Part shown: piece by piece, positions 1 through 64,000 of the stretch | How positions within the stretch are numbered: position 1 is the stretch's first letter | Layout: the number at the start of each line of letters is the position of its first letter | Source: Candidatus Kapaibacterium sp. | GTDB taxonomy: Bacteria; Bacteroidota; Ignavibacteria; Kapaibacteriales; Kapaibacteriaceae | Assembly (NCBI GenBank): GCA_018883125.1 | Contig: VEQR01000001.1 | Span: forward strand, 1,497 to 65,496 | DNA length: 64,000 nt | Direction: 5' to 3' | The notes under the pieces: generated by a model | What the model was told of the DNA's origin: nothing | The model's input: the letters and a program-made list of their open reading frames with translations, nothing else | The model's database searches: none | Made by a program: the position numbers and the translations under genes

Positions 1-881
1 CCGAAGGTGCGGGTCAGGTTGAAGATGATCGGCTCGGCTTCGGCGTTCAGGTTGATGACCTTGGCGTAGCAGCCCCCTTCATAATTGAACACACCATCGT
101 TGCTCCAGCCGTGCTCGTCGTCGCCGATAAGGGCGCGCTCCGGATCCGTCGAGAGCGTGGTCTTGCCTGTTCCGGAGAGACCGAAGAACAAGGCCGTGTC
201 TCCCTCTGGACCAATATTGGCAGAGCAGTGCATGGACATCACGCCGATCTTCGGCATCAGGTAGTTCAGCACGGTGAAGATCGACTTCTTGTTCTCGCCG
301 GCATAGGAGGTGCCGCCGATCAGGACGAGTTTCTGCTTGAAGCTCAGAATGATGAACACCTCGCTGAGCGTTCCGTCGATCTCAGGGATGGACTTGAAGC
401 CCGGCACAGTTACCACCGTGAAGCCCGGCACGAAGTCGGCCAGTTGCTCTGCCGTTGGCTGAATGAACATGTTCTGCACGAACAGCGAGTGATACGCTTC
501 TTCCTGCACAAAACGCACCGGGAGCGCGTATGCCGGGTCTGCTCCGGCGATCAGGTCCTGAACATAGACGTCACGTCCTTGCAGGTAGGCGAACACGCGA
601 CGCTTGAGCGCATCGAACTTGTCCTCGGCAAAGGGTTTGTTTACCTTGCCCCACCAGACGTCGCCTTTGGTGTCCTCTTCCTCGACAACGAACTTGTCGT
701 TTGCCCGGCGTCCGGTGTACGGAACCGAATTGACGCACAATGCCCCATGCTCCGACAGAATTCCTTCTTCATACATCAGCGCCTGCTCCACCAGCTCCGG
801 AGCGGTAAGGTTATAGTGCACATCACCAAGGTTGTGAAGCCCCATATCGTTGAGCTGGTTGTCGAGGGTGTTGCTGCTCAT
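1..881 (-). CDS. pckA: Phosphoenolpyruvate carboxykinase (ATP), N-terminal portion. The gene continues beyond the window start.
   Basis: Minus-strand translation from the ATG at about 879-881 gives [52 protein letters not shown].... The reverse complement of about 160-205 encodes the kinase P-loop [13 protein letters not shown]. The reading frame is open to the window edge, so the ORF track, which lists only ORFs that start and stop inside the window, does not show it. Confidence 0.85.
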
Positions 882-937
882 GCGAGGAATCTTTCCAAAA
901 GGTTGACAATAGTCGTGCAGGACATGGTGCAAATATC

Positions 938-2158
938 GTGGTTTTCGGCGAAGGAATGCGTATGCGAGAGTATCTGACGTCGGCGACAATCGTCGGCGAC
1001 GTAGAGAACGTGATATCGCACCTTTTCTCGGAAGGGGGCGAGGTATCCGCTTCACTGGTTGACCGGATACGACGTTCTCACGGAAATGCTGAGCAGGCTC
1101 AAATCTTGATAGAACTGGCCCTTGGCACATCGAAAGCTCGTTCGATGGGCAAATACCGTCCGGGCTGGCTCTTTACGCGTCGTATGGCCGAGCAGGCCAC
1201 GCATCCGGTCATCGCCGCCTACCACGCAGAACGCTTTGCAGAGTGCCGGCACGTCGTTGAGATCTGCACTGGCGCCGGTATGGATGCTTTCGCTCTGTCT
1301 GCAGTAGTGCCGCACGTTACCACGTACGAGGCCGATGAGACCACACATGCGATCGTGGCCGGAAACGTCCAACGCAGCGGCATTGCCTCCATTGATCTGC
1401 GATGCCAGCCCTGGCCGTCACCTTTGGACCTGTCCTATGATGGAGTCTGGGCCGACCCGTCGCGCAGAAGCGAGCGCAGGCGGTTGCGTGTGGCTGATGC
1501 GTACGAGCCGCCCCTTTCCAGCATCCCGACAAACGTCTTGTGTGGCATGAAGATTGGTCCCGGCGACGAGCTCAGCCCTGATGCCGAAAGGGAGTTCACC
1601 AGCGAGTACATCGGTTTTGCAGACGAGTGTCGTGAGCGTATTCTGTGGTCAGCCGAAGCCGGCTTGCGCCCCTTGGTGACGCTGCTTGATGGATCGGGTA
1701 CTCGTGATTCGTGGACGCCGCAGGGGACTGCCGAGGCGCAAATCGTGCGCAATGGAGGCTTTCTCATTGAGCCCCACAACGCCGTCATCGCTTCAGGAAG
1801 CGTTGGCGCATTCTTTGTCGAAAAGGGGGCAGGCGTGTTGGACCCACGTATCGGCTATGGAATCGTGGATGAAGAGCCCCCTGCCTCGCTGTGGTATCGG
1901 GCATATCGAGTCGAAGCCATGGAACCGGGCACGTCCGTGCGCCGCATGCAGGATGCCGTACGCCTGCGTGGGTGGGGCAGTGGCACTGTTATCAAAAAGC
2001 GTGGGTGGGATCAGGATCCGGAGCAGGTCAGACGCAAGCTGACGTTCGCCGAGGGTGGTCAGCCTGGTGTGATCATTGTTGCCCGTGTCGGATCTGGACA
2101 CGTTACCATCTACGCTACGGCTTGCGAAGTGCGTCGCGGATCTCGGTCAGAAGCTTGA
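938..2158 (+). CDS. Putative class I SAM-dependent methyltransferase. The start may instead be the downstream Met at about 956.
   Basis: 406-aa ORF with a glycine-rich [16 protein letters not shown] segment that resembles methyltransferase motif I. There is no closer family match by eye. Its 3' end overlaps mscL convergently by about 44 nt. Confidence 0.5.
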
Positions 2159-2522
2159 CCTCGTCTGAGGGCTCTGCCGGTGGCGCAGGGGCAGCTTCTT
2201 CCTGGTGCCGCCTCATGGAATTGATTCCCTTAACGACCGCAAACATTGCTGCTGCGATGATAAGAAAATTGATGATCGACTGAATGAACTTGCCCCAGCT
2301 CACCACCACAGCCCCTTTCCCATCGGGTCCGGCAGCTTTGAGCGTGGTGACAATGTCGGAGAAGTTGATCCCGCTCAGGATCATACCCACCGGGGGCATG
2401 ATGATGTCCTGTACAAGCGATGACGTGATAGAGCCGAATGCTCCACCAATGATCACGCCGACGGCGAGATCGACAACGTTGCCTCGAGAGACAAACTCTT
2501 TGAATTCAGTTGTGATGCTCAT
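2115..2522 (-). CDS. mscL: Large-conductance mechanosensitive channel MscL
   Basis: 135 aa. The N-terminus MSITTEFKEFVSRGNVVDLAVGVIIGGAFGSI matches the MscL signature, with two TM helices and a charged C-tail. Confidence 0.9.
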   Translation of the reverse strand: MSITTEFKEFVSRGNVVDLAVGVIIGGAFGSITSSLVQDIIMPPVGMILSGINFSDIVTTLKAAGPDGKGAVVVSWGKFIQSIINFLIIAAAMFAVVKGINSMRRHQEEAAPAPPAEPSDEVKLLTEIRDALRKP

Positions 2523-2889
2523 GCACGAAAGTACGCTCTTTGGTATCGCGTTCCGTGCACCCGCATTGCTGAACCAACTGATTACGTAGCTCCTGGCGCT
2601 GTTTCGGCGTCATATTATCACACCGTGTTTTCACAGATGTGTCAGCCACCTGTTCTCCGCGAATCGGAAGGGGGCGCGCACCGCGCCCAAACTTTACAGC
2701 AAAAATGATCACATAGGCAAAGGCCGTTATGCCAACGCCTTCGAGGAAGCGGAGGGACTCGGCGCCTGCGCGTGATTCCATCATCGTGTTCCAGAGATAG
2801 GTAACGGCGGCCCCATTAACGACCAACAGCCCGCCGATGCTACATACGTACATCATCGTGCGGGCTGTCTTGGTCGTGAGAATCGACAT
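2506..2889 (-). CDS. Hypothetical two-TM membrane protein; possible anti-sigma partner of the upstream ECF sigma factor
   Basis: 127-aa ORF immediately downstream of the ECF sigma gene on the same strand, overlapping the mscL start by 17 nt. It has two hydrophobic helices and no recognisable family. Confidence 0.4.
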   Translation of the reverse strand: MSILTTKTARTMMYVCSIGGLLVVNGAAVTYLWNTMMESRAGAESLRFLEGVGITAFAYVIIFAVKFGRGARPLPIRGEQVADTSVKTRCDNMTPKQRQELRNQLVQQCGCTERDTKERTFVHEHHN

Positions 2890-2899
2890 GTTCAGAGGG

Positions 2900-3454
2900 T
2901 TAGTCGTTGATGTTGTCGTACAACGCCTGGAGCTTCTTGCGAAGGTACAGGACGGCGTACCGCTTCCGAGCCAAGAGGGTGTTAATGTTCACACCGATCT
3001 CTTCGGACATCTCCCTAAACGAAACTCCCTCGAATTCATTTTTGACGAACACGTATTTCTGTTCGGGCGGAAGCTCGTCCAGACCCTCCAGAACGGCCTG
3101 CCAAATCGTTTCGCGCACTAGGTCCTGTTCTGGCGAATAGCTGTAGTCGCCCAGGAATCGCTCGACCGTGTCCATTCCTTCTTCGTGCTGTTCAGCCGTG
3201 CCGAGGTCAGCAAACGTGTCCGTCTTCTTCTTCCGGTAAGAGTCGATGATCCGATTCCGGACGGACGTAAAGACCCACGAAGCCAGGTTGTCAATCGGTT
3301 TGTTGACGTCCTTTGACGCGGCAATGACGTTGGCAAACACGTCTTGCAAGATGTCTTCGGCGTCCTCTTGATTACGGACGCGCTGACGGATGAATCCGAG
3401 ATACTTGTTCCGGTCTGTGCGGAACAGCTGCTCAATCTGCAGTGCGAGATCCAT
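2900..3454 (-). CDS. RNA polymerase ECF-type sigma-70 factor. An alternative upstream start at 3541 would give 213 aa.
   Basis: Region 2 and region 4 features are present: EDILQDVFANVIAA...WVFTSVRNRIIDSYRKK and PEQKYVFVKNEFEGVSFREMSEEIGVNINTLLARKRYAVLYLRKKL. Length is about 184 aa from MDLALQ. Confidence 0.8.
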   Translation of the reverse strand: MDLALQIEQLFRTDRNKYLGFIRQRVRNQEDAEDILQDVFANVIAASKDVNKPIDNLASWVFTSVRNRIIDSYRKKKTDTFADLGTAEQHEEGMDTVERFLGDYSYSPEQDLVRETIWQAVLEGLDELPPEQKYVFVKNEFEGVSFREMSEEIGVNINTLLARKRYAVLYLRKKLQALYDNIND

Positions 3455-3645
3455 AGCACTTCCTCCTTGTGTGGTGATTTCGGTTTTTAGCCGATTCTGG
3501 CGAACGATGCCCGTCTTGCGACGGAATTCAGCGCTGTTCATGGCAACTCCTGCTAAGATGTTGTCGTCAAATCCTGCCAGAATGGCAGATTTACTGTAAA
3601 AACGACGTAGCAGTTATGCCATGTTGTCCTGAATCGGTGTGAAAC

Positions 3646-5304
3646 TCAGCTTTTAGGAGGTAGTGGTAATTCTATGCCAAACTTTCGTGTGTTGGAAATC
3701 GCTCGCTCGTAGCCGGCATCGGCGTGTCGCAAGATGCCCATTAAAGGATCGTAAGTCAATACCCGTGCCAACTTTTCTTCTGCGGCAGAAGTTCCGTCGG
3801 CCACCACAACCATTCCGGCATGCAGGGAAAGCCCCATGCCAACTCCTCCGCCATGGTGAAGCGAAACCCACGTTGCGCCTCCAACAGCATTGAGGGCAAA
3901 GTTCAGATGCACCCAATCAGCTACGGCATCTGACCCGTCCTTCATGGCTTCGGTTTCACGATGGGGCGAGGCAACGCTTCCACAGTCGAGATGATCCCGA
4001 CCGATAACGATCGGTGCCTTGACCTTTCCGTCGCGCACCAGGTCGTTGAAGAGTTTGCCTGCCTTGGCCCGTTCACCGTAGCCAAGCCAGCAGATCCGCG
4101 CCGGCAGACCCTGATAACCAATGTGGTCCTGCGCTTCGCGAATCCACCGGTGAAGCTGCACGTTGTCCGCAAATAACTCCATAATGGCGTCATCGGTTAC
4201 ACGGATATCCTCTGGATCACCAGAAAGTGCTACCCACCGGAATGGCCCCTTACCATCGCAGAACAGTTCGCGAACGAATGCGGGCACAAATCCGGGGAAG
4301 TCGAAGGCGTTGGCAACACCATCGAAGTCGCGCGCGATCCCGCGGATGTTGTTGCCGTAATCGAAGGTTATGGCACCCTTGGACTGAAAGCCCAGCATGG
4401 CGCGGACGTGCGCGCCGATGCTCGCATAGGAGCGCTTGAGGTAATCATCCGGGTTACTGATCCGCAATGCGTCAGCTTCCAGCTTTGTGAGTCCGGCAGG
4501 ATAATACCCGTTGAGCGGATCGTGTGCCGAGGTCTGGTCGGTAACAACATCGGGGATGATCCCACGCTCGAGCAACAGGGGAAGGATCTCGGCCGCGTTG
4601 CCCACAAGGCCAATGGAGATTGGCTCCCGACGCTCCTGATACTCCCTGATAACGGCCAGTGCCTCATCGAGATGGTGCATTTTTCGGTCGCAGTACCCAT
4701 CGCGAATGCGCTTGTCAATTCGCACTTCGTCGATCTCAATACACAGCGCCGCTGCGCCGGCTATTGTTGCGGCAAGGGGCTGAGCACCGCCCATTCCTCC
4801 CAGACCGGCAGTAAGAAGAAAGCGTCCGTTGAGTGTACCGCCAAAGTGCTGACGCGCACATTCGGCAAAGGTTTCATAGGTGCCTTGAACGATCCCTTGC
4901 GTACCGATATAGATCCACGAACCCGCGGTCATCTGACCGTACATCATAAGCCCCATGGCATCGAGCCGACGAAACTCCTCCCATGTGGCCCACTTGGGTA
5001 CAAGGTTGGAATTTGCAATGATCACCCTCGGAGCTCCGGTGTGGGTCTTCACCACGCCAACGGGCTTGCCGCTCTGAACGAGAAGCGTTTCGTCCACCTC
5101 CATCGTGCGTAGTGATTCCAATATTGCCTCGAAGGCCTCCCAATTGCGGGCGGCCTTGCCCAGACCACCATACACGATCAGCTCATCGGGCTTCTCGGCA
5201 TTCTGCGGGTCGAGGTTGTTCTGGATCATTCGATAGGCGGCTTCGATCTCCCAGTTCTTACAGGTAAGCGTCGAGCCGCGAGGAGCAGTGATGGTGCGAG
5301 TCAT
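3646..5304 (-). CDS. hutU: Urocanate hydratase (urocanase)
   Basis: 552 aa with high similarity along its length to HutU, for example [30 protein letters not shown] and [13 protein letters not shown], which are NAD-binding urocanase signatures. Confidence 0.92.
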
Positions 5305-5310
5305 GGTCGA

Positions 5311-5547
5311 GGAAATTACGGAGGTACGGAATTACGGAATTACGGAATGACGGAATGACTGATGACTGATTACTGATTACTGATGACTGATTACTGGGCG
5401 ATATGGGTTTTGCTCATTTTCATCAGTCGACGGTCATCAGTCATCAGTCATCAGTCATCAGTCATCAGTCATCAGTCATCAGTAATCAGTCATCAGTCAT
5501 CAGTAATCAGTCATCAGTAATCAGTCATCAGTCATCAGTCATCAATC
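5311..5547. repeat. Inverted microsatellite arrays. About 4 copies of GAATTACG (8-mer) plus about 7 copies of ACTGATG/ACTGATT (7-mer) lie on the left, then a roughly 38 bp spacer, then about 17 copies of CATCAGT/AATCAGT in inverse orientation.
   Basis: Read directly from the sequence. The left and right arrays are reverse complements of each other and should form a long imperfect hairpin. The element lies between the mazF 3' end and the hutU start. Confidence 0.9.
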
Positions 5548-5886
5548 TGCAACCAACGTCTTGAGCTTTGCTAACACGTCATTGAGTTGATTTGGTTTCA
5601 GCGAGCCCACTTTTCGAGCGGATCGGGCTTTCCAATCAACACAACGAATCTGGTCGACAAGGATAGCACCATCAAGACCTTGATCGCTGGTGATGCTGAC
5701 TTCAAAGGGGTAGCCTTTGCGAACGCTCGTGATCGGGCAGACGATGGCCAGTCCCGATGCTCGATTGTAGAGTATCGGTGATATCACGACTGCGGGACGC
5801 CGACCGCGCTGCTCGCTACCGAGGGTTGGGTCGAAGCTCAGCAGTACGACGTCACCACGACCCGGAGCTGATGCCATAGCTACCAA
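5542..5886 (-). CDS. mazF: MazF/PemK-family endoribonuclease toxin (type II toxin-antitoxin module)
   Basis: 114 aa. GDVVLLSFDPTLGSEQRGRRPAVVISP...GLAIVCPITS..KGYPFEV closely parallels E. coli MazF (GDLIWVDFDPTKGSEQAGHRPAVVLSP...CLCVPCTT.SKGYPFEV). Confidence 0.88.
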   Translation of the reverse strand: MVAMASAPGRGDVVLLSFDPTLGSEQRGRRPAVVISPILYNRASGLAIVCPITSVRKGYPFEVSITSDQGLDGAILVDQIRCVDWKARSARKVGSLKPNQLNDVLAKLKTLVAD

Positions 5887-6125
5887 ACCTCCTTACCCTG
5901 CGGTCCGTCGAATTCAATGATCTGGTGTCTCGTTTCCGGAGTTATATCCTTGACGAGGTCGACCAACGCATATGGGTCCGGGGTCTCGACTGCGCGTACG
6001 ATCAATTCTCCGTCCTGGAGATGAAGTTCGACCAGGCGATTATCTCCGAGGCCCATCTCATCGATGACGATTTTTGGAATGCGTAATGCCATACTGTTTC
6101 CCCATTTCTGGATACGAGCTTTCAT
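5880..6125 (-). CDS. mazE: MazE-family antitoxin (AbrB/SpoVT-type swapped-hairpin fold)
   Basis: 81 aa. KWGNSMALRIPK...DGELIV...LVKDITPETRHQIIEFDGPQGKEVW parallels E. coli MazE (KRWGNSPAVRIP...DGKLII...[25 protein letters not shown]). Its stop overlaps the mazF start by 7 nt. Confidence 0.85.
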   Translation of the reverse strand: MKARIQKWGNSMALRIPKIVIDEMGLGDNRLVELHLQDGELIVRAVETPDPYALVDLVKDITPETRHQIIEFDGPQGKEVW

Positions 6126-6228
6126 AGAAAGAAAACGTGACAGTTATACATTGTTGATACAAGATAGGGAGCCGCAGCTTATCTGCTTGAAATCAGGATG
6201 ACCGGTGTTTCCGACGATGATCTGAGAG

Positions 6229-6588
6229 CTAGGTATGCGACGACAGCTGATGATCGATATCATCAAGCGTCTGCTGACTCAGGCGCTTGGATTCAAAGAT
6301 CGATCGGAGCATGTCAAACGAATAGATGCCGGTGTCGTGTCCGTCTTTCCACGACGCCTGGATGCCGTAATTGCCAACGGGCGTAAGAGCAGCAATGTCG
6401 TTCATGCCGGGGGCGAGGGTTTTCATGCCGGGGAAAACGATCTGACCCATGATCTGCTCACCGGAGCAGTGGGCGCATGGACAGGCGTCCCGCAGGTCAG
6501 ATAGGAGGATACAGGATTCGAGTCCGTCCGACCAGGTGCTACAGAGCACGGCGGCGTTGCGCCGTTTCAGTGATAAGGGGCGAAGCAT
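6229..6588 (-). CDS. DUF971 family protein (gamma-butyrobetaine hydroxylase-like N-terminal domain). The start is uncertain, and the ORF extends to 6672.
   Basis: WSDG...[13 protein letters not shown]...[24 protein letters not shown] matches the DUF971 signature. It is divergent from asnS. Confidence 0.6.
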
Positions 6589-7978
6589 GACGCAAACTTC
6601 GCCAAGTTCTCGCGTATTTTCGCGAATGCAATCGCGATACAAATCCTTTGTTGCCATCGAAGACTTGGCCAATCACATTGGCGAAACCGTCACCCTGAAT
6701 GGTTGGGTGTACGACAAGACCGAGAAGGGCAAGCTCATCTTTATCAAACTCCGCGACGGTAGCGGAATCGTGCAGTGCGTGCTCTTCAAGCCGAACGTCT
6801 CCGAAGAGATTGCGGGCAATGCTCAGCACCTCACGCAGGAGTCCAGCGTGTCGATCACCGGCACGGTTCGTGCGGAACAGCGAGCCCCCTCCGGAGTTGA
6901 GCTTGATGTGACCGATGTGCGCATTTGGCAGGTCTCGAAGGACTACCCGATAACGCCGAAAGAACACGGTGTGGAGTTTCTAATGGAGCACCGCCACCTG
7001 TGGTTGCGTTCTGCGCGTCAGCATGCGATCATGCGCGTGCGCGCTCGGGTGATCAAGGCCATCCGTGATTTCTTTGATGGCAATGGCTTCCGGCTGATGG
7101 ACTCGCCGATCTTTACGCCGAATGCCTGCGAGGGCACATCGACGTTGTTCGAGACGGAGTACTTCGATCTTGGCAAGGCCTACCTCACGCAGTCGGGCCA
7201 GCTCTATGCCGAAGCAAGTGCCATGGCACTTGGCAAGGTCTATACGTTTGGACCGACCTTCCGTGCCGAGAAGTCCAAGACGCGCCGTCACCTGACGGAG
7301 TTTTGGATGGTAGAGCCGGAGATGGCTTACTTTGACATCAATGATGACATGGATCTGGCGGAAGACCTCGTCGAGTATATCGTGCAGTCGGTCCTGAAGG
7401 ACTGTCAGCGCGAACTCGCTACACTTGGCCGCGATGTCTCCAAGCTCGAAGCTGTGCGTCGCCCCTTCTATCGTATGTCCTACACCGAAGCTGTGGACTG
7501 GCTGAATAAGAACGATGTGAAGCTCAATCGCAAGCAGCCCGATGGTTCGGAGATCCAGGTAGACTTCCCGTGGGGCGAAGACTTCGGTGCTCCGCAGGAA
7601 GAAGCTATCATGCAGCAGTTCGACCGTCCGTGCATCATCCACCGCTACCCATCGGAAGTGAAAGCGTTTTACATGAAGCGCGATCCGGAGAACACGAACG
7701 TCGTGCTGGCCATGGATATGCTTGCTCCGGAAGGGGCTGGCGAAATCATCGGCGGCTCGCAGCGGGAAGACAACCACGATCTGCTCCTCGAACGCCTGCG
7801 TCACGAAAACCTTCCCGAGGATGCGTTCCAATGGTACCTCGACCTGCGCAAGTTCGGCTCCGTCCCGCACTCCGGCTTTGGTTTGGGCGTTGAACGGACC
7901 GTGAAGTGGATCACCGGCGCCGAGCATATTCGAGAAGTCATCCCGTTCCCACGGATGATCTATCGGATCGTGCCGTGA
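6587..7978 (+). CDS. asnS: Asparagine--tRNA ligase, with an alternative start at about 6626 (MQSRYKSF)
   Basis: Class IIb aminoacyl-tRNA synthetase with an N-terminal OB anticodon-binding domain ([25 protein letters not shown]) and class II motifs ([25 protein letters not shown]). The high Asn-specific similarity extends along the whole length. Confidence 0.9.
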
Positions 7979-7988
7979 GCCGCTGAGC

Positions 7989-8312
7989 GGAATTACTGAA
8001 GTACGGAAGTACGGAAGTACCGAAGTACTGAAGTACGGAAGTACCGAAGTACGGAAGTACCGAAGTACGGAAGTACCGAAGTACGGAAGTACCGAAGTAC
8101 GGAAGTACCGAAGTACAATGGAGTGGCACCATATATGTCGCTTTCGTGGGAATGACAGACAATCACTTGTTTCGGCAGACCCCAATCGAGTGCATCAGTA
8201 CTTCAGTACTTTAGCAATTCAGTACTTCAGTACTTCAGTAATTCAGTACTTCAGTACTTCAGTACTTCAGTAATTCAGTAATTCAGTACTTCAGTAATTC
8301 ACTACTTCACCT
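7989..8312. repeat. Inverted 8-mer microsatellite arrays. About 16 copies of GAAGTACG/GAAGTACC lie on the left, then a roughly 80 bp spacer, then about 14 copies of CAGTACTT/CAGTAATT, which are the reverse-complement units.
   Basis: Read directly from the sequence. The right array runs up to the pepF start codon. Confidence 0.9.
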
Positions 8313-10100
8313 ATGGACACAACCAAGACAAACGGCTCTGAAAACATTTTCTGGGACCTCTCAGATCTTTACGCAACGCTCGATGAGACGGGCCTTGAGG
8401 GCGACCTCGCGCGCATTGGCGATCGCACGAAGGCTTTTCGTGAAAAGTGGCACGGTCGGTTCGCAACTTCCAGCATCGCCGAGTTCATGGAGATGGTTGC
8501 CGAATACGAGCAACTAAACGAGGACTTCGGTCGAATGGGTGCCTTTGCGCATCTGCAATGGTCAACCGACTCGGAAAATGTGGAATACGGCAAGCTGATG
8601 CAGCGTGTTACGGAAACGCTGTCAAAGGCATCGAACGAGATCATCTTCGTTGACACAGAGCTATCGAGCCTTTCTGCCGAGCGCATTGCCGAATTGATGG
8701 CGGCTCCGGAGATGGCCTCGCGCAAGCACTGGCTGGAAGTCGTTATGGACTATAAGCCCCATACCCTCAGCGAAGACGTGGAGCAGGCGCTCAATGCCAA
8801 GTCCGTGACATCGCGCTTTGCTTGGGTTCGTCTTCACGACGAAGTGTCGGGTGCGATGACGTTCTCGTTTCGTGGACAGGAGTACACGATTGCGCAGATG
8901 ACGAAGATGCTCTACGATGGCGATCGCCAGACACGGAAGGAAGCAGCTGAGACGATCTCGGCTGTACTCAAGACAGATGCCAAGATGCATGCCTACGTGT
9001 TCAACACGATCATCGGCGATTGCGAAGTCAATGACCGTTTGCGCTCCTACCCAACGTGGGTTTCAAGCCGCAACCTCTCGAATGAGGTGTCCGATGCATC
9101 CGTTCAGGCCCTCGTCGATGCCGTCGTCTCTCGCTACGATCTGGTTCATCGGTATTTCGCTCTGAAGAAGGGGCTCCTCGGACTTGATAAACTGTATGAC
9201 TATGATCGGTATGCTCCGGTGACCGAAGTATCGGATTTCTGGACGTGGGATCAGGCACGGGCTATCGTGACGGATTCATACATGTCATTCGATAGGCGAG
9301 CAGGCGAGATCGCCTCGATGTTCTTCGAAAAGAACTGGATCCATGCGCCAGTTCGCAAGGGCAAGCGCAGCGGTGCCTACAGCGCGGGTACCATCGCCTC
9401 CGTGCACCCGTATGTGTTCATGAACTACACCGGCACTAGCCGCGATGTGCAGACGCTGGCACACGAGCTTGGCCACGGCGTGCATCAATACCTGTCACGT
9501 CAGCAGGGCCCCCTGCAGATGCACACGCCCCTTACCATCGCCGAAACGGCAAGCGTGTTTGGGGAGATGATCACGTTCAAGAAGATGTATGAGCAGACCA
9601 CGAGCGACGAAGCAAAGCTCGCACTGCTCATGTCCAAGCTCGACGGAATGATCGCAACGGTGTTCCGTCAGGTTGCCCTTAATCGTTTCGAAGAAGCCGT
9701 TCACATTGCACGCCGCACGCAGGGCGAGCTCTCGCTGGATCAGATCAACGAGATCTGGCTCACTACACAGAAGAGCCAATTCGGAGATTCCGTCGAACTC
9801 AGCGATGGCTATGAAGTGTGGTGGTCCTACATCTCGCACTTCATTCACACGCCGGGCTACGTGTACGCCTACGCCTTCGGTGAATTGCTTGTGCTGGCGC
9901 TGTATCAGATCTACCTGCAAAGCCCGGAGACATTCCCCGACAAGTACATCGAGCTCCTCTCGTCAGGGGGCTCTAAGCGTCCGGAAGAACTTCTCGCCCC
10001 CTTCGGACTCGACATTACCAGTCCAACATTCTGGCACAACGGACTGTCGTTTATCGACAGCTTCCTGGGTCAGGCTGAAGCGTTGGCTGGGAAGAAATAG
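8313..10100 (+). CDS. pepF: Oligoendopeptidase F (M3B family metallopeptidase)
   Basis: 595 aa with the zinc motif HELGHGVHQYL (HEXXH) and a downstream Glu ligand region. Overall it resembles PepF. Confidence 0.88.
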   Translation: MDTTKTNGSENIFWDLSDLYATLDETGLEGDLARIGDRTKAFREKWHGRFATSSIAEFMEMVAEYEQLNEDFGRMGAFAHLQWSTDSENVEYGKLMQRVTETLSKASNEIIFVDTELSSLSAERIAELMAAPEMASRKHWLEVVMDYKPHTLSEDVEQALNAKSVTSRFAWVRLHDEVSGAMTFSFRGQEYTIAQMTKMLYDGDRQTRKEAAETISAVLKTDAKMHAYVFNTIIGDCEVNDRLRSYPTWVSSRNLSNEVSDASVQALVDAVVSRYDLVHRYFALKKGLLGLDKLYDYDRYAPVTEVSDFWTWDQARAIVTDSYMSFDRRAGEIASMFFEKNWIHAPVRKGKRSGAYSAGTIASVHPYVFMNYTGTSRDVQTLAHELGHGVHQYLSRQQGPLQMHTPLTIAETASVFGEMITFKKMYEQTTSDEAKLALLMSKLDGMIATVFRQVALNRFEEAVHIARRTQGELSLDQINEIWLTTQKSQFGDSVELSDGYEVWWSYISHFIHTPGYVYAYAFGELLVLALYQIYLQSPETFPDKYIELLSSGGSKRPEELLAPFGLDITSPTFWHNGLSFIDSFLGQAEALAGKK

Positions 10101-10103
10101 CGA

Positions 10104-11021
10104 TCACTCGCTGGCGAGTCCCGCCAGTTTCATCACCGCGTTGACGTAGTCATCGCTGTTGTTGTAGTGGTGGATGGCCTTGCGCTGTTGCTCGGGTGTT
10201 TTACCCCAGCCGGCGCGATCAAGGTAGTTCGCAACGCTAAAGACGGCATCGTCGATCTGGTACAGATCGATGGTGCCGTCGTCATTTCCGTCGGCAGCTG
10301 ACGAAACGTAGGATGACGGCAAAAACTGCGTGAGTCCAAAAGCACCGGCCCACGAGCCCCGTAGAGTAAGCGTGTTCATGGTCTTGCGCATCTGAATCGA
10401 GTGGAGTGCCTTAAGCTGCTGCACAGCCCAATTCACCTTGCGGTCAGCACGCTTGACAAGGGCCTCTCGCACACTGTCTATCTTCGATGAATCGATCGAC
10501 TTCGCCTTCATCACGAGTGCAGTGTTCGACTCGATGAACTCGGACTCGTTGCTCAGCAGTACCGATAGGTACACGCTTGGCACGTGGTGCTTGCCGGTAA
10601 CGCGTCCATGCTTGGTTTCTACCCAGAGTAGGGCCCCGATGATGGAAGGGGGCACACCATGCACAGAGTCTGCCCGCTGAAGTAGGGTCTTGTGACGGTC
10701 TAGAAACTCCCGCACATTCGATACGGCCTCTGCCGACCAGTTGTGTGAATAGTCGGGTTTGGTGGCGAAGTTTGTGACGTTTGTGCGGACGTACTTCTCA
10801 TCGAACGACGTCATCGAATCACGAAGCAGCAGCTCGATGTAGTCTTTGTCCACGCCACGGGAGATCGCAGCATCAGCGGCGCGCGACAGAGGATGAGATG
10901 AGGCGCCAGTCTTTGGTGAACGATCGTCACCATTTGATGTGTCTTGCGTAAATGTTGCCATCGAAACTACGAGTGCAACGACGGAAGTGAGAACGGTCGA
11001 GAGAAGCGGAAGCATATTCAT
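10104..11021 (-). CDS. Lytic murein transglycosylase (MltB-like, SLT_2 domain). The start is taken at a signal-peptide Met; the ORF extends to 11138.
   Basis: C-terminal SWAGAFGLTQFLPSSY...DDGTIDLY...ANYL is typical of MltB-family transglycosylases. The mature protein begins with a signal peptide MNMLPLLSTVLTSVVALVV. Confidence 0.7.
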   Translation of the reverse strand: MNMLPLLSTVLTSVVALVVSMATFTQDTSNGDDRSPKTGASSHPLSRAADAAISRGVDKDYIELLLRDSMTSFDEKYVRTNVTNFATKPDYSHNWSAEAVSNVREFLDRHKTLLQRADSVHGVPPSIIGALLWVETKHGRVTGKHHVPSVYLSVLLSNESEFIESNTALVMKAKSIDSSKIDSVREALVKRADRKVNWAVQQLKALHSIQMRKTMNTLTLRGSWAGAFGLTQFLPSSYVSSAADGNDDGTIDLYQIDDAVFSVANYLDRAGWGKTPEQQRKAIHHYNNSDDYVNAVMKLAGLASE

Positions 11022-11045
11022 CGGACGGGAATCTACGGTACCACT

Positions 11046-11756
11046 ATGACAATGGTCAACACTCGAACCTTTTTGGTCGTCGCGCTCGGCTTTGCTCTGC
11101 CGCTGATGATGTGTGCTCAACCGCGTCTCCAAATGCAATCGTTGGTGGATTGGGGTGTGGTAGTACCCAGTGGATCACTGACGAAGCAAGAGTCCGTCAA
11201 GTATCGCGTTCCGATCAAGAACACCGGAAACAAGACGCTCGTGATCTCGTCGGTACGTCCACAATGCGGATGTACAACAGCGCCACTGGAACGTGACACG
11301 TTACGTCCGGGCGAAGAGACGGGCATGAACATCACCCTCACATTGCCAGCCGGCAGCGGGGTGATCGACAAGTATGTGACGGTGTTCAGCAACGACTCCG
11401 CTGGCAGCCATGTTGTGAAGCTTCGGGCAGAAGTGCAGCGCCCCCTTCAGCTGTCATCAAGCTTTCTGGGGTTTAATCAGGGCTATGTCGGTGAGCCAAC
11501 ACGCTCAAAGATCAAGCTCACAACGCAGGTAGACGAAGATGTGACGATCACAATTGAACCGGTAACGCCCGGCCTGTCGGTCGTTGGCCCGTCAAAACTG
11601 ACAGCTCGCAAAGGCGTTGCCGTTCCGATCGAAGTTGAGTATGTGCCGAACGCGTTCGGTGCGTTCAACGTGGCACTGAAGATCAAGACAACGCTGAAAG
11701 ACTACGAGGTTATCGACATCACCGGCTACGGGATCGCTGACGCTCCGAAGAGGTAA
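11046..11756 (+). CDS. DUF1573 domain-containing secreted protein
   Basis: Signal peptide MTMVNTRTFLVVALGFALP. DUF1573 core with IKNTGNKTLVISSVRPQCGCT followed by a second beta-rich domain. The ORF track starts upstream at 10944, and the signal-peptide Met is preferred. Confidence 0.65.
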   Translation: MTMVNTRTFLVVALGFALPLMMCAQPRLQMQSLVDWGVVVPSGSLTKQESVKYRVPIKNTGNKTLVISSVRPQCGCTTAPLERDTLRPGEETGMNITLTLPAGSGVIDKYVTVFSNDSAGSHVVKLRAEVQRPLQLSSSFLGFNQGYVGEPTRSKIKLTTQVDEDVTITIEPVTPGLSVVGPSKLTARKGVAVPIEVEYVPNAFGAFNVALKIKTTLKDYEVIDITGYGIADAPKR

Positions 11757-13590
11757 CCCGCTCGTAGATGATAAAACCGCCATCGCGATATCTCTCACGA
11801 AGCGTTGGCACGGTTGACCAGTTTGTAGCATCATTGATGCGACATACAAAAGTGGCCCGACGGTCGATGTCGCCGTTGATCAGCCACGGTTCCCAATCAT
11901 CGGCCGCGATGCCCTTGGCGGCAGAACTCAAGTGGTATGGCTTCTGCGTGTAGAAGAGATGCGCATAGCTCTTCATGGTGAGGGGCTTTACATACACATC
12001 CTTGCCCCTCAATGACTGATAGAAGTCAAGAGCAGCCCCCTGCGAATAGGCCTCGATCTTCGGAGCAACAAGAGGAAGAAACGTGAAGACGAACACCATC
12101 ACACTGGCGTACAGTGTGATGAGTCCGGCAAGGGGCTTGCGTTTACGCAGGATTACGTTCACGACTGCGCCCGCGATGAGCACGAGTCCAATCAATGGCT
12201 CTACACCCAACCACTCAACATTGCGTGACATTGCCTCGCGAAGAAACGGATCGCGAAACGATGGCAGCGAGAGCATCCACTCGCTGTGCATGAATGCAAG
12301 CGGAACGATAATGGCTATCCCACCAAGCAGGAAAGAATGCGCAAGGATGATGAACGATGTGAGGTATGGGGTTCTGTAGGGGCGAGACGCAGTCTCGCCC
12401 GTGTTCATCATGTCGTGGTGGCGAGACGCAGTCTCGCCCGTGTTCATCATGTCGTGGTGGCGAGACGCAGTCTCGCCCGTGTTCATCATGTCGTGGTGGC
12501 GAGACGCAGTCTCGCCCGTGTTCATCATGTCGTAGGGGCGAGACGCAGTTTCGCCCGTGTTCATCAGGCCCCTTCTCACGATCCACATCGCCGCCAGGTA
12601 GGTCAGCGGGATGTAGGCCATAGAGCTGTAGTGGACGATCTTGGTGGTGACGGCGGAGAAGACCACCAGGACAACGAAGAAGAGTGCCGTCATCCACTGA
12701 CGCATGCGCTGAACGTCTGCGGTTTCGTCCTGTGCTGCCCGTAGTCCGCCAAAGAAAAACACCGATGATGGATAACAGCCGATCAACAGAACGATGCTGT
12801 GATAATACCACGGTTGGGCGTGGCCGGCCTCGCCGGTTGTGAGCAGACGCCACTGGTAGTGAATGTTCTCGAGTAGGAAGGTTGGCCCGTTCTGCATGGC
12901 ATCAATGCCAAGCCAGACTGCCGGAAGCGTCAGGGCCGTGACGGTGATGATGGCAAGATCTCTGATCGGGAAGGCAATGGCGGTTGACCGTCGCTGCCAT
13001 ATCCACATCACCAGTGCTGTAAGAACAACAAGCCCAAGGCCCACGGGCCCCTTCGTCATGACGGCAAGGCTTGCATACAGTCCGGCCTGAAAGGGGCGCC
13101 CCTTCCCTTCAAGCTGACCTCTGATGATCTGCCAGATGGACAGGAAGATGAACAGATTGAAGGTCGGGTCGATGATTCCCGAGCGTGCATAGAAGTGGGG
13201 AAGGAGCGTGCCGAGATACACCATCGGCCAGAGAACTCCCATGGCACTCCCGCCAATGCGACGTCCGATGTGATGCAGCACCAAGAGCGTGATGACCCCG
13301 ACGATGGCATTGGGAAGTCTCGCAGCAAACTCGTTGATGCCGAAGACGTGCATCGATAGTGCCTGCATCCATACGAAGAGAGGGGGCTTTTCGGTGAACG
13401 GACGATAATCGATTTGCATATGCAGATAATCGCCCGTAGCGATCATCTCGCGCGCGCATTCGGCAAAGTTGATCTCGTCCCAGTCGAACAGGCGCACCGA
13501 CCCCAGAAAGGGTATAAAGAGGAGAAGTCCAACGGCGAGGATCAGCAGGCGCTGCCGCCGCACATCATGTAAGGTGGCGCTTGTGTTCAC
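11719..13590 (-). CDS. ArnT/PMT-like membrane glycosyltransferase (GT39/GT83 fold) carrying an internal 13-aa tandem repeat
   Basis: N-terminus LFDWDEINFAECAREMIATGDYL...FTEKPPLFVWMQA and its multi-TM topology are typical of ArnT/dolichyl-phosphate-mannose protein mannosyltransferase-like enzymes. There is an internal (MMNTGETASRHHD)x~6 insertion. Confidence 0.75.
   Translation of the reverse strand: MNTSATLHDVRRQRLLILAVGLLLFIPFLGSVRLFDWDEINFAECAREMIATGDYLHMQIDYRPFTEKPPLFVWMQALSMHVFGINEFAARLPNAIVGVITLLVLHHIGRRIGGSAMGVLWPMVYLGTLLPHFYARSGIIDPTFNLFIFLSIWQIIRGQLEGKGRPFQAGLYASLAVMTKGPVGLGLVVLTALVMWIWQRRSTAIAFPIRDLAIITVTALTLPAVWLGIDAMQNGPTFLLENIHYQWRLLTTGEAGHAQPWYYHSIVLLIGCYPSSVFFFGGLRAAQDETADVQRMRQWMTALFFVVLVVFSAVTTKIVHYSSMAYIPLTYLAAMWIVRRGLMNTGETASRPYDMMNTGETASRHHDMMNTGETASRHHDMMNTGETASRHHDMMNTGETASRPYRTPYLTSFIILAHSFLLGGIAIIVPLAFMHSEWMLSLPSFRDPFLREAMSRNVEWLGVEPLIGLVLIAGAVVNVILRKRKPLAGLITLYASVMVFVFTFLPLVAPKIEAYSQGAALDFYQSLRGKDVYVKPLTMKSYAHLFYTQKPYHLSSAAKGIAADDWEPWLINGDIDRRATFVCRINDATNWSTVPTLRERYRDGGFIIYERVTSSERQRSRSR
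12366..12585. repeat. 39-bp tandem repeat (about 6 copies) inside the ArnT-like CDS. Each unit contains the palindrome GGGGCGAGACGCAGTCTCGCCC.
   Basis: Perfect 39-nt periodicity read from the sequence. It is in-frame, encoding MMNTGETASRHHD units. The same palindrome occurs intergenically at about 41377 and, as a variant, at 24520-24640. Confidence 0.9.
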
Positions 13591-15796
13591 CGCGCAAAAA
13601 TACCCATGGCAGCATGCTCATGAGTCCGATCAATGCAGACAACACCATTGGAAACAGTGCTTCGAGACCAGCGTCTCCGATCTCGTAGTATGACTGGACG
13701 ATGCTGATCAAAGGAATGGAGGTAGGTAGGATCATGAATGTGATCAGGGCAGCAAGCATGCAGCAGGAGAGAAGTGACAGCCGCAGACTCTCGGAGGTAG
13801 ACATTGTGTCGATCACGATCAGTCGACCCAGGAGGGACGAGATCAAGGTGATGACCAGCAACGAGGTAATCTGCGGATGATCGCCAAACACCGTCAACAC
13901 TATGAAGTATGACGCAAAGATCTCTGCCGCTGTAAACAGCATCTTACCTAGTAACTCCGAAAAGAAACGTCGGGTAGGTGCAGTCATCGATGCCCGTGTG
14001 GCGAGAATGAGCGAAGGAAGCGCAACTCCAAGCAAGCTCAGCAATGCACCACGGCGGGGACTCAGATGATAGTCCAAATGGGCGAAAGTTGTCAACGCAT
14101 TCAGCATCACGAGAACTAGGTTCTTGCTCATGAACAAGACGGCTACAGCCATCACAATGCGCACCGCCCGGCGTCCCTCGTTGATCATTTCAGGGAATGA
14201 AGCAAATGCCGAAGGCGATAGGACGATGTCGGCAGAAGTACGTGTAGCCTGAGCGCTATTGTCCATTGCGATTCCGACATGCGCCTCCTTCATGGCCGGA
14301 AGATCGTTGATACCGTCACCGATCATCACAACGGTCGATGTTCTGGCAAGCGAAGAGATGATCTGCTTCTTATCCAATGGAGTGCAGCGTGTAAACACAT
14401 CCGTCGGCGAGATCGCGTTGGCGAGTTTCAGCGTCTCAAGGGTTCCGTTGACTGATTCCTCGGCATCCCCGGAGAGGATCACTCGGCGCATACCCAATTG
14501 AGCGAAAGAGTCGATGGTCTGCGCAGCATCCTCTCGCACCGCGTCCTTGATTACCACGGCGCAGATTGGATCAACATGCCGTCCGGTGGGTGCATCGAGC
14601 AGCGTCGTGGCTACGACAACAGTCCGCAGGCGCTCCAGGCCCTGCCGCTCGAGTGTCGCAGTGAGTTCTTCCCACGCCGGGTGTTGCTTTGTGAGGACCA
14701 CTTCGGGAGCACCGATAACCCACCAGGTTCCATCGGTTTGCCGGCATGCACTGTACTTACGCTCGGAGGAGAACGGAACAACGGCAGTAGCAGGAACATT
14801 CCGCACCTGACCGTTGGTGGCTCGAAGTGCCTCAGCCATACGCCCCTCGTCGTTGATGGCCTCTGCGATGCCGGCAACCAGATCCCGACACTCCTCGTCG
14901 GAGCGAGTCGACATCGAGACGATGGCTCCTACGACGAGTTGATTGGTTGTGAGCGTTCCTGTTTTGTCGAAGCACACCACATCGGCGCTGGCTAGTCCCT
15001 CGAGAGCGGCAAGCTTCTGCACCGTCACGCCCAGCCTTGCCATACGAACGATTCCCATGATGAAGGTGATCGTCGAGAAGAAGACCAGACCCTCGGGAAT
15101 CATGCCGAGCACGAGTGTTGCCACACGTCGTATAGAATCAACATCCGTTACGATTGACTGTCCTGACAGAGCAACATCGATAGCCGCAAGTACCAGCGCC
15201 AGCACGAAGCTCGACGTGAAGAGGATGTTGACGCGTCGTTGAAGGGGCGATGGGCTGAGGTCGACCTTCTTTGCCAGTGCCTCGATGTGTGTGGCTTGCG
15301 TTTCGTCACCCGTGGCCGTTACACGCATAGTGAATGAGCCCGCCACACACCACGCACCCGCCGGCACGAGCGTACCGCCTGAGATCGGTTGCGGATCGGA
15401 TTCGCCCGTCATGAGGGACACGTCCATCTCCGCCCCTCGCGTGGTCAAACACTGGCCATCTGCGGGTACTGCCTCGCCCCTTTGCAACGATATGACATCG
15501 CCGACGCGAACCTCTTCAGGCTGAACGGTGATCGATATCTCTCCTCTCAGGACCGAGACGGGCGCTCGAAGCACGATGGTTGTGCGCTCCAAAGCTCGAT
15601 GTGCGCGCGCTTCCTGGATGATGGCCAGGACAGTATTCGCGATCACTACCGTTATCACGCCGAAGGAGTCCCAGATGAGGCGCACATCACCGGTACTCTG
15701 CCAAGCCACAACCAGCGCTCCAACGACAATCGCGTTGATGAGGTTGAACGGCGTGAAAGTGTTTTCTGCAACGATCAATGGTGCTGATTTTGGCAT
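13565..15796 (-). CDS. Cation-transporting P-type ATPase (HAD superfamily; P2/P3-like)
   Basis: 743 aa with the phosphorylation motif VCFDKTGTLT, a TGES-like actuator region, the hinge MIGDGINDLPAMKEAHVGIAM, and 8-10 TM helices. Confidence 0.85.
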   Translation of the reverse strand: MPKSAPLIVAENTFTPFNLINAIVVGALVVAWQSTGDVRLIWDSFGVITVVIANTVLAIIQEARAHRALERTTIVLRAPVSVLRGEISITVQPEEVRVGDVISLQRGEAVPADGQCLTTRGAEMDVSLMTGESDPQPISGGTLVPAGAWCVAGSFTMRVTATGDETQATHIEALAKKVDLSPSPLQRRVNILFTSSFVLALVLAAIDVALSGQSIVTDVDSIRRVATLVLGMIPEGLVFFSTITFIMGIVRMARLGVTVQKLAALEGLASADVVCFDKTGTLTTNQLVVGAIVSMSTRSDEECRDLVAGIAEAINDEGRMAEALRATNGQVRNVPATAVVPFSSERKYSACRQTDGTWWVIGAPEVVLTKQHPAWEELTATLERQGLERLRTVVVATTLLDAPTGRHVDPICAVVIKDAVREDAAQTIDSFAQLGMRRVILSGDAEESVNGTLETLKLANAISPTDVFTRCTPLDKKQIISSLARTSTVVMIGDGINDLPAMKEAHVGIAMDNSAQATRTSADIVLSPSAFASFPEMINEGRRAVRIVMAVAVLFMSKNLVLVMLNALTTFAHLDYHLSPRRGALLSLLGVALPSLILATRASMTAPTRRFFSELLGKMLFTAAEIFASYFIVLTVFGDHPQITSLLVITLISSLLGRLIVIDTMSTSESLRLSLLSCCMLAALITFMILPTSIPLISIVQSYYEIGDAGLEALFPMVLSALIGLMSMLPWVFLRGEHKRHLT

Positions 15797-15889
15797 TCAA
15801 GCAAAGCTAGAGCGAAGCGCATTTCCATTGAGTAACATGTTGTGAAGATGAACCTGAGCTAACGTAGGGCAATCGATTTTTACGTCGCA

Positions 15890-16459
15890 ATGAACTTCGC
15901 ATGGACAATTCTGTTCGTCTTCATCGTCGGAAGCATCTGCTTTCGGATACTGCGTTGGCTTACCACTCCCTTGCTACGCAGGATGGGCTTCTACACATAC
16001 TATGCACCGCTCTTCTTCATTCAGCCATTTGGTCGCGGTCAGGTGGAGATTCACCTCGGCACGACGTGGGATCTTATGTGGGCAAGACAGCTCACGGCTC
16101 GAACACTGATGTCGAGTCTTGTCCAAGGAGTTTCGGGAGTCGTTGCTGATGCGAAGAGTGGCAGATTGGAACGGTCGCTCAAGTTGAGAGCAACCACATA
16201 CTTCCTTTCAGAAGAGACTCTCCTCAAGTTCGGATTTACTGTTAGACGTCCCAACCCATTTGAATACTTCGCCTTTGCCGCGAACTACTTGGAGGTATTT
16301 CTGATCAGATGCATCGTTGCGGGTCGGCCCCGGCTGATTGATATCCGGCGTCTTCGCATGGCCGAAATAACGATCGAACGCCTGATTGAAAATGAGGTCG
16401 CCTTCGGTAGGCTTATACCTATCCTAATTCGCTCTAGCGGCAGATCACAGACCTTGTAA
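15890..16459 (+). CDS. Hypothetical protein (only long ORF in a locally lower-GC region)
   Basis: 189-aa ORF with an N-terminal hydrophobic segment and no recognisable family. Its GC looks lower than the surroundings by eye. Confidence 0.3.
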   Translation: MNFAWTILFVFIVGSICFRILRWLTTPLLRRMGFYTYYAPLFFIQPFGRGQVEIHLGTTWDLMWARQLTARTLMSSLVQGVSGVVADAKSGRLERSLKLRATTYFLSEETLLKFGFTVRRPNPFEYFAFAANYLEVFLIRCIVAGRPRLIDIRRLRMAEITIERLIENEVAFGRLIPILIRSSGRSQTL

Positions 16460-16582
16460 CCGAGCTCCTTAAACCAGTATCTTCAGAGTGTAGTCCGCAA
16501 CTCGCGCTCCTGCTGCAGACGGGTTGAGACATGAATTGTCCTACCAGAGAATTGATCACAAATGGAACCGCAAGGAGGCTAG

Positions 16583-18277
16583 ATGGCTTCATTGACACAG
16601 TATTCAGGTCCATGGACTCGGCGCGAGGCAGCGCATCTGCTGCGTCGGGCTACTTTCGGTGCCAGTATCGCCGAGATTGATGCTGCTGTGAAGGCAGGAC
16701 TTGGCAGCACCATAAAGGCACTGTTCACGCCTCAACCGACACCCAAGCCGCCGGTCAACACCGCCGATGGGTCGAAGTGGATCCCAGATGCGGGCAAGGT
16801 GTGGACCACCACGTCCGTGTTTGCCGATCCGAACGACTCTTCAACTTCGACGGCGTATGACATTCGCAAGGGTCCGGCGTTCTACAACGGCATCACCAAG
16901 ACGTGGTGGTCGCAGCAGATGATCCTGAATCCACCATCGATTCAGGAAAAGCTCGCCTTGTTCTGGTCCAACCATTTTGCAACGGAAATGAGTGTTGTTC
17001 AGCACTCAATCCTGTCCTTCGAGCTCCTAGCGTACTTCCGCGCCAATGCGTTTGGGAGCTTTAAGTCAATTGCCCGACGTGTGACGTTCGACGGTGCAAT
17101 GCTGCGGTATCTCAATGGCAATGTGAATACCAAGGGCAGTCCGAATGAGAACTATGGCCGCGAGCTTCAGGAGCTCTTCACCATCGGCAAGGGACCGGAG
17201 ATATCTCAAGGTGATTACACGACCTACACCGAGCAGGACGTTCGTGCTGCCGCTCGAGTCCTTACCGGCTGGAGGGAGTTTGGTGTGCGCGACCTGGTAC
17301 TAACGGCCAACGATCTTGATCTTCGCGACAATCTGCCAAAGAGTGCAGCGGTCTTCCCGGACAATCCCAACGCCGTCTTTGTGCTGACGCAGCACGATAC
17401 CGGCGACAAGCAATTCTCGCAGCGATACGGCAATCGCGTCATCAAGGGTCGCAATACGGTTCAGGGGGCTATCGCAGAGGTTGATGAGCTGCTCGACATG
17501 ATCTTTGAGCAGAATGCTACGGCCGAGTACCTTGTGCTGCGCCTCTACCGCTGGTTCGTTAACAGTGATGTGAACGACGAGATCCGCAACGACATCATCA
17601 AGCCCCTTGCCAGTCAGCTCCGTAACAACAGCTATAACGTTGGACCAATACTCCAGTCGCTGCTGTCGTCGGAGCACTTTTTCGACGCTGCCCTCAGGGG
17701 CTGTCAGCTGCGCTCGCCGGCTGACATGGTCATCGGGCTGATGAGAGCCGTTCCGGGCTGGAAACCGCTGATTGATCCGACACTCGAAACGCGGTTCTAT
17801 GGCGGCATCGCCACATCCCTTGCCGCCCAGCAGATGGACCTGAACGAGCCCGCCAGCGTGGCCGGCTGGGAGGCGTATTATCAGTCGCCGGACTTCTATC
17901 GCATGTGGCTGACAACGGCAACACTCCCGCTTCGCAATGGGTTTACCGATGCGCTTCTGACAAACAACGCTGCTCTCGGAAGGAAGCCGATCCTCGACAC
18001 TGTTGCCTTCGTCAAACAGCTGCAAGGGGCGAGCGACTCGCTGGATATGATCAACCAGCTGAATGAGATCTTCTTTGCCGTTCCGTTCACCGAATCAACA
18101 ACAATGATGCTGGCCGAAGAAGTGCTGATGAACGGCGGACGCTACTATGAGTGGGCGACGCTGTGGAATGCGCACATTGCTGATCCGACAAAGACATCGG
18201 CCTTCAATGCCGTTCGTACACCGCTGGACCGTTTGTTCAAGTATCTGTTCCGCATGGCGGAGTTCCAACTCGGATAA
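16583..18277 (+). CDS. DUF1800 family protein
   Basis: N-terminal AAHLLRRATFGAS motif and overall length are typical of DUF1800. It is followed by its usual DUF1501 partner. Confidence 0.8.
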   Translation: MASLTQYSGPWTRREAAHLLRRATFGASIAEIDAAVKAGLGSTIKALFTPQPTPKPPVNTADGSKWIPDAGKVWTTTSVFADPNDSSTSTAYDIRKGPAFYNGITKTWWSQQMILNPPSIQEKLALFWSNHFATEMSVVQHSILSFELLAYFRANAFGSFKSIARRVTFDGAMLRYLNGNVNTKGSPNENYGRELQELFTIGKGPEISQGDYTTYTEQDVRAAARVLTGWREFGVRDLVLTANDLDLRDNLPKSAAVFPDNPNAVFVLTQHDTGDKQFSQRYGNRVIKGRNTVQGAIAEVDELLDMIFEQNATAEYLVLRLYRWFVNSDVNDEIRNDIIKPLASQLRNNSYNVGPILQSLLSSEHFFDAALRGCQLRSPADMVIGLMRAVPGWKPLIDPTLETRFYGGIATSLAAQQMDLNEPASVAGWEAYYQSPDFYRMWLTTATLPLRNGFTDALLTNNAALGRKPILDTVAFVKQLQGASDSLDMINQLNEIFFAVPFTESTTMMLAEEVLMNGGRYYEWATLWNAHIADPTKTSAFNAVRTPLDRLFKYLFRMAEFQLG

Positions 18278-18289
18278 GGAGACACGACC

Positions 18290-19900
18290 ATGAAAAACGA
18301 ACCAACGTTCAAGGGGCTTTCCCGCCGGTCATTCATCGCCCGGGCCACGGGAGCCGTTACCCTGCCGATCCTGTTCAATGGTCTGCCCCTTAAGGCCTTT
18401 GATGGCCCGGCTCTGCATGACCTCTACAACGTGGAAGCGGAAACAGATCGCGTACTTGTGCTTGTGCAGCTCAATGGCGGGAATGACGGTCTCAATACGG
18501 TGATCCCGCTCAACGACTATTCGACGTATGCCAAGCTCCGCCCCAACATTGCCATTCCGGAGAAGTCGGCTCTAAAGCTGACGTCCGGTGCCGGACTTCA
18601 TCCGAACATGACCGGTATGCAGCAGCTCTGGGACGAGAAGAAGCTGGGAATCATCCAGGGCGTGTCGTATCCGAATCCCAATCTTTCTCACTTCCGCTCT
18701 ACCGACATCTGGATGAGCGCCAGTGCCTCAAATGTGAATGAGACCACCGGTTGGCTTGGTCGGTATCTGAACATGGAGTATCCCAACTATCCGCAGGGAT
18801 TTCCAAATGCTGCCATGCCGGACCCGATTGCCATTCAAATGGCGGCGGTGGTAGGGCTTTCCCTCACGGGTCTCGAGCACCAGTCGATGGGCATTGCCCT
18901 GCAGGATCCCGAGACGTTCTATCGTCTCGTCAGCGGCACCGATGCCCCGGGATCGGACCTCCCGTCAACCAAGCTTGCCGCTGCCAATATCACCTACGTC
19001 CGCGAGGTGCAAACCAAGTCCATGCAGTTTAGCACCGTCATCAAAGCGGCTGCCGATAAGGCCAAAAACATCGAGACTTATCCAGCCGGAAACAAGCTTG
19101 CCGATCAGCTGAAGGTTGTTGCACGCCTGATTGCCGGTGGACTCAAGACCCGCGTGTACGTTGTGCAGTTAGGGGGCTTTGACACGCACGCCGGCCAGAC
19201 AGATTCAACAGAACCAACGAAGGGTACGCATGCAAACCTGCTGGAGATGGTCTCGCAGGCAATGACCGCATTCCAGCGCGACATCGAAAAGCTTGGTGCC
19301 GCAGACCGCGTTGTTGCAATGACCTTCTCCGAGTTCGGACGTCGCGCAAATTCGAACGAGAGCTATGGAACCGATCACGGCACCTCGGCACCAATGTTCA
19401 TCCTGGGGAGCCCCGTTCAGGAAGGGATCACGGGAACGAGTCCTGACCTCTCAAAACTCAAGGACGACAACCTGCCGATTCAGTTCGACTTCCGTCAGGT
19501 CTATGCCAGCATCCTCGAGCAGTGGTTCGGTGCCAAGAAGTCCGTGGTCAAACAGGTCCTCTTTGACAATTTCGATACGGTCAAGGTGATCAAGGGGCAA
19601 ACCACCTCGGTTGACGAAGCGCCAAGTGTTTCAACACAGGTATTTACTCTCTCACCAGTCGCACCAAACCCAGTGCGCAGCGACGCTTCCGTTTCGTACG
19701 ATCTGCGTTCCGAGGGCATGGTCCATCTGAACCTCTTCGATAATCTCGGCCTGCATGTTGCGACACTTGTGGCTGAGTACCAAGGCGTTGGCTCATACAG
19801 CATACCGCTCACCGCCAGCAACCTTCCGAGTGGATCATACGTCATCGAACTGCGTTTCGGCAATGATCGTGCTCATCAGGTGATGGTGGTGGCGAGGTAG
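18290..19900 (+). CDS. DUF1501 family protein with a Tat signal peptide and a C-terminal T9SS sorting domain
   Basis: Twin-arginine motif LSRRSFIARATGAV. DUF1501 (sulfatase-like) core. C-terminal roughly 90 aa (FTLSPVAPNPVRSDASVSYDL...VHLNLFDNLGLHVATLV...GSYVIELRF) matches the T9SS C-terminal-domain signature. Confidence 0.8.
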   Translation: MKNEPTFKGLSRRSFIARATGAVTLPILFNGLPLKAFDGPALHDLYNVEAETDRVLVLVQLNGGNDGLNTVIPLNDYSTYAKLRPNIAIPEKSALKLTSGAGLHPNMTGMQQLWDEKKLGIIQGVSYPNPNLSHFRSTDIWMSASASNVNETTGWLGRYLNMEYPNYPQGFPNAAMPDPIAIQMAAVVGLSLTGLEHQSMGIALQDPETFYRLVSGTDAPGSDLPSTKLAAANITYVREVQTKSMQFSTVIKAAADKAKNIETYPAGNKLADQLKVVARLIAGGLKTRVYVVQLGGFDTHAGQTDSTEPTKGTHANLLEMVSQAMTAFQRDIEKLGAADRVVAMTFSEFGRRANSNESYGTDHGTSAPMFILGSPVQEGITGTSPDLSKLKDDNLPIQFDFRQVYASILEQWFGAKKSVVKQVLFDNFDTVKVIKGQTTSVDEAPSVSTQVFTLSPVAPNPVRSDASVSYDLRSEGMVHLNLFDNLGLHVATLVAEYQGVGSYSIPLTASNLPSGSYVIELRFGNDRAHQVMVVAR

Positions 19901-19902
19901 GC

Positions 19903-20070
19903 TCACGTCATCCCCGCAAAAGCGCGTCATCCCCGCAAAAGCGCGTCATCCCCGCGAAAGCGCGTCATCCCCGCGAAAGCGCGTCATCCCCGCGAAAGCG
20001 CGTCATCCCCGCGAAAGCGGGGATCCATAACGCATGGATTCCCGCTTCCGCGGGAATGACGGAGGGTCCC
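19903..20070. repeat. About 6 tandem copies of the 19-bp unit GCGCGTCATCCCCGCGAAA, ending in two hairpins (CATCCCCGC-GAAA-GCGGGGAT and ATTCCCGC-TTCC-GCGGGAAT)
   Basis: Read directly from the sequence. It lies between the DUF1501 stop and the GT2 start. Confidence 0.9.
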
Positions 20071-20085
20071 TCGTAACTTGCCGTT

Positions 20086-21120
20086 GTGACCACCGACGTT
20101 TCTGTTATCATTCCATGTCGCAACGAGCGCAGCACCATAGAGCAGGTGCTGGCCGATTTGCATGCGCAGACGTTTGCCGGAACGATGGAGGTGATCGTTG
20201 CAGACGGGTGCTCCGATGATGGAACCAGGGATATCCTCGACGCCGCCAGCGCGAGTGAAAAGTTTCGGTATCCGCTCAGAGTAATCACGAACGGCAAGCG
20301 CGTTATTCCATCGGCCTTGAACAAAGCGGTGGAGAGTGCGGATGGACGTGTGATCATTCGTGTTGACGGGCATTCTCATGTTCCGTGTACGTACGTGGAG
20401 GAGATCGTCCAGGCGCTTGCTCAGGGCACAGCCGAAGTTGTCGGCCCACGGGTGCGCTTTGTGCCAGGATCAACGAGCTCCGTTGCCTATGCGATATCGA
20501 CAGTGCAGTCCAGTGTGTTCGGAACAGGGGGCACAGCTTCGCGACGGAATCTCAGCAAGCCCGTGAGAGTAGTCCATGCTGTGATGTCGTGCTACAACCG
20601 CACCGTATGGGAGCGAGTAGGGGGCTATGATGAATCCCTGCTCACCAACGAAGATTTTGACTTCGACTACCGCGCAACACAAGCCGGTGCAACGGTGCTT
20701 GCCCTGCCGTCACCGGAGTTTCAGCTCATGGCACGCTCGACGCTGCGGGGACTTCTTGCTCAGCGGTGGCGCTATGGGTGGTGGAAGGCAGCAGTCATCA
20801 AGAAGCACCCGGGGTCGCTGCACTTGCGTCAGATAATACCTGTTGTGGCGCTTGTGTCATTTGTTGCGCTGGGTGGTGCGTCATTCGCAAGCTCGTCTTA
20901 CGCTGTGGCCCTTGTGGCAACGATCTACGGCTATGCAGGACTCAGCAGTTGTGCTGCACTGTTGGCACTGATGCCGAACGTCCTTACTGAAGAGTCACCC
21001 GACGGAAAGAAGATTCTCGCAACGGTGCTGCTTGCCCCCTTCATCTTTGCCATCATCCATGGCATATGGGCTGCCGGAGTTGTGTCCGGACTTCTCTTTG
21101 GCCGCATCCAACGACGCTAA
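20086..21120 (+). CDS. Family 2 glycosyltransferase with C-terminal membrane helices
   Basis: VSVIIPCRNE...VIVADGCSDDGT is a GT-A DXD-type N-terminus. The C-terminal hydrophobic helices are typical of polyprenyl-phosphate sugar synthase-like GT2 enzymes. Its GTG start follows the repeat array directly. Confidence 0.8.
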   Translation: MTTDVSVIIPCRNERSTIEQVLADLHAQTFAGTMEVIVADGCSDDGTRDILDAASASEKFRYPLRVITNGKRVIPSALNKAVESADGRVIIRVDGHSHVPCTYVEEIVQALAQGTAEVVGPRVRFVPGSTSSVAYAISTVQSSVFGTGGTASRRNLSKPVRVVHAVMSCYNRTVWERVGGYDESLLTNEDFDFDYRATQAGATVLALPSPEFQLMARSTLRGLLAQRWRYGWWKAAVIKKHPGSLHLRQIIPVVALVSFVALGGASFASSSYAVALVATIYGYAGLSSCAALLALMPNVLTEESPDGKKILATVLLAPFIFAIIHGIWAAGVVSGLLFGRIQRR

Positions 21121-21126
21121 CGAATC

Positions 21127-22407
21127 TTAATTCTCTGAAGCACGCCGCTGCTTCGGCTGAAGCGCGGCTGAATCCTGCTGCTCGGAGAGTTCAAGCAGGG
21201 GGCTAGCCCCCCGCTCAACAACGTCGGCCGTGATAACGCACTTGCGCGCGCCGGCAACGTCAGGGATCTTGTACATGATGGGGTTCATCACCTGCTCCAA
21301 TACACCGCGAAGCGCTCGCGCGCCCGTGCGACGCTTCTGTGCTTTGGCGACGATGCATTCGAGTGCTGCCGGTTCGAAGACCAGTTCGACGCCTTCCAGC
21401 AGGAGAAGCTTCTGATACTGCTTCACGAGGGCGTTCTTGGGTCCGGTGAGAATGTCCAGCATTGCCTCGTTCGTTAGCTGGTGCAACGCCGTCACAACCG
21501 GAAGACGTCCGATGAACTCGGGGATGAATCCGAAACGCATCAGATCTTCTGGTTCAACGTGCAGCAACAGGTCCATCGACTCTTCAACTGTTGACGGTGT
21601 TGAGGCTGTGAATCCCATCGTTGTGGGTTTCATTCTCTTTGCGATGATCTTCTCGAGACCTTCGAATGCTCCGCCGCATATGAACAGCACATTGCGCGTG
21701 TTCACATACACCAGCGACTGTTCCGGGTGCTTCCGTCCACCCTTTGGCGGAATACCGGCAACGGTGCCTTCAAGGATCTTCAGCAGGCCCTGCTGCACCC
21801 CTTCACCAGAAACATCACGGGTAATGGAAGCGCTGTCGCTCTTACGAGTCAGCTTGTCGATCTCATCAACGTAGATGATACCGCGCTCAGCGCGTTCTAC
21901 GTTGTAATCAGCATTCTGCAGAAGGTTAACGATGATCGACTCGACGTCGTCGCCAACGTAACCGGCTTCGGTAAGTGTTGTCGCATCCGCGATCGCAAAC
22001 GGCACATCCAGGATGCGAGCCAACGTCTGAGCCAGAAGTGTCTTGCCGGTTCCCGTGGGACCCAGCATCAGGATGTTTGACTTCTCGATCTCCACCTCGT
22101 CAAAGCTGCTGACAAGGTGCTGCGATTGAATGCGCTTGTAGTGGTTGTATACTGAGACCGACAGAACCTCTTTCGCTTCGTTCTGGCCGATCACATGCTC
22201 GTCGAGCTGACGCTTGATCTCCGAGGGTTTGGGTAAGGCCTTTACGTCAGTCCGGAGTTTTGGTGCCGGGGCGTTCTTCTTCAGAATCTCAACCGAGTTC
22301 TGTACACAGACGTCGCAGATGTAGACGCCCTTTCCGGCGATCAGACTCCCGACCTCCTGTGAACTGCGATTGCAGAATGAACAATGCAGAATCTCCGATG
22401 TGCTCAT
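21127..22407 (-). CDS. clpX: ATP-dependent Clp protease ATP-binding subunit ClpX
   Basis: N-terminal C4 zinc finger (CSFCNRSSQEVGSLIAG...YICDVCV), Walker A GPTGTGKT, and the GYVG pore loop. Confidence 0.95.
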   Translation of the reverse strand: MSTSEILHCSFCNRSSQEVGSLIAGKGVYICDVCVQNSVEILKKNAPAPKLRTDVKALPKPSEIKRQLDEHVIGQNEAKEVLSVSVYNHYKRIQSQHLVSSFDEVEIEKSNILMLGPTGTGKTLLAQTLARILDVPFAIADATTLTEAGYVGDDVESIIVNLLQNADYNVERAERGIIYVDEIDKLTRKSDSASITRDVSGEGVQQGLLKILEGTVAGIPPKGGRKHPEQSLVYVNTRNVLFICGGAFEGLEKIIAKRMKPTTMGFTASTPSTVEESMDLLLHVEPEDLMRFGFIPEFIGRLPVVTALHQLTNEAMLDILTGPKNALVKQYQKLLLLEGVELVFEPAALECIVAKAQKRRTGARALRGVLEQVMNPIMYKIPDVAGARKCVITADVVERGASPLLELSEQQDSAALQPKQRRASEN

Positions 22408-22432
22408 AGTCCTCCCCCTAGATGCAGCACGA

Positions 22433-23023
22433 TTATACCGGACGCGTCAGGATCTTGTCAATGAGACCGTAGCCGAGTGCTTCTTCCGGAGACATGTAAT
22501 AGTCCCGGTCGGCATCCTTCTTGATGGTGTCATAATCCTTGCCCGAGTGAGCTCCGATAATACCGTACAGAGTGTCGCGAATGCGGAGCATTTCCTTGGT
22601 GTAGATCTCAATATCGGTTGCCTGACCCTGCGTACCGCCAAGGGGCTGGTGCATCATGATGCGTGAATGGGGCAGAGCATAGCGCTTGCCCTTGGCACCG
22701 GCACAGAGAAGCACCTGAGCCATGGATGCCGCCATACCAACGCAGATCGTTGAAATGTCGGGCTTCACGAACTGCATCGTGTCATAGATCGCTAGGCCAG
22801 CTGACACGCTCCCACCGGGAGAGTTGATGTAGATGGAGATGTCCTTCGTTGGATCTTCGCTCTGCAGAAACAGCAGCTGTGCGATCGTCAAACTAGCCGT
22901 GATGTCATCAATCGGAGATCCGATGAAGATGATCCGTTCCTTGAGCAGTCGTGAATAGATGTCGTAGGCGCGCTCGCCACGACTTGTCTGTTCAACGACC
23001 ATTGGCACGAGTTGATTATGCAT
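22433..23023 (-). CDS. clpP: ATP-dependent Clp protease proteolytic subunit ClpP
   Basis: 196 aa with the active-site regions [20 protein letters not shown] and MIHQPLGG, and the canonical tig-clpP-clpX order. Confidence 0.95.
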
Positions 23024-23069
23024 GGCTGCGTCCTATGAATTCAGACTTTTCGTTGGTTTGATTGCCGTA

Positions 23070-24329
23070 TCAGGCCTCAATGTCATCCGCGTTGACGTCG
23101 GTAATGATCGCGTAGTCTATCAGTGTGCGCACGGCCTTTTCGGCCAGAAGCTGATCTTCTACCGACTCATTCTGACGCAGCAGCATCCGGAGCTGGTCGG
23201 CCGGGATGCCGAATCGACTGCCGGCAGCATCAAGGTCCTCGTCCGTCAGCGACATCTGCTCGGCATCGACGATGCGCTCGCGGATGAGTTCCCAGCGAAC
23301 GATCCGCTCGGCAGAGCCGCGGAGCTCGTGCTCAACGTCGTGGGCAGTGAGCTTCTCGATGCCGGGAGCCCCTTCGTTGCGCTTCTTGAAATCATCGAAC
23401 AGGCGATGGATCACTGAATGGACAAGCGGTTCAGGAAGATCAAATTCGTGTGCCTGCACCAGTTGGTCGATCAGCTGGTTTTCTACTGCACGCTGTGTTG
23501 CTTCTTCAAAGTACTCGGTGATCTGGCGCTCTATGTCGGAGCGGAGTTCCTCTGTTGTGTGCATCTGATTCGACGTGATCATCTCCACGAACTCATTCGT
23601 GAATTCGGCTGGGACCACACGCTGAATGTCGTTGACCGTGACGCGGTAGGAAGGGGGCTGAGCATTCTCGTCAGCCGTTTCTCCAACATAGGAGAACGTA
23701 TCGCCAACCTTGCAGTTGGCAAGTGATGAGCGCAGGTGCATATCCACCGAGTCGTCGTCCAAGAACACTCTCGACTCCTTGCCCTCGGCGCCGATGATCG
23801 GCATCGATGTTTCGCGGTCGAGCTCATGCATCGTCATGCTAACGATGTACAACGTTCCGTCAATCTGCTCTGCCGGCTCAAACGTAGCCGCCCGCATACA
23901 GATCCGGTCAACCTCGCGCTGGACGTCTTCCTCGGTAACCTGCTTTACCGGACGGTTCACCGAAAGCCCCCTGTAGGAGCCAAGCTCGAAGTCCGGCATG
24001 ATGTCGTAGCGAATCGTGAACGAAACGCCGTCGGTTGACTTCTGAATGTCCGTCAGTGCCGGGTTGCCAACAACGCGCTGAGACTCCGCGTTGGCGAAGC
24101 TGCGGAACTCCGCGTCTGCGATGGTTTCAAGGGCTTCGTTCTCAATGTCGCGTCCAAACCGCTGCTTGATCATCGCGATCGGCACCTTGCCCTTGCGAAA
24201 GCCCGGAAGCGTGATTCCTGCCTGGGCCTTGACGTATGCTTCTTCGTAATGGGACCTCAGCTCGCTCTGTTGAAGGGAAATGCGGACTTCTCGTGAACAC
24301 CCCTGCAGGGTGGTAATCGTGCGTTCCAA
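23070..24329 (-). CDS. tig: Trigger factor, probably starting at the TTG at 24329
   Basis: (M)ERTITTLQGCSREVRISL...GFRKGKVP is a trigger-factor N-terminal ribosome-binding domain, followed by PPIase and C-terminal domains. The ORF-track Met at 24407 would overlap the tRNA-Leu. Confidence 0.88.
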   Translation of the reverse strand: MERTITTLQGCSREVRISLQQSELRSHYEEAYVKAQAGITLPGFRKGKVPIAMIKQRFGRDIENEALETIADAEFRSFANAESQRVVGNPALTDIQKSTDGVSFTIRYDIMPDFELGSYRGLSVNRPVKQVTEEDVQREVDRICMRAATFEPAEQIDGTLYIVSMTMHELDRETSMPIIGAEGKESRVFLDDDSVDMHLRSSLANCKVGDTFSYVGETADENAQPPSYRVTVNDIQRVVPAEFTNEFVEMITSNQMHTTEELRSDIERQITEYFEEATQRAVENQLIDQLVQAHEFDLPEPLVHSVIHRLFDDFKKRNEGAPGIEKLTAHDVEHELRGSAERIVRWELIRERIVDAEQMSLTDEDLDAAGSRFGIPADQLRMLLRQNESVEDQLLAEKAVRTLIDYAIITDVNADDIEA

Positions 24330-24380
24330 AAGGGACTCCAGTGGGCCATCTCCGGCCCAGAATACATGGTACGTGCTGCG

Positions 24381-24462
24381 TGCGGAAGGAGAGACTCGAA
24401 CTCTCACAGGTTGCCCCGCCAGATCCTAAGTCTGGTGCGTCTGCCAATTTCGCCACTTCCGC
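24381..24462 (-). tRNA. tRNA-Leu (anticodon TAG), with a long variable arm
   Basis: Reverse complement: GCGGAAGTGGCGAAATTGGCAGACGCACCAGACTTAGGATCTGGCGGGGCAACCTGTGAGAGTTCGAGTCTCTCCTTCCGCA. It has a 7-bp acceptor stem, an anticodon loop CTTAGGA, and a long extra arm with a TPsiC arm GTTCGAGTC. Confidence 0.85.
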
Positions 24463-24715
24463 AGAGCCACAAAGATAGTGACGAGAGACGAGAGACAAGA
24501 GACAAGAGACGAGAGACGAGAGACCGTAGGGGCGAGACGAAGTCTCGACCAAGAGACGAGAGACCGTAGGGGCGAGACGAAGTCTCGACCAAGAGACGAG
24601 AGACCGTAGGGGCGAGACGAAGTCTCGACCAAGAGACGAGAGACAAGCCATTGATTTACTAGCCCCGGGCCTTGGCCCGGGGAAAGAGAGACGAGAGACT
24701 ACCTCAATTTCGTGC
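24463..24715. repeat. Composite repeat block made of a GAGACGA/GAGACAA 7-mer microsatellite, three roughly 40-bp units containing CCGTAGGGGCGAGACGAAGTCTCGACC, and the palindrome CCCCGGGCCTTGGCCCGGGG
   Basis: Read directly from the sequence. It lies immediately 5' of tRNA-Leu on the coding strand and downstream of the csaA-like gene. Confidence 0.9.
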
Positions 24716-25034
24716 CGTTGGTAACGGGGGCATCCGGCACGCAGAGGGCCACCGAGCCATCGGGGAGGTGGAAACCGGTGACCAGGACCTCGGACATCCA
24801 CGGGCCGATCTGTTTGGGTGCGAAGCCGCAGACGCACACCACCTGGCGTCCGACGAGGGATTCGGGGGTATAAAGGTCCGTGATCTGGGCGCTTGAGCGG
24901 CGCATCTCGCCCCCTCCGAGATCAATCCAGAGCTTATAGGCCGGCTTGCGGGCTTCCGGGAAGGGCTCTGCGCGCACGATCGTGCCGACGCGAAGGTCGA
25001 GCCGATCGAAATCTTCCATTGACGCGTGTTCCAT
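24699..25034 (-). CDS. tRNA-binding protein (CsaA/EMAP-type OB domain). The start is uncertain (25034 or 25019; the ORF extends to 25280).
   Basis: LDLRVGTIVRAEPFPEARKPAYKLWIDLGGGEMRRSSAQI...VVCVCGFAPKQIGPWMSEVLV matches the CsaA/Myf tRNA-binding domain, which is about 110 aa. Confidence 0.7.
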   Translation of the reverse strand: MEHASMEDFDRLDLRVGTIVRAEPFPEARKPAYKLWIDLGGGEMRRSSAQITDLYTPESLVGRQVVCVCGFAPKQIGPWMSEVLVTGFHLPDGSVALCVPDAPVTNGTKLR

Positions 25035-25052
25035 TTCCGCAATTTGCATCCA

Positions 25053-26360
25053 ATGAAGGCAGTTGTCATCGGAGGGGGCTGGGCAGGAATTGCTGCGGCG
25101 ATGGAGGCGGCCCGGCGTGGCTGGCGGGTCCATCTCGTGGAAGAGCGGCCGTATCTGGGGGGTCGAGCACGCTCGTTTACGGACCGCACCACGGGCGATG
25201 TGATCGACAACGGTCAGCACGTGATGATGGGGTGCTACCACCAACTCCTGCATATCGTGCACGACCTCGGCACAGATCACCTTCTGGAGCGTCAGAAAGC
25301 TCTCCGAGTAGCCTTTGTGGATGAATCCGCTGGTCTGGATGTGCTTGATGCCTCTGTGCTACCAGGCAAGCTCGGGATGCTATTGGGTCTGCTTCGCCTG
25401 CGCAAGCTCCCGCTCTCAGCCCGCATTGCCATTGTTCGCCTTGCACTGAAGGTGCTTCGAACGCCTAATGCCGGAATGGGGCTAACCTGCCACGAATTCT
25501 TTCACCAAGTGCGTCAGCCCGGGGTGGCTGTGCAGCGGTTCTGGGAGCCGCTTGTACTGGCGACATTGAATGCCCCGGTTTCCGATGCCCCTGCAGACCT
25601 GCTCTCTGCGGTGTTGCGCTTGGCGTTCTTTGGGACGACTAACGATGCGAAGCTGCTGATACCAACCGGTGGATTGAGCGACCTTGTTGCCCCCTTTGAA
25701 ACATGGCTTGCCGCACGAGGGGGCACCGTGCGTACGAGCACGAGTGTGGACCGTGTCACCATCGTCGATGGTAGGGCGGCGGGCGTTGTTTTGTCCGACG
25801 GTTCGAACATCGACGTTGACGTGGTCATCAGCGCCGTGCCACAGCGCGCGCTGGCACGGCTTATGCTGGCTTCCGGAATCGTAGCGGACCTTCCGGAAGA
25901 ACCCGAGATGAGCCCGATCGTAAGTGCGTACCTGTGGTATGACCGTCAGTGGATGTCGGTGGATTTTGCTGCAGCAATTGGAACAACCGTTCAATGGGTT
26001 TTCAATAAGCAGCGCACAACAGAAGGACTTGTTGCCCTAACAGTCAGTGCCGCGTCGGATATTGTTCGAGCCCCTTCCGAAGAGATCATTCGATCGTGTG
26101 ATGTCGAACTTCAGCGACTCTTTGCCGGAACTATGGGGAGCGCAGTACTCAAGCATGGCGTGGTCATCAAGGAGAAACTCGCCACGCCCCGTTTCAGCCC
26201 GGCAGCCCATGGATTGCGGCCGACCACCGATGCTCTGCACACCCACGTGCGCAATCTCTTCCTTGCCGGTGACTGGACGCAGACGCAGTTACCTGCTACG
26301 CTCGAGGGGGCGGCCCGATCGGGAGTTGCGGCCATTGCCGCCGCACACCGTGTATCATGA
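25053..26360 (+). CDS. FAD-dependent oxidoreductase of the amine-oxidase/phytoene-desaturase family. HpnE-like squalene-associated desaturase is the best guess.
   Basis: Rossmann N-terminus MKAVVIGGGWAGIAAAMEAARRGWRVHLVEERPYLGGRA followed by DNGQHVMMGCY. The C-terminal part is LFLAGDWT. Confidence 0.6.
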   Translation: MKAVVIGGGWAGIAAAMEAARRGWRVHLVEERPYLGGRARSFTDRTTGDVIDNGQHVMMGCYHQLLHIVHDLGTDHLLERQKALRVAFVDESAGLDVLDASVLPGKLGMLLGLLRLRKLPLSARIAIVRLALKVLRTPNAGMGLTCHEFFHQVRQPGVAVQRFWEPLVLATLNAPVSDAPADLLSAVLRLAFFGTTNDAKLLIPTGGLSDLVAPFETWLAARGGTVRTSTSVDRVTIVDGRAAGVVLSDGSNIDVDVVISAVPQRALARLMLASGIVADLPEEPEMSPIVSAYLWYDRQWMSVDFAAAIGTTVQWVFNKQRTTEGLVALTVSAASDIVRAPSEEIIRSCDVELQRLFAGTMGSAVLKHGVVIKEKLATPRFSPAAHGLRPTTDALHTHVRNLFLAGDWTQTQLPATLEGAARSGVAAIAAAHRVS

Positions 26361-26910
26361 GCAGTGCCCAGAGAATGCCGATGACATATCCTCCGAGAAC
26401 GTCGCTTGGATAGTGCACGCCGCAGTACACGCGTGAAAAGCCGATGAGAACAGCATAACTCCACCACCATGTCCTCAGGCGAGGGAAAAACGCCGAAAGG
26501 ATCATGGCTATGATCGCCGAGTTCATCGCATGGTTGCTGGGAAAGGAACCTCCTCCGGAACCTACCAGCTGGTGAACCTCACTGAGCACCAGATATGGGC
26601 GGGGACGTTGAATGGTCTCTTTCAGTAGTCGGTGACTGAGCTGATCGGCCATTGCTACCGAGAGAACGAGCATCGCGGTACACACGATCAATCGCCTGCC
26701 GTCGGCATCTCGCGCACGATATCCACGAAGCACCATCAACCCCAACGACGCAACAAAAATTGGCAGCCAATATTTTGTTGTTGTAACAATCGGCATCACC
26801 ATATCGAACAGTCCGTTCGAGAGATGTTCATTGATGAGCAAAAACGTTTGAATGTCCCATGAAATAAGGACAGATAGTAGGTCGTGGATCACGTCGAAAA
26901 CTACGGCCAT
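26296..26910 (-). CDS. PAP2-family phosphatase (type 2 phosphatidic acid phosphatase / undecaprenyl-diphosphatase-like)
   Basis: PAP2 motifs KxxxxxxRP (KETIQRPRP), PSNH (SFPSNHAMNS) and SRxxxxxHxxxD (SRVYCGVHYPSD). It has multiple TM helices. It overlaps the hpnE-like 3' end convergently by about 65 nt. Confidence 0.7.
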   Translation of the reverse strand: MAVVFDVIHDLLSVLISWDIQTFLLINEHLSNGLFDMVMPIVTTTKYWLPIFVASLGLMVLRGYRARDADGRRLIVCTAMLVLSVAMADQLSHRLLKETIQRPRPYLVLSEVHQLVGSGGGSFPSNHAMNSAIIAMILSAFFPRLRTWWWSYAVLIGFSRVYCGVHYPSDVLGGYVIGILWALLMIHGVRRQWPQLPIGPPPRA

Positions 26911-27222
26911 TCCACCTCGGAAATTCCTTCCTGAAAGAAGCAATAGCGTGAAAAACTTTTCATGGTGAGATTTCGCTCCGGAATCTTTTCCACAAGAACA
27001 TTGGGCGATTGTCCGAGCGTCGAACGTGGCACTATCTTGCTCCTCGTTGTCCAAAAATAAATTCAACAAATCAATCCTGTTGTCTGCGTGCATGCCACCA
27101 CCAAGCGCGCTGGCCGGGCATCCCCGGTCGAGGAGGAACGTTTGGTGAATTGACGCCATGTTGCACCGTGGCGCATCGGGACTGCGTTACTGATATAGCC
27201 AACCGCATCACGGAGAGATTGC

Positions 27223-30200
27223 ATGAAGATTCCGCGCCGATTTACGACGTCAGGAACAACCCCATACGAGATGTTTCGCTACACGATCAGAGAATCGGTG
27301 CTGCGAAACCAAAGCGGTAAAGAGATATTCCGGATGGACCATGTAGAAGTGCCAGAGGCATGGTCGCAGGTTGCCACCGACATTCTCGCTCAGAAGTATT
27401 TCCGCAAGGCCGGAGTACCGGTGACGGATGATGCCGGTGCACCGGTGCTGAATGAGGATGGAACTCCGAAGACCGGGGCCGAAACGTCGGTTCGTCAGGT
27501 GGTCCATCGGCTGGCAGGTTGCTGGCGGTGGTGGGGCGAGAAGTACGGGTACTTTGATACCGTAGAGGACGCTCAGGCGTTTTACGATGAGATCGCCTAT
27601 ATGCTTCTCAAGCAGATGGCCGCACCGAATTCGCCGCAGTGGTTCAACACCGGTCTCAACTTTGCGTATGGAATCACCGGATCGGCGCAGGGACACCTCT
27701 ATGTTGATCCTGACACCAAGACGCTGACACGTTCAGCCGACGCCTATACGCACCCTCAGCCCCATGCCTGTTTCATCCAGTCCGTCAATGATGATCTGGT
27801 GAACGAAGGCGGCATCTTTGATCTCGCAACTCGCGAAGCACGCATCTTCAAGTACGGTTCCGGTACGGGTTCGAACTTTTCCAATCTCCGTGGCGAGAGC
27901 GAGCGACTTTCCGGAGGGGGCGTCTCCAGCGGACTGATGTCGTTCCTGAAGATTTTTGACCGCGCAGCAGGTGCTATCAAGAGTGGTGGTACAACGCGTC
28001 GTGCCGCGAAGATGGTGATCGTAAATGTCGATCATCCGGACATCGAAAAGTTCATCGAATGGAAGGCAAAGGAAGAGGAAAAGGTTGCGGCACTGGTTGC
28101 CGGATCGAAGATCGCATCGACCTTCCTGCACGCCATCTCTGATGCAGCGCAGCAGGGTGGTACGGATGAGCAGACCAACGAGCGTCTGCGCGTGCTTATT
28201 CAGCGTGCACTCAACCGTGGCGTGCCGTACAACATCATCAAGCGGACGCTGGCGCTGATTGATCAGGGCTTTACGAACATCGACTTTGCGCAGTTCGATA
28301 CGCATTACGAGGGCGAAGCCTACAACACGGTTTCGGGTCAGAACTCAAACAACTCTGTTCGGGTGACGAACGACTTCATGGAAGCAGTCATCACTGACAG
28401 TTCGTGGAACCTGACGTGGCGAACAGACAGCACCAAGCACGTCACCGTGCGGGCACGCGACCTGTGGAACAAGATCAACATGAGCTCGTGGAAGAGCGCC
28501 GACCCAGGTCTGCAGTTCGATACCACGATCAACGAATGGCATACATGTCCGAACGACGGTCGTATCAACGGGTCGAATCCGTGCTCGGAATACATGTTCC
28601 TTGATGACACGGCATGTAACCTGGCCTCGTTAAATCTGGCTCACTTCTATGATGAGCCATCGCAGACCATCAAGATCGACGACTACCGTCATGCCGTGCG
28701 AATCTGGACGTCCGTCCTTGAGATCTCCGTTCTGATGGCCCAATTCCCGTCGGCAGAGGTTGCTCAGAATAGCTACGACTTCCGCACGCTTGGCCTTGGC
28801 TATGCCAACCTTGGTACGGTGCTCATGATGATGGGCATCCCGTATGACTCACCAAAGGCTCTTGCGATCTGCGGCGCACTCTCCTCGATCATGACTGGTG
28901 AGTCCTACGCGGCAAGCGCCGAAATGGCGGCCGATGTGGGCCCCTTCCCGAAATACGACAACAACCGCGACGCGATGCTTCGCGTCATCCGGAATCACAG
29001 GCGTGCAGCATACAACGCAGCAGACAGCGAGTTCGAAGGGCTAACGATTACGCCCATGGGTATCAGCGAGGAACTGTGCCCAGCCGACCTAATGGTGGCA
29101 GCTCGCACTGCATGGGACAAGGCACTTGCTCTTGGGGAAGAGCACGGATATCGCAATGCCCAGGCAACAGTGATCGCCCCAACGGGGACGATCGGCTTGG
29201 TCATGGACTGCGACACCACCGGCATCGAGCCGGACTTTGCGATCGTGAAGTATAAGAAGTTGGCCGGTGGCGGTTACTTCAAGATCGTTAACCAGTCAGT
29301 GCATAAGGCCCTTGCCGCTCTCGGATATTCCGATCAGCAGATCGATGATATCGAGAAGTACTGCAAGGGGCATGGCACGCTGATCGGCTGTCCGCACATC
29401 AACCGCCAGTCGCTCAAGGCCCTGAACTTCACCGATGAGGCCATCGACGCTGTCGAACGTCAGCTCGATAGCACCTTCGATGTACGCTTTGTCTTCAACA
29501 AGTACACACTTGGCGAGGAACTCTGCCAGCAGCTCGGCTTCAGCGCGCAGCAGCTTGACGATATGCAGTTCGATATGCTGACCGAACTGGGCTTCTCCTC
29601 GGAGCAGATATCGGAGGTGAACGACTATATCTGCGGTACGATGATGATAGAAGGGGCTCCTCACATCAAGGATGAGCACCTGCCGATCTTCGACTGCGCC
29701 AATAAGTGCGGCAAGCGCGGCGAACGCTACATCGATTACATGGCCCACGTGCGCATGATGGCCGCAGCGCAGCCGTTTATCAGCGGTGCTATCTCCAAGA
29801 CCATTAACATGCCCGCAGAAGCCTCCGTGGACAACGTTGGCGATGTGCACTTGGCTTCGTGGCGACTGATGCTCAAGGCCATTGCGCTCTACCGCGACGG
29901 ATCGAAGCTTTCTCAGCCCCTTAACGCCAGCAACGACAACTTTGATGAGATGGTGCTGTTGGGCGATCAGGACGATTGGGACGAAACCGTCGATCAGAAG
30001 GCCATCCAGAAGGTCATCGTCGAACGCGTCTACCAGCGCGCCGAGCGCCGTCGTCTGCCGAAGCGCCGTCACGGATACGTCCGTGAGGCAACCGTGGGTG
30101 GACACAAGGTGTACATTCGCACAGGTGATTTCGATGATGGCTCGCTGGGAGAGATATTCATCGACATGTACAAGGAAGGTGCATCCTTTAAGGGGCTTCT

Positions 30201-30696
30201 CAACTGCTTTGCCGTTCTAACGTCCAAGGCCCTTCAGTACGGCGTTCCGTTGGACGAACTGGTGGACACCTTCACCTTCACGCGGTTCGAGCCAGCCGGC
30301 TTTGTGGAAGGTCACGAGGCCATCAAGAATGCCACGTCCATTCTCGACTACATCTTCCGTACGCTTGGGTATGACTATCTACAGCGCACCGACTTTGTCC
30401 ACGTACCACAGGTTGATGCAGCTCAATCCAAGGCAAGCCTCGAAACGCCGGTTGCCAGCTCAGAAGCCCCTTCCCAGACTTCAGCAGATGTGATCTCTCC
30501 TGCACCCACCTACAAAGAGGTCATGGAAGCAGTCTCTGGTTCGGTGGATCACGATGGAGCCAAGTCGAAGCTTCTCGATCCCAAGAACATGGGTTACACA
30601 GGAGAGGCTTGTTCAAAGTGCCAATCCACACAGGTTGTTCGAAATGGGGCGTGCACAATGTGCTTGAACTGCGGAACAACTACAGGTTGCTCGTAA
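27223..30696 (+). CDS. nrdJ: Adenosylcobalamin-dependent (class II) ribonucleoside-diphosphate reductase
   Basis: 1157 aa. The N-terminus and core resemble NrdJ throughout, including the active-site region [16 protein letters not shown]. There is a C-terminal Zn-ribbon [22 protein letters not shown]. Confidence 0.92.
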
Positions 30697-30726
30697 AGAC
30701 CCCCAATTGCTACAGAAAATCATGTC

Positions 30727-30762
30727 AAGGGGCCTATCGACTGTCGATTGGCCCCTTTTCGT
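30727..30762 (+). terminator. Rho-independent terminator downstream of nrdJ
   Basis: AAGGGGCCTATCGAC-T-GTCGATTGGCCCCTT forms an imperfect stem of about 14 bp followed by TTTCG. Confidence 0.55.
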
Positions 30763-30794
30763 TGAGCTTTCGGCCAGAATCGGCACGGTTTTTC

Positions 30795-30826
30795 TTGCGA
30801 ATGATAGCCCCGAAAACCTATTTTGG
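30795..30826 (+). promoter_or_regulatory. Putative Bacteroidota-type sigma-A promoter (TTG about -33, TATTTTGG about -7) upstream of the Cys-rich small-protein operon
   Basis: TTGCGA ... (21 nt) ... TATTTTGG matches the TTG / TAnnTTTG consensus described for Bacteroidetes promoters. It lies 40 nt upstream of the first Met of the ORF at 30866. Confidence 0.3.
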
Positions 30827-30865
30827 GGTTCATTGTGTCTGAAAATCTAGATCCATGAACATGCA

Positions 30866-31225
30866 TTGGAGAATTCCATGAAAATGCGTCAAATCGTCCT
30901 GTCGGTAAGCGCACTTTTTGCCTCGACAGCCATCGTCCTTGCCGGGGGAGAGTCCTGTGGCACTAAGGCCGCTTCAGCTTCGGCAAAGTCTGGTTCATGT
31001 TGCTCCATGAAGGCCTCGAACGTCAAGAAGGCATCAATGGACAAGTGCTCCATGGACGCAAAGTCCACCAAGGAGTGCTCGACAGAAAAGGCTGAAAGCT
31101 GCTCAATGGCGAGTTCCAAGAAGAGCGGTTCATGCTGCTCAATGAAGGCCAAGGATGTAAAATCAACATCGACGCAACCAAAGGTCGAAGTTGGTGTTGT
31201 TACACCGGATCAGTCAGGAAAGTAA
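30866..31225 (+). CDS. Small secreted Cys/Ser/Lys-rich repeat protein. The likely start is the MKMRQ Met at about 30878.
   Basis: Sec signal peptide MKMRQIVLSVSALFASTAIVLAGG, followed by a low-complexity region with four repeats of C(C)SM(K/D/A): SGSCCSMKAS, KCSMDAKS, SCSMASSK, SGSCCSMKAK. Confidence 0.5.
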   Translation: MENSMKMRQIVLSVSALFASTAIVLAGGESCGTKAASASAKSGSCCSMKASNVKKASMDKCSMDAKSTKECSTEKAESCSMASSKKSGSCCSMKAKDVKSTSTQPKVEVGVVTPDQSGK

Positions 31226-31332
31226 CGGCGGTCTGAAATACGGGGGGGCTCTCGTGCGTCTAGGCTGAAGCCTGCACGGGCGCTTAACGGACAGGGTCTC
31301 GGCCCTGTTGGAATCACATCTGGAGGAACGCC

Positions 31333-33444
31333 ATGTCCAAAGGCGGAGCTGGAAAAGTTTATTTCGTGTTGTACCTCGCGGTCATCCTCGAGCTCCTCAT
31401 CATCATTGTGGAGCGCGACGAGGCCGAGGAACACCTGATCCGAAAGCAGAAGGAAGCCGAAGAAATCGTGGAGGCTGTGATGGCACAGCTGAACACGGGC
31501 TTTGGTGCCAGCGGCGTTAACGCCCTTCCGCAGGATGAGATCACCCTCCTCGACAAGTCCGTAATGTCGGGCGTGTCCGAGCGTGACCGTCCAAAGGAAG
31601 AACGGGCGTACCAGGTTCGTGTTTCAACGGTGAAGATCAAGGACATCCTAGGTGACGACCTACCTGAAGAACAATCGGAAAAACGTAGGCGTATCGAAGA
31701 AATCATCCGCCTCTTCAACGTTACAAACCTCAGCCTGGTTGATACCCTCAACGAATCGAATGAGGTTGAGCGACTCACTCTTGACCTTGACCCAGACTGG
31801 TTGAAGAGAAAGACCGACGAAGTGTTGCAGAAACTGGGTGGATTGAAAACAATCACGGACGTCCCCGATTATCGCGATGGATTTTCGTTCTTGAAGGCTA
31901 TTGTGCCTGACTCGCTCAATTACAAGGGCAACACTGATCTCGCGAAGTTCCGATTCAGCCCACACTTGACAGCACTTGACAAAGTTGCGTTCGAAAACGG
32001 TATCAAGATCTTTGAGTACACGTTCAAGCAAACCAGTCAAGGGTTATATCGGGTTAGACTGAATTCGAAGACAAACAACATTCTTGGCATTGCCAACCTT
32101 GACAAATCGGCGAGCGATGATCCGGAAGATGTGATTTCGATCGGAACTATCCAACTGACACGTAAGCAGCTCTCGAAGGTAGAGAAGCGCTTGCTCAGTA
32201 CCTTGGGTGCCGAAGTACAGGGTCTTTGCGCCAAGTTTGGGGCATCGTCAGACTACAAATACGTGGAGTTTTCGCAACAGGTTGATGCCGCGATTGAAAA
32301 GCTGAAACACGAAGACCTTGGGCTGAAGTCCAAGTCGGAAAAGATTCGTCGCGCTGAACTCCTCAAGAACATCACGGTTCTGCTCCATGGCGATGCTAAT
32401 CAAATGGAACAGAACAATCCATCGTTTGCCTTCGAAGTGTTCGTGAAGAAGCCGAACATCGAGCGGGCTGAGCCGTGTATTTCGGACTTGTTGGAAGACC
32501 AACGAGTTCTGTCTGGCATCAAAAAGGCCGTCATTCCATTTACGGTCAACAACTTCCGTGGTGATGCTCCACAGGTCTCCGTGACTCCGAGCGACGTCAG
32601 CGTCCGCGTGGTCGCCCAGGGAGACGCAAAGGCAGGGGCTGGAGGTGCGAGAAATCAACCTTTCGAAATTCACGTGGAAGGGCTGGTCACCAACGGCGCT
32701 CCAAAGTCATATACCTTCAAAATCACGAACGTGAATGCGTGTGAAGACGCCGAGCCGGTTTCGAAGATCTCCGTGTTCCCATCGGATCTGAAGAACAAGA
32801 CTGCAATTGATGCCGTGCTAGACAAGCGCGTCTATGCCGGAAAGCCTCTGCGCCTGCCGATTGAACCATCCTCAGGTGGTGAGATTCCTTCCAACCAGTT
32901 CCAGCTGTCATACAATCTTAACGGCGACCAGCAGAACTTTGAAGGCACTACGCCATTACAGATCACCATTCCATGTATCCCAAAGAATCTGTCGGCACTG
33001 AACGTCAAGGTAAAGTGGCGCTACAAGGTCCCGGGATCTCAGTACACTGAGGAAGTGGACCTTTATGATCGAACAGTCAATTCTGCCAAGCAGTCTTCAC
33101 CGGAAATCATCCTTGCAAATACCAGTGAAAACTGGGACGCTAAGAATATGCGTCTTGTGGTCAGCGGTATTGAGGTGATTCCGCCAAAGGTTGATTGTCC
33201 GAACGTCGTGGCTCAGGACAAGGACATCAAGGTTGATGTGAAACTGGACAAGCCAAGCGTAGGCAAGTATCAGGTTATCCAGTCAATTGAGCCCGAAGGT
33301 AGTGGTCGCTATCGTCTCATCCTGACCCTAAAGGGCCCGCGGATGAAGTTCCCAGGCGACAACGTCGAGGCATCCATCACGGCAAGCATTGGTGGAGTAT
33401 CGATCTCTGAGACGAAGACTGTCTCTATCCCCGAATTCCGTTAA
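31333..33444 (+). CDS. Hypothetical bitopic inner-membrane protein (N-terminal TM anchor, coiled coil, large beta-rich periplasmic region). It is the first gene of a four-gene envelope operon.
   Basis: N-terminus GKVYFVLYLAVILELLIIIVERDEAEEHLIRKQKEAEE is a single TM helix followed by a charged coiled coil. The remaining roughly 600 aa are Ig-like and beta-rich. Only a weak GldM/PorM-like architecture is seen. Confidence 0.6.
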   Translation: MSKGGAGKVYFVLYLAVILELLIIIVERDEAEEHLIRKQKEAEEIVEAVMAQLNTGFGASGVNALPQDEITLLDKSVMSGVSERDRPKEERAYQVRVSTVKIKDILGDDLPEEQSEKRRRIEEIIRLFNVTNLSLVDTLNESNEVERLTLDLDPDWLKRKTDEVLQKLGGLKTITDVPDYRDGFSFLKAIVPDSLNYKGNTDLAKFRFSPHLTALDKVAFENGIKIFEYTFKQTSQGLYRVRLNSKTNNILGIANLDKSASDDPEDVISIGTIQLTRKQLSKVEKRLLSTLGAEVQGLCAKFGASSDYKYVEFSQQVDAAIEKLKHEDLGLKSKSEKIRRAELLKNITVLLHGDANQMEQNNPSFAFEVFVKKPNIERAEPCISDLLEDQRVLSGIKKAVIPFTVNNFRGDAPQVSVTPSDVSVRVVAQGDAKAGAGGARNQPFEIHVEGLVTNGAPKSYTFKITNVNACEDAEPVSKISVFPSDLKNKTAIDAVLDKRVYAGKPLRLPIEPSSGGEIPSNQFQLSYNLNGDQQNFEGTTPLQITIPCIPKNLSALNVKVKWRYKVPGSQYTEEVDLYDRTVNSAKQSSPEIILANTSENWDAKNMRLVVSGIEVIPPKVDCPNVVAQDKDIKVDVKLDKPSVGKYQVIQSIEPEGSGRYRLILTLKGPRMKFPGDNVEASITASIGGVSISETKTVSIPEFR

Positions 33445-33471
33445 CAACCATACGTCACGCGAGAACGGCAC

Positions 33472-35208
33472 ATGAATATCCGTAGGTTTTGGACCCTCCA
33501 ACTTGCTTTGATCACTGCACTGATCGCGCAACCATTGATTGCGCAGACTGATGGTGCCTACGTCGGCAAGTTCAAGAGCGTCCTCCGGTCACTCTCCAAC
33601 TATCGTTATGGGGACATCTCTGTCTTCCGTGTTGATGGTCAGTTGTTTGCAGATGTGCAGCGCTATCTTAACCCACCACCAGTGGACAAAACAGGAGCTC
33701 TGGAAAAGCTGGGTAAGAAGGACCAGAACCTTGTTGATGAGATCAAGCGTGCAGTGAAGCGTTCACAGATCTACGAGAAGATCCAAGAGCAACTTGAAGG
33801 GGCTGGATATGCTCCAAACGATCTTGCCGACCAGGATGTACAGAACGTGATTCAGTTCTATCTCGATCAACGGCAATATGAAAGCGAACTGTTCACCGGT
33901 GCATACATCGTAACAACGAAGTATCAGCGCGGCGAAACGGGTGAAAACCTTATCGTCGTGGGTTTGATGAAGACCCGGGTAAAGCCAGCAGGAAACACCA
34001 TTCGTGATCTGCGCGGCGTAAATCCTGGTGACATCATCACGCGTTTCGAACTCACGCGCCTGGATCCGCCTCCTACTTCAGCAAAGTCGTACGATGACAA
34101 AATGTACGGATACCTGAAGGATCAAGTCATTCAGAACAACGTGTTGAACGTCACGCTTGAAGCGCAAGGCATCGATGATCTAGATACACGATTTGTGCGT
34201 CAGGTTTTCGGCAACGCCGTGGGTGTTCCTGAAGATGATGTACAGCAGTATATAAAGATCACAAACGGTATCCCCGTCAGCTATTTCGGTCCGAACGAGC
34301 TGACGATCTCGGCAGCCGACCTGATCTCCTATCGCCGCTACCGACCAGATCCTACACAAAAGACCGTCAAGATGATGGTCATGGACAGCACAGGAACAGA
34401 GTCGGAGCAGGAAGTTGAAGTGACGACATACAACAGTCGTCTGGCCCAATACGGATTCGAACTTCGCTACGGACTCGAGGATGTTAATTATCCTACTCTC
34501 TGGTCCGAGCGCATGTCGCTGAACGCTGTCTGGAGTCAGGCACGTTTGGGCGTAATCCTTCCTACGGCTGGCTGGTCTGACCTTGCTGCATCGTTCGGTA
34601 ACGTACGTACGATGACAAATGCGGGGTTTGGTGTTAATGCAGCACTGGAAGTGCCAATCAAGATCATCGCAGAGTCAGGCGTGTTCAACTTTTCTGGCAG
34701 CTATGTCTTCAACGATGCCGAGAGCACCACTGAGGCAGACGGCTCGTCGCGTAAGCGTCTGGATGAACGGCTTGGTCTTCGCTTCGACCATCTTGTGCGT
34801 TTCCACGCCAGCGCTCAGTACACATTTGCGATCCGCGTTGATGAAAGCAACTTGTTCCGCTTCCGCCTTGGTGGTACGGGGTACAGCATGGAGCGCTGGA
34901 ATGATGTTGACACGGTTACGGCAAACGGCACAGACTCAACGATGTTCCGCAAGTTTGATAGCAAGTTCATTGGCGGTGTGTCGGGAAAGATCGAATTCAT
35001 GAACACGAGCTGGAGTACACCAATGGGTGCGTCACTCCAGTATTTCGACGAAGCAATTCTCGGAAATATCTGGCTTCAAATTCAGGCCTCGCAAAATCTC
35101 GGTTTCCGAGTTGACGTGAACATGTTCACCCCAGTCTTCCGCGATCCTCGGGCCTGGGAAAACAACGCTGTGTTCATGCCGTCCCTTCGTGCTATTCTCA
35201 ACTTCTGA
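33472..35208 (+). CDS. Hypothetical secreted protein, probably an outer-membrane beta-barrel
   Basis: Signal peptide MNIRRFWTLQLALITALIAQPLIAQ. The C-terminal half shows an alternating amphipathic beta-strand pattern and a terminal aromatic (…RAILNF). Confidence 0.55.
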   Translation: MNIRRFWTLQLALITALIAQPLIAQTDGAYVGKFKSVLRSLSNYRYGDISVFRVDGQLFADVQRYLNPPPVDKTGALEKLGKKDQNLVDEIKRAVKRSQIYEKIQEQLEGAGYAPNDLADQDVQNVIQFYLDQRQYESELFTGAYIVTTKYQRGETGENLIVVGLMKTRVKPAGNTIRDLRGVNPGDIITRFELTRLDPPPTSAKSYDDKMYGYLKDQVIQNNVLNVTLEAQGIDDLDTRFVRQVFGNAVGVPEDDVQQYIKITNGIPVSYFGPNELTISAADLISYRRYRPDPTQKTVKMMVMDSTGTESEQEVEVTTYNSRLAQYGFELRYGLEDVNYPTLWSERMSLNAVWSQARLGVILPTAGWSDLAASFGNVRTMTNAGFGVNAALEVPIKIIAESGVFNFSGSYVFNDAESTTEADGSSRKRLDERLGLRFDHLVRFHASAQYTFAIRVDESNLFRFRLGGTGYSMERWNDVDTVTANGTDSTMFRKFDSKFIGGVSGKIEFMNTSWSTPMGASLQYFDEAILGNIWLQIQASQNLGFRVDVNMFTPVFRDPRAWENNAVFMPSLRAILNF

Positions 35209-36629
35209 TGCAAACCTCAATGACGAACATTATGCGCCGATTCTTCATTGCAACTGTCGTTCTTCTGTCGCTGTTAGGGAGTCGTGCAACTACAGTGTTT
35301 GCCCAGGAGGCTGACTCTGCTGTCTACACGCGTCTGACATCGATCGACCCAGAGCTGCTGCAGTACTTTCCTCGCTGGTTTATCTGTGAATCAGACATCC
35401 AAGCGAAGATCTTCAATGCATTCCGAGTACTGGGATATCGCCGAGAGAATCTCGATCAACAGAAGATCGTGGTGACGGCACAGCCAGTAGCCAACTCAGA
35501 GGATCCGTTCGAGATTCTTATCGTTGAGTGCGGTACAGAAAAGATGACCTCGCAGGAGATGTCCAGCAACATTCCAAACATTCTTTCCCGTCTCGCGGAA
35601 GTATCACGGCCATATTGCTATACGGAGATTCCGACGACAACACCGGCATCACAGCCGCAGTCGGAAGCGATCACCAGCTTCCTGCGTCCGAATAACGCGG
35701 CTCATTCGTTCACGTTGTCTGCATTCGAGCAAACGCTGAAGATCGGTAAGTCAGGATTCTGGCTTTCGAACATCATGGGCACTGACCAAACTGGCTACCA
35801 TTTCTGGAATGCCGGCGAAGCTAAGGTTCTTCTTCAGCGTCCATTGTACGTAAACAATGATCAGGAAACACGCCGTGCCATTCCGTATCTGATTAATGCG
35901 CGTATGGGAATGGGTTATCGGATGACGAGCGACCCACGTCAGTCCGGAATCCTGAGTTTCATCCCGGCACGACGCCTAGACGCCGGTTATGGCGGAAAGA
36001 TCGTTACGGCATTGGACTTCAATATGCCGTTCAACCCACGTTTCGGTCTTAGTGTCAACGCAGAGTTGCCACTTGAACCAGTGAAGGCTTCCACGCTGGT
36101 TGATACGACGACGTACGCTTCTACGCCGATTGATTTCGACAGCCGCGTAATCAACGTCGATAATCCGCTTATCGTTGGAAACCCAGTCAGCACGGTTAAT
36201 CTGCTTCGTGCCACGGGCCAAGTCACCATGTTCTACAACATGTGGCTTGACGAAACACGCCCGGAAAACTTCTTCCGTTTTGATCTCGGTGTTAATTACT
36301 ACGAGGTTCGTGAAGCCGCCGTTCTTGCAGATACAGCTACAGGGTATACGACGCTTGCCATCCAAGGTATTTCAGGGTTGCAGACGTGGAAGCCAAACGA
36401 GCTTGGTGATTGGATCTATGCAAAGGTTGAATACCGCAACCAGAGTACGTATCCCTTTGGTGTCGACCTCCAGTATGCCAACCAGACTCTGATGGCCCAT
36501 GCGTATGTGCCTCTTTTTGGGCAATGGCTGTATCTGGAAGCGAAATATGCTCAGCCGCTTCGTGGACTTCGTCCATTTGAACGCGAGCATGTCTTCATGA
36601 TCAGCCCGGTTCTCCGACTCACGTTATAA
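35208..36629 (+). CDS. Hypothetical secreted / outer-membrane protein
   Basis: Signal peptide MRRFFIATVVLLSLLGSRATTVFA. The C-terminal half is beta-rich. Its start ATG overlaps the upstream stop (ATGA). Confidence 0.5.
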   Translation: MQTSMTNIMRRFFIATVVLLSLLGSRATTVFAQEADSAVYTRLTSIDPELLQYFPRWFICESDIQAKIFNAFRVLGYRRENLDQQKIVVTAQPVANSEDPFEILIVECGTEKMTSQEMSSNIPNILSRLAEVSRPYCYTEIPTTTPASQPQSEAITSFLRPNNAAHSFTLSAFEQTLKIGKSGFWLSNIMGTDQTGYHFWNAGEAKVLLQRPLYVNNDQETRRAIPYLINARMGMGYRMTSDPRQSGILSFIPARRLDAGYGGKIVTALDFNMPFNPRFGLSVNAELPLEPVKASTLVDTTTYASTPIDFDSRVINVDNPLIVGNPVSTVNLLRATGQVTMFYNMWLDETRPENFFRFDLGVNYYEVREAAVLADTATGYTTLAIQGISGLQTWKPNELGDWIYAKVEYRNQSTYPFGVDLQYANQTLMAHAYVPLFGQWLYLEAKYAQPLRGLRPFEREHVFMISPVLRLTL

Positions 36630-36640
36630 GTCTATCCCCC

Positions 36641-37972
36641 ATGCACACGATGTGTGCGGTCTGCGGCGTACTGACGAGCCTGTATCTGTTGATAGCGGCC
36701 GTGCCGTCGTATGCACTGCTGCAAGATTCAACCTTGGAACAACGTCGCCGGCTTGCGGAGCATGCCCGGGTGATGTTTCCTCTTGATGGCGTTAAGCTCA
36801 CGATCCAGAACGTTACACTTGCCGCGTTCCCGGAGATAGGCCTGGTTGTTGAGTGTGACGGAGACTGCAAAGTACTCGACACGCTGAAAGCCTCAGCGCT
36901 AACGGTGATGGAGAATGGCGTAAAGCGGCCCGTTACGCGAATTCACAAGATCGACGTTAAGGAACGCGTACCAGTGGACTTCATGTTCGTGCTTGACGTT
37001 ACGGGTACGATGCAGCCATACATCAATGGCGTTCGAAACAACATTGAGGCATTTGTCCAGAATCTCTCCAAGCGAGGTATTGATTACCAGCTTGGCCTAG
37101 TGTTGTACAGCGACGTTGTTGAGGCGATCTATGAGCCAACCGACAGCGTTGGCAAATTCCTCGGCTGGATGAGCAAGGTTCAGGCATTTGGTGGATTTGA
37201 TGAGAAGGAAAATGCTCTTCAGGCCCTCTACGATGCCAGCCGTGCCCGATTCCGTCCGGCCGCCAACCGCGTTGCAGTGCTCGTGTCAGACGCCGGCTTC
37301 CATCAGGTTGGAGAAAGGGGCAGTGGGCGAACAAAGTTCAATGTTGAGACCATGATCGAGCACTTGAACGAGCTAAAGGTGCGCGCTTTTTGTATCGTTC
37401 CGTCAAACCTCAAACCCTATCAACGACTGGCAGAGGGTACAAAGGGTACGATCTTCGATCTGAACCAGTCGTTCGCAAAGATTCTTGATCTCTATTCGCA
37501 GCGACTGACGAATCTTTATACGATCTTTTACAAGAGCGACACGAAGGTTCGTAGCGATTCTATAAATGTTGCTCTTCTGGACGAACGAAAGAGAGAGCTG
37601 GTCAAGCAGATCATCCCGATCGTTGAGATCGGACGGAAGATCATAATTGAAAACCTTCTATTCCCCGTTGCTTCGTCGGTTCTTCCTGATAGCGTTGAAG
37701 AGCTCGAAGTCCTTAACGAATTCATGAAGAGCCGTCCTTCCGTGGTGGTGCGAATAGAAGGTCACACTGACAATACCGGTACTCCAAAGCAGAACAAGGC
37801 GTTGTCGCTATTACGTGCCGAAGCTGTTCGCGCCTACATGCTCAAGAAAGGGCTAGACCCCAAACGACTTATGGCCGTCGGACTTGGCTCAACGAAGCCT
37901 ATCGGTGATAACACAACGGAGTTTGGACGAAAGCTGAACCGACGGACGGAGATCGTGATCGTGGGTAAGTGA
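36641..37972 (+). CDS. VWA-domain protein with a C-terminal OmpA-like peptidoglycan-binding domain
   Basis: VWA region (FMFVLDVTGTM MIDAS-like motif ... AVLVSDAGFH). C-terminal OmpA_C signature (VVVRIEGHTDNTGTPKQNKALSLLRAEAVRAYMLKKG...NRRTEIVIVGK). Confidence 0.75.
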   Translation: MHTMCAVCGVLTSLYLLIAAVPSYALLQDSTLEQRRRLAEHARVMFPLDGVKLTIQNVTLAAFPEIGLVVECDGDCKVLDTLKASALTVMENGVKRPVTRIHKIDVKERVPVDFMFVLDVTGTMQPYINGVRNNIEAFVQNLSKRGIDYQLGLVLYSDVVEAIYEPTDSVGKFLGWMSKVQAFGGFDEKENALQALYDASRARFRPAANRVAVLVSDAGFHQVGERGSGRTKFNVETMIEHLNELKVRAFCIVPSNLKPYQRLAEGTKGTIFDLNQSFAKILDLYSQRLTNLYTIFYKSDTKVRSDSINVALLDERKRELVKQIIPIVEIGRKIIIENLLFPVASSVLPDSVEELEVLNEFMKSRPSVVVRIEGHTDNTGTPKQNKALSLLRAEAVRAYMLKKGLDPKRLMAVGLGSTKPIGDNTTEFGRKLNRRTEIVIVGK

Positions 37973-37974
37973 CG

Positions 37975-38420
37975 CCTTCGGCGTGGGGGACGCTTCGCGT
38001 GGGGGACGCCTTCGGCGTGCGAGACCTTCGGTGCGAGACGCCTTCGGCGTGCGAGACCTGCGGTGCGAGACGCCTTCGGCGTGTGGGACGCTTCGCGTGG
38101 GGGACCTGCGGTGCGAGACGCCTTCGGCGTGCGAGACGCTTCGCGTGGGGGACGCCTTCGGCGTGTGGGACGCCTTCGGCGTGTGGGACCTGCGGTGCGA
38201 GACGCCTTCGGCGTGCGAGACCTGCGGTGTGGGACCTGCGGTGCGAGACGCCTTCGGCGTGCGAGACGCTTCGCGTGGCGTCATCCCGAACGAAGTGAGG
38301 GACCTAGTGTGGGACGCTTCGCGTGTGGGACGGTGGTGTCACTCGTCTCTCGTACCCCGGGCCAAGGCCCGGGGCTATTATGGATGGATTGTCACTTGTC
38401 ACTCGTCACCCGTCACTCGT
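37975..38420. repeat. Mosaic GC-rich minisatellite of three short unit types (GRGACGCCTTCGGCGTGY, GRGACCTGCGGTGY and GRGACGCTTCGCGTGGG). It is followed by the palindrome CCCCGGGCCAAGGCCCGGGG and GTCACTYGTCAC units.
   Basis: Read directly from the sequence. About 19 units occur in irregular order. The first unit type contains a UUCG-loop hairpin (ACGCC-TTCG-GCGT). Confidence 0.9.
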
Positions 38421-39068
38421 CTACATCCCCAGCCCCTTGCCGCGAAATAGCTTGGCATATGCCGCATTGCCGGGGTGGGTGGTATCCATGCAGTTGACCA
38501 CGGTGACCGGACCCATGATGCGGGAGCGGATTTCGAAGGAACCAATAGTGCGTGTGGTGCGCGGGACAATGGTCGAAACATCGACTTGCGAGAGGTTGCC
38601 GACCAAGTAGAGGGTTGCCGGAAGTTCGTTCTTGGTAAGAAGCCCTCCGATCATCGACACGATAACGGACTGCTTGCCAAGAGGGAGCTTCGTTTCGGTC
38701 GACATTGCTTTGCGGAGGTTGCGCCGATACTCTCCAATTGATGCACACCATGGATCCGTCGTTGGCGAACCGATGATCATATCAGTCGTTGCAGTGTCTG
38801 CTCCAATGTCGCGCGTGATAACGTCGATGATACTGTCGGCACGACGCTGCTCAATGCGACTGAAGACCACGGTGTACACAACGCGCTTGGCGCTCTTGAG
38901 CTTTTGACGAGAGAGTACCTCACCCGGCTTGGTGGAATCACGGTATAGCGCGCCCAGGACAACTGCCGTAACGGCCAGGACAGCAACGATGATGTAAAAG
39001 TACAGCCAACCATTCTTTGTGGTTGGCGGCAGCATCGACGCATTGTCGTCAAACTCTTCTGTGCTCAT
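38421..39068 (-). CDS. Hypothetical membrane-anchored protein (N-terminal TM helix, extracytoplasmic domain)
   Basis: 215-aa ORF. The TM helix is WLYFYIIVAVLAVTAVVLGAL. It is the last gene after yebC and purF on the minus strand, and its start is 4 nt from the purF stop. No family was recognised. The GTCACTCGTC repeats supply its last codons. Confidence 0.5.
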   Translation of the reverse strand: MSTEEFDDNASMLPPTTKNGWLYFYIIVAVLAVTAVVLGALYRDSTKPGEVLSRQKLKSAKRVVYTVVFSRIEQRRADSIIDVITRDIGADTATTDMIIGSPTTDPWCASIGEYRRNLRKAMSTETKLPLGKQSVIVSMIGGLLTKNELPATLYLVGNLSQVDVSTIVPRTTRTIGSFEIRSRIMGPVTVVNCMDTTHPGNAAYAKLFRGKGLGM

Positions 39069-40522
39069 TCCTCAGTACTCAGTTTCGTCACCGTCATATC
39101 TACTTCCACCGGATAGCTTCCCGTGAAGCAGGCAGTGCAGTAGTTGATGCCCGGGCCCTGTGGAACGGAATCCATCAGCCCCTTGACGCTGAGATAACGC
39201 ACACTGTCGGCTCCAAGTTCATTGGCTATGGCTTCATCAGAGGTAAAGTGATTAGCAATGAGCTCGCCCTCGCTTGGGAAGTCCATTCCATACATGCATG
39301 GATGCTTGACAGGGGGCGAGGTGATGCGAAGGTGAACCTGTTCAGGCTTGGCCTCGCGAATGAGCTTGATGAGAGACTTCGATGTTGTGCCGCGGACTAT
39401 CGAATCGTCGATCACGACCACCGTGCGGCCTTCGAGAACGCCACGCACGACGTTGAACTTGGTCTTGACCTTAAACTCACGTTTGTCCTGACCCGGTGCG
39501 ATGAACGTACGTCCGACGTAATGCGAGCGGATGAGTCCGATCTCGTACCGCGAGGGGAACCGTTCTTGATTCACACGAGCATACCCAAGCGTTGCTGTGT
39601 TGCCCGAGTCTGGCACGGCGATGACCACCACGTCACGTTCATTCACTGCCGCAACCGGACTTTCCTCGGCAAGGTTCTTACCCATCTTGCGGCGGGCCTT
39701 GTCGACGTTGTGCCCGAAGATCTTCGAATCCGGACGCGAGAAGTACACGTACTCGAAGATGCAATGACGCGATGTCGTCATTGATTCATCGATGTAGTGC
39801 GAGGTTATCTCGCCGGTTGCAATTGTCTTCTCATCGAATACAAGAATCTCGTTGTGTTCTACATCGCGTATGTACTCAGCGCTGATGATGTCGAGAGCAC
39901 AGGTCTCGGATGCCACAACGTAGGCATATCCTTCATCATGCTTGATTCGGCCCACACACAGCGGCCGGAAGCCATGCGGGTCTCGCGTGGCATACATGGC
40001 GGTCTCTGAGAGCATGACGATAGAATACGCACCCTGCGCCGTTTGGACGGCTTCGCGAATCTGTTCGATCTGTGAAGACTTGCGACTGCGGGCGATCAGA
40101 TGGAGAAACAGCTCACTATCTGTGGTCGACTGAAAGATCGCCCCCTCGTTTTTGAGTCGCTCTCGAAGGGGGCGCGTGTTGGTAAGGTTGCCGTTATGCG
40201 CCAGCGCAAAATTTCCACCGGTATAGTTGAAGCTGAACGGCTGAATGTTTGCGAGCGAGTTACTGCCCGTTGTGGAATACCGGTTGTGTCCAACTGCCGA
40301 ACGGCCTTGGAGGGTCTTCTCAAAAAGACCGTGATCCGAAAACACATCCAGCACCAGCCCCTCGCCCTTATGGATTCCAAGGCGGGGCTTGCCGGATTTC
40401 TCGTCGGCGTACATCGACACAATGCCTGCTGCTTCCTGACCCCGATGTTGCAGGGCGTGAAGTGCGTAGTATGTAAGAGCCGATGCCTGGGGGTGGTTAA
40501 AGACGCCGACAATACCGCACAT
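39065..40522 (-). CDS. purF: Amidophosphoribosyltransferase
   Basis: Begins MCGIVGVF, the Ntn glutamine amidotransferase nucleophile Cys. The PRTase domain has ...VIDDSIVRGTT. Confidence 0.95.
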   Translation of the reverse strand: MCGIVGVFNHPQASALTYYALHALQHRGQEAAGIVSMYADEKSGKPRLGIHKGEGLVLDVFSDHGLFEKTLQGRSAVGHNRYSTTGSNSLANIQPFSFNYTGGNFALAHNGNLTNTRPLRERLKNEGAIFQSTTDSELFLHLIARSRKSSQIEQIREAVQTAQGAYSIVMLSETAMYATRDPHGFRPLCVGRIKHDEGYAYVVASETCALDIISAEYIRDVEHNEILVFDEKTIATGEITSHYIDESMTTSRHCIFEYVYFSRPDSKIFGHNVDKARRKMGKNLAEESPVAAVNERDVVVIAVPDSGNTATLGYARVNQERFPSRYEIGLIRSHYVGRTFIAPGQDKREFKVKTKFNVVRGVLEGRTVVVIDDSIVRGTTSKSLIKLIREAKPEQVHLRITSPPVKHPCMYGMDFPSEGELIANHFTSDEAIANELGADSVRYLSVKGLMDSVPQGPGINYCTACFTGSYPVEVDMTVTKLSTEE

Positions 40523-40523
40523 G

Positions 40524-41240
40524 TTACTCGTTCTCGTTCATGTTGTGGAACACATTCTGTACATCGTCATCATCTTCTAGCTTATCGATCAGCTTGATGA
40601 TCTCCTCGGCCTGCTCATCGGTCAACGTCACGGTGTTATTCGGCAGGCGACGCACTTCAGCATTGGTGACCGCAATGCCGGCCTGCTCCAGTGCACGCTG
40701 CACACCGATGAAATCGGCAAAGGATGTGTACGCGATGATGTCGTCATCCTGATCCACGATGTCCTCAGCCCCATTCTCGATGAGAAGCATTTCGAGGTCA
40801 TCGCGGTTCACACCGGCCGAAGGAATCGTGAACACACCCTTGCGATCGAAGATGAATTCCAGCGACCCGGACGTGCCAAGCTGTCCGTTGCACTTGTTGA
40901 AGTACGACCGCACATTGGCCACGGTCCGCGTTGGATTGTCAGTAGCCGTTTCCACAAAGATGGCTACGCCGTAAGGGGCGTACCCTTCGTAATTCATCTC
41001 CTCGAGCGTGGCCGCATCTTTGGCAGACGCCTTCTTGATAGCACTCTCGATGTTGTCCTTCGGCATGTTTGCCGCCTTGGCGTTCTGGATCACCACGCGT
41101 AGCCGCGCATTGGTCTCCACGTCCGGTCCACCAGCCTTCACGGCCAGCGATATCTCGCGTCCGTACTTGGTGAACGTTCGTGCCATGTTGGCCCAGCGCT
41201 TTTCTTTGCGGGCCCGTCGAAATTCAAATGCTCTACCCAT
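40524..41240 (-). CDS. yebC: YebC/PmpR-family DNA-binding transcriptional regulator
   Basis: 238 aa. GRAFEFRRARKEKRWANMARTFTKYGREI...GGPDVETNARLRVVIQNAKAANMPKDNIE is the YebC signature. Confidence 0.9.
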   Translation of the reverse strand: MGRAFEFRRARKEKRWANMARTFTKYGREISLAVKAGGPDVETNARLRVVIQNAKAANMPKDNIESAIKKASAKDAATLEEMNYEGYAPYGVAIFVETATDNPTRTVANVRSYFNKCNGQLGTSGSLEFIFDRKGVFTIPSAGVNRDDLEMLLIENGAEDIVDQDDDIIAYTSFADFIGVQRALEQAGIAVTNAEVRRLPNNTVTLTDEQAEEIIKLIDKLEDDDDVQNVFHNMNENE

Positions 41241-41269
41241 TAGGTTTTAGGTGTTGGGTTTTGGGTGTT

Positions 41270-41460
41270 GGGTTTGGGTTAGTCTAGTCATTTTGGCCGA
41301 AGCCCAGAGCAAGCAAGGGGCAGGGTTGATTTCGTTGATTCGGGCGAGGGCCGGGGGTTGATTTCGTTGATTCGGGCGAGACTGCGTCTCGCCCCTACAT
41401 GTCACTCCGTACCTCCGTCACTCCGTACCTCCGTCACTCCGTACCTTCTTCTCGTATATC
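41270..41460. repeat. Composite repeat: a G/T-rich microsatellite (GGTGTTGGGTTTTGG...), a duplicated 29-bp GGGTTGATTTCGTTGATTCGGGCGAG, the palindrome GGGCGAGACTGCGTCTCGCCCC, and GTCACTCCGTACCTCC x3
   Basis: Read directly from the sequence. The last repeat units extend into the 3' end of the GNAT CDS and encode its final residues (…SDGGTE*). Confidence 0.85.
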
Positions 41461-42563
41461 CGATACGTCCGGTATCGTTCGCCGTTCATGGTTTGGGTTA
41501 GCCCCTTGTTCATCATTTCGTTGCTTTCGAGGATCCAGCTGGCTTCGCCTTTGAGGATGCCGCGCTGCTTAGCACGTTCGCCGATCTCCATGTACATGGC
41601 CGCATCGATGCCGGTGCCACGGAATTCCGGCAGGACGCCGAGGACGATGATGCGGACAAGGTCGATAGATTTCTTTTTCGTGAGCAGGTGCCATACGCCG
41701 CCGAGGATACCACCGCTTTTGTTGTGCTTGAGGCATTGGTTGACGTCGGGCAGGGCCAAGCAGAAGCCGGCTACGCGGCCGTGACTCTCAACAACAAAGA
41801 CGAGATTCTCGTCGGCGATCTGCTTCAGGTCCGCCGCGAGGAAGTCGAACTCGGCGTCTGTGAATTTCACAAAGCCCCAGTTCTTTTCCCATGCCTGGTT
41901 GTAGATCTGCTTCAGGGTCTGGACGTCTTTCTCGAACTGCTTCTTGTTGCTGAAGTTGAACGACCGGAAGGTAAGGTCGTTACGCTTGACGATGACGTCG
42001 AACAGACGCTTCATCTTGTCAGACGCGTAGTCCTTGTTGTGCAGCAGGTACGCAAAAAGATCCTGTGCCTTGCCGTACCCAGCCCCTTCAATGAGCTTCG
42101 CATAGTAGGGCGGGTTGTAGGTCATCAGGATCACCGGCGTACCATCAAAGCCATCGATGAGAAGGCCGCATTCATCGTTCATCGATGGGTTGACGGGTCC
42201 GCGGATCTCATCCATTCCCTTTGACTTCACCCATTCTTCCGCCGCACGCAGCAGGGCTGTGGCTACTTCCTGATCGTCGATCGATTCGAAGAATCCGAAG
42301 AAGCCTGCCTTGTCGTTGTGCGTGGCGTTGTGATTGCGATTGATGATTCCCGCGATACGGCCAACAACTTCACCATTGCGCTCGGCCAAGAAGAGCTGTA
42401 TCGAGCCGTGCTGGTAGAACGGATTCTTCTTGGTGTTCAGAAGCTTCTGCCGATCCATGATCAGCGGGGGCGCCCAATGCGGGTCGTTCTTGTAAAAGTT
42501 CCATTGGGATTTGATGAATCGGAGTGTTTCCGATTCCGGGATGGCACGTACAGAAATGCTCAT
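41418..42563 (-). CDS. GNAT-family N-acetyltransferase-like protein (about 380-aa tandem acyl-CoA N-acyltransferase fold)
   Basis: Its length and FEKDVQTLKQIYNQAWEKNWGFV...VVESHGRVAGFCLALPD...IVLGVLPEFRGTGI resemble the large Bacteroidota GNAT-like family. Confidence 0.65.
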   Translation of the reverse strand: MSISVRAIPESETLRFIKSQWNFYKNDPHWAPPLIMDRQKLLNTKKNPFYQHGSIQLFLAERNGEVVGRIAGIINRNHNATHNDKAGFFGFFESIDDQEVATALLRAAEEWVKSKGMDEIRGPVNPSMNDECGLLIDGFDGTPVILMTYNPPYYAKLIEGAGYGKAQDLFAYLLHNKDYASDKMKRLFDVIVKRNDLTFRSFNFSNKKQFEKDVQTLKQIYNQAWEKNWGFVKFTDAEFDFLAADLKQIADENLVFVVESHGRVAGFCLALPDVNQCLKHNKSGGILGGVWHLLTKKKSIDLVRIIVLGVLPEFRGTGIDAAMYMEIGERAKQRGILKGEASWILESNEMMNKGLTQTMNGERYRTYRIYEKKVRSDGGTE

Positions 42564-42674
42564 GATGATTTCGGAGAAAATGGAACTTCTCGACCGACAA
42601 AGATACCACGGTGGCGCTGTCGTATTTTTTGCGGAGTCAAAATTTCATCGACCCTTTTTTGCGTCAGGACGCTT

Positions 42675-44015
42675 ATGACAACCCTCCGACTATTTGCCGT
42701 ACTTCTGCTGTGCTCAACAACGCTTGCAGCTGCCGGAGATGAACTCTCGAAGCGTTTTGCCCGCGATGCCGAGCGCATGCTAGCGTGGACGAAGGACGAC
42801 AAAGGCTGCTACTCACTGCTGGCAGATTTCTGCGATCATTATCCAAAGCGCCTCAGTGGCTCGGATAATCTTGAAAGGGGGCTCGACTGGCTCATCGGTA
42901 AGATGTCTGCCGAGGGCTGGAAGGTAAAGACTCAGCCCGTGATGGTTCCGAACTGGCGTCGTGGTAACGAATCGCTAACGATGTCCAAGCCGATTGCCCG
43001 TTCGCTACCGTTCTGCGGACTTGGTGGCAGTATCGGTACGGATGGCAAGCCCCTTACGGGTAAGGTCCTGGTGGTAAAGAGTTTCGATGACCTCAAGGCA
43101 CGCCAAGCAGAAGCCAAGGGCCGGATCGTTGTGTTCAATGTGCCATTCACAACCTATGGCGAAACGGTGCAGTATCGCAGTCGCGGTGCATCGGAGGCAT
43201 CTCGCTATGGGGCTATTGCATCGTTGGTGCGCAGCGTTGGACCCTATGGCATTCAGACGCCGCATACCGGCGGGATGGGGTATCAGAACGATGTGCCAAA
43301 GATCCCGCATGGGGCTGTCAGCATGGAAGATGCATTGATGATGCAGAGATGTCAGGACCGTGGAGAGACCATCGAGCTGACCCTGTCGATGGAAGCCACG
43401 TGGCTCCCAGACGCTCAGTCACGCAATGTGATCATTGAGATCCCGGGTTCAGAGTTCCCGAATGAGGTTGTCGTTATGGGTGGTCACATCGATTCGTGGG
43501 ACCTTGGCACGGGCGCTATGGATGATGCCGGCGGCTGCTTCGTTGCCTGGCGGGCGCTGACGATGATGAAGACGCTTGGACTCCGTCCGAAGCGTACCAT
43601 CCGCGTGTGCTTCTGGACGAATGAGGAAAACGGACTGCGTGGTGGCGAAGCCTACGCCAAGCAAACTGCCGATGAAAAGCATGTAATGGCCATCGAGAGC
43701 GATGCCGGCGTGTTTGCTCCAACGGGCTTTACCTGCAGCGACACCAACGGTGTGGTTCGAGCAACGGCAGAAGACATTGCCAATGGCCTCCTATCGAAGG
43801 TGCATGCAACAACGATCACGACCGGCAGCGGTGGTGCGGACACGAGCCCCCTTCACCGAATGGGAGTGCCAACGATGGAGCTAACAGTACAAGGTGAGCG
43901 CTACTTCTGGTACCACCACACCGAGGGCGATACGGTTGACAAGCTCAAGGAGCACGAGGTTAACGACTGCGTTTACGCCATGGCCGTTGTGGCCTGGACG
44001 TTTGCCAATAACTGA
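42675..44015 (+). CDS. M28-family zinc aminopeptidase (secreted)
   Basis: Signal peptide MTTLRLFAVLLLCSTTLAAA. Zinc ligand regions are GGHIDSWDLGTGAMDDAGG and EENG. The ORF-track start at 42318 overlaps the GNAT gene and is rejected. Confidence 0.8.
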   Translation: MTTLRLFAVLLLCSTTLAAAGDELSKRFARDAERMLAWTKDDKGCYSLLADFCDHYPKRLSGSDNLERGLDWLIGKMSAEGWKVKTQPVMVPNWRRGNESLTMSKPIARSLPFCGLGGSIGTDGKPLTGKVLVVKSFDDLKARQAEAKGRIVVFNVPFTTYGETVQYRSRGASEASRYGAIASLVRSVGPYGIQTPHTGGMGYQNDVPKIPHGAVSMEDALMMQRCQDRGETIELTLSMEATWLPDAQSRNVIIEIPGSEFPNEVVVMGGHIDSWDLGTGAMDDAGGCFVAWRALTMMKTLGLRPKRTIRVCFWTNEENGLRGGEAYAKQTADEKHVMAIESDAGVFAPTGFTCSDTNGVVRATAEDIANGLLSKVHATTITTGSGGADTSPLHRMGVPTMELTVQGERYFWYHHTEGDTVDKLKEHEVNDCVYAMAVVAWTFANN

Positions 44016-44020
44016 CCGGT

Positions 44021-45859
44021 TTACTTACCAACGAAGGTCACCGTCAGCTCACGGGGCTTACCATCGCGTAGCACCTTGACGGTTGTAACATCGCCCGGCT
44101 TGAAGGTGCCAAGCGCCGTCATCAGGTCATAGATGTTCTTGATGGTCGTTGCGCCCATGGCCGTAATGATGTCATCACCTTCAAGACCGCCCTTTTCGGC
44201 CGGAGATCCAGGCTTGACGCCGGTGATGTGAAGACCTTGGGGATCGTCACTGTAATCCGGAACAACACCAAAGGTGACCTTTAGTGCCATGCTGGATGAC
44301 TGCGTGGCAGCTGGCTTGTCGGCACCCTTGGCAAAGTCCGGACGAGCAGGAGCATCGCCGATCATGCGCAGGGCGCGCTCCACCATAGACAGAACCGTGA
44401 CCTGACCGTCAGCGTTGACCTTGTCCCACGTGTCCGACGGACGGTGATAGTCGCCATGAAGTCCGGTGAAGAAGAACAGCACAGGAATGCCCTTGCCCGT
44501 GAACGACGAGTGATCGCTCGGACCAAAACCATCGGCTGTAGTGGTAACGGTAAGGGGCAGCCCCTTCTTTGCAGAGTCAATCACGGCCGGCCAAACCGAG
44601 GATGTGCCAAGACCCTGAACATTCAACTTGCCGTCCTTAAGACGGCCGATCATATCGAGGTTTATCATCGCAGCGATCTTCTCCAGCGGAATCGTCGGCG
44701 TGGACACCCAGTGCTTCGAGCCAAGGAGCCCCTTCTCTTCGCCGCTGAATGCCATGAAGAGAACGCTTCTCTTCAGGGGGCTTGCCGATACCGCGCGCGC
44801 AAGCTCGATCATGCCCGCCGTTCCGGAGGCGTTGTCGTCGGCCCCGTAATGAATTGCCGGCTCTGGTGATGCCGCAAGGGAGTTCTCATCGCCCATGCCA
44901 ATGTGGTCGTAGTGGGCACCTACAACCACGTACTCATCCTTCAGCGTTGGATCTGTTCCCTCCACCATACCGATGAGGTTGGACGTAGTGCTTTCCTCGA
45001 AGCTCAGTCCAACGGTAACATTCGACGTCACGTTCGCCAAGGCGAACGACATTGGCTTCTTGGTCTTCTCGATCTCGGATTCGGCAACAAACAGGGACGT
45101 GCCCTTTGGCGGGAACACCTTGGCGCACGTGGACCGGCGCGCCTGCACTACAAGGATGCCCGAGTTCTTACCAAGTCGGTCGAGTCCAAACCGTGAGAGC
45201 ACGTCGGCAGAATCGCCGTTCTTGTTCACGAAGATCACCGCCAGCGCCCCCTTGTCCCGGGCCACGGTGGTTTTGCTACGAATCGATGACAGCTGGCGGA
45301 GCGACTCATCTTTTTCTGCCCAGCCCGGAAGGCCGCGCAGGACAACGATGATCTTCCCCTTGACGTCGACGCCGGCATAGTCGTCGTACGACGACGTCGA
45401 AAGTCCATATCCCGCAAAGGCAACATCACCCTTTACCGAGCCCGACTCGCTAAAGCCGAACGGCTGGTAATCGGCACCGAGCTTCCATCCCACAGTAATG
45501 GGGCGTGTTTGGTCAACCGGAACGCCCGGACGTTCAATCACGACGGAGAAGCTTACCGAATTCGAGCCGGTGAGCTTTACGCCGGTGGTCAGCGTGAAGG
45601 GATCACCATAGCTGGCACGTCCGGCCCTCTTCAGTCCGATCGCCTCGAACTGGGACATCACATAGGTGGCTGCCTTTTCAATGCCGCTCGATCCGGGTCC
45701 ACGACCCATACAACTATCCGAGGCAAGAACGCGGACGTGGTCAACGATCCGCTGAGCAGCCGGCGTTGTAGCAGTCTGTGCATGGGAGGAACCTGACCAG
45801 AGTCCGAAGACAAGGGTGAAAACTGCCGTGAAGTGGGTCGTAGTGGGCCGTGAGCGCAT
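44021..45859 (-). CDS. M28-family peptidase with PA and C-terminal PDZ domains
   Basis: Signal peptide MRSRPTTTHFTAVFTLVFGLWSGSSHA. M28 motifs are VVGAHYDHIG and YGADDNASGTAGMIELAR. The C-terminal PDZ is GLHITGVKPGSPAEKGGLEGDDIITAMG. Confidence 0.8.
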   Translation of the reverse strand: MRSRPTTTHFTAVFTLVFGLWSGSSHAQTATTPAAQRIVDHVRVLASDSCMGRGPGSSGIEKAATYVMSQFEAIGLKRAGRASYGDPFTLTTGVKLTGSNSVSFSVVIERPGVPVDQTRPITVGWKLGADYQPFGFSESGSVKGDVAFAGYGLSTSSYDDYAGVDVKGKIIVVLRGLPGWAEKDESLRQLSSIRSKTTVARDKGALAVIFVNKNGDSADVLSRFGLDRLGKNSGILVVQARRSTCAKVFPPKGTSLFVAESEIEKTKKPMSFALANVTSNVTVGLSFEESTTSNLIGMVEGTDPTLKDEYVVVGAHYDHIGMGDENSLAASPEPAIHYGADDNASGTAGMIELARAVSASPLKRSVLFMAFSGEEKGLLGSKHWVSTPTIPLEKIAAMINLDMIGRLKDGKLNVQGLGTSSVWPAVIDSAKKGLPLTVTTTADGFGPSDHSSFTGKGIPVLFFFTGLHGDYHRPSDTWDKVNADGQVTVLSMVERALRMIGDAPARPDFAKGADKPAATQSSSMALKVTFGVVPDYSDDPQGLHITGVKPGSPAEKGGLEGDDIITAMGATTIKNIYDLMTALGTFKPGDVTTVKVLRDGKPRELTVTFVGK

Positions 45860-45939
45860 GATGGTCTGCCTATGTTTGTACCACTGCAAAACTACGTCTG
45901 CACCCCCTTGCCCCCTAACGCTTACCGATCCACCGCAGG

Positions 45940-47397
45940 ATGAGTTCCAAGATCGCCCGACTCGCATCGGACACCGTTGTCTATGGCATTTCGACCGTGC
46001 TGTCGAGGTTTCTGACGTTTCTGCTAACGCCGCTCTTTACGAACTACCTCAGCAAGACAGAGATCGGAGAGGTGGCGGCGATCTACGCGATGATCGCCTT
46101 CGTCAACATCCTCTATTCCTTGGGGATGGAGCCGGCGTTCATGCGGTTCTGGCACAAGGATGACGCAGAGGGGAACCAGCAGGTCTTCACCACGGCATTT
46201 TCAACGGTGGCGGCACTGAGTGTTGCTGTTACACTTGCAACAATCCTGCTGGCTGCGCCTATTGCCAGCTCGCCGATGCTTGCGCTGGGAGGTCAGGGGG
46301 CTCACCTTGTCCAGATCGCCGCGCTCATCCCATTACTCGATGGACTTGTGCTGATACCATTTGCCCAGCTTCGCATGCAGCGGCGTCCGCGTGTCTTTGC
46401 ATCGCTGCGTCTGCTGTCCGTTGTCGTGACCTTCGCCTTCACGCTGCTGTTCGTGGTCGGGTTTGGCTGGCGCATTGAAGGGGCTCTCTGGGCCGGCGTC
46501 ATTGGAAGTGCCACCACGTTTCTGGTGTTTTTACCGGGCATTGTCGGGACGCTTCGGTCAACAGTCTTTTCGGTACGTGGTCTGCTCCGACAGATGCTCG
46601 CGTTCGGTCTGCCCACCGTTCCATCGAATTTCTCGTCGATCATGGTGCAGGTGGCAGATAGACCCATCATGCTGATGCTTACCAGCAGCAGTGTTGTGGG
46701 GATGTATCAAACGAACTTCCGGCTGGCGTTGCCGATGATGATGTTCGTTACGGTGTTCGAGTATGCCTGGAAACCGTTCTACCTGAATCATCGTCACGAC
46801 GACGATGCCAAGCAGACCTTTGCAACCGTCTTCACAGCGTTCACCGCCGTGTGTGGTGCGATCTTCCTTGTTACGTCACTGTTCATTGAATACGTTGTAC
46901 AGCTGCCATTCATTGGTGGACGCTTCGTCAACCCGGAGTATTGGGACGGACTCACGATCATCCCGGTGGTGATGTTCGCCTACTTCTTCAACGGTGTGTT
47001 CATCAACATGGCTGCCGGACTGCATATCGAGAAGCGGACCGGGTTCTTTCCCATTGCCACGATCACGGCAGCCATCGTCAGTGTTTTTGCCACATGGCTC
47101 CTCGTCCCACCATACGGCATCATGGGAGCTGCCTGGGCAAAGGTTCTTGCCTACGTTGTGAGTGCCGTTATGCTGTTCGAATTCTCTCAGCGTGTGTACC
47201 CGATACGCTATGAATGGGGCAAGGTTGGTGTGCTTGTGAGCTCATCGGCCATTGCGTACCTCGGCGTGATCTCTGCTCCGCTTGAGGGCAACTTTATGAT
47301 CGCGGCTCGCGTTGCCGTCATTGCCGCATATAGTTCTGTCGCCTTCATGCTTCTCGGGGGACGACGTTCATCAATCAAGGGGCTGTTTCGGAGATGA
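45940..47397 (+). CDS. Oligosaccharide/polysaccharide flippase (MOP superfamily, Wzx-like)
   Basis: 485 aa with about 12-14 TM helices. The N-terminus IARLASDTVVYGISTVLSRFLTFLLTPLFTNYLSKTEIGE is typical of polysaccharide biosynthesis (PST) flippases. Confidence 0.8.
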   Translation: MSSKIARLASDTVVYGISTVLSRFLTFLLTPLFTNYLSKTEIGEVAAIYAMIAFVNILYSLGMEPAFMRFWHKDDAEGNQQVFTTAFSTVAALSVAVTLATILLAAPIASSPMLALGGQGAHLVQIAALIPLLDGLVLIPFAQLRMQRRPRVFASLRLLSVVVTFAFTLLFVVGFGWRIEGALWAGVIGSATTFLVFLPGIVGTLRSTVFSVRGLLRQMLAFGLPTVPSNFSSIMVQVADRPIMLMLTSSSVVGMYQTNFRLALPMMMFVTVFEYAWKPFYLNHRHDDDAKQTFATVFTAFTAVCGAIFLVTSLFIEYVVQLPFIGGRFVNPEYWDGLTIIPVVMFAYFFNGVFINMAAGLHIEKRTGFFPIATITAAIVSVFATWLLVPPYGIMGAAWAKVLAYVVSAVMLFEFSQRVYPIRYEWGKVGVLVSSSAIAYLGVISAPLEGNFMIAARVAVIAAYSSVAFMLLGGRRSSIKGLFRR

Positions 47398-50300
47398 AGA
47401 CTTCTCTCTACCTCATCGTTGCAAGCGTTGTTCTGGTATCGTGCAGTTCGCAGCGTGTTCCGGATGGACCATCGGTGAGTGGACGCAAAGAGTTCGATGA
47501 ACTCAAGCATCGCGACCCGGCGCTTGGCGTGGTTCCCACGGATATGCGTCAACGCGAACTGGCCTTTGCTCAACGACTTGCAGATCAGGTTCTCGAGAGC
47601 AAATCATCCGAAGAAGTGCAGGCGTATGCTTCGTGGAAGTCGGGCGGACCCTGGAACATTGGTGGACGCACCCGGGCAATTGCGTTCGACATTCGCGATG
47701 CGAAGACGATCATCATCGGAGCTGTGTCAGGGGGCATTTGGAAATCGACGGATGCCGGCGCTACATGGCAGATCTGCACAAAGCCGGATCAGCTGCATAG
47801 CGTTGCATGCGTTGCTCAGGACACACGCAAGGGCTTTGAAAACATATGGTATGCCGGCACAGGTGAGATCTACGGTAACTCGGCGCAGATCTCCGGTAAC
47901 GGCATTCTGAAGTCGACAGATAACGGTAATACGTGGAGCCCCTTGCCTTCAACGGTGAGCTCGAGCATTCCGGCAAATCATCAGTTCGCCTATACGTGGC
48001 GAGCTCTTGTTCACTCGCAACGGGATAGTCAGGAAGTGTACGTTGCCACAGCCCGTGCCGGTTTGTATCGATCGACGAATGGTGGGGCTGCGTGGACGGC
48101 AGTCCTTGGCAGCAACTCGATCTTTTCGGACGTGGTCGTTACCTCCAACGGAACCCTCTATGCAGCGTTTGCCGGGTTTACCGGAACGCAGGGCTCGATA
48201 TCATCCCGCTGGGGCGTGTTTCGTAGCACGAATGGTACCACGTGGACGAATGTGACGCCCCCTGACATGAAGAATACCGTCAAGCGCATTGTGCTAGCCC
48301 CTGTGCCGCAGCATCCGGAGCAGATATTCGTGTTGGCGGAAACCCCGGATCAGGGGGCGAAAGGTTCGACGATCTATCGTGGCGAAGAGCGCTTCGAATG
48401 GCACAGTCTGTGGAAGTATACACGCACCTCGGCCGACACCGGAACGTGGGAGAATCGCTCGGCCAACATTCCTTTGACCGATGAGCAGCGGGGTGACTTC
48501 TACTCACAAGGCGGATACGACCTGCTGGTAAAGGTCTCGCCGCATGATTCCAACCTTGTTGTTATCGGTGGCACGAACCTCTATCGTTCGACGGATGGTC
48601 TCATGTCCACCAAGAACACAAAGTGGATAGGGGGCTATTGGAAGCCGACCCCGTCATTCGATAAATACTCATCGTACAAGGACCATCATCCGGACCAGCA
48701 CGATGTGCTGTTTCATCCTGCAAATCCTAAGCAGATGTTCAGTGCAAACGACGGTGGGGTTTATGTGACCGATGATATCCTTGCCGATTCCGTTGTCTGG
48801 CGTGATCTGAACCGTGGATACTTGACGACGCAATTCTACACCGTTGATATTCCAAACATGCCAGGCTTTGAAACCTCGCGCAAGATCATCGGCGGTATGC
48901 AGGATAACTCTGTGTGGTTTCAGCGAGATGAAGACGAGCCCACAACAACTCCCTGGCTACGCGTGGGTGGCGGTGATGGTGCATACAGCTACTTCGTCAG
49001 CGGCGGACCATCATACTCGGTGTACTACTCTTCGCAACAGGGTCGCGTGTACTATGTGCGGTATGATTCCTCCGGCAAAGAGAGTTATCGAAAGCGTATC
49101 GATCCGATCGGACCAAAGGACTACTTGTTCATCAATCCGTATGTACCGCATCCGGTAGATCAACACATGATCTACATGGCGGGTGACAACCAGCTCTGGC
49201 GACTCAACGATGTGAACATGATTCCGGCTGGCAATTCGGATTCAACACTCATCGGATGGGACTCGCTTACGAAGACCAACGTAGGCACGGCGCAGATCTC
49301 GTGTGTACTGGCAACCACCACTGCTGATGGCAAACATCACCGTGTCTTTTATGGCACATCAAGCGGAAAGGTCTATCGGTTGGATTCAGCAGAAAGGGGC
49401 AATCCTACTCCGAAGGACGTTACATCCACCTCGATGCGCAGCGGTGCTTTCATAAATTCCGTGAGCATCGATCCCCGCAACCGAGAGCACGTTGTGGTGT
49501 GTCTGTCCAACTACGGCGTGGTGAGCATCTTTGAAACGTTCGATGCCGGCGACACATGGCAGGCTATCGCTGGGAATCTCGAAGAGAATCTCTCTGGAGT
49601 GGGCAATGGCCCGGCGGTAAACTGGGCAGCTATCCGTCCGTACGATGATAGCATAACGGTGCTGATCGCTGCAACTTCTACAGGACTCTACTTCACGCCG
49701 AGAACCAACGGTATGTCCACGGTGTGGACGCCAACAGCAACCGAAGAACTTGGTAATGTTCCCTGCGACATGGTCGTAACGCGGATGTCGATGAGTCCCA
49801 AGGCCGACAAGACCATTGCCGTAGCTACACACGGACGGGGAACGTGGTGGGGTGAGATCACCTCACTTCCGGCCCGTCCTTCTCGTGTGGAGCTTGCCTC
49901 GCCCCCTGACATGCGTCGGGGCATCCTACCCGACACCGTGCTCACGTGGAAGGCCGCAGCCGGCGCTGTTTCGTACTCGGTCTTTCTTGAATGTGCCGGC
50001 GATACGACGCGGAATGCATCGTATCAGGGAATTCGTGAAACATCTTTCAAGGTGCAGAATCTGAAGCAGGGCCCGGAACGATACACATGGACCGTTGAGC
50101 CGTATGGTGCTGGTGGAGCGGGAGAACGTGCACAGCAGTGGTCCTTTAGCACTGCTATTCGTCCGCCGGCACTGCTGAAGCCAGCCGCCGCCGCAACGGA
50201 TGTGTCACCGGTTGTGCTTGTGTGGGAACGCGTTCCGGGTGCACGGCGGTATGATGTGGAAGTTGCCGCGAACGCGGGTTTTAAGCCCATCGTCGCCAGC

Positions 50301-50702
50301 GCATCAGCACTTGCCGACACGAGTTACGCGGTGCCGGGACTTGAGAGCGCAAAGCGATACTTCTGGCGCGTGCGTTCTATTGATGATGACGCAACAGGAG
50401 TGTTCTCGGATCGGCAGTCGTTTGTTACCGGTACCATTACGGGTGTTGCCGATGTTGATTCTGATGCTGGCGCTGTGTCGCCGAATCCGGCTCATAACCG
50501 ACTCACCATAGCCCAGCCGACCGGAACCGATGGCCAGTACGTCATTGAACTCGTTGCCATTGATGGCCGCAGCATCCGACGTGTTGATTCGTCAGGGGGC
50601 TCAACAACCATCGACGTCAGCGACATTGCATCAGGCCAATACATTGTGCGTGTGACCGCCAATGGCGTTACGAAATCTTCTTCCGTTGTTATTCGCCACT
50701 AA
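47394..50702 (+). CDS. Large secreted BNR/Asp-box repeat (sialidase- or Sortilin-like beta-propeller) protein with fibronectin-III-like domains and a T9SS C-terminal sorting domain
   Basis: Lipoprotein-like signal (LVSCSS). Repeated SxDxGxTW Asp-box motifs (STDAGATW, STDNGNTW, STNGGAAW, TFDAGDTW). The C-terminus SPNPAHNRLTIAQP...GQYIVRVTANGVT matches the T9SS C-terminal domain. Confidence 0.75.
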   Translation: MKTSLYLIVASVVLVSCSSQRVPDGPSVSGRKEFDELKHRDPALGVVPTDMRQRELAFAQRLADQVLESKSSEEVQAYASWKSGGPWNIGGRTRAIAFDIRDAKTIIIGAVSGGIWKSTDAGATWQICTKPDQLHSVACVAQDTRKGFENIWYAGTGEIYGNSAQISGNGILKSTDNGNTWSPLPSTVSSSIPANHQFAYTWRALVHSQRDSQEVYVATARAGLYRSTNGGAAWTAVLGSNSIFSDVVVTSNGTLYAAFAGFTGTQGSISSRWGVFRSTNGTTWTNVTPPDMKNTVKRIVLAPVPQHPEQIFVLAETPDQGAKGSTIYRGEERFEWHSLWKYTRTSADTGTWENRSANIPLTDEQRGDFYSQGGYDLLVKVSPHDSNLVVIGGTNLYRSTDGLMSTKNTKWIGGYWKPTPSFDKYSSYKDHHPDQHDVLFHPANPKQMFSANDGGVYVTDDILADSVVWRDLNRGYLTTQFYTVDIPNMPGFETSRKIIGGMQDNSVWFQRDEDEPTTTPWLRVGGGDGAYSYFVSGGPSYSVYYSSQQGRVYYVRYDSSGKESYRKRIDPIGPKDYLFINPYVPHPVDQHMIYMAGDNQLWRLNDVNMIPAGNSDSTLIGWDSLTKTNVGTAQISCVLATTTADGKHHRVFYGTSSGKVYRLDSAERGNPTPKDVTSTSMRSGAFINSVSIDPRNREHVVVCLSNYGVVSIFETFDAGDTWQAIAGNLEENLSGVGNGPAVNWAAIRPYDDSITVLIAATSTGLYFTPRTNGMSTVWTPTATEELGNVPCDMVVTRMSMSPKADKTIAVATHGRGTWWGEITSLPARPSRVELASPPDMRRGILPDTVLTWKAAAGAVSYSVFLECAGDTTRNASYQGIRETSFKVQNLKQGPERYTWTVEPYGAGGAGERAQQWSFSTAIRPPALLKPAAAATDVSPVVLVWERVPGARRYDVEVAANAGFKPIVASASALADTSYAVPGLESAKRYFWRVRSIDDDATGVFSDRQSFVTGTITGVADVDSDAGAVSPNPAHNRLTIAQPTGTDGQYVIELVAIDGRSIRRVDSSGGSTTIDVSDIASGQYIVRVTANGVTKSSSVVIRH

Positions 50703-50711
50703 GCCCCCTTC

Positions 50712-51395
50712 ATGCACAATCTCGAATCGTCACTTCGGGCTGTTCATCAGCGATTACAGGACGCTCTCGCCGCAGCCGGACGTGCTACTGACGCCACCAA
50801 GCTGATGCTGGCCACCAAGACTCAGTCAGACGAGACGCTTCGCGAGGTCTATGGTCTGGGCGAGCAGTTCTTTGGCGAGAACCGTGTGCAGGAGCTCGTT
50901 CCAAAGGTTGATGCGATGAAGGACTTGGACATCACGTGGCACTTTATCGGACATCTACAGACCAACAAGGTCAAAGATGTTGTCGGCCGTGTGCAATGTG
51001 TTCAATCGGTCGATCGTCTGTCACTCGTCGAATCCCTAGCCAGTGAGTGTGCGAAACGTTCAACAACGGTCGATGTGATGATCGAGGTCAACACATCATT
51101 TGAAGCAAGCAAGCACGGGTGTCATCCCGACGACGTCGAGCGCTTGATTGATGACGTGTTGTCGCGTCCGGTGCTTCGTATCACGGGCTTCATGACCATC
51201 GGTGCGCTGAGCGATGACGAGTCATTGGTGAAAAGGGGCTTTTCGATGCTCCGTCAGATCCGCGATCGTTATGACATTACCCACGGCACGAAGAGCGAAC
51301 TTTCGATGGGTATGTCCCACGACCTTGAGTGGGCTGTTGCAGAGGGGTCGACTATTGTGCGTGTAGGCACCGCCGTGTTCGGTGAGCGAACGTAG
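50712..51395 (+). CDS. yggS: YggS-family pyridoxal-phosphate homeostasis protein
   Basis: 227 aa. LMLATKTQSDETLREVYGLGEQFFGENRVQE...WHFIGHLQTNK is the YggS/PLPHP signature. Confidence 0.85.
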   Translation: MHNLESSLRAVHQRLQDALAAAGRATDATKLMLATKTQSDETLREVYGLGEQFFGENRVQELVPKVDAMKDLDITWHFIGHLQTNKVKDVVGRVQCVQSVDRLSLVESLASECAKRSTTVDVMIEVNTSFEASKHGCHPDDVERLIDDVLSRPVLRITGFMTIGALSDDESLVKRGFSMLRQIRDRYDITHGTKSELSMGMSHDLEWAVAEGSTIVRVGTAVFGERT

Positions 51396-51407
51396 GGGAG
51401 GTGGGCG

Positions 51408-53141
51408 ATGCATGCCTTTGACTTTCTCGATGAACTCGCTCTGTTGTGTCTTGCGGCACTTGTAGTACTGCGCGTCTTCCGCCAGATTCATCTGCCCCCT
51501 GTCATCGGGTTGATCGTTACGGGGCTCCTGTTGGGTCCTACGGGGTTCGGGATAGTCCAGCAGGACCAGATCATATCCTCCATCGCCGAGATCGGGGTGA
51601 TGCTCCTGTTGTTTACGATCGGTCTGGAGTTCTCGCTAGACGAGCTCAGGAAACTCCGCTCGATCGTGCTGATCGGTGGCCCGCTGCAGATAATCCTTAC
51701 CACGCTCGCGACAACGGCGTTGGTATATGGGGTATCTGTCGTTGCATCCACCGCCTATTCGACCTCTGAAGCAATTCTGATTGGAATGGCCTCTGCCTTG
51801 AGTTCAACGGCGATCTGTATCAAGCTGTTGAGCGATCGTCGGGAGCTTATGCAACCACAGGGACGGGCGGCACTTGGCATTCTCATCTTCCAGGACATTG
51901 CCGTTGTCCCGATGATGATCATCGTTACGCTATTGGACACGCGTCAGGACGTGAACCCCGGTGAGATAACCGTGCGTTTGCTGCTGCTTGTTGCTGTGAC
52001 TGTTGCCATGATCGTTGGCATGCGACTGGTTCTTCCGCGTCTTACACCCCACCTGGCACGCTCCTCGAACCCGGAAGTCCTAATTCTTGCTGCGCTGGGC
52101 TTGTGTTTTGGTGCGGCATGGGTAACGTCGCTGGCTGGCATATCTATGGCTCTTGGAGCATTCATAGCCGGCATGGCTATCGCCGGTAGTGATGACGGCC
52201 ATGCCATTGGTAAGGCTGTAGAGCCGCTGCGCGATGCGTTCACCAGCATGTTTTTCCTTTCGGTGGGACTGTTGGTACACGTGGTGTGGGCGACCTTACC
52301 GGCGAACATTCTCACGGCGATGCTCATCCTATTGGTCAAGGGTGTTGTTGTAAGTCTGGTGCTGATCCTGGTTCGCGTTCCGATACGGACTGCTATCACC
52401 GCCGGCATCACACTTGCACAGGTGGGAGAGTTCTCCTTTGTACTTGCGTCCGTTGGAATGGATTACGGCGTTATCACTTCGACAGAGTTTCAGAATCTTC
52501 TGGTGACCATCATCATCACCATGATCGTAACGCCACTTCTCGTGACCTTTGCTCCTATAGTTGCTGAGCGTCTATCGCCCCTTGCGAGATTGACGCCCAC
52601 TCTACGCAGGTGGACAACTGATGATACCGATGGATACATCAGACTTGAGGAGGGAACTTTGCACGAAGATCAGCCGATGGTGCTCATCATCGGTGCTGGC
52701 GTTCTCGGACTCAATGTCGCGCACGTCCTGGCTCAGACAGGTATTCGATATCGTCTGCTGGAGTTGGACAGGAACAACGCTGCGGCCCTACGAGCTAAGG
52801 GAGAACCTTGCATATCGGGAGACATGACCGATGCAGACGCACTTCGTAGCGCTGGGATTCAACACGTCTCGAACGTCATCATCGCAATCAACCAGGATGC
52901 GGCCATCACGCGAGGCGTCAAACTCATCCGCTCCCTGCGTCCGGATGTCTACATCATTGTCCGCTCCCGCTACCAGCGCAACAGCAAGTCTGCCCTCGAT
53001 CAAGGAGCTGACCTAGTAATAGTGGAAGAGTTCGAGTCAAGCATCAAGATCTTCGGCTCCGTCCTTGAACACCTCGGCGTCGAACAAGACCTCATCGAAT
53101 ACCAGGAACGGTATATGCGACTGAGGCAGACGTTTTCATAG
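51408..53141 (+). CDS. CPA2-family cation:proton antiporter with a C-terminal RCK/TrkA-N domain (KefB/YbaL-like)
   Basis: About 12 TM Na+/H+ exchanger core followed by a Rossmann RCK domain (MVLIIGAGVLGLNVAHVLAQTGIRYRLLELD). Confidence 0.85.
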   Translation: MHAFDFLDELALLCLAALVVLRVFRQIHLPPVIGLIVTGLLLGPTGFGIVQQDQIISSIAEIGVMLLLFTIGLEFSLDELRKLRSIVLIGGPLQIILTTLATTALVYGVSVVASTAYSTSEAILIGMASALSSTAICIKLLSDRRELMQPQGRAALGILIFQDIAVVPMMIIVTLLDTRQDVNPGEITVRLLLLVAVTVAMIVGMRLVLPRLTPHLARSSNPEVLILAALGLCFGAAWVTSLAGISMALGAFIAGMAIAGSDDGHAIGKAVEPLRDAFTSMFFLSVGLLVHVVWATLPANILTAMLILLVKGVVVSLVLILVRVPIRTAITAGITLAQVGEFSFVLASVGMDYGVITSTEFQNLLVTIIITMIVTPLLVTFAPIVAERLSPLARLTPTLRRWTTDDTDGYIRLEEGTLHEDQPMVLIIGAGVLGLNVAHVLAQTGIRYRLLELDRNNAAALRAKGEPCISGDMTDADALRSAGIQHVSNVIIAINQDAAITRGVKLIRSLRPDVYIIVRSRYQRNSKSALDQGADLVIVEEFESSIKIFGSVLEHLGVEQDLIEYQERYMRLRQTFS

Positions 53142-53144
53142 AAT

Positions 53145-53400
53145 TACAGAGTTATAGAATTACTGAATTACTGAATTACTGAATTACGGAATTACGGAAT
53201 TACTGAATTACTGAATTACGGAATTACTGAATTACTGAATTACGGAGTTACGGAGTTACGGAGTTACGGAATTACTGAATTACGGAGTTATCAGACTCGT
53301 CACTTGTCACTTGTCACTCGTCACTCATCAGTAATCAGTAATCAGTAATCAGTAATCAGTAATCAGTAATCAGTAATCAGTAAACTCTCGTCACTCGTCT
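53145..53400. repeat. Microsatellite array of about 19 copies of GAATTACT/GAATTACG/GAGTTACG (8-mer), then a GTCACTYGTCAC spacer, then 8 copies of AATCAGT (7-mer, inverse orientation)
   Basis: Read directly from the sequence. It fills the whole gap between the convergent CPA2 antiporter gene and the cytochrome c/monooxygenase gene. Confidence 0.9.
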
Positions 53401-55002
53401 CTACTTCTTCACCACCACCCTGCACGAAGTGGTGCCTGTTGGTGATGTAGCTCGGACAAGGTACGAGCCCTGCGGAACTGATTCTGCTGGGATTGTGATG
53501 GACGAGACACCTTGCGGAACGGGCCGTGTGAAGGCTGAGCCGATGACACGTCCACTGAGGTCGATGATGTCGAAGGTCATGGTGCGATCTTCGGTCGACT
53601 CGACGGCGAGGGTGATGTGGCTTGATGTAACTGTGGGACGAGCTTCAATGGACAAGCCGAGGATGTCCGCATCGCCGCTTACGGAGGTTGGCAGCTTCGT
53701 CTCCATATCGAGTGATTCATCTCCGGCTTGATATGGAAGCCAGTGGAAGTAACAGAGCAGCATTTCGTCGGTAGTGCTCTCGCCCCATCGGACAAGCTTT
53801 GGAGGGTTGTTCGGATTCTCCAAGTTATTCATGGTATTGTCGTAGGTGGCCTCGTAGAAGAGCTTCGACCCACGAGGAATTCGAACCGGGTTCTTGAATG
53901 TATAGCCCCCTTGCCAATGGAAGTCCCACTGCGGTACGGAGATCAATCGAATGGTGTCGCCCTTGGGCGTGGTAGCATAGGCCCGACAGTTCTTACCCAG
54001 CAGGTGCATGTGTGGGGCAACGCCAACCACGCTGATCTCTGCGGGAATCGTAAAGGTGGTGGTGAAGGATTGAACTCTATTCGCGGGAATCTGAAACTGT
54101 TGGCCGGCAACAAGCTGACGTGGATTTATCGCGAATTCCTGCACCTGTCGCACTTCGTCGGACGAATGGAAGAATATGTTCACGAGAGAACGGTCCGTCT
54201 GCTCTGTCTTTGAAGGGGCGTAGTGAACCTGGATCACAAGGTCGGAGTTCTTGTACATCGCTGAGCCGATCGTGGGCGGATAGAAGCGCGTTTGCGCACC
54301 CGGAACCCACCCAAGAAACGAGACTGCTGATTCAAACCCTGGATCACCAAAACCACTGTAGCCCGGTAGCGGATCCTCGGCGTCCTTCTTGCGAGCTGTT
54401 CCGGTGGTGTCCAAGAAGTACAGGACGTGGTGCACTACGGAGGCATTACCCGGGCGGAACTCGATGGCCTTAACGCTGCGGTCCTGCAAGAGCTTGGTAG
54501 GCAGGACGAAAAAGCGATACACATCCTTATAGTTCGACTGGATGGTCCACGTTTCGTTCATCGTCAGCACAAGGTCCGGAGTGCCAAGCTGAGAGCCGCT
54601 GGGAAATGAAGGGGGCTTAGGAGCCGATGATAGATCACCTGCTGGCATACCGCCATCCACCCACTTCGCAATGGTCTCGATATCGGTTTCGCTGAGTGAA
54701 CGGTTTCCAACAAAGGTTCCGTGACCTTTTGCCGGGGGCCATGGGGGCATTTCGCGTTCCTGCACGGCACGCTTGATCGAATATCCGAAGTCGGAAGCCT
54801 GTTCAAAGGTCTCGAGTGGGAAGGGGGCTATCTCGCCGGTTCTATGGCACGATGTACAATTGGCGTAGATGATGCGTGCCACGTCAGCTGACCACGTGGG
54901 CACCTCCGCAGCATGAAGTCTACTACCAACCAGCGTTAGGACAAGAAGAAGAATCGTATTTCGCATGCGAGCCTCCGGAAATGAGCGTGCATAGACACTC
55001 AT
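53401..55002 (-). CDS. Secreted fusion of an N-terminal c-type cytochrome domain, a copper type II ascorbate-dependent monooxygenase-like (PHM/DBH-like) domain, and a C-terminal T9SS sorting domain
   Basis: Signal peptide. Haem-binding CTSCH (CXXCH) in a PSCyt-like region (IIYANCTSCHRTGEIAPF). Monooxygenase copper sites HHVLYF... and HMHLLG (H-x-M CuM site). The C-terminus SYLVRATSPTGTTSCRVVVKK is T9SS CTD-like. Confidence 0.75.
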   Translation of the reverse strand: MSVYARSFPEARMRNTILLLVLTLVGSRLHAAEVPTWSADVARIIYANCTSCHRTGEIAPFPLETFEQASDFGYSIKRAVQEREMPPWPPAKGHGTFVGNRSLSETDIETIAKWVDGGMPAGDLSSAPKPPSFPSGSQLGTPDLVLTMNETWTIQSNYKDVYRFFVLPTKLLQDRSVKAIEFRPGNASVVHHVLYFLDTTGTARKKDAEDPLPGYSGFGDPGFESAVSFLGWVPGAQTRFYPPTIGSAMYKNSDLVIQVHYAPSKTEQTDRSLVNIFFHSSDEVRQVQEFAINPRQLVAGQQFQIPANRVQSFTTTFTIPAEISVVGVAPHMHLLGKNCRAYATTPKGDTIRLISVPQWDFHWQGGYTFKNPVRIPRGSKLFYEATYDNTMNNLENPNNPPKLVRWGESTTDEMLLCYFHWLPYQAGDESLDMETKLPTSVSGDADILGLSIEARPTVTSSHITLAVESTEDRTMTFDIIDLSGRVIGSAFTRPVPQGVSSITIPAESVPQGSYLVRATSPTGTTSCRVVVKK

Positions 55003-55037
55003 GCAATATCCGAAGTTTAATCAGGGCTGCGAAGTCG

Positions 55038-55949
55038 TTACTTGATAACCGTCACCTTGAATGTGGCCGACGCTGGGTTTTTCTCGGCGTTATCATAATT
55101 GTTGAAGCGCACCGTAACCGTGTTGTCAGCCGAGACCCAGCCAGTATAGCAGCTGTTTATGAGGACTGCTGCATTGGGAACTCCGACAACCACCATATCA
55201 CCTGTTGCCGCCCCATTTACTGTGATGGTCAGATCACTCGATGTTCGTGTTGCCGTTATTGGGAAGTCCAGAGTAGCCGATGCAACCGTGAGTTGACGCC
55301 ATGAAATTGTGCCGGAGCTATTGACGGATGCCACAGCTTCACCAAGCTGTGTTCCGTTTGTGGAAGCAACAGCCGGAAGGGCTGTGGGCCACGTATAGGA
55401 AACATTGCGAATTCGGGAAAGATCGCCATTCGATGACACCTGAAAGACGGACGCGCCGGTGTTGTCCTGCAATTCGAGGAGATTCGCCGATGCTAGTGCC
55501 GCGCCACGGATGATCAGCCCCTTCTTCGCGGCAGAGTCGATCGTCACATGTAGTCGCGCTCCCGGTACAGTGTTTCCGAGCCCAACGCTGGTGCCGTTCT
55601 GATACATACTGCTGTTAGCAACGGTTGACGACGACGTAAACATCGGGATATAGTTTGATGATCCTGAGCTGCCAATTGACGACAATGCTGAGGTCCAAGA
55701 AAGGTTGCCGGTACCATCATTACTTAGTACGCTACCAGAAGCCCCCTGACCACTGGGAAACGCTAGCGAATAGGATGAGCTCAGCGTCGGAAGCGTGATC
55801 TTCAGCGAGCTACCGCTACCGTTGTGCTGGATATGCAGCTCACGCGTGTAAAGCGGAACCTGAGCACGCACGTGAACAGTAGTTCCAAGCCAGAGCAGCA
55901 GCCAGAGTCCTGGTATAGCGAGCCGTATGGTAATCGAACCAAGGATCAT
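55038..55949 (-). CDS. Secreted Ser/Thr/Gly/Asn-rich beta-fibre-like protein, paralog 1 of 3
   Basis: Signal peptide MILGSITIRLAIPGLWLLLWLGTTVHVRA. It shares blocks with the two upstream paralogs (YTRELHIQHNGSGSSLKITLPT...LSWTS; C-terminal FKVTVIK). The ORF extends to 56042. Confidence 0.6.
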   Translation of the reverse strand: MILGSITIRLAIPGLWLLLWLGTTVHVRAQVPLYTRELHIQHNGSGSSLKITLPTLSSSYSLAFPSGQGASGSVLSNDGTGNLSWTSALSSIGSSGSSNYIPMFTSSSTVANSSMYQNGTSVGLGNTVPGARLHVTIDSAAKKGLIIRGAALASANLLELQDNTGASVFQVSSNGDLSRIRNVSYTWPTALPAVASTNGTQLGEAVASVNSSGTISWRQLTVASATLDFPITATRTSSDLTITVNGAATGDMVVVGVPNAAVLINSCYTGWVSADNTVTVRFNNYDNAEKNPASATFKVTVIK

Positions 55950-56045
55950 TTCGTTCGTAGTTGGTGAAACGAGATTGAAGGTGTGGTCACCCCCCGTTCC
56001 AATCGGCCGTCGCGATCGGCCGAATGGGGGAAGGGTATTCACAGA

Positions 56046-57077
56046 TTACTGGGCCTTGATGACCAGGTAGTTCACCGTACCGGTGTACTGACCCGAGAAT
56101 GTCACCGTGAAGCCTGTACCTGCGGTGCGGGAAGTGATCGTTGCCGTAACGGAGGTGGAGCCTTCTAGGGTCAGGATGATAGCGTCCGTGGCGCTGAGAG
56201 TTGTAAGGCCCGTTACGGTGGCGGATGTAGCCGCTGTCACCGTTGATTGACCAGCAGTACGGATACCAATGGCACTGTTTATGCTCTGCCAGGCCGGTGT
56301 TGCGCCTGTGCCTTGTGACACCAAAACATCTCCGGTGGTGCCTGCAGATCCTTGCATTTGCAGGGGGCTGGTTGCACCGGCAAGGTTCAGCGTGCCAGTC
56401 TGCGTAACCGTTCCGGTTGTGGAGATCGAACCACCAGTGCGTCCGATGGCCACCGTACCGGCTGTGGCGCCGGTTCCGATGTTGGTAGCGTCGGTACCGG
56501 AAGCGTTGATGTTTGCAACACCCGTGAGATTCGTCGTGCCGAGAATGTTCACCGTGTTACCAGCTTTACCGATGTTCGTTGTGGCGCCGGCATTTGTTCC
56601 GTCGTTGATGCCAATCACGCCAGCGTTTGTGATAGACATCCGCTCGAGGTTGTTTGTCACAATACTCAAACCATGATTGCTCGTTGCACCGATCGTTCCG
56701 GTTGCCGTGAGCGTGTTACCGCCAATGGCCCAATTGGGATTGGAGCTTCCGGCAGGGTCCACCCACTCAAGGGCAGTACCGGTCCACCGTAGAGTCCAGC
56801 CGGCGGCTGACGGAGTGTTCGACCAAGCAAGACCGCCCGTTGTGGTGTTGCTGTAGATCAGAGCACCGTTACCGGGAACGGCAGACGGCAGCGTAAGAGT
56901 GTAGGGCGTCGTGACGGTAGCGGGCACCGTCAAAGAGATTGTTCCACTGGTGCTACCCTGCATCTTCAGTTCCCTTGTCTCGATAGGAAGGGTTGACTGA
57001 CCGAAGGCAAGCATCGGCAGAAAGGCTGTGAGAACGAGTGCCGCTAGGATCACCTGCGGACGGTTGTGTGTCGGCAT
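56046..57077 (-). CDS. Secreted beta-fibre-like protein, paralog 2 of 3
   Basis: Signal peptide MPTHNRPQVILAALVLTAFLPMLAFG. ETRELKMQGSTSGTISLTVPATVT...GGLAWSN parallels paralog 1. Gly/Thr/Asn-rich repeats. C-terminal GFTVTFSG. Confidence 0.6.
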   Translation of the reverse strand: MPTHNRPQVILAALVLTAFLPMLAFGQSTLPIETRELKMQGSTSGTISLTVPATVTTPYTLTLPSAVPGNGALIYSNTTTGGLAWSNTPSAAGWTLRWTGTALEWVDPAGSSNPNWAIGGNTLTATGTIGATSNHGLSIVTNNLERMSITNAGVIGINDGTNAGATTNIGKAGNTVNILGTTNLTGVANINASGTDATNIGTGATAGTVAIGRTGGSISTTGTVTQTGTLNLAGATSPLQMQGSAGTTGDVLVSQGTGATPAWQSINSAIGIRTAGQSTVTAATSATVTGLTTLSATDAIILTLEGSTSVTATITSRTAGTGFTVTFSGQYTGTVNYLVIKAQ

Positions 57078-57109
57078 GAAAGCCTCCTCGAATGATGATG
57101 ATGAAAACG

Positions 57110-58156
57110 TTAGAGGTTGATGACCATCCAACTAAAAGAAGTATTCGGGGCTAGGCCGCCTGCGAAGGACACCGTAAATCCGTTTACTGTACGTTGTGAG
57201 ATGGCATACGCTGTCGTGCCATCGGGCGAGTCTATTGTGATGAGAATGCGGGCGTTGGGAAGAAGCACCGGTAGTGCAACTGGCGCCGCGGTTGTGGTGT
57301 TGATCGTGACAGTGTAGAGCCGGTTCGCGGTGACGTTCACGTAACGACCCGACGCGATCTGCAGCGTAGATGTCTGAACGTTGCCAACCGGCACTGTAGT
57401 GATGGACGAAACGCGACCATCTTTGCCAACCGTGATACGAGGCACATTGACCGAGTCACCGTATGTGCCTGGTGCTACGCCTGTACCCCTTAGGTGACGT
57501 GACGTGATCGATGAATCTCGAACGCCAATTGCAACGGCCGGACCGTCTGGATTCTGAATCCGCAGAACGGAATCCTGCGTAGTGATCGTCACGATGCCCT
57601 TTATCGCCGTCGCATCAATGGTCACATCACTTCCATCCTGGGTGATGATGAGCCCTCCCGCTGCGATAATGTTAACGTCACCCTGAGCCCCATTCAAGCT
57701 GCGAACCACACCCTTGGCACCGGGTAGAAGTCCACCAGCTACGACAGACTGTTGGGCTACAGCGGCATAGGGAGCTGTTGTCAGTTTAGTGCGCGGCTCG
57801 AATGCTGTCTGTGATGTCCCGGGTAGTCCGACTTCCACCCAGAGTTGTTGCGTGAAGTCCACCTCCTCAAGAGACTCCTGTTCACCAATGATCAGGTTGA
57901 AGACCCCACCGACGATACTTGTAGAAATGACATCCTGATAGACTGGTGTACCGCCTTGCTGACTAGTATACAACTTGACAGATATGGCATACCGCCCATC
58001 CGGGTAGACAGAGCCATCGGGTTGCACCAATACCCCCTGAAACGAGAGCAGTTGTGGTATTCGAGTGCCATTACCTTGAGCAGCAAGGTGCATGCAACTG
58101 AGGAAGACAACAATGAGCCCTGCAAGCAAGCGCAGGTATGTGCTTGTGGTAGCCAC
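57110..58156 (-). CDS. Secreted beta-fibre-like protein, paralog 3 of 3
   Basis: Signal peptide MATTSTYLRLLAGLIVVFLSCMHLAAQ. N-terminal module IPQLLSFQGVLVQPDGSVYPDGRYAISVKLYT...GTPVYQDV...GGVFNLIIG. C-terminal NGFTVSFAGG. Confidence 0.6.
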   Translation of the reverse strand: MATTSTYLRLLAGLIVVFLSCMHLAAQGNGTRIPQLLSFQGVLVQPDGSVYPDGRYAISVKLYTSQQGGTPVYQDVISTSIVGGVFNLIIGEQESLEEVDFTQQLWVEVGLPGTSQTAFEPRTKLTTAPYAAVAQQSVVAGGLLPGAKGVVRSLNGAQGDVNIIAAGGLIITQDGSDVTIDATAIKGIVTITTQDSVLRIQNPDGPAVAIGVRDSSITSRHLRGTGVAPGTYGDSVNVPRITVGKDGRVSSITTVPVGNVQTSTLQIASGRYVNVTANRLYTVTINTTTAAPVALPVLLPNARILITIDSPDGTTAYAISQRTVNGFTVSFAGGLAPNTSFSWMVINL

Positions 58157-58157
58157 G

Positions 58158-58739
58158 CTATCGGATCCGTGTAATGGTAGTTGAGTACATGATTCGTCGT
58201 TGCCGCAGAGGTTCAGTCACAGAGATCCGAACTGTATAGCTGCCACTAGCGATGGGGGTGCCGAGTGACGTCAATCCGTCCCACGTGAATGTTGCAGCAT
58301 CATCGCGAAGCATGGCTACCGGGAGTGTCGCAACGTGCTCGCCGACACTATTGAAGACGTCGGCATCGGCAACCGTTGAGCCAGAGAGCTGCACTTCGAT
58401 ACTCACGTTCTCACGAAAGGGATTCGGCCAGGACCAGGTTCTCGAACCGGCGGTAACGCCTTCTGTTCCTTCGTCGGCGCCGAGGATGATCGGCTTAGGA
58501 ATCCAGAAGCCGAAAAGCCCTTGAGAGCGATTAGCCGAACTGACAGTACCGATGGTTGTCAGGCCAACGATGGTGCTCATCATGAAGGGTGTATTTGCCT
58601 TCGATGTGTCGAGTACGGCACCGCAGGACTGTACTACACGCTGACGTTGAATCGTCAGCCGGGGGTGGATGACATTCTGTGCCGAACAGACTCCGGCGCA
58701 GAATGCGACAAGACCCAGGATCGTCCATGACCTTTTCAT
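58158..58739 (-). CDS. Small secreted protein with a T9SS C-terminal sorting domain
   Basis: Signal peptide MKRSWTILGLVAFCAGVCSA. The C-terminal roughly 85 aa (WPNPFRENVSIEVQLSGSTVADADVFNSVGEHVATL...GSYTVRISV) match the T9SS CTD signature. Its stop is 2 nt from the paralog-3 start. Confidence 0.6.
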   Translation of the reverse strand: MKRSWTILGLVAFCAGVCSAQNVIHPRLTIQRQRVVQSCGAVLDTSKANTPFMMSTIVGLTTIGTVSSANRSQGLFGFWIPKPIILGADEGTEGVTAGSRTWSWPNPFRENVSIEVQLSGSTVADADVFNSVGEHVATLPVAMLRDDAATFTWDGLTSLGTPIASGSYTVRISVTEPLRQRRIMYSTTITRIR

Positions 58740-58758
58740 CGGATCGTGTCTTGGAATC

Positions 58759-59391
58759 TCAGTTGAAGTAGAACCCGAGCGTGAAGTTCACGTTCGATAT
58801 TCCCATGGTTACGTCAACGGATGTTGGGCCATCGGTCTCCACTCCAGACGCGTTCTTGAGCTTATCCGCAGTATGGGTGAATCCAAGTCCATACTCGATG
58901 GAGAGCGAGAGATTCTTCCAGGCAAACCACTCGGCACCGGCAAACAGTCCGGCACCAAGGGTGGTAGTGCTCACCGTGCTAACGTCGCTGCCTGCTGCAG
59001 TGTTCTTCACCTGGCCGATGCCGATCATTGCTTGACCGCCGGCATAGAGTGCCACATTGGAGTTGTTGAAGAGGTTATACCGTGCTCCAGGTGCAATGCT
59101 GAAGGTTGTCGTGGTGGTCTCTTCATCTGCAGTGTTGTTCTTTGTCAGCGTGTTGCTGCCAAAGCCAAGACCTACTCGTAGAGCAAGGTTGTCCGACATA
59201 AACGTGGAGATTCCCGCTCCGCCCATGTAATTGCCGGCGCTCAGGTCAGACAGGCCTTTCAGGGTGAACAGCAGGGCTGAGGCGCCTTGCTTGTTGCGTA
59301 TCATTGTCTCGTCTTGTGCCTTGGCGCTTGTCAGCGGGGTTGTGAGCATTACAGCTCCGAGAAGCAACGAGGCGAAGAAATGCTTCATCAT
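58759..59391 (-). CDS. Small outer-membrane beta-barrel protein (OmpW/OmpA-beta-barrel-like, porin_2-type)
   Basis: Signal peptide MMKHFFASLLLGAVMLTTPLTSAKA. Alternating beta-strands ending in the terminal aromatic FTLGFYFN. The ORF-track start at 59466 is trimmed to the signal-peptide Met. Confidence 0.65.
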   Translation of the reverse strand: MMKHFFASLLLGAVMLTTPLTSAKAQDETMIRNKQGASALLFTLKGLSDLSAGNYMGGAGISTFMSDNLALRVGLGFGSNTLTKNNTADEETTTTTFSIAPGARYNLFNNSNVALYAGGQAMIGIGQVKNTAAGSDVSTVSTTTLGAGLFAGAEWFAWKNLSLSIEYGLGFTHTADKLKNASGVETDGPTSVDVTMGISNVNFTLGFYFN

Positions 59392-59504
59392 GTCGAGTCC
59401 TTCAAACGGTGGTGATGAATTCGAAACCCTCTGGTGATTTCGGTGTCCAAACATCCATGCATTCACTCGTAGAATTCCTACCCGTTTGTCGCCCTACGGC
59501 CCAC

Positions 59505-61979
59505 ATGCGTATCCTCGTAACCATGCATCTGATCGTGATCTGCATGATGTTCCTCACGGTCCGGACGGTGGCATCAGAAGATCAGATCGTGCTCTCGGGA
59601 ACCATTGTTGATTCGGCGTCCGGTGAGCCCCTTGCCGGTGCATCAATTCGAGCGGAAGGCCTACAAACAGGGACGTACACGGGAAAGCGCGGCACCTTTC
59701 GGTTGCCGGTGGCAGCGTCCACGAAGTACCTGATAGTTCGAAGTATCGGCTACAAGGAGAGACGCATTGAGATGCCTTCGGTGGCCTCGAGTGTTCGCAT
59801 TGCAATGCTGCAAACGGGTGTATCGCTGCGGGGTGTGAATGTCGTGGCAGACATCACGCCGGAGGAGGTCATACGTCGAGCGATCGAGCGACGAGACGCC
59901 AACGCACGACGCATTCGCACCGTAGTCAGCTCCCTCTATTCGAAGGTTCGATTTGCGCTTGACTTAGCTGGTATGGGTCGCTCAAACCAGCAGCAGCAGG
60001 ATGTGATCCTTGAAACGTTCTCGACGATTACGGAACGTCGAATACCCGATCAGCGTAAGCACGTACGCATCGAGCAACGTCGGCAGACGGCCAACATTCC
60101 AGCCCAAGAGAACACTGCAGTGTTTGATGAATTCTTCGACTTCACGCTCGATGAACTGAATATTCTCAAGACCAAGCTTGTGACGCCATTGGGAAAGAAT
60201 GCTCTCAAAGAATACAACTACGCGATTACCGGGAAGAGCACGCTTGACTCGCAGGTTGTTTATGAGATGTCCTTTGCTCCGCGCTCGAGTCTCTTTCCCG
60301 GTTTTGCAGGAACGCTCAGCATCGTTGACGGTACCTATCAGATTATCGCAGCCACGTTTGCCCCCTCCAAGGAAACGTCATTCCCATTTCTCAAGGGGCT
60401 GACCTTTGAGCAACGATATGACCGAGTGAAGGATAGTATCTGGATGCCGACGTTTCAGCTGACGACAGCCTCTCTGCGCCTGAATGTTGTGACGGGGCTG
60501 ATCACCGTGAAGGCCGATGTGCGTGCGCAGACAAATGTCCGCTCGGTTGATGTGAACGTGGGTGTTCCCGACAGTCTATTCATGCCCAAGAAACTCTCCC
60601 GGGAGGACTCTCTTGCTCTGGCCGAGGCGGCTGACATGGCGGGTGGCGTAGAGATCGACACGCCAAAGGTTCGCATCGATGTCGACTCCACGGCCGACTC
60701 ACTGCGTCCGGATTTCTGGGCATCTCATGCCTTTGCCGAGCAGTCGGAGGAAGAGGTCAAGGTCTATGCCAAGCAGGACAGTATTCAGAAGGCCGGCGGA
60801 AATGATTCAGATTCCGAAAGCAGCGGTCCGCTTTCGGGCTCGATGTTCACCCTCGCACGAAGTGGTGACTTCACGTTGGGTATAGACCCTCTCTTCAACT
60901 ATTCCTCCATCAGTCAGACGGTGTACGGCGCTTCGGTCACCGCCAAGCTGGCTCCGGTGCGCATGACGCTGTCGGGAGGTTTCGGGTCTGGTGGTACACG
61001 ATTCGGACGTGTGGCAATGGATGCGACATTATACCGAGCTCGCAGACTGTCACTCGCCGTCTCCGGCAGCGTCTATTCGTCGCTGGCCAGCGTACAGGCG
61101 GCCAAGACAACGCAGCTCAGTTTTAGTAGCATTGATCTAGCAAATCTGTTATTCCCTGAGTATCAGGACTTCTTTCGACGTGACGGATTCGCTCTTGGGC
61201 TTCAGGCACGCTCGCGATGGGTTACAACAACTTTGGAAGCAAGCTGGTCACGTCACATCAACATGCCCCTTCTCGACTCGCTGCCGCGTCCGCGCGTGTT
61301 GGCCCGCGAGGGAGACTTTCAGGTGCTGTCTCTGACGGCTCGCTCGCCCCGTTCCTTCGGGTCGATCTTCGGTGGTTCGTCGGATCCCTTCTCGGGACTT
61401 ATCCATGGAGTTGTCGGCCGCGAGACCGTTTCCGGATCAAGCTTCTGGTCGGTCGATGCCTCCACCACGCTTCGCCTGCCCACGTATGAAACCGGATACT
61501 CTCCGATGCTCCTGGAGCTGACGCTGGCAGGGGGCGTGCAGGCAACGGAAACACCGAACCAATACCGGTTCGTTGCAATGCGGGCCTTCCCGACATTCGG
61601 GATCCTGTCGGACTTTCCGACGATTGGGATCAATGCCTTTGCCGGCACGGAGTTCGTGCGTTTTGGCCTCGAGCACAATTTCACCGATCTCTGGTGGCGG
61701 GCCATTGGCCTTCCCGGACTTGTCTTTGGTCGGGGAGTGGACCTGATCGGCGTCCTCAACGGCATCAGCACCACGAACCGTGCGGGTGCTGTTGTGCCCG
61801 GCGTCAGCTTCGACAGCACCAATGGTGTGTACATGGAGGCGGGCGTGGGTGTGGCTCGGATTCCGAGCTTCATCAGTGATCTGTTAACGCTCCGTGTTGA
61901 TGCACGCTGGCCAGTGGGGCCGTTAGCACATAACGGGTCATTTGGATGGATTCTGACCCTGTCCAGCCCCCTTCAATAA
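59505..61979 (+). CDS. Protein with a carboxypeptidase-regulatory-like (CarbopepD_reg) domain plus DUF5686
   Basis: After a TM/signal segment, LSGTIVDSASGEPLAGASIRAEGLQTGTYTGKRGTFRL is a CarbopepD_reg signature. The long beta-rich remainder is typical of the Bacteroidota DUF5686 family. Confidence 0.7.
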   Translation: MRILVTMHLIVICMMFLTVRTVASEDQIVLSGTIVDSASGEPLAGASIRAEGLQTGTYTGKRGTFRLPVAASTKYLIVRSIGYKERRIEMPSVASSVRIAMLQTGVSLRGVNVVADITPEEVIRRAIERRDANARRIRTVVSSLYSKVRFALDLAGMGRSNQQQQDVILETFSTITERRIPDQRKHVRIEQRRQTANIPAQENTAVFDEFFDFTLDELNILKTKLVTPLGKNALKEYNYAITGKSTLDSQVVYEMSFAPRSSLFPGFAGTLSIVDGTYQIIAATFAPSKETSFPFLKGLTFEQRYDRVKDSIWMPTFQLTTASLRLNVVTGLITVKADVRAQTNVRSVDVNVGVPDSLFMPKKLSREDSLALAEAADMAGGVEIDTPKVRIDVDSTADSLRPDFWASHAFAEQSEEEVKVYAKQDSIQKAGGNDSDSESSGPLSGSMFTLARSGDFTLGIDPLFNYSSISQTVYGASVTAKLAPVRMTLSGGFGSGGTRFGRVAMDATLYRARRLSLAVSGSVYSSLASVQAAKTTQLSFSSIDLANLLFPEYQDFFRRDGFALGLQARSRWVTTTLEASWSRHINMPLLDSLPRPRVLAREGDFQVLSLTARSPRSFGSIFGGSSDPFSGLIHGVVGRETVSGSSFWSVDASTTLRLPTYETGYSPMLLELTLAGGVQATETPNQYRFVAMRAFPTFGILSDFPTIGINAFAGTEFVRFGLEHNFTDLWWRAIGLPGLVFGRGVDLIGVLNGISTTNRAGAVVPGVSFDSTNGVYMEAGVGVARIPSFISDLLTLRVDARWPVGPLAHNGSFGWILTLSSPLQ

Positions 61980-62013
61980 CTGCTGGCCGAACGGGGCTCC
62001 GTATCTTTGCGGC

Positions 62014-63127
62014 ATGTTTGAGCCACAAAAGCAACAAGTGAGTGAACTCCGCGCCCGGGTGGACCAATTGCGGAGGTTCCTTTGACATCGATCGTAAACG
62101 CGACGAGATAGCAGAACGGGAGATGCTCTCCCAAGCACCAGATTTTTGGGATGATGCCCAAAAGGCGCAGAAGATGATGCAGGAGGCGGCTACGCTCAAG
62201 GATTGGGTGCAGACCTGGGAGCAGGCACAGGGCAGTGTGGGCGATGTAGAGGCCCTGATTGAGCTGGCCGAAGAAGTCGACGATGCCTCAATGGAGGCAG
62301 ATATTCTCTCGGAGCTCTCGAAGTGCCTAACGGCGGTCGATGAGCTGGAGCTTCGGAAGATCCTCTCGGGTCAGGACGACAACCGTAACGCCATTCTGAC
62401 GATCAATGCCGGTGCCGGCGGAACAGAAGCGCAAGACTGGGCGGAGATGCTCATGCGTATGTACACCCGTTGGGCCGAAAAGCACGGATTCGAGGTCTAC
62501 CTTGCCGAAGAGCAGGAGGGCGACACCGCGGGTATCAAGAGCTGCACACTGGAGATACGCGGCCGGTATGCATATGGATATCTCAAGGCCGAGAACGGTG
62601 TGCATCGACTGGTCCGCATCAGTCCCTACGATTCCAATGCCCGACGTCACACGTCGTTTGCGTCCGTGTTCGTGTACCCGGAAGTAGAGGACGACGTTGA
62701 GATCGTGATCAATCCAGCAGATGTAGAAATGGACACGTTTCGGTCAGGGGGCAAGGGCGGACAAAACGTCAACAAAGTGGAGACCGCCGTGCGTTTGCGT
62801 CACATCCCTTCGGGTGTTGTTGTGGCGTGTCAGCAGGAGCGGTCGCAGTTGCTCAACCGCGAGCATGCGATGAAGATGCTCAAGTCTCGCCTGTATCAGA
62901 TCCGACGCGAAGAAGAGGAAGCCGCAAAGGCCGCCATCGAAGGTTCCAAGAAGAAAATTGAATGGGGCTCGCAGATACGCAGCTACGTCTTCCAACCGTA
63001 CACCATGGTGAACGATCACCGCACCGAAACCAAGATCACGGACGTGCACTCGGTGATGGACGGAGATCTCGACGAGCTCATCAAGGCCTATCTGCTGTTA
63101 GAAGATCAACTCAATTCGGCGGCGTAG
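62014..63127 (+). CDS. prfB: Peptide chain release factor 2, translated with a programmed +1 ribosomal frameshift. Frame 0 runs 62014-62082 and the +1 frame runs 62084-63127.
   Basis: Frame 0 encodes [23 protein letters not shown] then the in-frame stop TGA. The +1 frame continues [11 protein letters not shown]... through the GGQ motif [27 protein letters not shown]. The shift site CTT TGA C, with GGAGG 3 nt upstream, is the canonical RF2 autoregulatory site. Confidence 0.9.
62071..62086 (+). promoter_or_regulatory. prfB +1 programmed frameshift site (internal SD-like GGAGG, then CUU UGA C)
   Basis: GCGGAGGTTCCTTTGAC read directly. It matches the conserved RF2 frameshift cassette. Confidence 0.85.
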
Positions 63128-63843
63128 TGGACGCTCAGTTCGACCGTGTACGCGAGATTCTTCGCGGTGCCGCATCGGTTGCCGTACTCACGGGCGCTGG
63201 CGTGAGCGCGGAGTCGGGTATTGCCACGTTTCGCGATCCTGATGGATTGTGGGCAAAGTTCTCTCCCCGCGAGCTGGCCAGTATGGACGGCTTTCTTGCC
63301 AATCCCGAGCGCGTTCGAGAATGGTATGCATATCGGAAGACCGTTGCCACAACAGCGCAACCGAATGCCGGACATTATGCCCTTGCCGCACTGGAGCAGC
63401 AAACAAACGGCAGTTTCTGTCTGATCACGCAGAACGTAGACCGTCTGCACCAGCGTGCCGGGAGTCGCAATGTGCTGGAGGTTCACGGCAATCTCATCGA
63501 GAACCGTTGTAATGATTGCGAGGCAATCCGCACGGACGATGTACTTGTTTGCCCGCTCTGTTCTGGTGCCATGCGTCCGAACGTTGTCTGGTTTGGCGAA
63601 GAACTTCCGCAGGATGTGTTCGCTGCTGCCGAGCAGGCGGCTATGACGTGTGATGTGATGATCGTGGCCGGAACAAGCGCTGAAGTGTATCCCGCAGCCG
63701 GTTTGCCCTACACCACAAAGCGATACGGTGGCGTTGTCGTTGAGGTGAATCCAAATCCCACTGCACTCTCCTCTGAAGCGCACTATCTGCTCACCGGAAC
63801 AAGTGCCCAGATTCTTCCCCACCTTGTCGGAGACGTACCATGA
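63127..63843 (+). CDS. cobB: NAD-dependent protein deacylase (Sir2 family)
   Basis: GTG start overlapping the prfB stop (TAGTG). VAVLTGAGVSAESGIATFRD, GNLIENRCNDCEAIRTDDVLVCPLCSG (Zn ribbon) and MIVAGTSAEVYPAAGLP are sirtuin signatures. The ORF track begins earlier at 62962, inside prfB. Confidence 0.85.
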   Translation: MDAQFDRVREILRGAASVAVLTGAGVSAESGIATFRDPDGLWAKFSPRELASMDGFLANPERVREWYAYRKTVATTAQPNAGHYALAALEQQTNGSFCLITQNVDRLHQRAGSRNVLEVHGNLIENRCNDCEAIRTDDVLVCPLCSGAMRPNVVWFGEELPQDVFAAAEQAAMTCDVMIVAGTSAEVYPAAGLPYTTKRYGGVVVEVNPNPTALSSEAHYLLTGTSAQILPHLVGDVP

Positions 63844-64000
63844 TCGTCGGCATCGGCACGGACATTGTTGATGTCCCACGCATCCAAGCTGCCGTTGGCG
63901 AATACGGCGAGCGGTTTCTGTCAAAGATCTTCACGCCTACCGAGATCGCCTACTGCGATCACTTTGGTGACACTCGGTTTCTGCATTATGCTGCCCGCTT
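63840..64000 (+). CDS. acpS: Holo-[acyl-carrier-protein] synthase, N-terminal part. The gene continues beyond the window end.
   Basis: MIVGIGTDIVDVPRIQAAV...FLSKIFTPTEIAYCD is the AcpS 4'-phosphopantetheinyl transferase N-terminus. Its ATG overlaps the cobB stop (ATGA). Confidence 0.8.
   Translation, partial: MIVGIGTDIVDVPRIQAAVGEYGERFLSKIFTPTEIAYCDHFGDTRFLHYAAR

Follow-up and report, generated by a model that had tools for sequence, protein, structure and literature searches.

A mosaic mini-hairpin array behind a Kapaibacterium envelope gene belongs to a lineage-restricted family of polar repeat arrays at gene 3' ends

The repeat block between two convergent genes in the analysed window (the whole stretch of 64,000 nt from the Candidatus Kapaibacterium genome G000) is best explained as a REP-derived, slippage-driven and sense-polar 3'-UTR minisatellite, which would be tolerated at this position and may be mildly useful there; any influence on the 3' ends of RNA would be modulatory. 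We assign this reading a probability of roughly 0.55. The family to which the array belongs is an unusual member of the polar intergenic tandem repeats, built from mini-hairpin units.

Composition of the repeat block

The dense repeat block described in the original prediction is real, as a reversed control pattern gave no match in G000 and at most one in any of 201 genomes, compared with 117 units with a five-bp stem. TRF placed a tandem array at window positions 37971-38345 (periods 18, 32, 48 and ~130; scores 194-428). Splitting at GAC boundaries yielded 20 canonical units placed head to tail and two that are degenerate; the exact copy number carries some uncertainty because the genome is a short-read metagenome-assembled genome (MAG). 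The three unit types of the original prediction have to be extended to four at this locus (A-D) and to more than three genome-wide. Each canonical unit consists of GAC, a mini-palindrome and GTG, followed by a 3-nt linker which is CGA, GGG or TGG in this array; the stems measure 5, 4 or 3 bp. All units run in a single direction, in the order A B A D A C A B C A B A A C A C C A B ... B, and the + strand of the array is G-rich with a GC skew of +0.21.

Table 1. Repeat features and flanking genes of the block, in window positions
Feature	Position	Strand	Remarks
VWA-OmpA envelope gene, 443 aa	36641..37972	+	Pfam OmpA 1.4e-19, VWA 8.6e-09; coding score 0.21
Core array, 19 head-to-tail mini-hairpin units (18/16/14 nt including linker)	37971..38277	+	loop on + strand T-N-C
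Unit A, GACGCCTTCGGCGTG			9 copies in array 37971-38345
Unit B, GACGCTTCGCGTG			5 copies in array 37971-38345
Unit C, GACCTGCGGTG			5 copies in array 37971-38345
Unit D, GACCTTCGGTG			1 copy in array 37971-38345
CGTC-headed hairpin GCGTCATCCCGAACGAAGTGAGGGAC	38278..38303	+	short member of a 14-copy family
Degenerate array tail: GACCTAGTG, intact B unit (38313-38325), GACGGTGGTG	38301..38345	+	
REP palindrome GTA-CCCCGGGCC-AA-GGCCCGGGG-CTATTA	38352..38380	.	
Four RAGTGAC heptamers	38391..38420	-	3' array of the convergent gene; begin 2 nt past TAG stop
orf215, convergent, 215 aa	38421..39068	-	stop TAG 38421-38423; coding score 0.24

Four repeat families make up the block, namely the hairpin-unit array, a CGTC-type hairpin, a RAYT-associated REP palindrome and RAGTGAC heptamers (Table 1). 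The array starts on the upstream gene itself: the GAC of its first unit shares bases with the TGA stop codon (37970-37972) of the VWA-OmpA gene (junction AAGTGACGCC). The CGTC-headed hairpin directly follows the last unit of a hairpin array in 4 of its 14 copies (contigs C39, C67, C170 and C190). Both the palindrome CCCCGGGCCAAGGCCCGGGG (38355-38374) and the GTCACTY heptamers (38391 to 38420/38421) were found as claimed earlier, and the core of the REP palindrome occurs in 174 copies on both strands of the genome, 82 of them with the CTA tail. The heptamers had been thought to supply the stop-proximal codons of the minus-strand gene orf215; they lie 3' of its stop codon and supply no codons, the minus strand reading TAG-AC-GAGTGAC-GGGTGAC-GAGTGAC-AAGTGAC. 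Six RAGTGAC arrays in G000 begin 0-3 nt past a co-oriented stop codon and none abuts a convergent one. The gap between the two genes is thus made of two opposed 3' arrays that meet at a REP. The convergent gene orf215 matched no Pfam or NCBIfam family and is conserved in 28 of 29 loci of the genus.

Elsewhere in the window, an open reading frame for a class II ribonucleotide reductase (27223-30696, + strand, 1157 aa) has an internal TACO1/YebC_N-like match and a TSCPD domain. An insertion such as an intein is suggested by alignments with relatives, which cover just 86-88% of its length.

Distribution and turnover of the family

The hairpin-unit family is genome-wide, yet restricted to one lineage. 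The G000 MAG (2.9 Mb, 199 contigs, 55% GC) carries 12-16 arrays, some of them on small contigs which may derive from another strain. Among 201 genomes of the order, covering 65 genera, units with a five-bp stem were multi-copy in four genomes only, all from one genus (117 units in G000, 56 in G001, 120 in G003 and 73 in G021). The remaining 197 genomes gave 0-1 such units each, the same level as the reversed control (0-1), and the 172 genomes of the order outside the genus likewise gave 0-1 matches each. Among the matches listed by a scan of all species representatives were single, scattered ones in unrelated GC-rich genomes and one Kapaibacterium contig with multiple matches. The main family comprises a variety of stems (ACC/GGT, ACGC/GCGT, ACGCC/GGCGT and ACGGC/GCCGT) framed by G..G, with a purine- or G-rich linker of 3 nt. 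Unit E (GACGGCTTCGCCGTG) is a further type with a five-bp stem, and T-G-C and T-A-C loop variants occur as well. G041 and G012, which have no arrays of this family, hold other mini-hairpin arrays of the same plan, such as GCGAC-TAC-GTCGC and GTGC-TTC-GCAC, which have G-rich linkers and show T-N-C as the loop when read along the adjacent gene.

One of the small contigs, C170 (2.2 kb, locus L209), bears a 15-unit array; its DNA is 96% identical to G003 (C48, L215) and only 71% identical to the sister species G041. It represents either a contamination of the MAG by a G003-like strain or a recent transfer of the segment.

Unequal recombination, proposed earlier for the shuffled unit order, or slippage is supported by the array itself, in which a segment of eight units (~130 nt) is duplicated at 86-92% match, and by the orthologous gap of other species, which is filled differently or not at all. 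We could read this gap in 24 of 29 loci of the genus. About 12 species, including the sister species G041 with a gap of 20 nt, have a gap of only 14-40 nt with homologous remnants, and a TAA or TAG stop codon (TGA in G041). The gap comprises 455 nt with A/B/C/D units in G000, 281 nt with mainly B units in G003, 373 nt with D units and E-type units carrying a TGC loop in G021, and 330 nt with a different hairpin unit, TCGC-TGC-GCGA, in G001; other 7-8-nt repeats are found in other species. A single metagenome scan yielded one locus of 86% identity, which has a compact gap without an array. A tree of four local genes groups G000 with the array-free G041, G003 with G021, and G001 with the array-free G012 and G016, so that the family requires at least three gains or losses. 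As the gap is compact in the sister species and differently filled elsewhere, the array at this locus is derived, fast-evolving and dispensable.

The compact gaps of 20-40 nt in array-free species (L010-L019) contain a short hairpin, the 3' arm of which (AGCCCC) lies inside the coding end of orf215. This hairpin may be a shared bidirectional terminator that was replaced by the arrays. A further observation concerns orf215, which in G000 is 90% identical to its orthologue in G001 and only 73-76% identical to those of all other close species, whereas the flanking genes (93-99% identity) mark G041 as the sister of G000. This pattern points to an exchange of the allele, one breakpoint being inside the repeat-filled gap, and a similar pattern was seen at the C75 locus. 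The family marks places at which species seem to have exchanged neighbouring genes.

Anchoring on stop codons

The original prediction had tied the block to the upstream transcription unit. This connection is supported, since the array is anchored on the stop codon of the VWA-OmpA gene and co-oriented with that gene, like the majority of the family's arrays. Of the 39 arrays in the four genomes, about 24 have their start between -2 and +18 nt relative to the stop codon of a gene in the same orientation, a count that includes three arrays behind ribE orthologues and relies, as do the other polarity counts, on our own codon-score gene calls trained on this genome and not on curated annotation. 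The 3' end of an array lies within 20 nt of a convergent stop codon in only two of the 39 cases, and three arrays sit between divergent genes. In gaps which contain two convergent arrays (G003:C59, G001:C74 and G021:C44), each array adjoins its own gene; polarity therefore tracks the gene and not the direction of replication.

At the locus of ribE, a riboflavin-synthase-like gene, the open reading frames of the orthologues in G003:C1, G021:C44 and G001:C74 (L038, L048 and L055) enter the first array unit in frame. These proteins end with ..KYAV followed by six to seven array-derived residues, and a TGA linker serves as the stop codon.

RNA structure and the role of the envelope operon

A first alternative, as in the original prediction, takes the array for an RNA element under selection in the envelope operon, where it would act as a multi-hairpin terminator or stabilise the 3' end. 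A sense-oriented array that begins at the last stop codon of the operon and keeps its stem complementarity would agree with such a function, as would the short hairpin of the ancestral compact gap that the array replaced; moreover, REPs have been proposed as mRNA stabilisers (PMC3733652). The energetics argue against it. The tetraloop hairpin ACGCC-TTCG-GCGT of the original prediction has to be re-registered as ACGCC-TTC-GGCGT with a 5-bp stem and a 3-nt loop, the cUUCGg register leaving a C-C mismatch. Nearest-neighbour energies of the unit hairpins amount to -6.6 kcal/mol for A and E, -3.3 kcal/mol for B and -0.8 kcal/mol for C and D, which is weak, and the fold of the whole block is no better than that of dinucleotide shuffles (z = +0.73). 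Its minimum-energy structure pairs units over long distances instead of forming a row of local hairpins. Hence, neither the predicted string of stable tetraloop hairpins nor an exceptionally stable global RNA fold is retained.

An intrinsic (Rho-independent) terminator is rejected because the combination of a GC-rich stem-loop and a T/U run is missing: a search for a stem followed by a T-run between 37500 and 38900 found no site on either strand. Rfam 15 contained no family matching the block, the only hit being a chance snoRNA match (E = 0.29) outside the array. A role specific to this operon is further contradicted by identical units behind unrelated genes (ribE, a Lon-like gene and a STAS-like gene), by the absence of the array at this locus from the sister species and most of the genus, and by the 8 of 26 arrays with a called downstream gene that precede a co-oriented one. 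Taken together, a selected RNA element of the envelope operon is unlikely and a dedicated operon terminator is not supported. A modulatory role at the RNA level is possible and would fit the polarity.

Hairpin constraint and the invariant loop

Complementarity is well preserved within the family. Perfect palindromes account for 96% of 551 units tokenised from the four genomes, a percentage that counts copies and not independent events. Units A and E differ by one pair that was flipped in a compensatory manner from C-G to G-C, and hybrids with the left arm of A and the right arm of E make up ~3% of the units. B and D correspond to A minus one or two pairs, lost symmetrically from both arms. Template-switch correction of quasi-palindromes is a known mechanism, and either this process or selection on structure could yield the preserved complementarity.

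The loop is even more uniform than the stems. About ten distinct complementary stems have the T-N-C loop in common, and essentially all 551 units have T at the first and C at the third position of the loop, so that the middle base alone varies. The antisense strand of each unit reads C-GNA-G, that is GCGAAGC in B and E, CCGAAGG in A and D and CCGCAGG in C. All clusters of at least five hairpins with a 3-nt loop in G000 are of the T-N-C/G-N-A kind; they were collected by a generic scan (3-nt loop, stem of at least 4 bp) which we used for large clusters only, as it loses the 3-bp units and thereby fragments arrays.

This uniformity agrees with a second alternative, in which the relevant structure forms in single-stranded DNA: the antisense C-GNA-G motif, the core of the extraordinarily stable DNA mini-hairpins, would drive slippage or act as a barrier or protein-binding site during replication or transcription. 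GCGNAGC mini-hairpins are reported to be far more stable as DNA than as RNA (PMC13037366). Common descent alone may nevertheless explain the identity of the loops. Nearest-neighbour DNA energies of the units (-2.6 to -4.4 kcal/mol) showed no difference between the strands, although the parameters may miss GNA loops, and the adjacent CGTC-type hairpins carry their GNA loops on the opposite, sense strand. In addition, a replication mechanism does not predict that the polarity of paired convergent arrays follows the genes. We therefore regard a function as single-stranded DNA structure as improbable to about the degree of the RNA element.

Slippage alone leaves the sense polarity and the exact starts at stop codons unexplained, and it does not account for the invariant T..C positions of the loop while the stems vary. 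Stop anchoring, strict sense polarity and the invariant loop leave room for arrays that are not passive slippage products. They would be made or maintained by a process tied to how gene expression ends, either seeding coupled to the termination of transcription or translation or selection for an RNA 3' cap; the invariant T-N-C triloop (G-N-A on the antisense strand) with its G-rich linker would then be the recognition unit of a putative dedicated factor. If true, such a process would explain the anchoring on stop codons, the sense polarity, the complementarity over at least ten stems and the patchy spread among species. We consider it a speculative proposal that is rather unlikely to hold.

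Relation to REP elements and RAYT genes

The REP palindrome of the gap belongs to the family that flanks the IS200-like RAYT genes of the genus in inverted orientation. A third alternative is a BIME-like cluster, in which the units would be miniature REPs mobilised or amplified by the RAYT (IS200-like Y1 transposase) of the genome. Besides the RAYT-type REP inside the block, two observations speak in its favour. Inverted CCCACGGCC..GGCCGTGGG REPs flank the RAYT gene of G000:C39 (L002:1751-2125, - strand; Pfam Y1_Tnp 2.2e-23), and E-unit arrays lie outside these REPs on both sides in direct orientation. Furthermore, G012 and G016 have a REP core, ACGGC-TTCA-GCCGTGGG, to which unit E (ACGGC-TTC-GCCGTGGG) is almost identical. 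On the other hand, all seven RAYT loci examined are flanked by the 20-nt CCCCGGGCC/CCCACGGCC REP, and only that of G000:C39 has hairpin units beside it. Orthologues of the RAYT occur in 20 of 29 genomes of the genus, and many of these 20 lack arrays. Conversely, no orthologue was detected in G003, the richest in units among the four genomes.

The units themselves also depart from REPs in structure. Their core of 9-13 nt with a stem of 3-5 bp is shorter than the imperfect palindrome of 20-40 bp with a stem of mostly 6-9 bp that characterises REPs. They have no unpaired GTAG or CGTC tag, the 5' GACG being inside the stem and GTAG being absent. Within arrays every unit is placed head to tail, an arrangement that is negligible among REPs, the clusters of which are dominated by head-to-head or tail-to-tail pairs (PMC3733652). 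Like REPs, the units are extragenic, reach high copy numbers and often occupy gene 3' ends. They equally lack the features of CGTC REPs (a stem of 8-9 bp starting with A-T, a loop of 4-5 nt and a CCA-like 3-nt tail), a description which better fits the element at 38278-38303 and an 85-copy family, CGTCATTCCCGCGAAAGCGGGAA. The RAYT was rejected as the array-mobilising enzyme, as its distribution does not match and the REP at its flanks is a different one, and a BIME-like cluster is decidedly unlikely.

Contig C67 nearly duplicates C39, with flanks of 90-97% identity, and carries 16 units in an array whose variants follow one another in a different order.

Behind the orthologue of the G000:C75 gene in G012 (L225) and G016 (L227), the 3' end of the REP (..GCCGTGGGAA) is repeated three to four times in tandem, as ACGTGGGAAA or GCGTGGGAA. 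These duplications indicate that REP ends can seed short arrays in this genus. Since the presence of a RAYT does not track the family, a REP origin of the hairpin-unit arrays relies on sequence resemblance, which suggests that REP hairpins seed them.

Assembly artefacts and coding repeats

An assembly artefact or a protein-coding repeat is extremely improbable: several arrays lie at contig ends, two frames of the + strand stay open throughout the array and the ribE frame of other species runs into the first unit, but the longest exact internal repeat measures only 48 nt, independent assemblies show arrays at orthologous sites, the units of 18, 16 and 14 nt shift the frame, the coding scores of the array frames are -0.015 and -0.07, and a protein-family search returned only a trivial low-complexity match. 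Misassembly, which the original prediction had named as a possible refutation, is also at odds with the location of the block in a 94-kb contig with synteny kept on both flanks. A CRISPR-like reading was rejected as well, because the array has no spacers.

Proposed origin of the arrays

According to the preferred reading of a REP-derived minisatellite, the units would descend from the RAYT-type REP hairpin of the genus, more precisely from its core. Replication slippage together with unequal recombination would have grown and shuffled the arrays, and the formation of hairpins would favour both processes. The arrays presumably persist at gene 3' ends because insertions are tolerated there, and they would be transcribed as 3' UTR. 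As part of the transcript, the local hairpins may hinder 3'-to-5' exonucleases in their progress or reduce read-through towards the convergent gene. Such an effect would be modulatory and non-essential, without the function of a dedicated terminator.

The family illustrates a plausible way in which REP hairpins could turn into minisatellites. As the units are hairpins with an invariant loop, the hypothesis of a structural function becomes testable, with RNA against single-stranded DNA and the sense against the antisense strand. In practice, the arrays break short-read assemblies of Kapaibacteria MAGs; they could also serve as high-resolution strain markers.

Comparison with known repeat systems

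Single motifs of the mini-hairpin kind are well characterised. The d(GCGNAGC) DNA mini-hairpins described by Hirao and co-workers resist nucleases and bind SSB poorly, and CCGAAGG forms a mini-hairpin in the plasmid ssiA origin (review PMC13037366). GCGAAGC is present exactly on the antisense strands of B and E, and CCGAAGG on those of A and D. The literature reviewed there concerns single motifs at phage and plasmid origins and synthetic uses, and tandem chromosomal arrays at gene ends are not described in PMC13037366.

The TAACTGA direct repeats of Beggiatoaceae, cyanobacteria and some Bacteroidetes occur in 2-6 copies, mostly towards start codons; they contain stop codons, have no predicted RNA structure and were proposed to act post-transcriptionally (MacGregor 2015, PMC4679880). 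The arrays described here resemble them as short, direct, intergenic repeats which are dispersed, biased in orientation and patchy among lineages. They differ in that they trail stop codons, reach 49 units in the largest arrays and consist of palindromic, stop-free units.

REP elements show a comparable mixture of likeness and difference. GTAG REPs mostly have stems of 6-9 bp and loops of 2-20 nt, and head-to-tail dimers are negligible among them (Di Nocera et al. 2013, PMC3733652); CGTC REPs have stems of 8-9 bp and loops of 4-5 nt (PMC3733652; Ton-Hoang et al. 2012, PMC3333891), and the GTAG-1 REPs of Thauera combine 5-bp stems with arrays beside genes (PMC3733652; PMC3333891). Our units share with REPs and BIMEs the short extragenic palindromes, the high copy number, the position at gene 3' ends and the variation among species, and their core resembles the local REP core. 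Their stems of 3-5 bp, 3-nt loops, missing tag, strict head-to-tail order and inconsistent association with a RAYT set them apart.

A close parallel is found in the heptamers GGGAATC of Xanthomonas and GGGGAYT of Nostoc, which are arranged head to tail between genes with the G-rich strand as the sense strand, 0-50 bp from a stop codon or overlapping it (Rehm et al. 2015, PMC4692102). Two convergent arrays often share one gap in these organisms, and their function is unresolved (PMC4692102). All of these features, namely the head-to-tail intergenic arrangement, the G-rich sense strand near the stop codon and the paired convergent arrays, recur in the hairpin-unit family. Whereas such arrays have units of 5-11 nt, as do the heptamers at 38391-38420 behind orf215, the hairpin units are mini-palindromes of 14-18 nt with mixed stem lengths and mosaic order, and regular quadruplex G-tracts are absent because CGA linkers interrupt them. 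Short polar arrays that hug stop codons are known from Xanthomonas, cyanobacteria and a few other lineages and are still unexplained; new in the family from Kapaibacteria are units that are themselves hairpins, a complementarity kept by compensatory changes and an invariant T-N-C/G-N-A loop.

Follow-up and report, generated by a model that had tools for sequence, protein, structure and literature searches.

The window (the whole stretch of 64,000 nucleotides analysed here) comes from a Candidatus Kapabacteria MAG and holds, at positions 53401-59391, six co-directional ORFs on the minus strand, flanked on both sides by genes on the plus strand (Table 1); a sequence-only reading had already described this six-gene run. 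The N-termini of g1-g6 all read as signal-peptide-like. Gene starts were set by homologues and Shine-Dalgarno sequences (GAGGAGG precedes the start of g3 at 57077, GGAGG the start codon of g1 at 54966), and at the starts supported in this manner the intergenic gaps measure 19, 1, 32, 96 and 71 nt, so that the range of 2-35 nt given earlier becomes 1-96 nt. A promoter and terminator scan returned sites no more commonly than in shuffled sequence, and no convincing terminator was found between g2 and g1; the operon read from the sequence alone is therefore putative.

Table 1. Genes, protein domains and conserved element of the block, in window coordinates
Feature	Coordinates	Strand	Remarks
g6, small outer-membrane beta-barrel protein	58759..59391	-	210 aa; signal peptide
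g5, small secreted protein	58158..58739	-	193 aa; FlgD_ig/T9SS-CTD-like C-terminal domain
g4, fibre-like	57110..58156	-	348 aa; MAT_N-like beta-rich N-domain, low-confidence shaft, C-terminal beta-sandwich
g3, fibre-like	56046..57077	-	343 aa; N-terminal module common with g2, C-terminal module common with g4
g2, fibre-like	55038..55949	-	303 aa
Conserved 17-nt element TAAACTTCGGATATTGC	55003..55019	-	53 nt upstream of g1 start codon
g1, cytochrome c + PHM/DBH-like copper monooxygenase + T9SS CTD	53401..54966	-	521 aa
g1 cytochrome c domain	54631..54903	-	residues 22-112
g1 CxxCH (C37, C40, H41)	54844-54858	-	candidate axial ligand Met73
g1 PHM/DBH-like two-copper core	53692..54609	-	residues 120-425
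g1 T9SS type-A C-terminal sorting domain	53404..53649	-	residues 440-521

The core of g1 has the fold of the PHM/DBH-type two-copper monooxygenases. The AF2 model of g1 (pLDDT 85), with Foldseek matches to DBH and PHM at 1e-13 to 1e-11, finds human DBH (PDB 4zel), of the DBH-like/tyramine beta-monooxygenase group, as its best structural match in Foldseek (1.6e-13), followed by the catalytic core of rat PAM, PHM (PDB 1phm/4e4z; 1phm at 6e-12, TM 0.65), with which it has the two-domain beta-sandwich fold in common. Sequence identity to PHM is just 15-17%; the local motifs VHH, QVHY, HxHxLGK and DEM are common to both. The hhalign comparison reaches a probability of 91.9% (E 7e-7). In this alignment, made with the verified rat PHM sequence, the ligands H107, H108, H172, H242, H244 and M314 (HH...H and HxH...M) fall on H179, H180, H248, H319, H321 and M402 of g1, the first three proposed as CuH and the last three as CuM ligands. 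Since every ligand is present, the objection that copper-ligand histidines might be missing on proper alignment falls away; all six are moreover invariant across 25 aligned homologues of 41-80% identity, and Cu2_monoox_C scores 29.9 bits on g1 against a cut-off of 23. The residues with which PHM binds the carboxylate of peptidylglycine, R240 and N316, correspond to Ala317 and Leu404.

On either side of this core the remaining domains named in the sequence-only reading are likewise borne out, with one correction. C37, C40, H41 and M73 are invariant (25/25 aligned sequences) and the haem domain is modelled as a helical, class-I-like fold, but the proposed kinship with PSCyt was not upheld: no PSCyt match appeared, and the best cytochrome family is Cytochrome_CBB3 (0.02, 15.4 bits, under the gathering threshold), which matches 14 of the 25 family members. 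At the C-terminus TIGR04183 scores 26.5 bits (cut-off 23); Por_Secre_tail stays under its gathering threshold on g1 itself (19.5 bits) and matches 24/25 family members, at best with 2.9e-12, and the family profile matches the solved T9SS CTDs 8glk_D and 8qb1. We found no paper on this family and agree that the arrangement has no assigned function. We class g1 as an uncharacterised member of the PHM/DBH copper monooxygenases, a variant with a fused cytochrome c, that stands beside an unrelated adhesin-like cassette.

Upstream of g1, the outer-membrane barrel predicted for g6 is confirmed by Pfam (OMP_b-brl 1.1e-10, OMP_b-brl_2 3.1e-9), and the small T9SS-CTD protein predicted for g5 by FlgD_ig (3.4e-8, over the cut-off) together with an HMM made from the CTDs of g1-family proteins, which matches residues 119-193 at 2.9e-6; TIGR04183 gives 0.012, under its cut-off. 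Homologues of g5 always lie directly beside a g4-like gene (L081, L083, L088, L089 and L090). The product of g4 matches NCBI protein FGM32_00230, from a Candidatus Kapabacteria MAG, at 100% identity. In its AF2 model (mean pLDDT 60) the N-domain (37-110) and the C-domain (267-346) are folded and residues 127-224 fall below 50; weak Foldseek matches lead to H-type lectins and to tailspikes and tail fibres of phages. For g2 there is a weak He_PIG match (0.015), and its C-terminal 73 aa match phrog_19253 (3.8e-4). Pairwise BLASTP aligns g2 with g3 (24% identity over 282 aa, E 0.015) and g3 with g4 in a 46-aa C-terminal stretch alone (E 0.005), and yields nothing significant between g2 and g4; the three tandem paralogues postulated earlier thus survive as a weak mosaic of modules between neighbours, without significant similarity between the outer two. 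The gene that follows the g4-like gene in L083 is 41% identical to g3.

Seven loci (the window, L001, L019, L081, L085, L086 and the contig of P0121) preserve all six genes in order at enzyme identities of 66-100%, so that their association is no passing coincidence; it is confined to one Kapabacteria sublineage. The conserved backbone reads sir2-prfB-DUF5686 / enzyme / kef-yggS-BNR, and in L003 (85% identity), L006, L007, L043 and L047 the enzyme gene adjoins the DUF5686 gene without the block. In L013 it lies beside a deletion-scar ORF in which the C-terminus of g2 persists, while L087 retains of the block only the OMP gene, a 49%-identical g6 homologue directly upstream of the enzyme gene, with no fibre genes. 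Conversely, the fibre core occurs in L083, L088, L089 and L090 with the enzyme not in view. The region consists of units that can occur apart and that share this order in just the one Kapabacteria sublineage.

The family-wide partner of the g1-type enzyme is a redoxin-fold (thioredoxin-like) protein, not the fibres. Searched alone, the PHM-like domain retrieves 8603 clusters (50% identity, E<=1e-3). Among the top 150 cluster representatives 68 have the architecture cyt-PHM-CTD, 30 redoxin-cyt-PHM and 30 cyt-PHM, with two cases of cyt-PHM-redoxin and one doubled redoxin-cyt-PHM; the cytochrome domain is present in at least 133 and a fused redoxin in 33. Five fused examples examined with Pfam gave redoxin in 5/5, a cytochrome c family in 4/5 and a Cu2 monooxygenase family in 3/5. 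The redoxin is fused N-terminally in other phyla, and most Bacteroidota encode it in a gene of its own beside that of the enzyme. A same-strand redoxin gene adjoins the enzyme gene in 56 of 80 loci; the window itself contains none. Homologues of g2-g6 were found in 0/56 of these redoxin-neighbour loci and in none of the Hymenobacter or Saprospiraceae loci. With the redoxin in the periplasm and the enzyme exported to the surface, the two would occupy different compartments, which is awkward for an electron relay.

Directly upstream of g1 lies the element TAAACTTCGGATATTGC, present as a single copy within the window. Of nine compared loci, eight have it some 50 nt ahead of g1, seven exactly (the window, L001, L003, L013, L019, L081 and L086) and L085 with a difference at one position; it is kept irrespective of the identity of the upstream gene. 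A search for a consensus RNA fold found none, and the element has no match in Rfam; it is a candidate g1-specific promoter or operator. The enzyme gene probably has its own promoter, and read-through from g2 into g1 is possible.

We favour, with moderate confidence, a reading in which g1 is a Sec/T9SS-routed three-domain redox enzyme, partnered by a redoxin and separable from both the fibre cassette and g6. The first of three units would be g1 itself, a class-I c-type cytochrome joined to a PHM/DBH-type non-coupled two-copper core and a type-A T9SS CTD, which would acquire its haem and copper in the periplasm. Its haem c domain may take the place of ascorbate, passing electrons one at a time to the copper site with three His ligands (H179, H180, H248) and onward to the His-His-Met site (H319, H321, M402), where O2 would be activated for hydroxylation of a C-H bond in a substrate presumably other than peptidyl-glycine. 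The redoxin-fold partner could act as upstream electron donor or as periplasmic maturation factor, and the CTD would target the enzyme, once folded, to the cell surface. The second unit, g5 to g2, would be a surface fibre or adhesin cassette made up of the small CTD protein, the MAT-like fibre protein to which it is closely tied, and two mosaic fibre proteins; the third, the small barrel g6, seems able to neighbour the enzyme alone.

The sequence-only reading had instead seen one operon and one functional system, with g1 hydroxylating the co-encoded fibres or the fibres holding g1 at the surface. The shared strand, the short gaps, the signal peptides on all products and the gene order kept down to 66% enzyme identity agree with it, yet we now regard it as improbable: enzymes without fibres, a deletion scar, four fibre cassettes without enzyme, the conserved element directly upstream of g1 and the absence of g2-g6 homologues beside the redoxin-linked enzymes all speak against it, as does the redoxin as the conserved partner. 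Very improbable is the idea that the haem and CTD-like domains have decayed, leaving a periplasmic g1 with a merely structural cytochrome domain; the two sub-threshold Pfam scores of g1 would fit, but the invariant CxxCH and Met73, TIGR04183 over its cut-off, Por_Secre_tail in 24 of 25 family members, the profile matches to solved CTDs and the prevalence of the cytochrome domain do not.

A PHM scaffold without substrate hydroxylation is unlikely too, though less so. Redoxin, haem c and two coppers would here form an electron chain ending in O2 or peroxide, for example in an oxidase that oxidises thiols or generates disulfides, an enzyme that handles peroxide, or a protein of copper or redox homeostasis. 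A thiol-type redoxin domain fused or adjacent across the family, the loss of the substrate-anchoring R240 and N316, and the lack of a conserved candidate substrate gene near the enzyme among the loci compared are all consistent with such a chain. Against it stand the redoxin partner, which has no conserved CxxC (Ser at the second position in 63% of sequences), and the invariance of a complete O2-activating His-His-Met site alongside the three-His site, a pairing typical of the C-H hydroxylating PHM, DBH and TBM enzymes.

From PHM, g1 differs in its N-terminal c-type cytochrome, its C-terminal T9SS CTD, its bacterial origin and the want of a PAL partner, the electron donor presumably being haem instead of ascorbate. 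DBH, also multidomain, likewise places a redox or ligand-binding domain ahead of the copper core, but this is a DOMON domain and not a covalent haem c cytochrome; g1 furthermore has no dimerisation domain and is predicted to be secreted by a bacterial T9SS. The redoxin-cytochrome c-PHM-like fusions of Planctomycetes and others (e.g. MBL8820231.1, 'redoxin domain-containing protein') fall with g1 in one PHM-like clade (38-47% core identity) and have the same cytochrome domain, but carry the redoxin in-chain and no T9SS CTD; bearing generic names only, they are equally uncharacterised. Cellobiose dehydrogenase, whose cytochrome domain serves an LPMO, may offer a functional analogy, an extracellular copper oxygenase with a dedicated haem feed, with no homology: the two differ in haem type, copper site and folds. 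For the fibres, the Bdellovibrio MAT proteins (PMC10769870) resemble g4, in which the signal peptide leads into a beta-rich N-domain (Bdello_MAT_N, 3.3e-5), then a variable shaft and, at the C-terminus, a beta-sandwich tip; the mosaic sharing of modules among g2, g3 and g4 is a further likeness. The NCBIfam score of g4 (23.7 bits) is far short of the family cut-off of 60, and trimerisation and adhesion are putative; the proteins measure about 350 aa against about 1000 aa in MAT (PMC10769870) and have no S74 domain, the host is not a predator, and the fibre gene comes paired with one for a small T9SS-CTD protein.

Work on copper monooxygenases of the type represented by peptidylglycine alpha-hydroxylating monooxygenase (PHM) and dopamine beta-hydroxylase (DBH) has been almost confined to animals, in which these ascorbate-dependent enzymes produce neuropeptides and catecholamines. 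The enzyme encoded by g1, the last of the six genes considered here, belongs to this family as a widespread but uncharacterised variant with a fused cytochrome c. A full-text literature search returned nothing relevant on a bacterial cytochrome c-PHM/DBH enzyme or on a T9SS copper monooxygenase.

The AF2 model of g1 is good (pLDDT 85, pTM 0.70), and its top PDB match is human DBH (Foldseek, 1.6e-13); 29 PHM entries match it at 2e-12 to 4e-9 and rat PHM at about 1e-12 to 1e-11, with TM values of at most 0.65 on PHM. As modelled, the core is the two-domain beta-sandwich catalytic fold of the copper type II (PHM/DBH) superfamily. PHM was not found by sequence, and fold and profile-profile comparison were needed because a search of the PDB sequences with g1 and with its family profile gave only T9SS CTDs and weak matches to cytochrome c6. 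When the rat PHM core sequence, verified as identical to 4e4z_A, was compared with the g1-family profile by hhalign (probability 91.9%, E 7e-7), the CuH ligands His107, His108 and His172 aligned with H179, H180 and H248 of g1, and the CuM ligands His242, His244 and Met314 with H319, H321 and M402. These six residues are invariant in 25 aligned members sharing 41-80% identity, as are C37, C40, H41 and M73. Since all six copper ligands align, the loss of ligand histidines that the sequence-only reading had named as evidence against its copper monooxygenase is not what was found, and the PHM/DBH-type call is borne out by fold and ligands alike. Of the two Pfam domains of this superfamily, Cu2_monoox_C exceeds its cut-off in g1 (29.9 bits vs 23, 4.7e-7) and in all 25 members, while the N-terminal Cu2_monooxygen is weak on g1 (13.3 bits vs a cut-off of 30) and matches 8 of the 25 at E<0.05. 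The six copper ligands are common to PHM and g1, but the peptidyl-glycine anchors R240 and N316 of PHM align with Ala317 and Leu404, and the name PHM in the strict sense of a peptidylglycine hydroxylase does not fit g1. Tyr318 of PHM aligns with Tyr406, a position that is not invariant among the 25 members.

The cytochrome region of g1 is modelled as a helical fold and contains the haem-attachment motif CxxCH (C37-T-S-C40-H41) and, within an MPPW motif, M73, which we infer to be the axial haem ligand. Cytochrome_CBB3 (Pfam) matches g1 weakly (15.4 bits vs a cut-off of 27) and 14 of the 25 members at E<0.05; the domain is of a generic class-I type. The PSCyt label attached to it earlier has to be dropped, as the Pfam search placed no PSCyt family among the matches of g1 or of any of the 25 members. 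At the other end of the protein the NCBIfam model for the type-A CTD, TIGR04183, scores 26.5 bits vs a cut-off of 23; Por_Secre_tail (PF18962) is weak on g1 and matches 24 of 25 family members, and two T9SS CTDs of solved structure, 8glk_D and 8qb1, are hit by the family profile. The haem c and the CTD of the sequence-only reading therefore both hold up, and g1, which carries a T9SS type-A export signal, is a predicted cargo of that system. At least two further ORFs of the window, both on the plus strand, have a g1-related CTD by the family CTD HMM; the product of one is the BNR/Sortilin-like protein (1102 aa) of the conserved backbone around the enzyme.

More than 1381 homologues of g1 were recovered at E<=1e-5 from Kapabacteria (assigned to Bacteroidota by NCBI), Ignavibacteria, Hymenobacter, Saprospiraceae and other Bacteroidota, all under generic names. 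A search with only the PHM-like domain gives 8603 clusters at 50% identity with E<=1e-3, of which 1287 reach E<=1e-30. Among the top 150 cluster representatives from the 8603, the domain order is cyt-PHM-CTD in 68, redoxin-cyt-PHM in 30, cyt-PHM in 30, cyt-PHM-redoxin in two and a doubled redoxin-cyt-PHM in one; in five fused proteins checked by Pfam, redoxin was confirmed in all five, a cytochrome c family in four and a Cu2 monooxygenase family in three. The fusions of redoxin to cytochrome c-PHM occur in Planctomycetes-type proteins. A redoxin also recurs as a neighbour: when every ORF lying up to 7 kb from the enzyme was clustered across 80 loci from species-representative genomes, a same-strand gene of ~170 aa directly adjoined it in 56 (all within L012-L080). 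Its product has a Redoxin/AhpC-TSA fold and a signal peptide, has no CTD, and is invariant in the Cys of CPI[S/C]Q, the TPE motif, Y.GR and a C-terminal GC. No such partner was detected in the window by tblastn or by an HMM built from 57 partners. The cytochrome c-PHM-like gene is doubled in 15 of the 80 loci (e.g. L038, L061), the additional copy standing in tandem on the upstream side, and one representative, P0182 (1064 aa), is duplicated within a single chain and has EF-hand motifs.

The sequence-only reading had taken the six genes for one operon with gaps of 2-35 nt, and the fibre-like products for a possible substrate or anchor of the enzyme. The row itself is real and co-directional, with all six ORFs on the minus strand and signal-peptide-like N-termini on all six products; once gene starts are chosen by homologue and Shine-Dalgarno support, the spacers from g6 to g1 are 19, 1, 32, 96 and 71 nt, a range of 1-96 nt.

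Coordinates of the genes and elements discussed (window positions unless a comparison locus is named)
Feature	Position	Strand	Description
Six-gene row	53401-59391	-	g6 to g1
g6	58759-59391	-	OMP beta-barrel; OMP_b-brl 1.1e-10 (Pfam)
g5	58158-58739	-	small CTD protein; FlgD_ig 3.4e-8 (Pfam)
g4	57110-58156	-	fibre-like protein
g3	56046-57077	-	fibre-like protein; start preceded by GAGGAGG
g2	55038-55949	-	fibre-like protein
g1	53401-54966	-	cytochrome c + PHM-like + CTD; start preceded by GGAGG
17-nt element	55003-55019		TAAACTTCGGATATTGC; 53 nt upstream of g1 start codon
kef-like gene	51408-53141	+	flank of the row
kef-like/g1 intergenic region	53141-53383		convergent; tandem repeats
DUF5686 gene	59409-61979	+	flank of the row; 856 aa
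prfB (RF2)	62014-63127		first 22 codons from ATG 62014, other frame
prfB frameshift site	62080-62086		CTTTGAC, GGAGG before it
ORF with g1-related CTD	18278-19900	+	9e-16
ORF with g1-related CTD	47334-50702	+	2e-12; BNR/Sortilin-like protein
g5/g4 junction	58156-58158	-	window
g5-like/g4-like junction	L083 7993-8001
g5-like/g4-like junction	L088 8998-9001
g5-like/g4-like junction	L089 6590-6593
g5-like/g4-like junction	L090 5610-5613
Deletion scar	L013 9495-9923		142-aa chimeric ORF
OMP/enzyme spacer hairpin	L087 ~6950-6985		resembles intrinsic terminator
DUF2341-OmpA pair	L083 1704-7177
DUF2341-OmpA pair	L088 2712-8128
DUF2341-OmpA pair	L089 39-5692

Synteny, sampled over the 80 loci and further contigs, speaks against a functional tie between enzyme and fibres. 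In Kapabacteria relatives the enzyme sits in a conserved backbone between sir2-prfB-DUF5686 and kef-yggS-BNR protein. The full five-gene block (g2-g6) lies upstream of it in the window, L001, L019, L081, L085 and L086, at 66-80% enzyme identity, and the contig of P0121 matches the window. The block is absent and the enzyme adjoins the DUF5686 gene in L003 (85% identity), L006, L007, L043 and L047; L087 retains the OMP gene alone, and L005 and L008-L011 have an unrelated reverse-strand gene upstream of the enzyme. In L013 the ORF upstream of the enzyme joins the N-terminus of a g6-like OMP to the C-terminus of g2, a deletion scar from which it follows that the fibre block was lost there. Conversely, a core of FlgD_ig protein, g4-like and g3-like genes is present in L083, L088, L089 and L090, with neither an enzyme nor an OMP gene seen at the locus. 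The enzyme is thus kept without the block and the fibre core without the enzyme, and the fusion and neighbourhood evidence ties the enzyme to the redoxin, not to the fibres, whose functional partnership with g1 is not supported. For annotation, the case is a warning that genes lined up neatly in one direction can be unrelated modules brought together in a single lineage. Outside the lineage of the window, in three of the four loci with the fibre core (L083, L088, L089), the cassette runs divergently to a DUF2341-OmpA pair encoding proteins of 1066-1120 aa and 739-764 aa, respectively. On the backbone of the window, prfB has a canonical programmed +1 frameshift site.

Nor are the fibre-like proteins three clear tandem paralogues. 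The g2 and g3 products are weakly similar (24% identity over 282 aa, E 0.015) and g3 and g4 have a C-terminal stretch of 46 aa in common (E 0.005), whereas pairwise comparison of g2 and g4 gave no significant similarity; judging from their sequences, the three are only mosaically related. The g4 family is small, with 61 matches all named hypothetical, and FGM32_00230 of a Candidatus Kapabacteria MAG is 100% identical to g4. Its AF2 model is poor (mean pLDDT 60), with a beta-rich N-domain at residues 37-110, a shaft below 50, the expected outcome when a trimeric fibre is modelled from a single chain, and a C-terminal beta-sandwich predicted with confidence. Because of this quality, its weak structural matches to a cyanophage tailspike receptor-binding domain, R-pyocin fibres, phage tail-fibre proteins and the H-type lectin Helix pomatia agglutinin are only hints; a PHROGs search with g2-g5 gave only two weak matches, both to function-unknown families. 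Bdellovibrio MAT fibres are reported to begin, behind the signal peptide, with a beta-rich domain of ~130 aa that is conserved, and to differ in their adhesive tips (PMC10769870). The g4 product resembles that layout, yet stays below the family cut-off, its N-terminus matching Bdello_MAT_N (NF053851, NCBIfam) at 3.3e-5 but with 23.7 bits vs 60. A CTD is absent from g2-g4 and present on g5, where the g1-family CTD HMM matches residues 119-193 at 2.9e-6, so that g5 and g1 have related CTDs. A g5-like gene always abuts or overlaps a g4-like gene (7-nt gap to 4-nt overlap), which hints at g5 and the g4-like fibre as a candidate adaptor-and-cargo pair for T9SS export.

Starting from what was observed for g1, namely its domain order, cofactor-binding residues, fold, export signal and partner statistics, a mechanism can be outlined. 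Haem c and copper would be loaded in the periplasm, and the enzyme, once folded, would be taken to the cell surface by its CTD. Electrons would pass one at a time from the haem domain to the three-His copper site and on to the His-His-Met site, which would activate O2 and hydroxylate a substrate that is presumably other than peptidyl-glycine; the redoxin may either act as a reductant upstream of the haem or help the enzyme to mature in the periplasm. In a wider and rather improbable reading, copper monooxygenases of the g1 type would be self-sufficient, with a covalently fused cytochrome c in the place of ascorbate, fed by a thiol-type redoxin and, in Bacteroidota, exported by T9SS to hydroxylate an extracellular or surface substrate. 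In the Kapabacteria sublineage of the window that target could be the lectin-tipped fibres encoded upstream. Such a redox chain, if true, would be a bacterial parallel to the pairs DBH/cytochrome b561 and LPMO/CDH. The data point, in any event, to a large bacterial PHM-like clade with an intact copper site in the members examined, a built-in cytochrome c and a recurrent redoxin, to which the Bacteroidota members add a T9SS export signal. Together these traits suggest a novel means of driving this chemistry, and an extracellular or periplasmic substrate, and members in cultured Hymenobacter species make the question open to experiment.

A consensus scan for promoters and terminators yielded no excess of sites over shuffled sequence. 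A 17-nt element lies upstream of g1 and is single-copy in the window: its search pattern is matched at the same place in L001, L003, L013, L019, L081 and L086, and in L085 with one variant position, and it is kept irrespective of the upstream neighbour, be it g2, the scar ORF or a divergent DUF5686 gene. Only ~82 nt separate the divergent DUF5686 and enzyme genes in L003, and the promoter of the enzyme should therefore lie within them. Conservation of the element points to g1 probably having its own promoter, and read-through from g2 may add to it. The element is a possible ECF-like AAC...TC promoter; by inspection it is a poor fit to sigma-54 or to the Bacteroidota -7/-33 consensus. A leader hairpin upstream of g1 was also considered and rejected, as stems that seemed to covary by eye gave no consensus structure in RNAalifold; Rfam has no match within 53000-59700. 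Downstream of g1, short tandem repeats fill the convergent intergenic region: an 8-mer GAATTACT/G (~18 copies) and the 7-mers ACTCGTC (~5) and ATCAGTA (~8), where L019 and L085 have only ~33-40 bp. In L087 the spacer between OMP and enzyme genes holds a GC-rich hairpin followed by T8 (GGTGCCAT...ATGGCACC TTTTTTTT), only ~15 nt ahead of the enzyme start codon.
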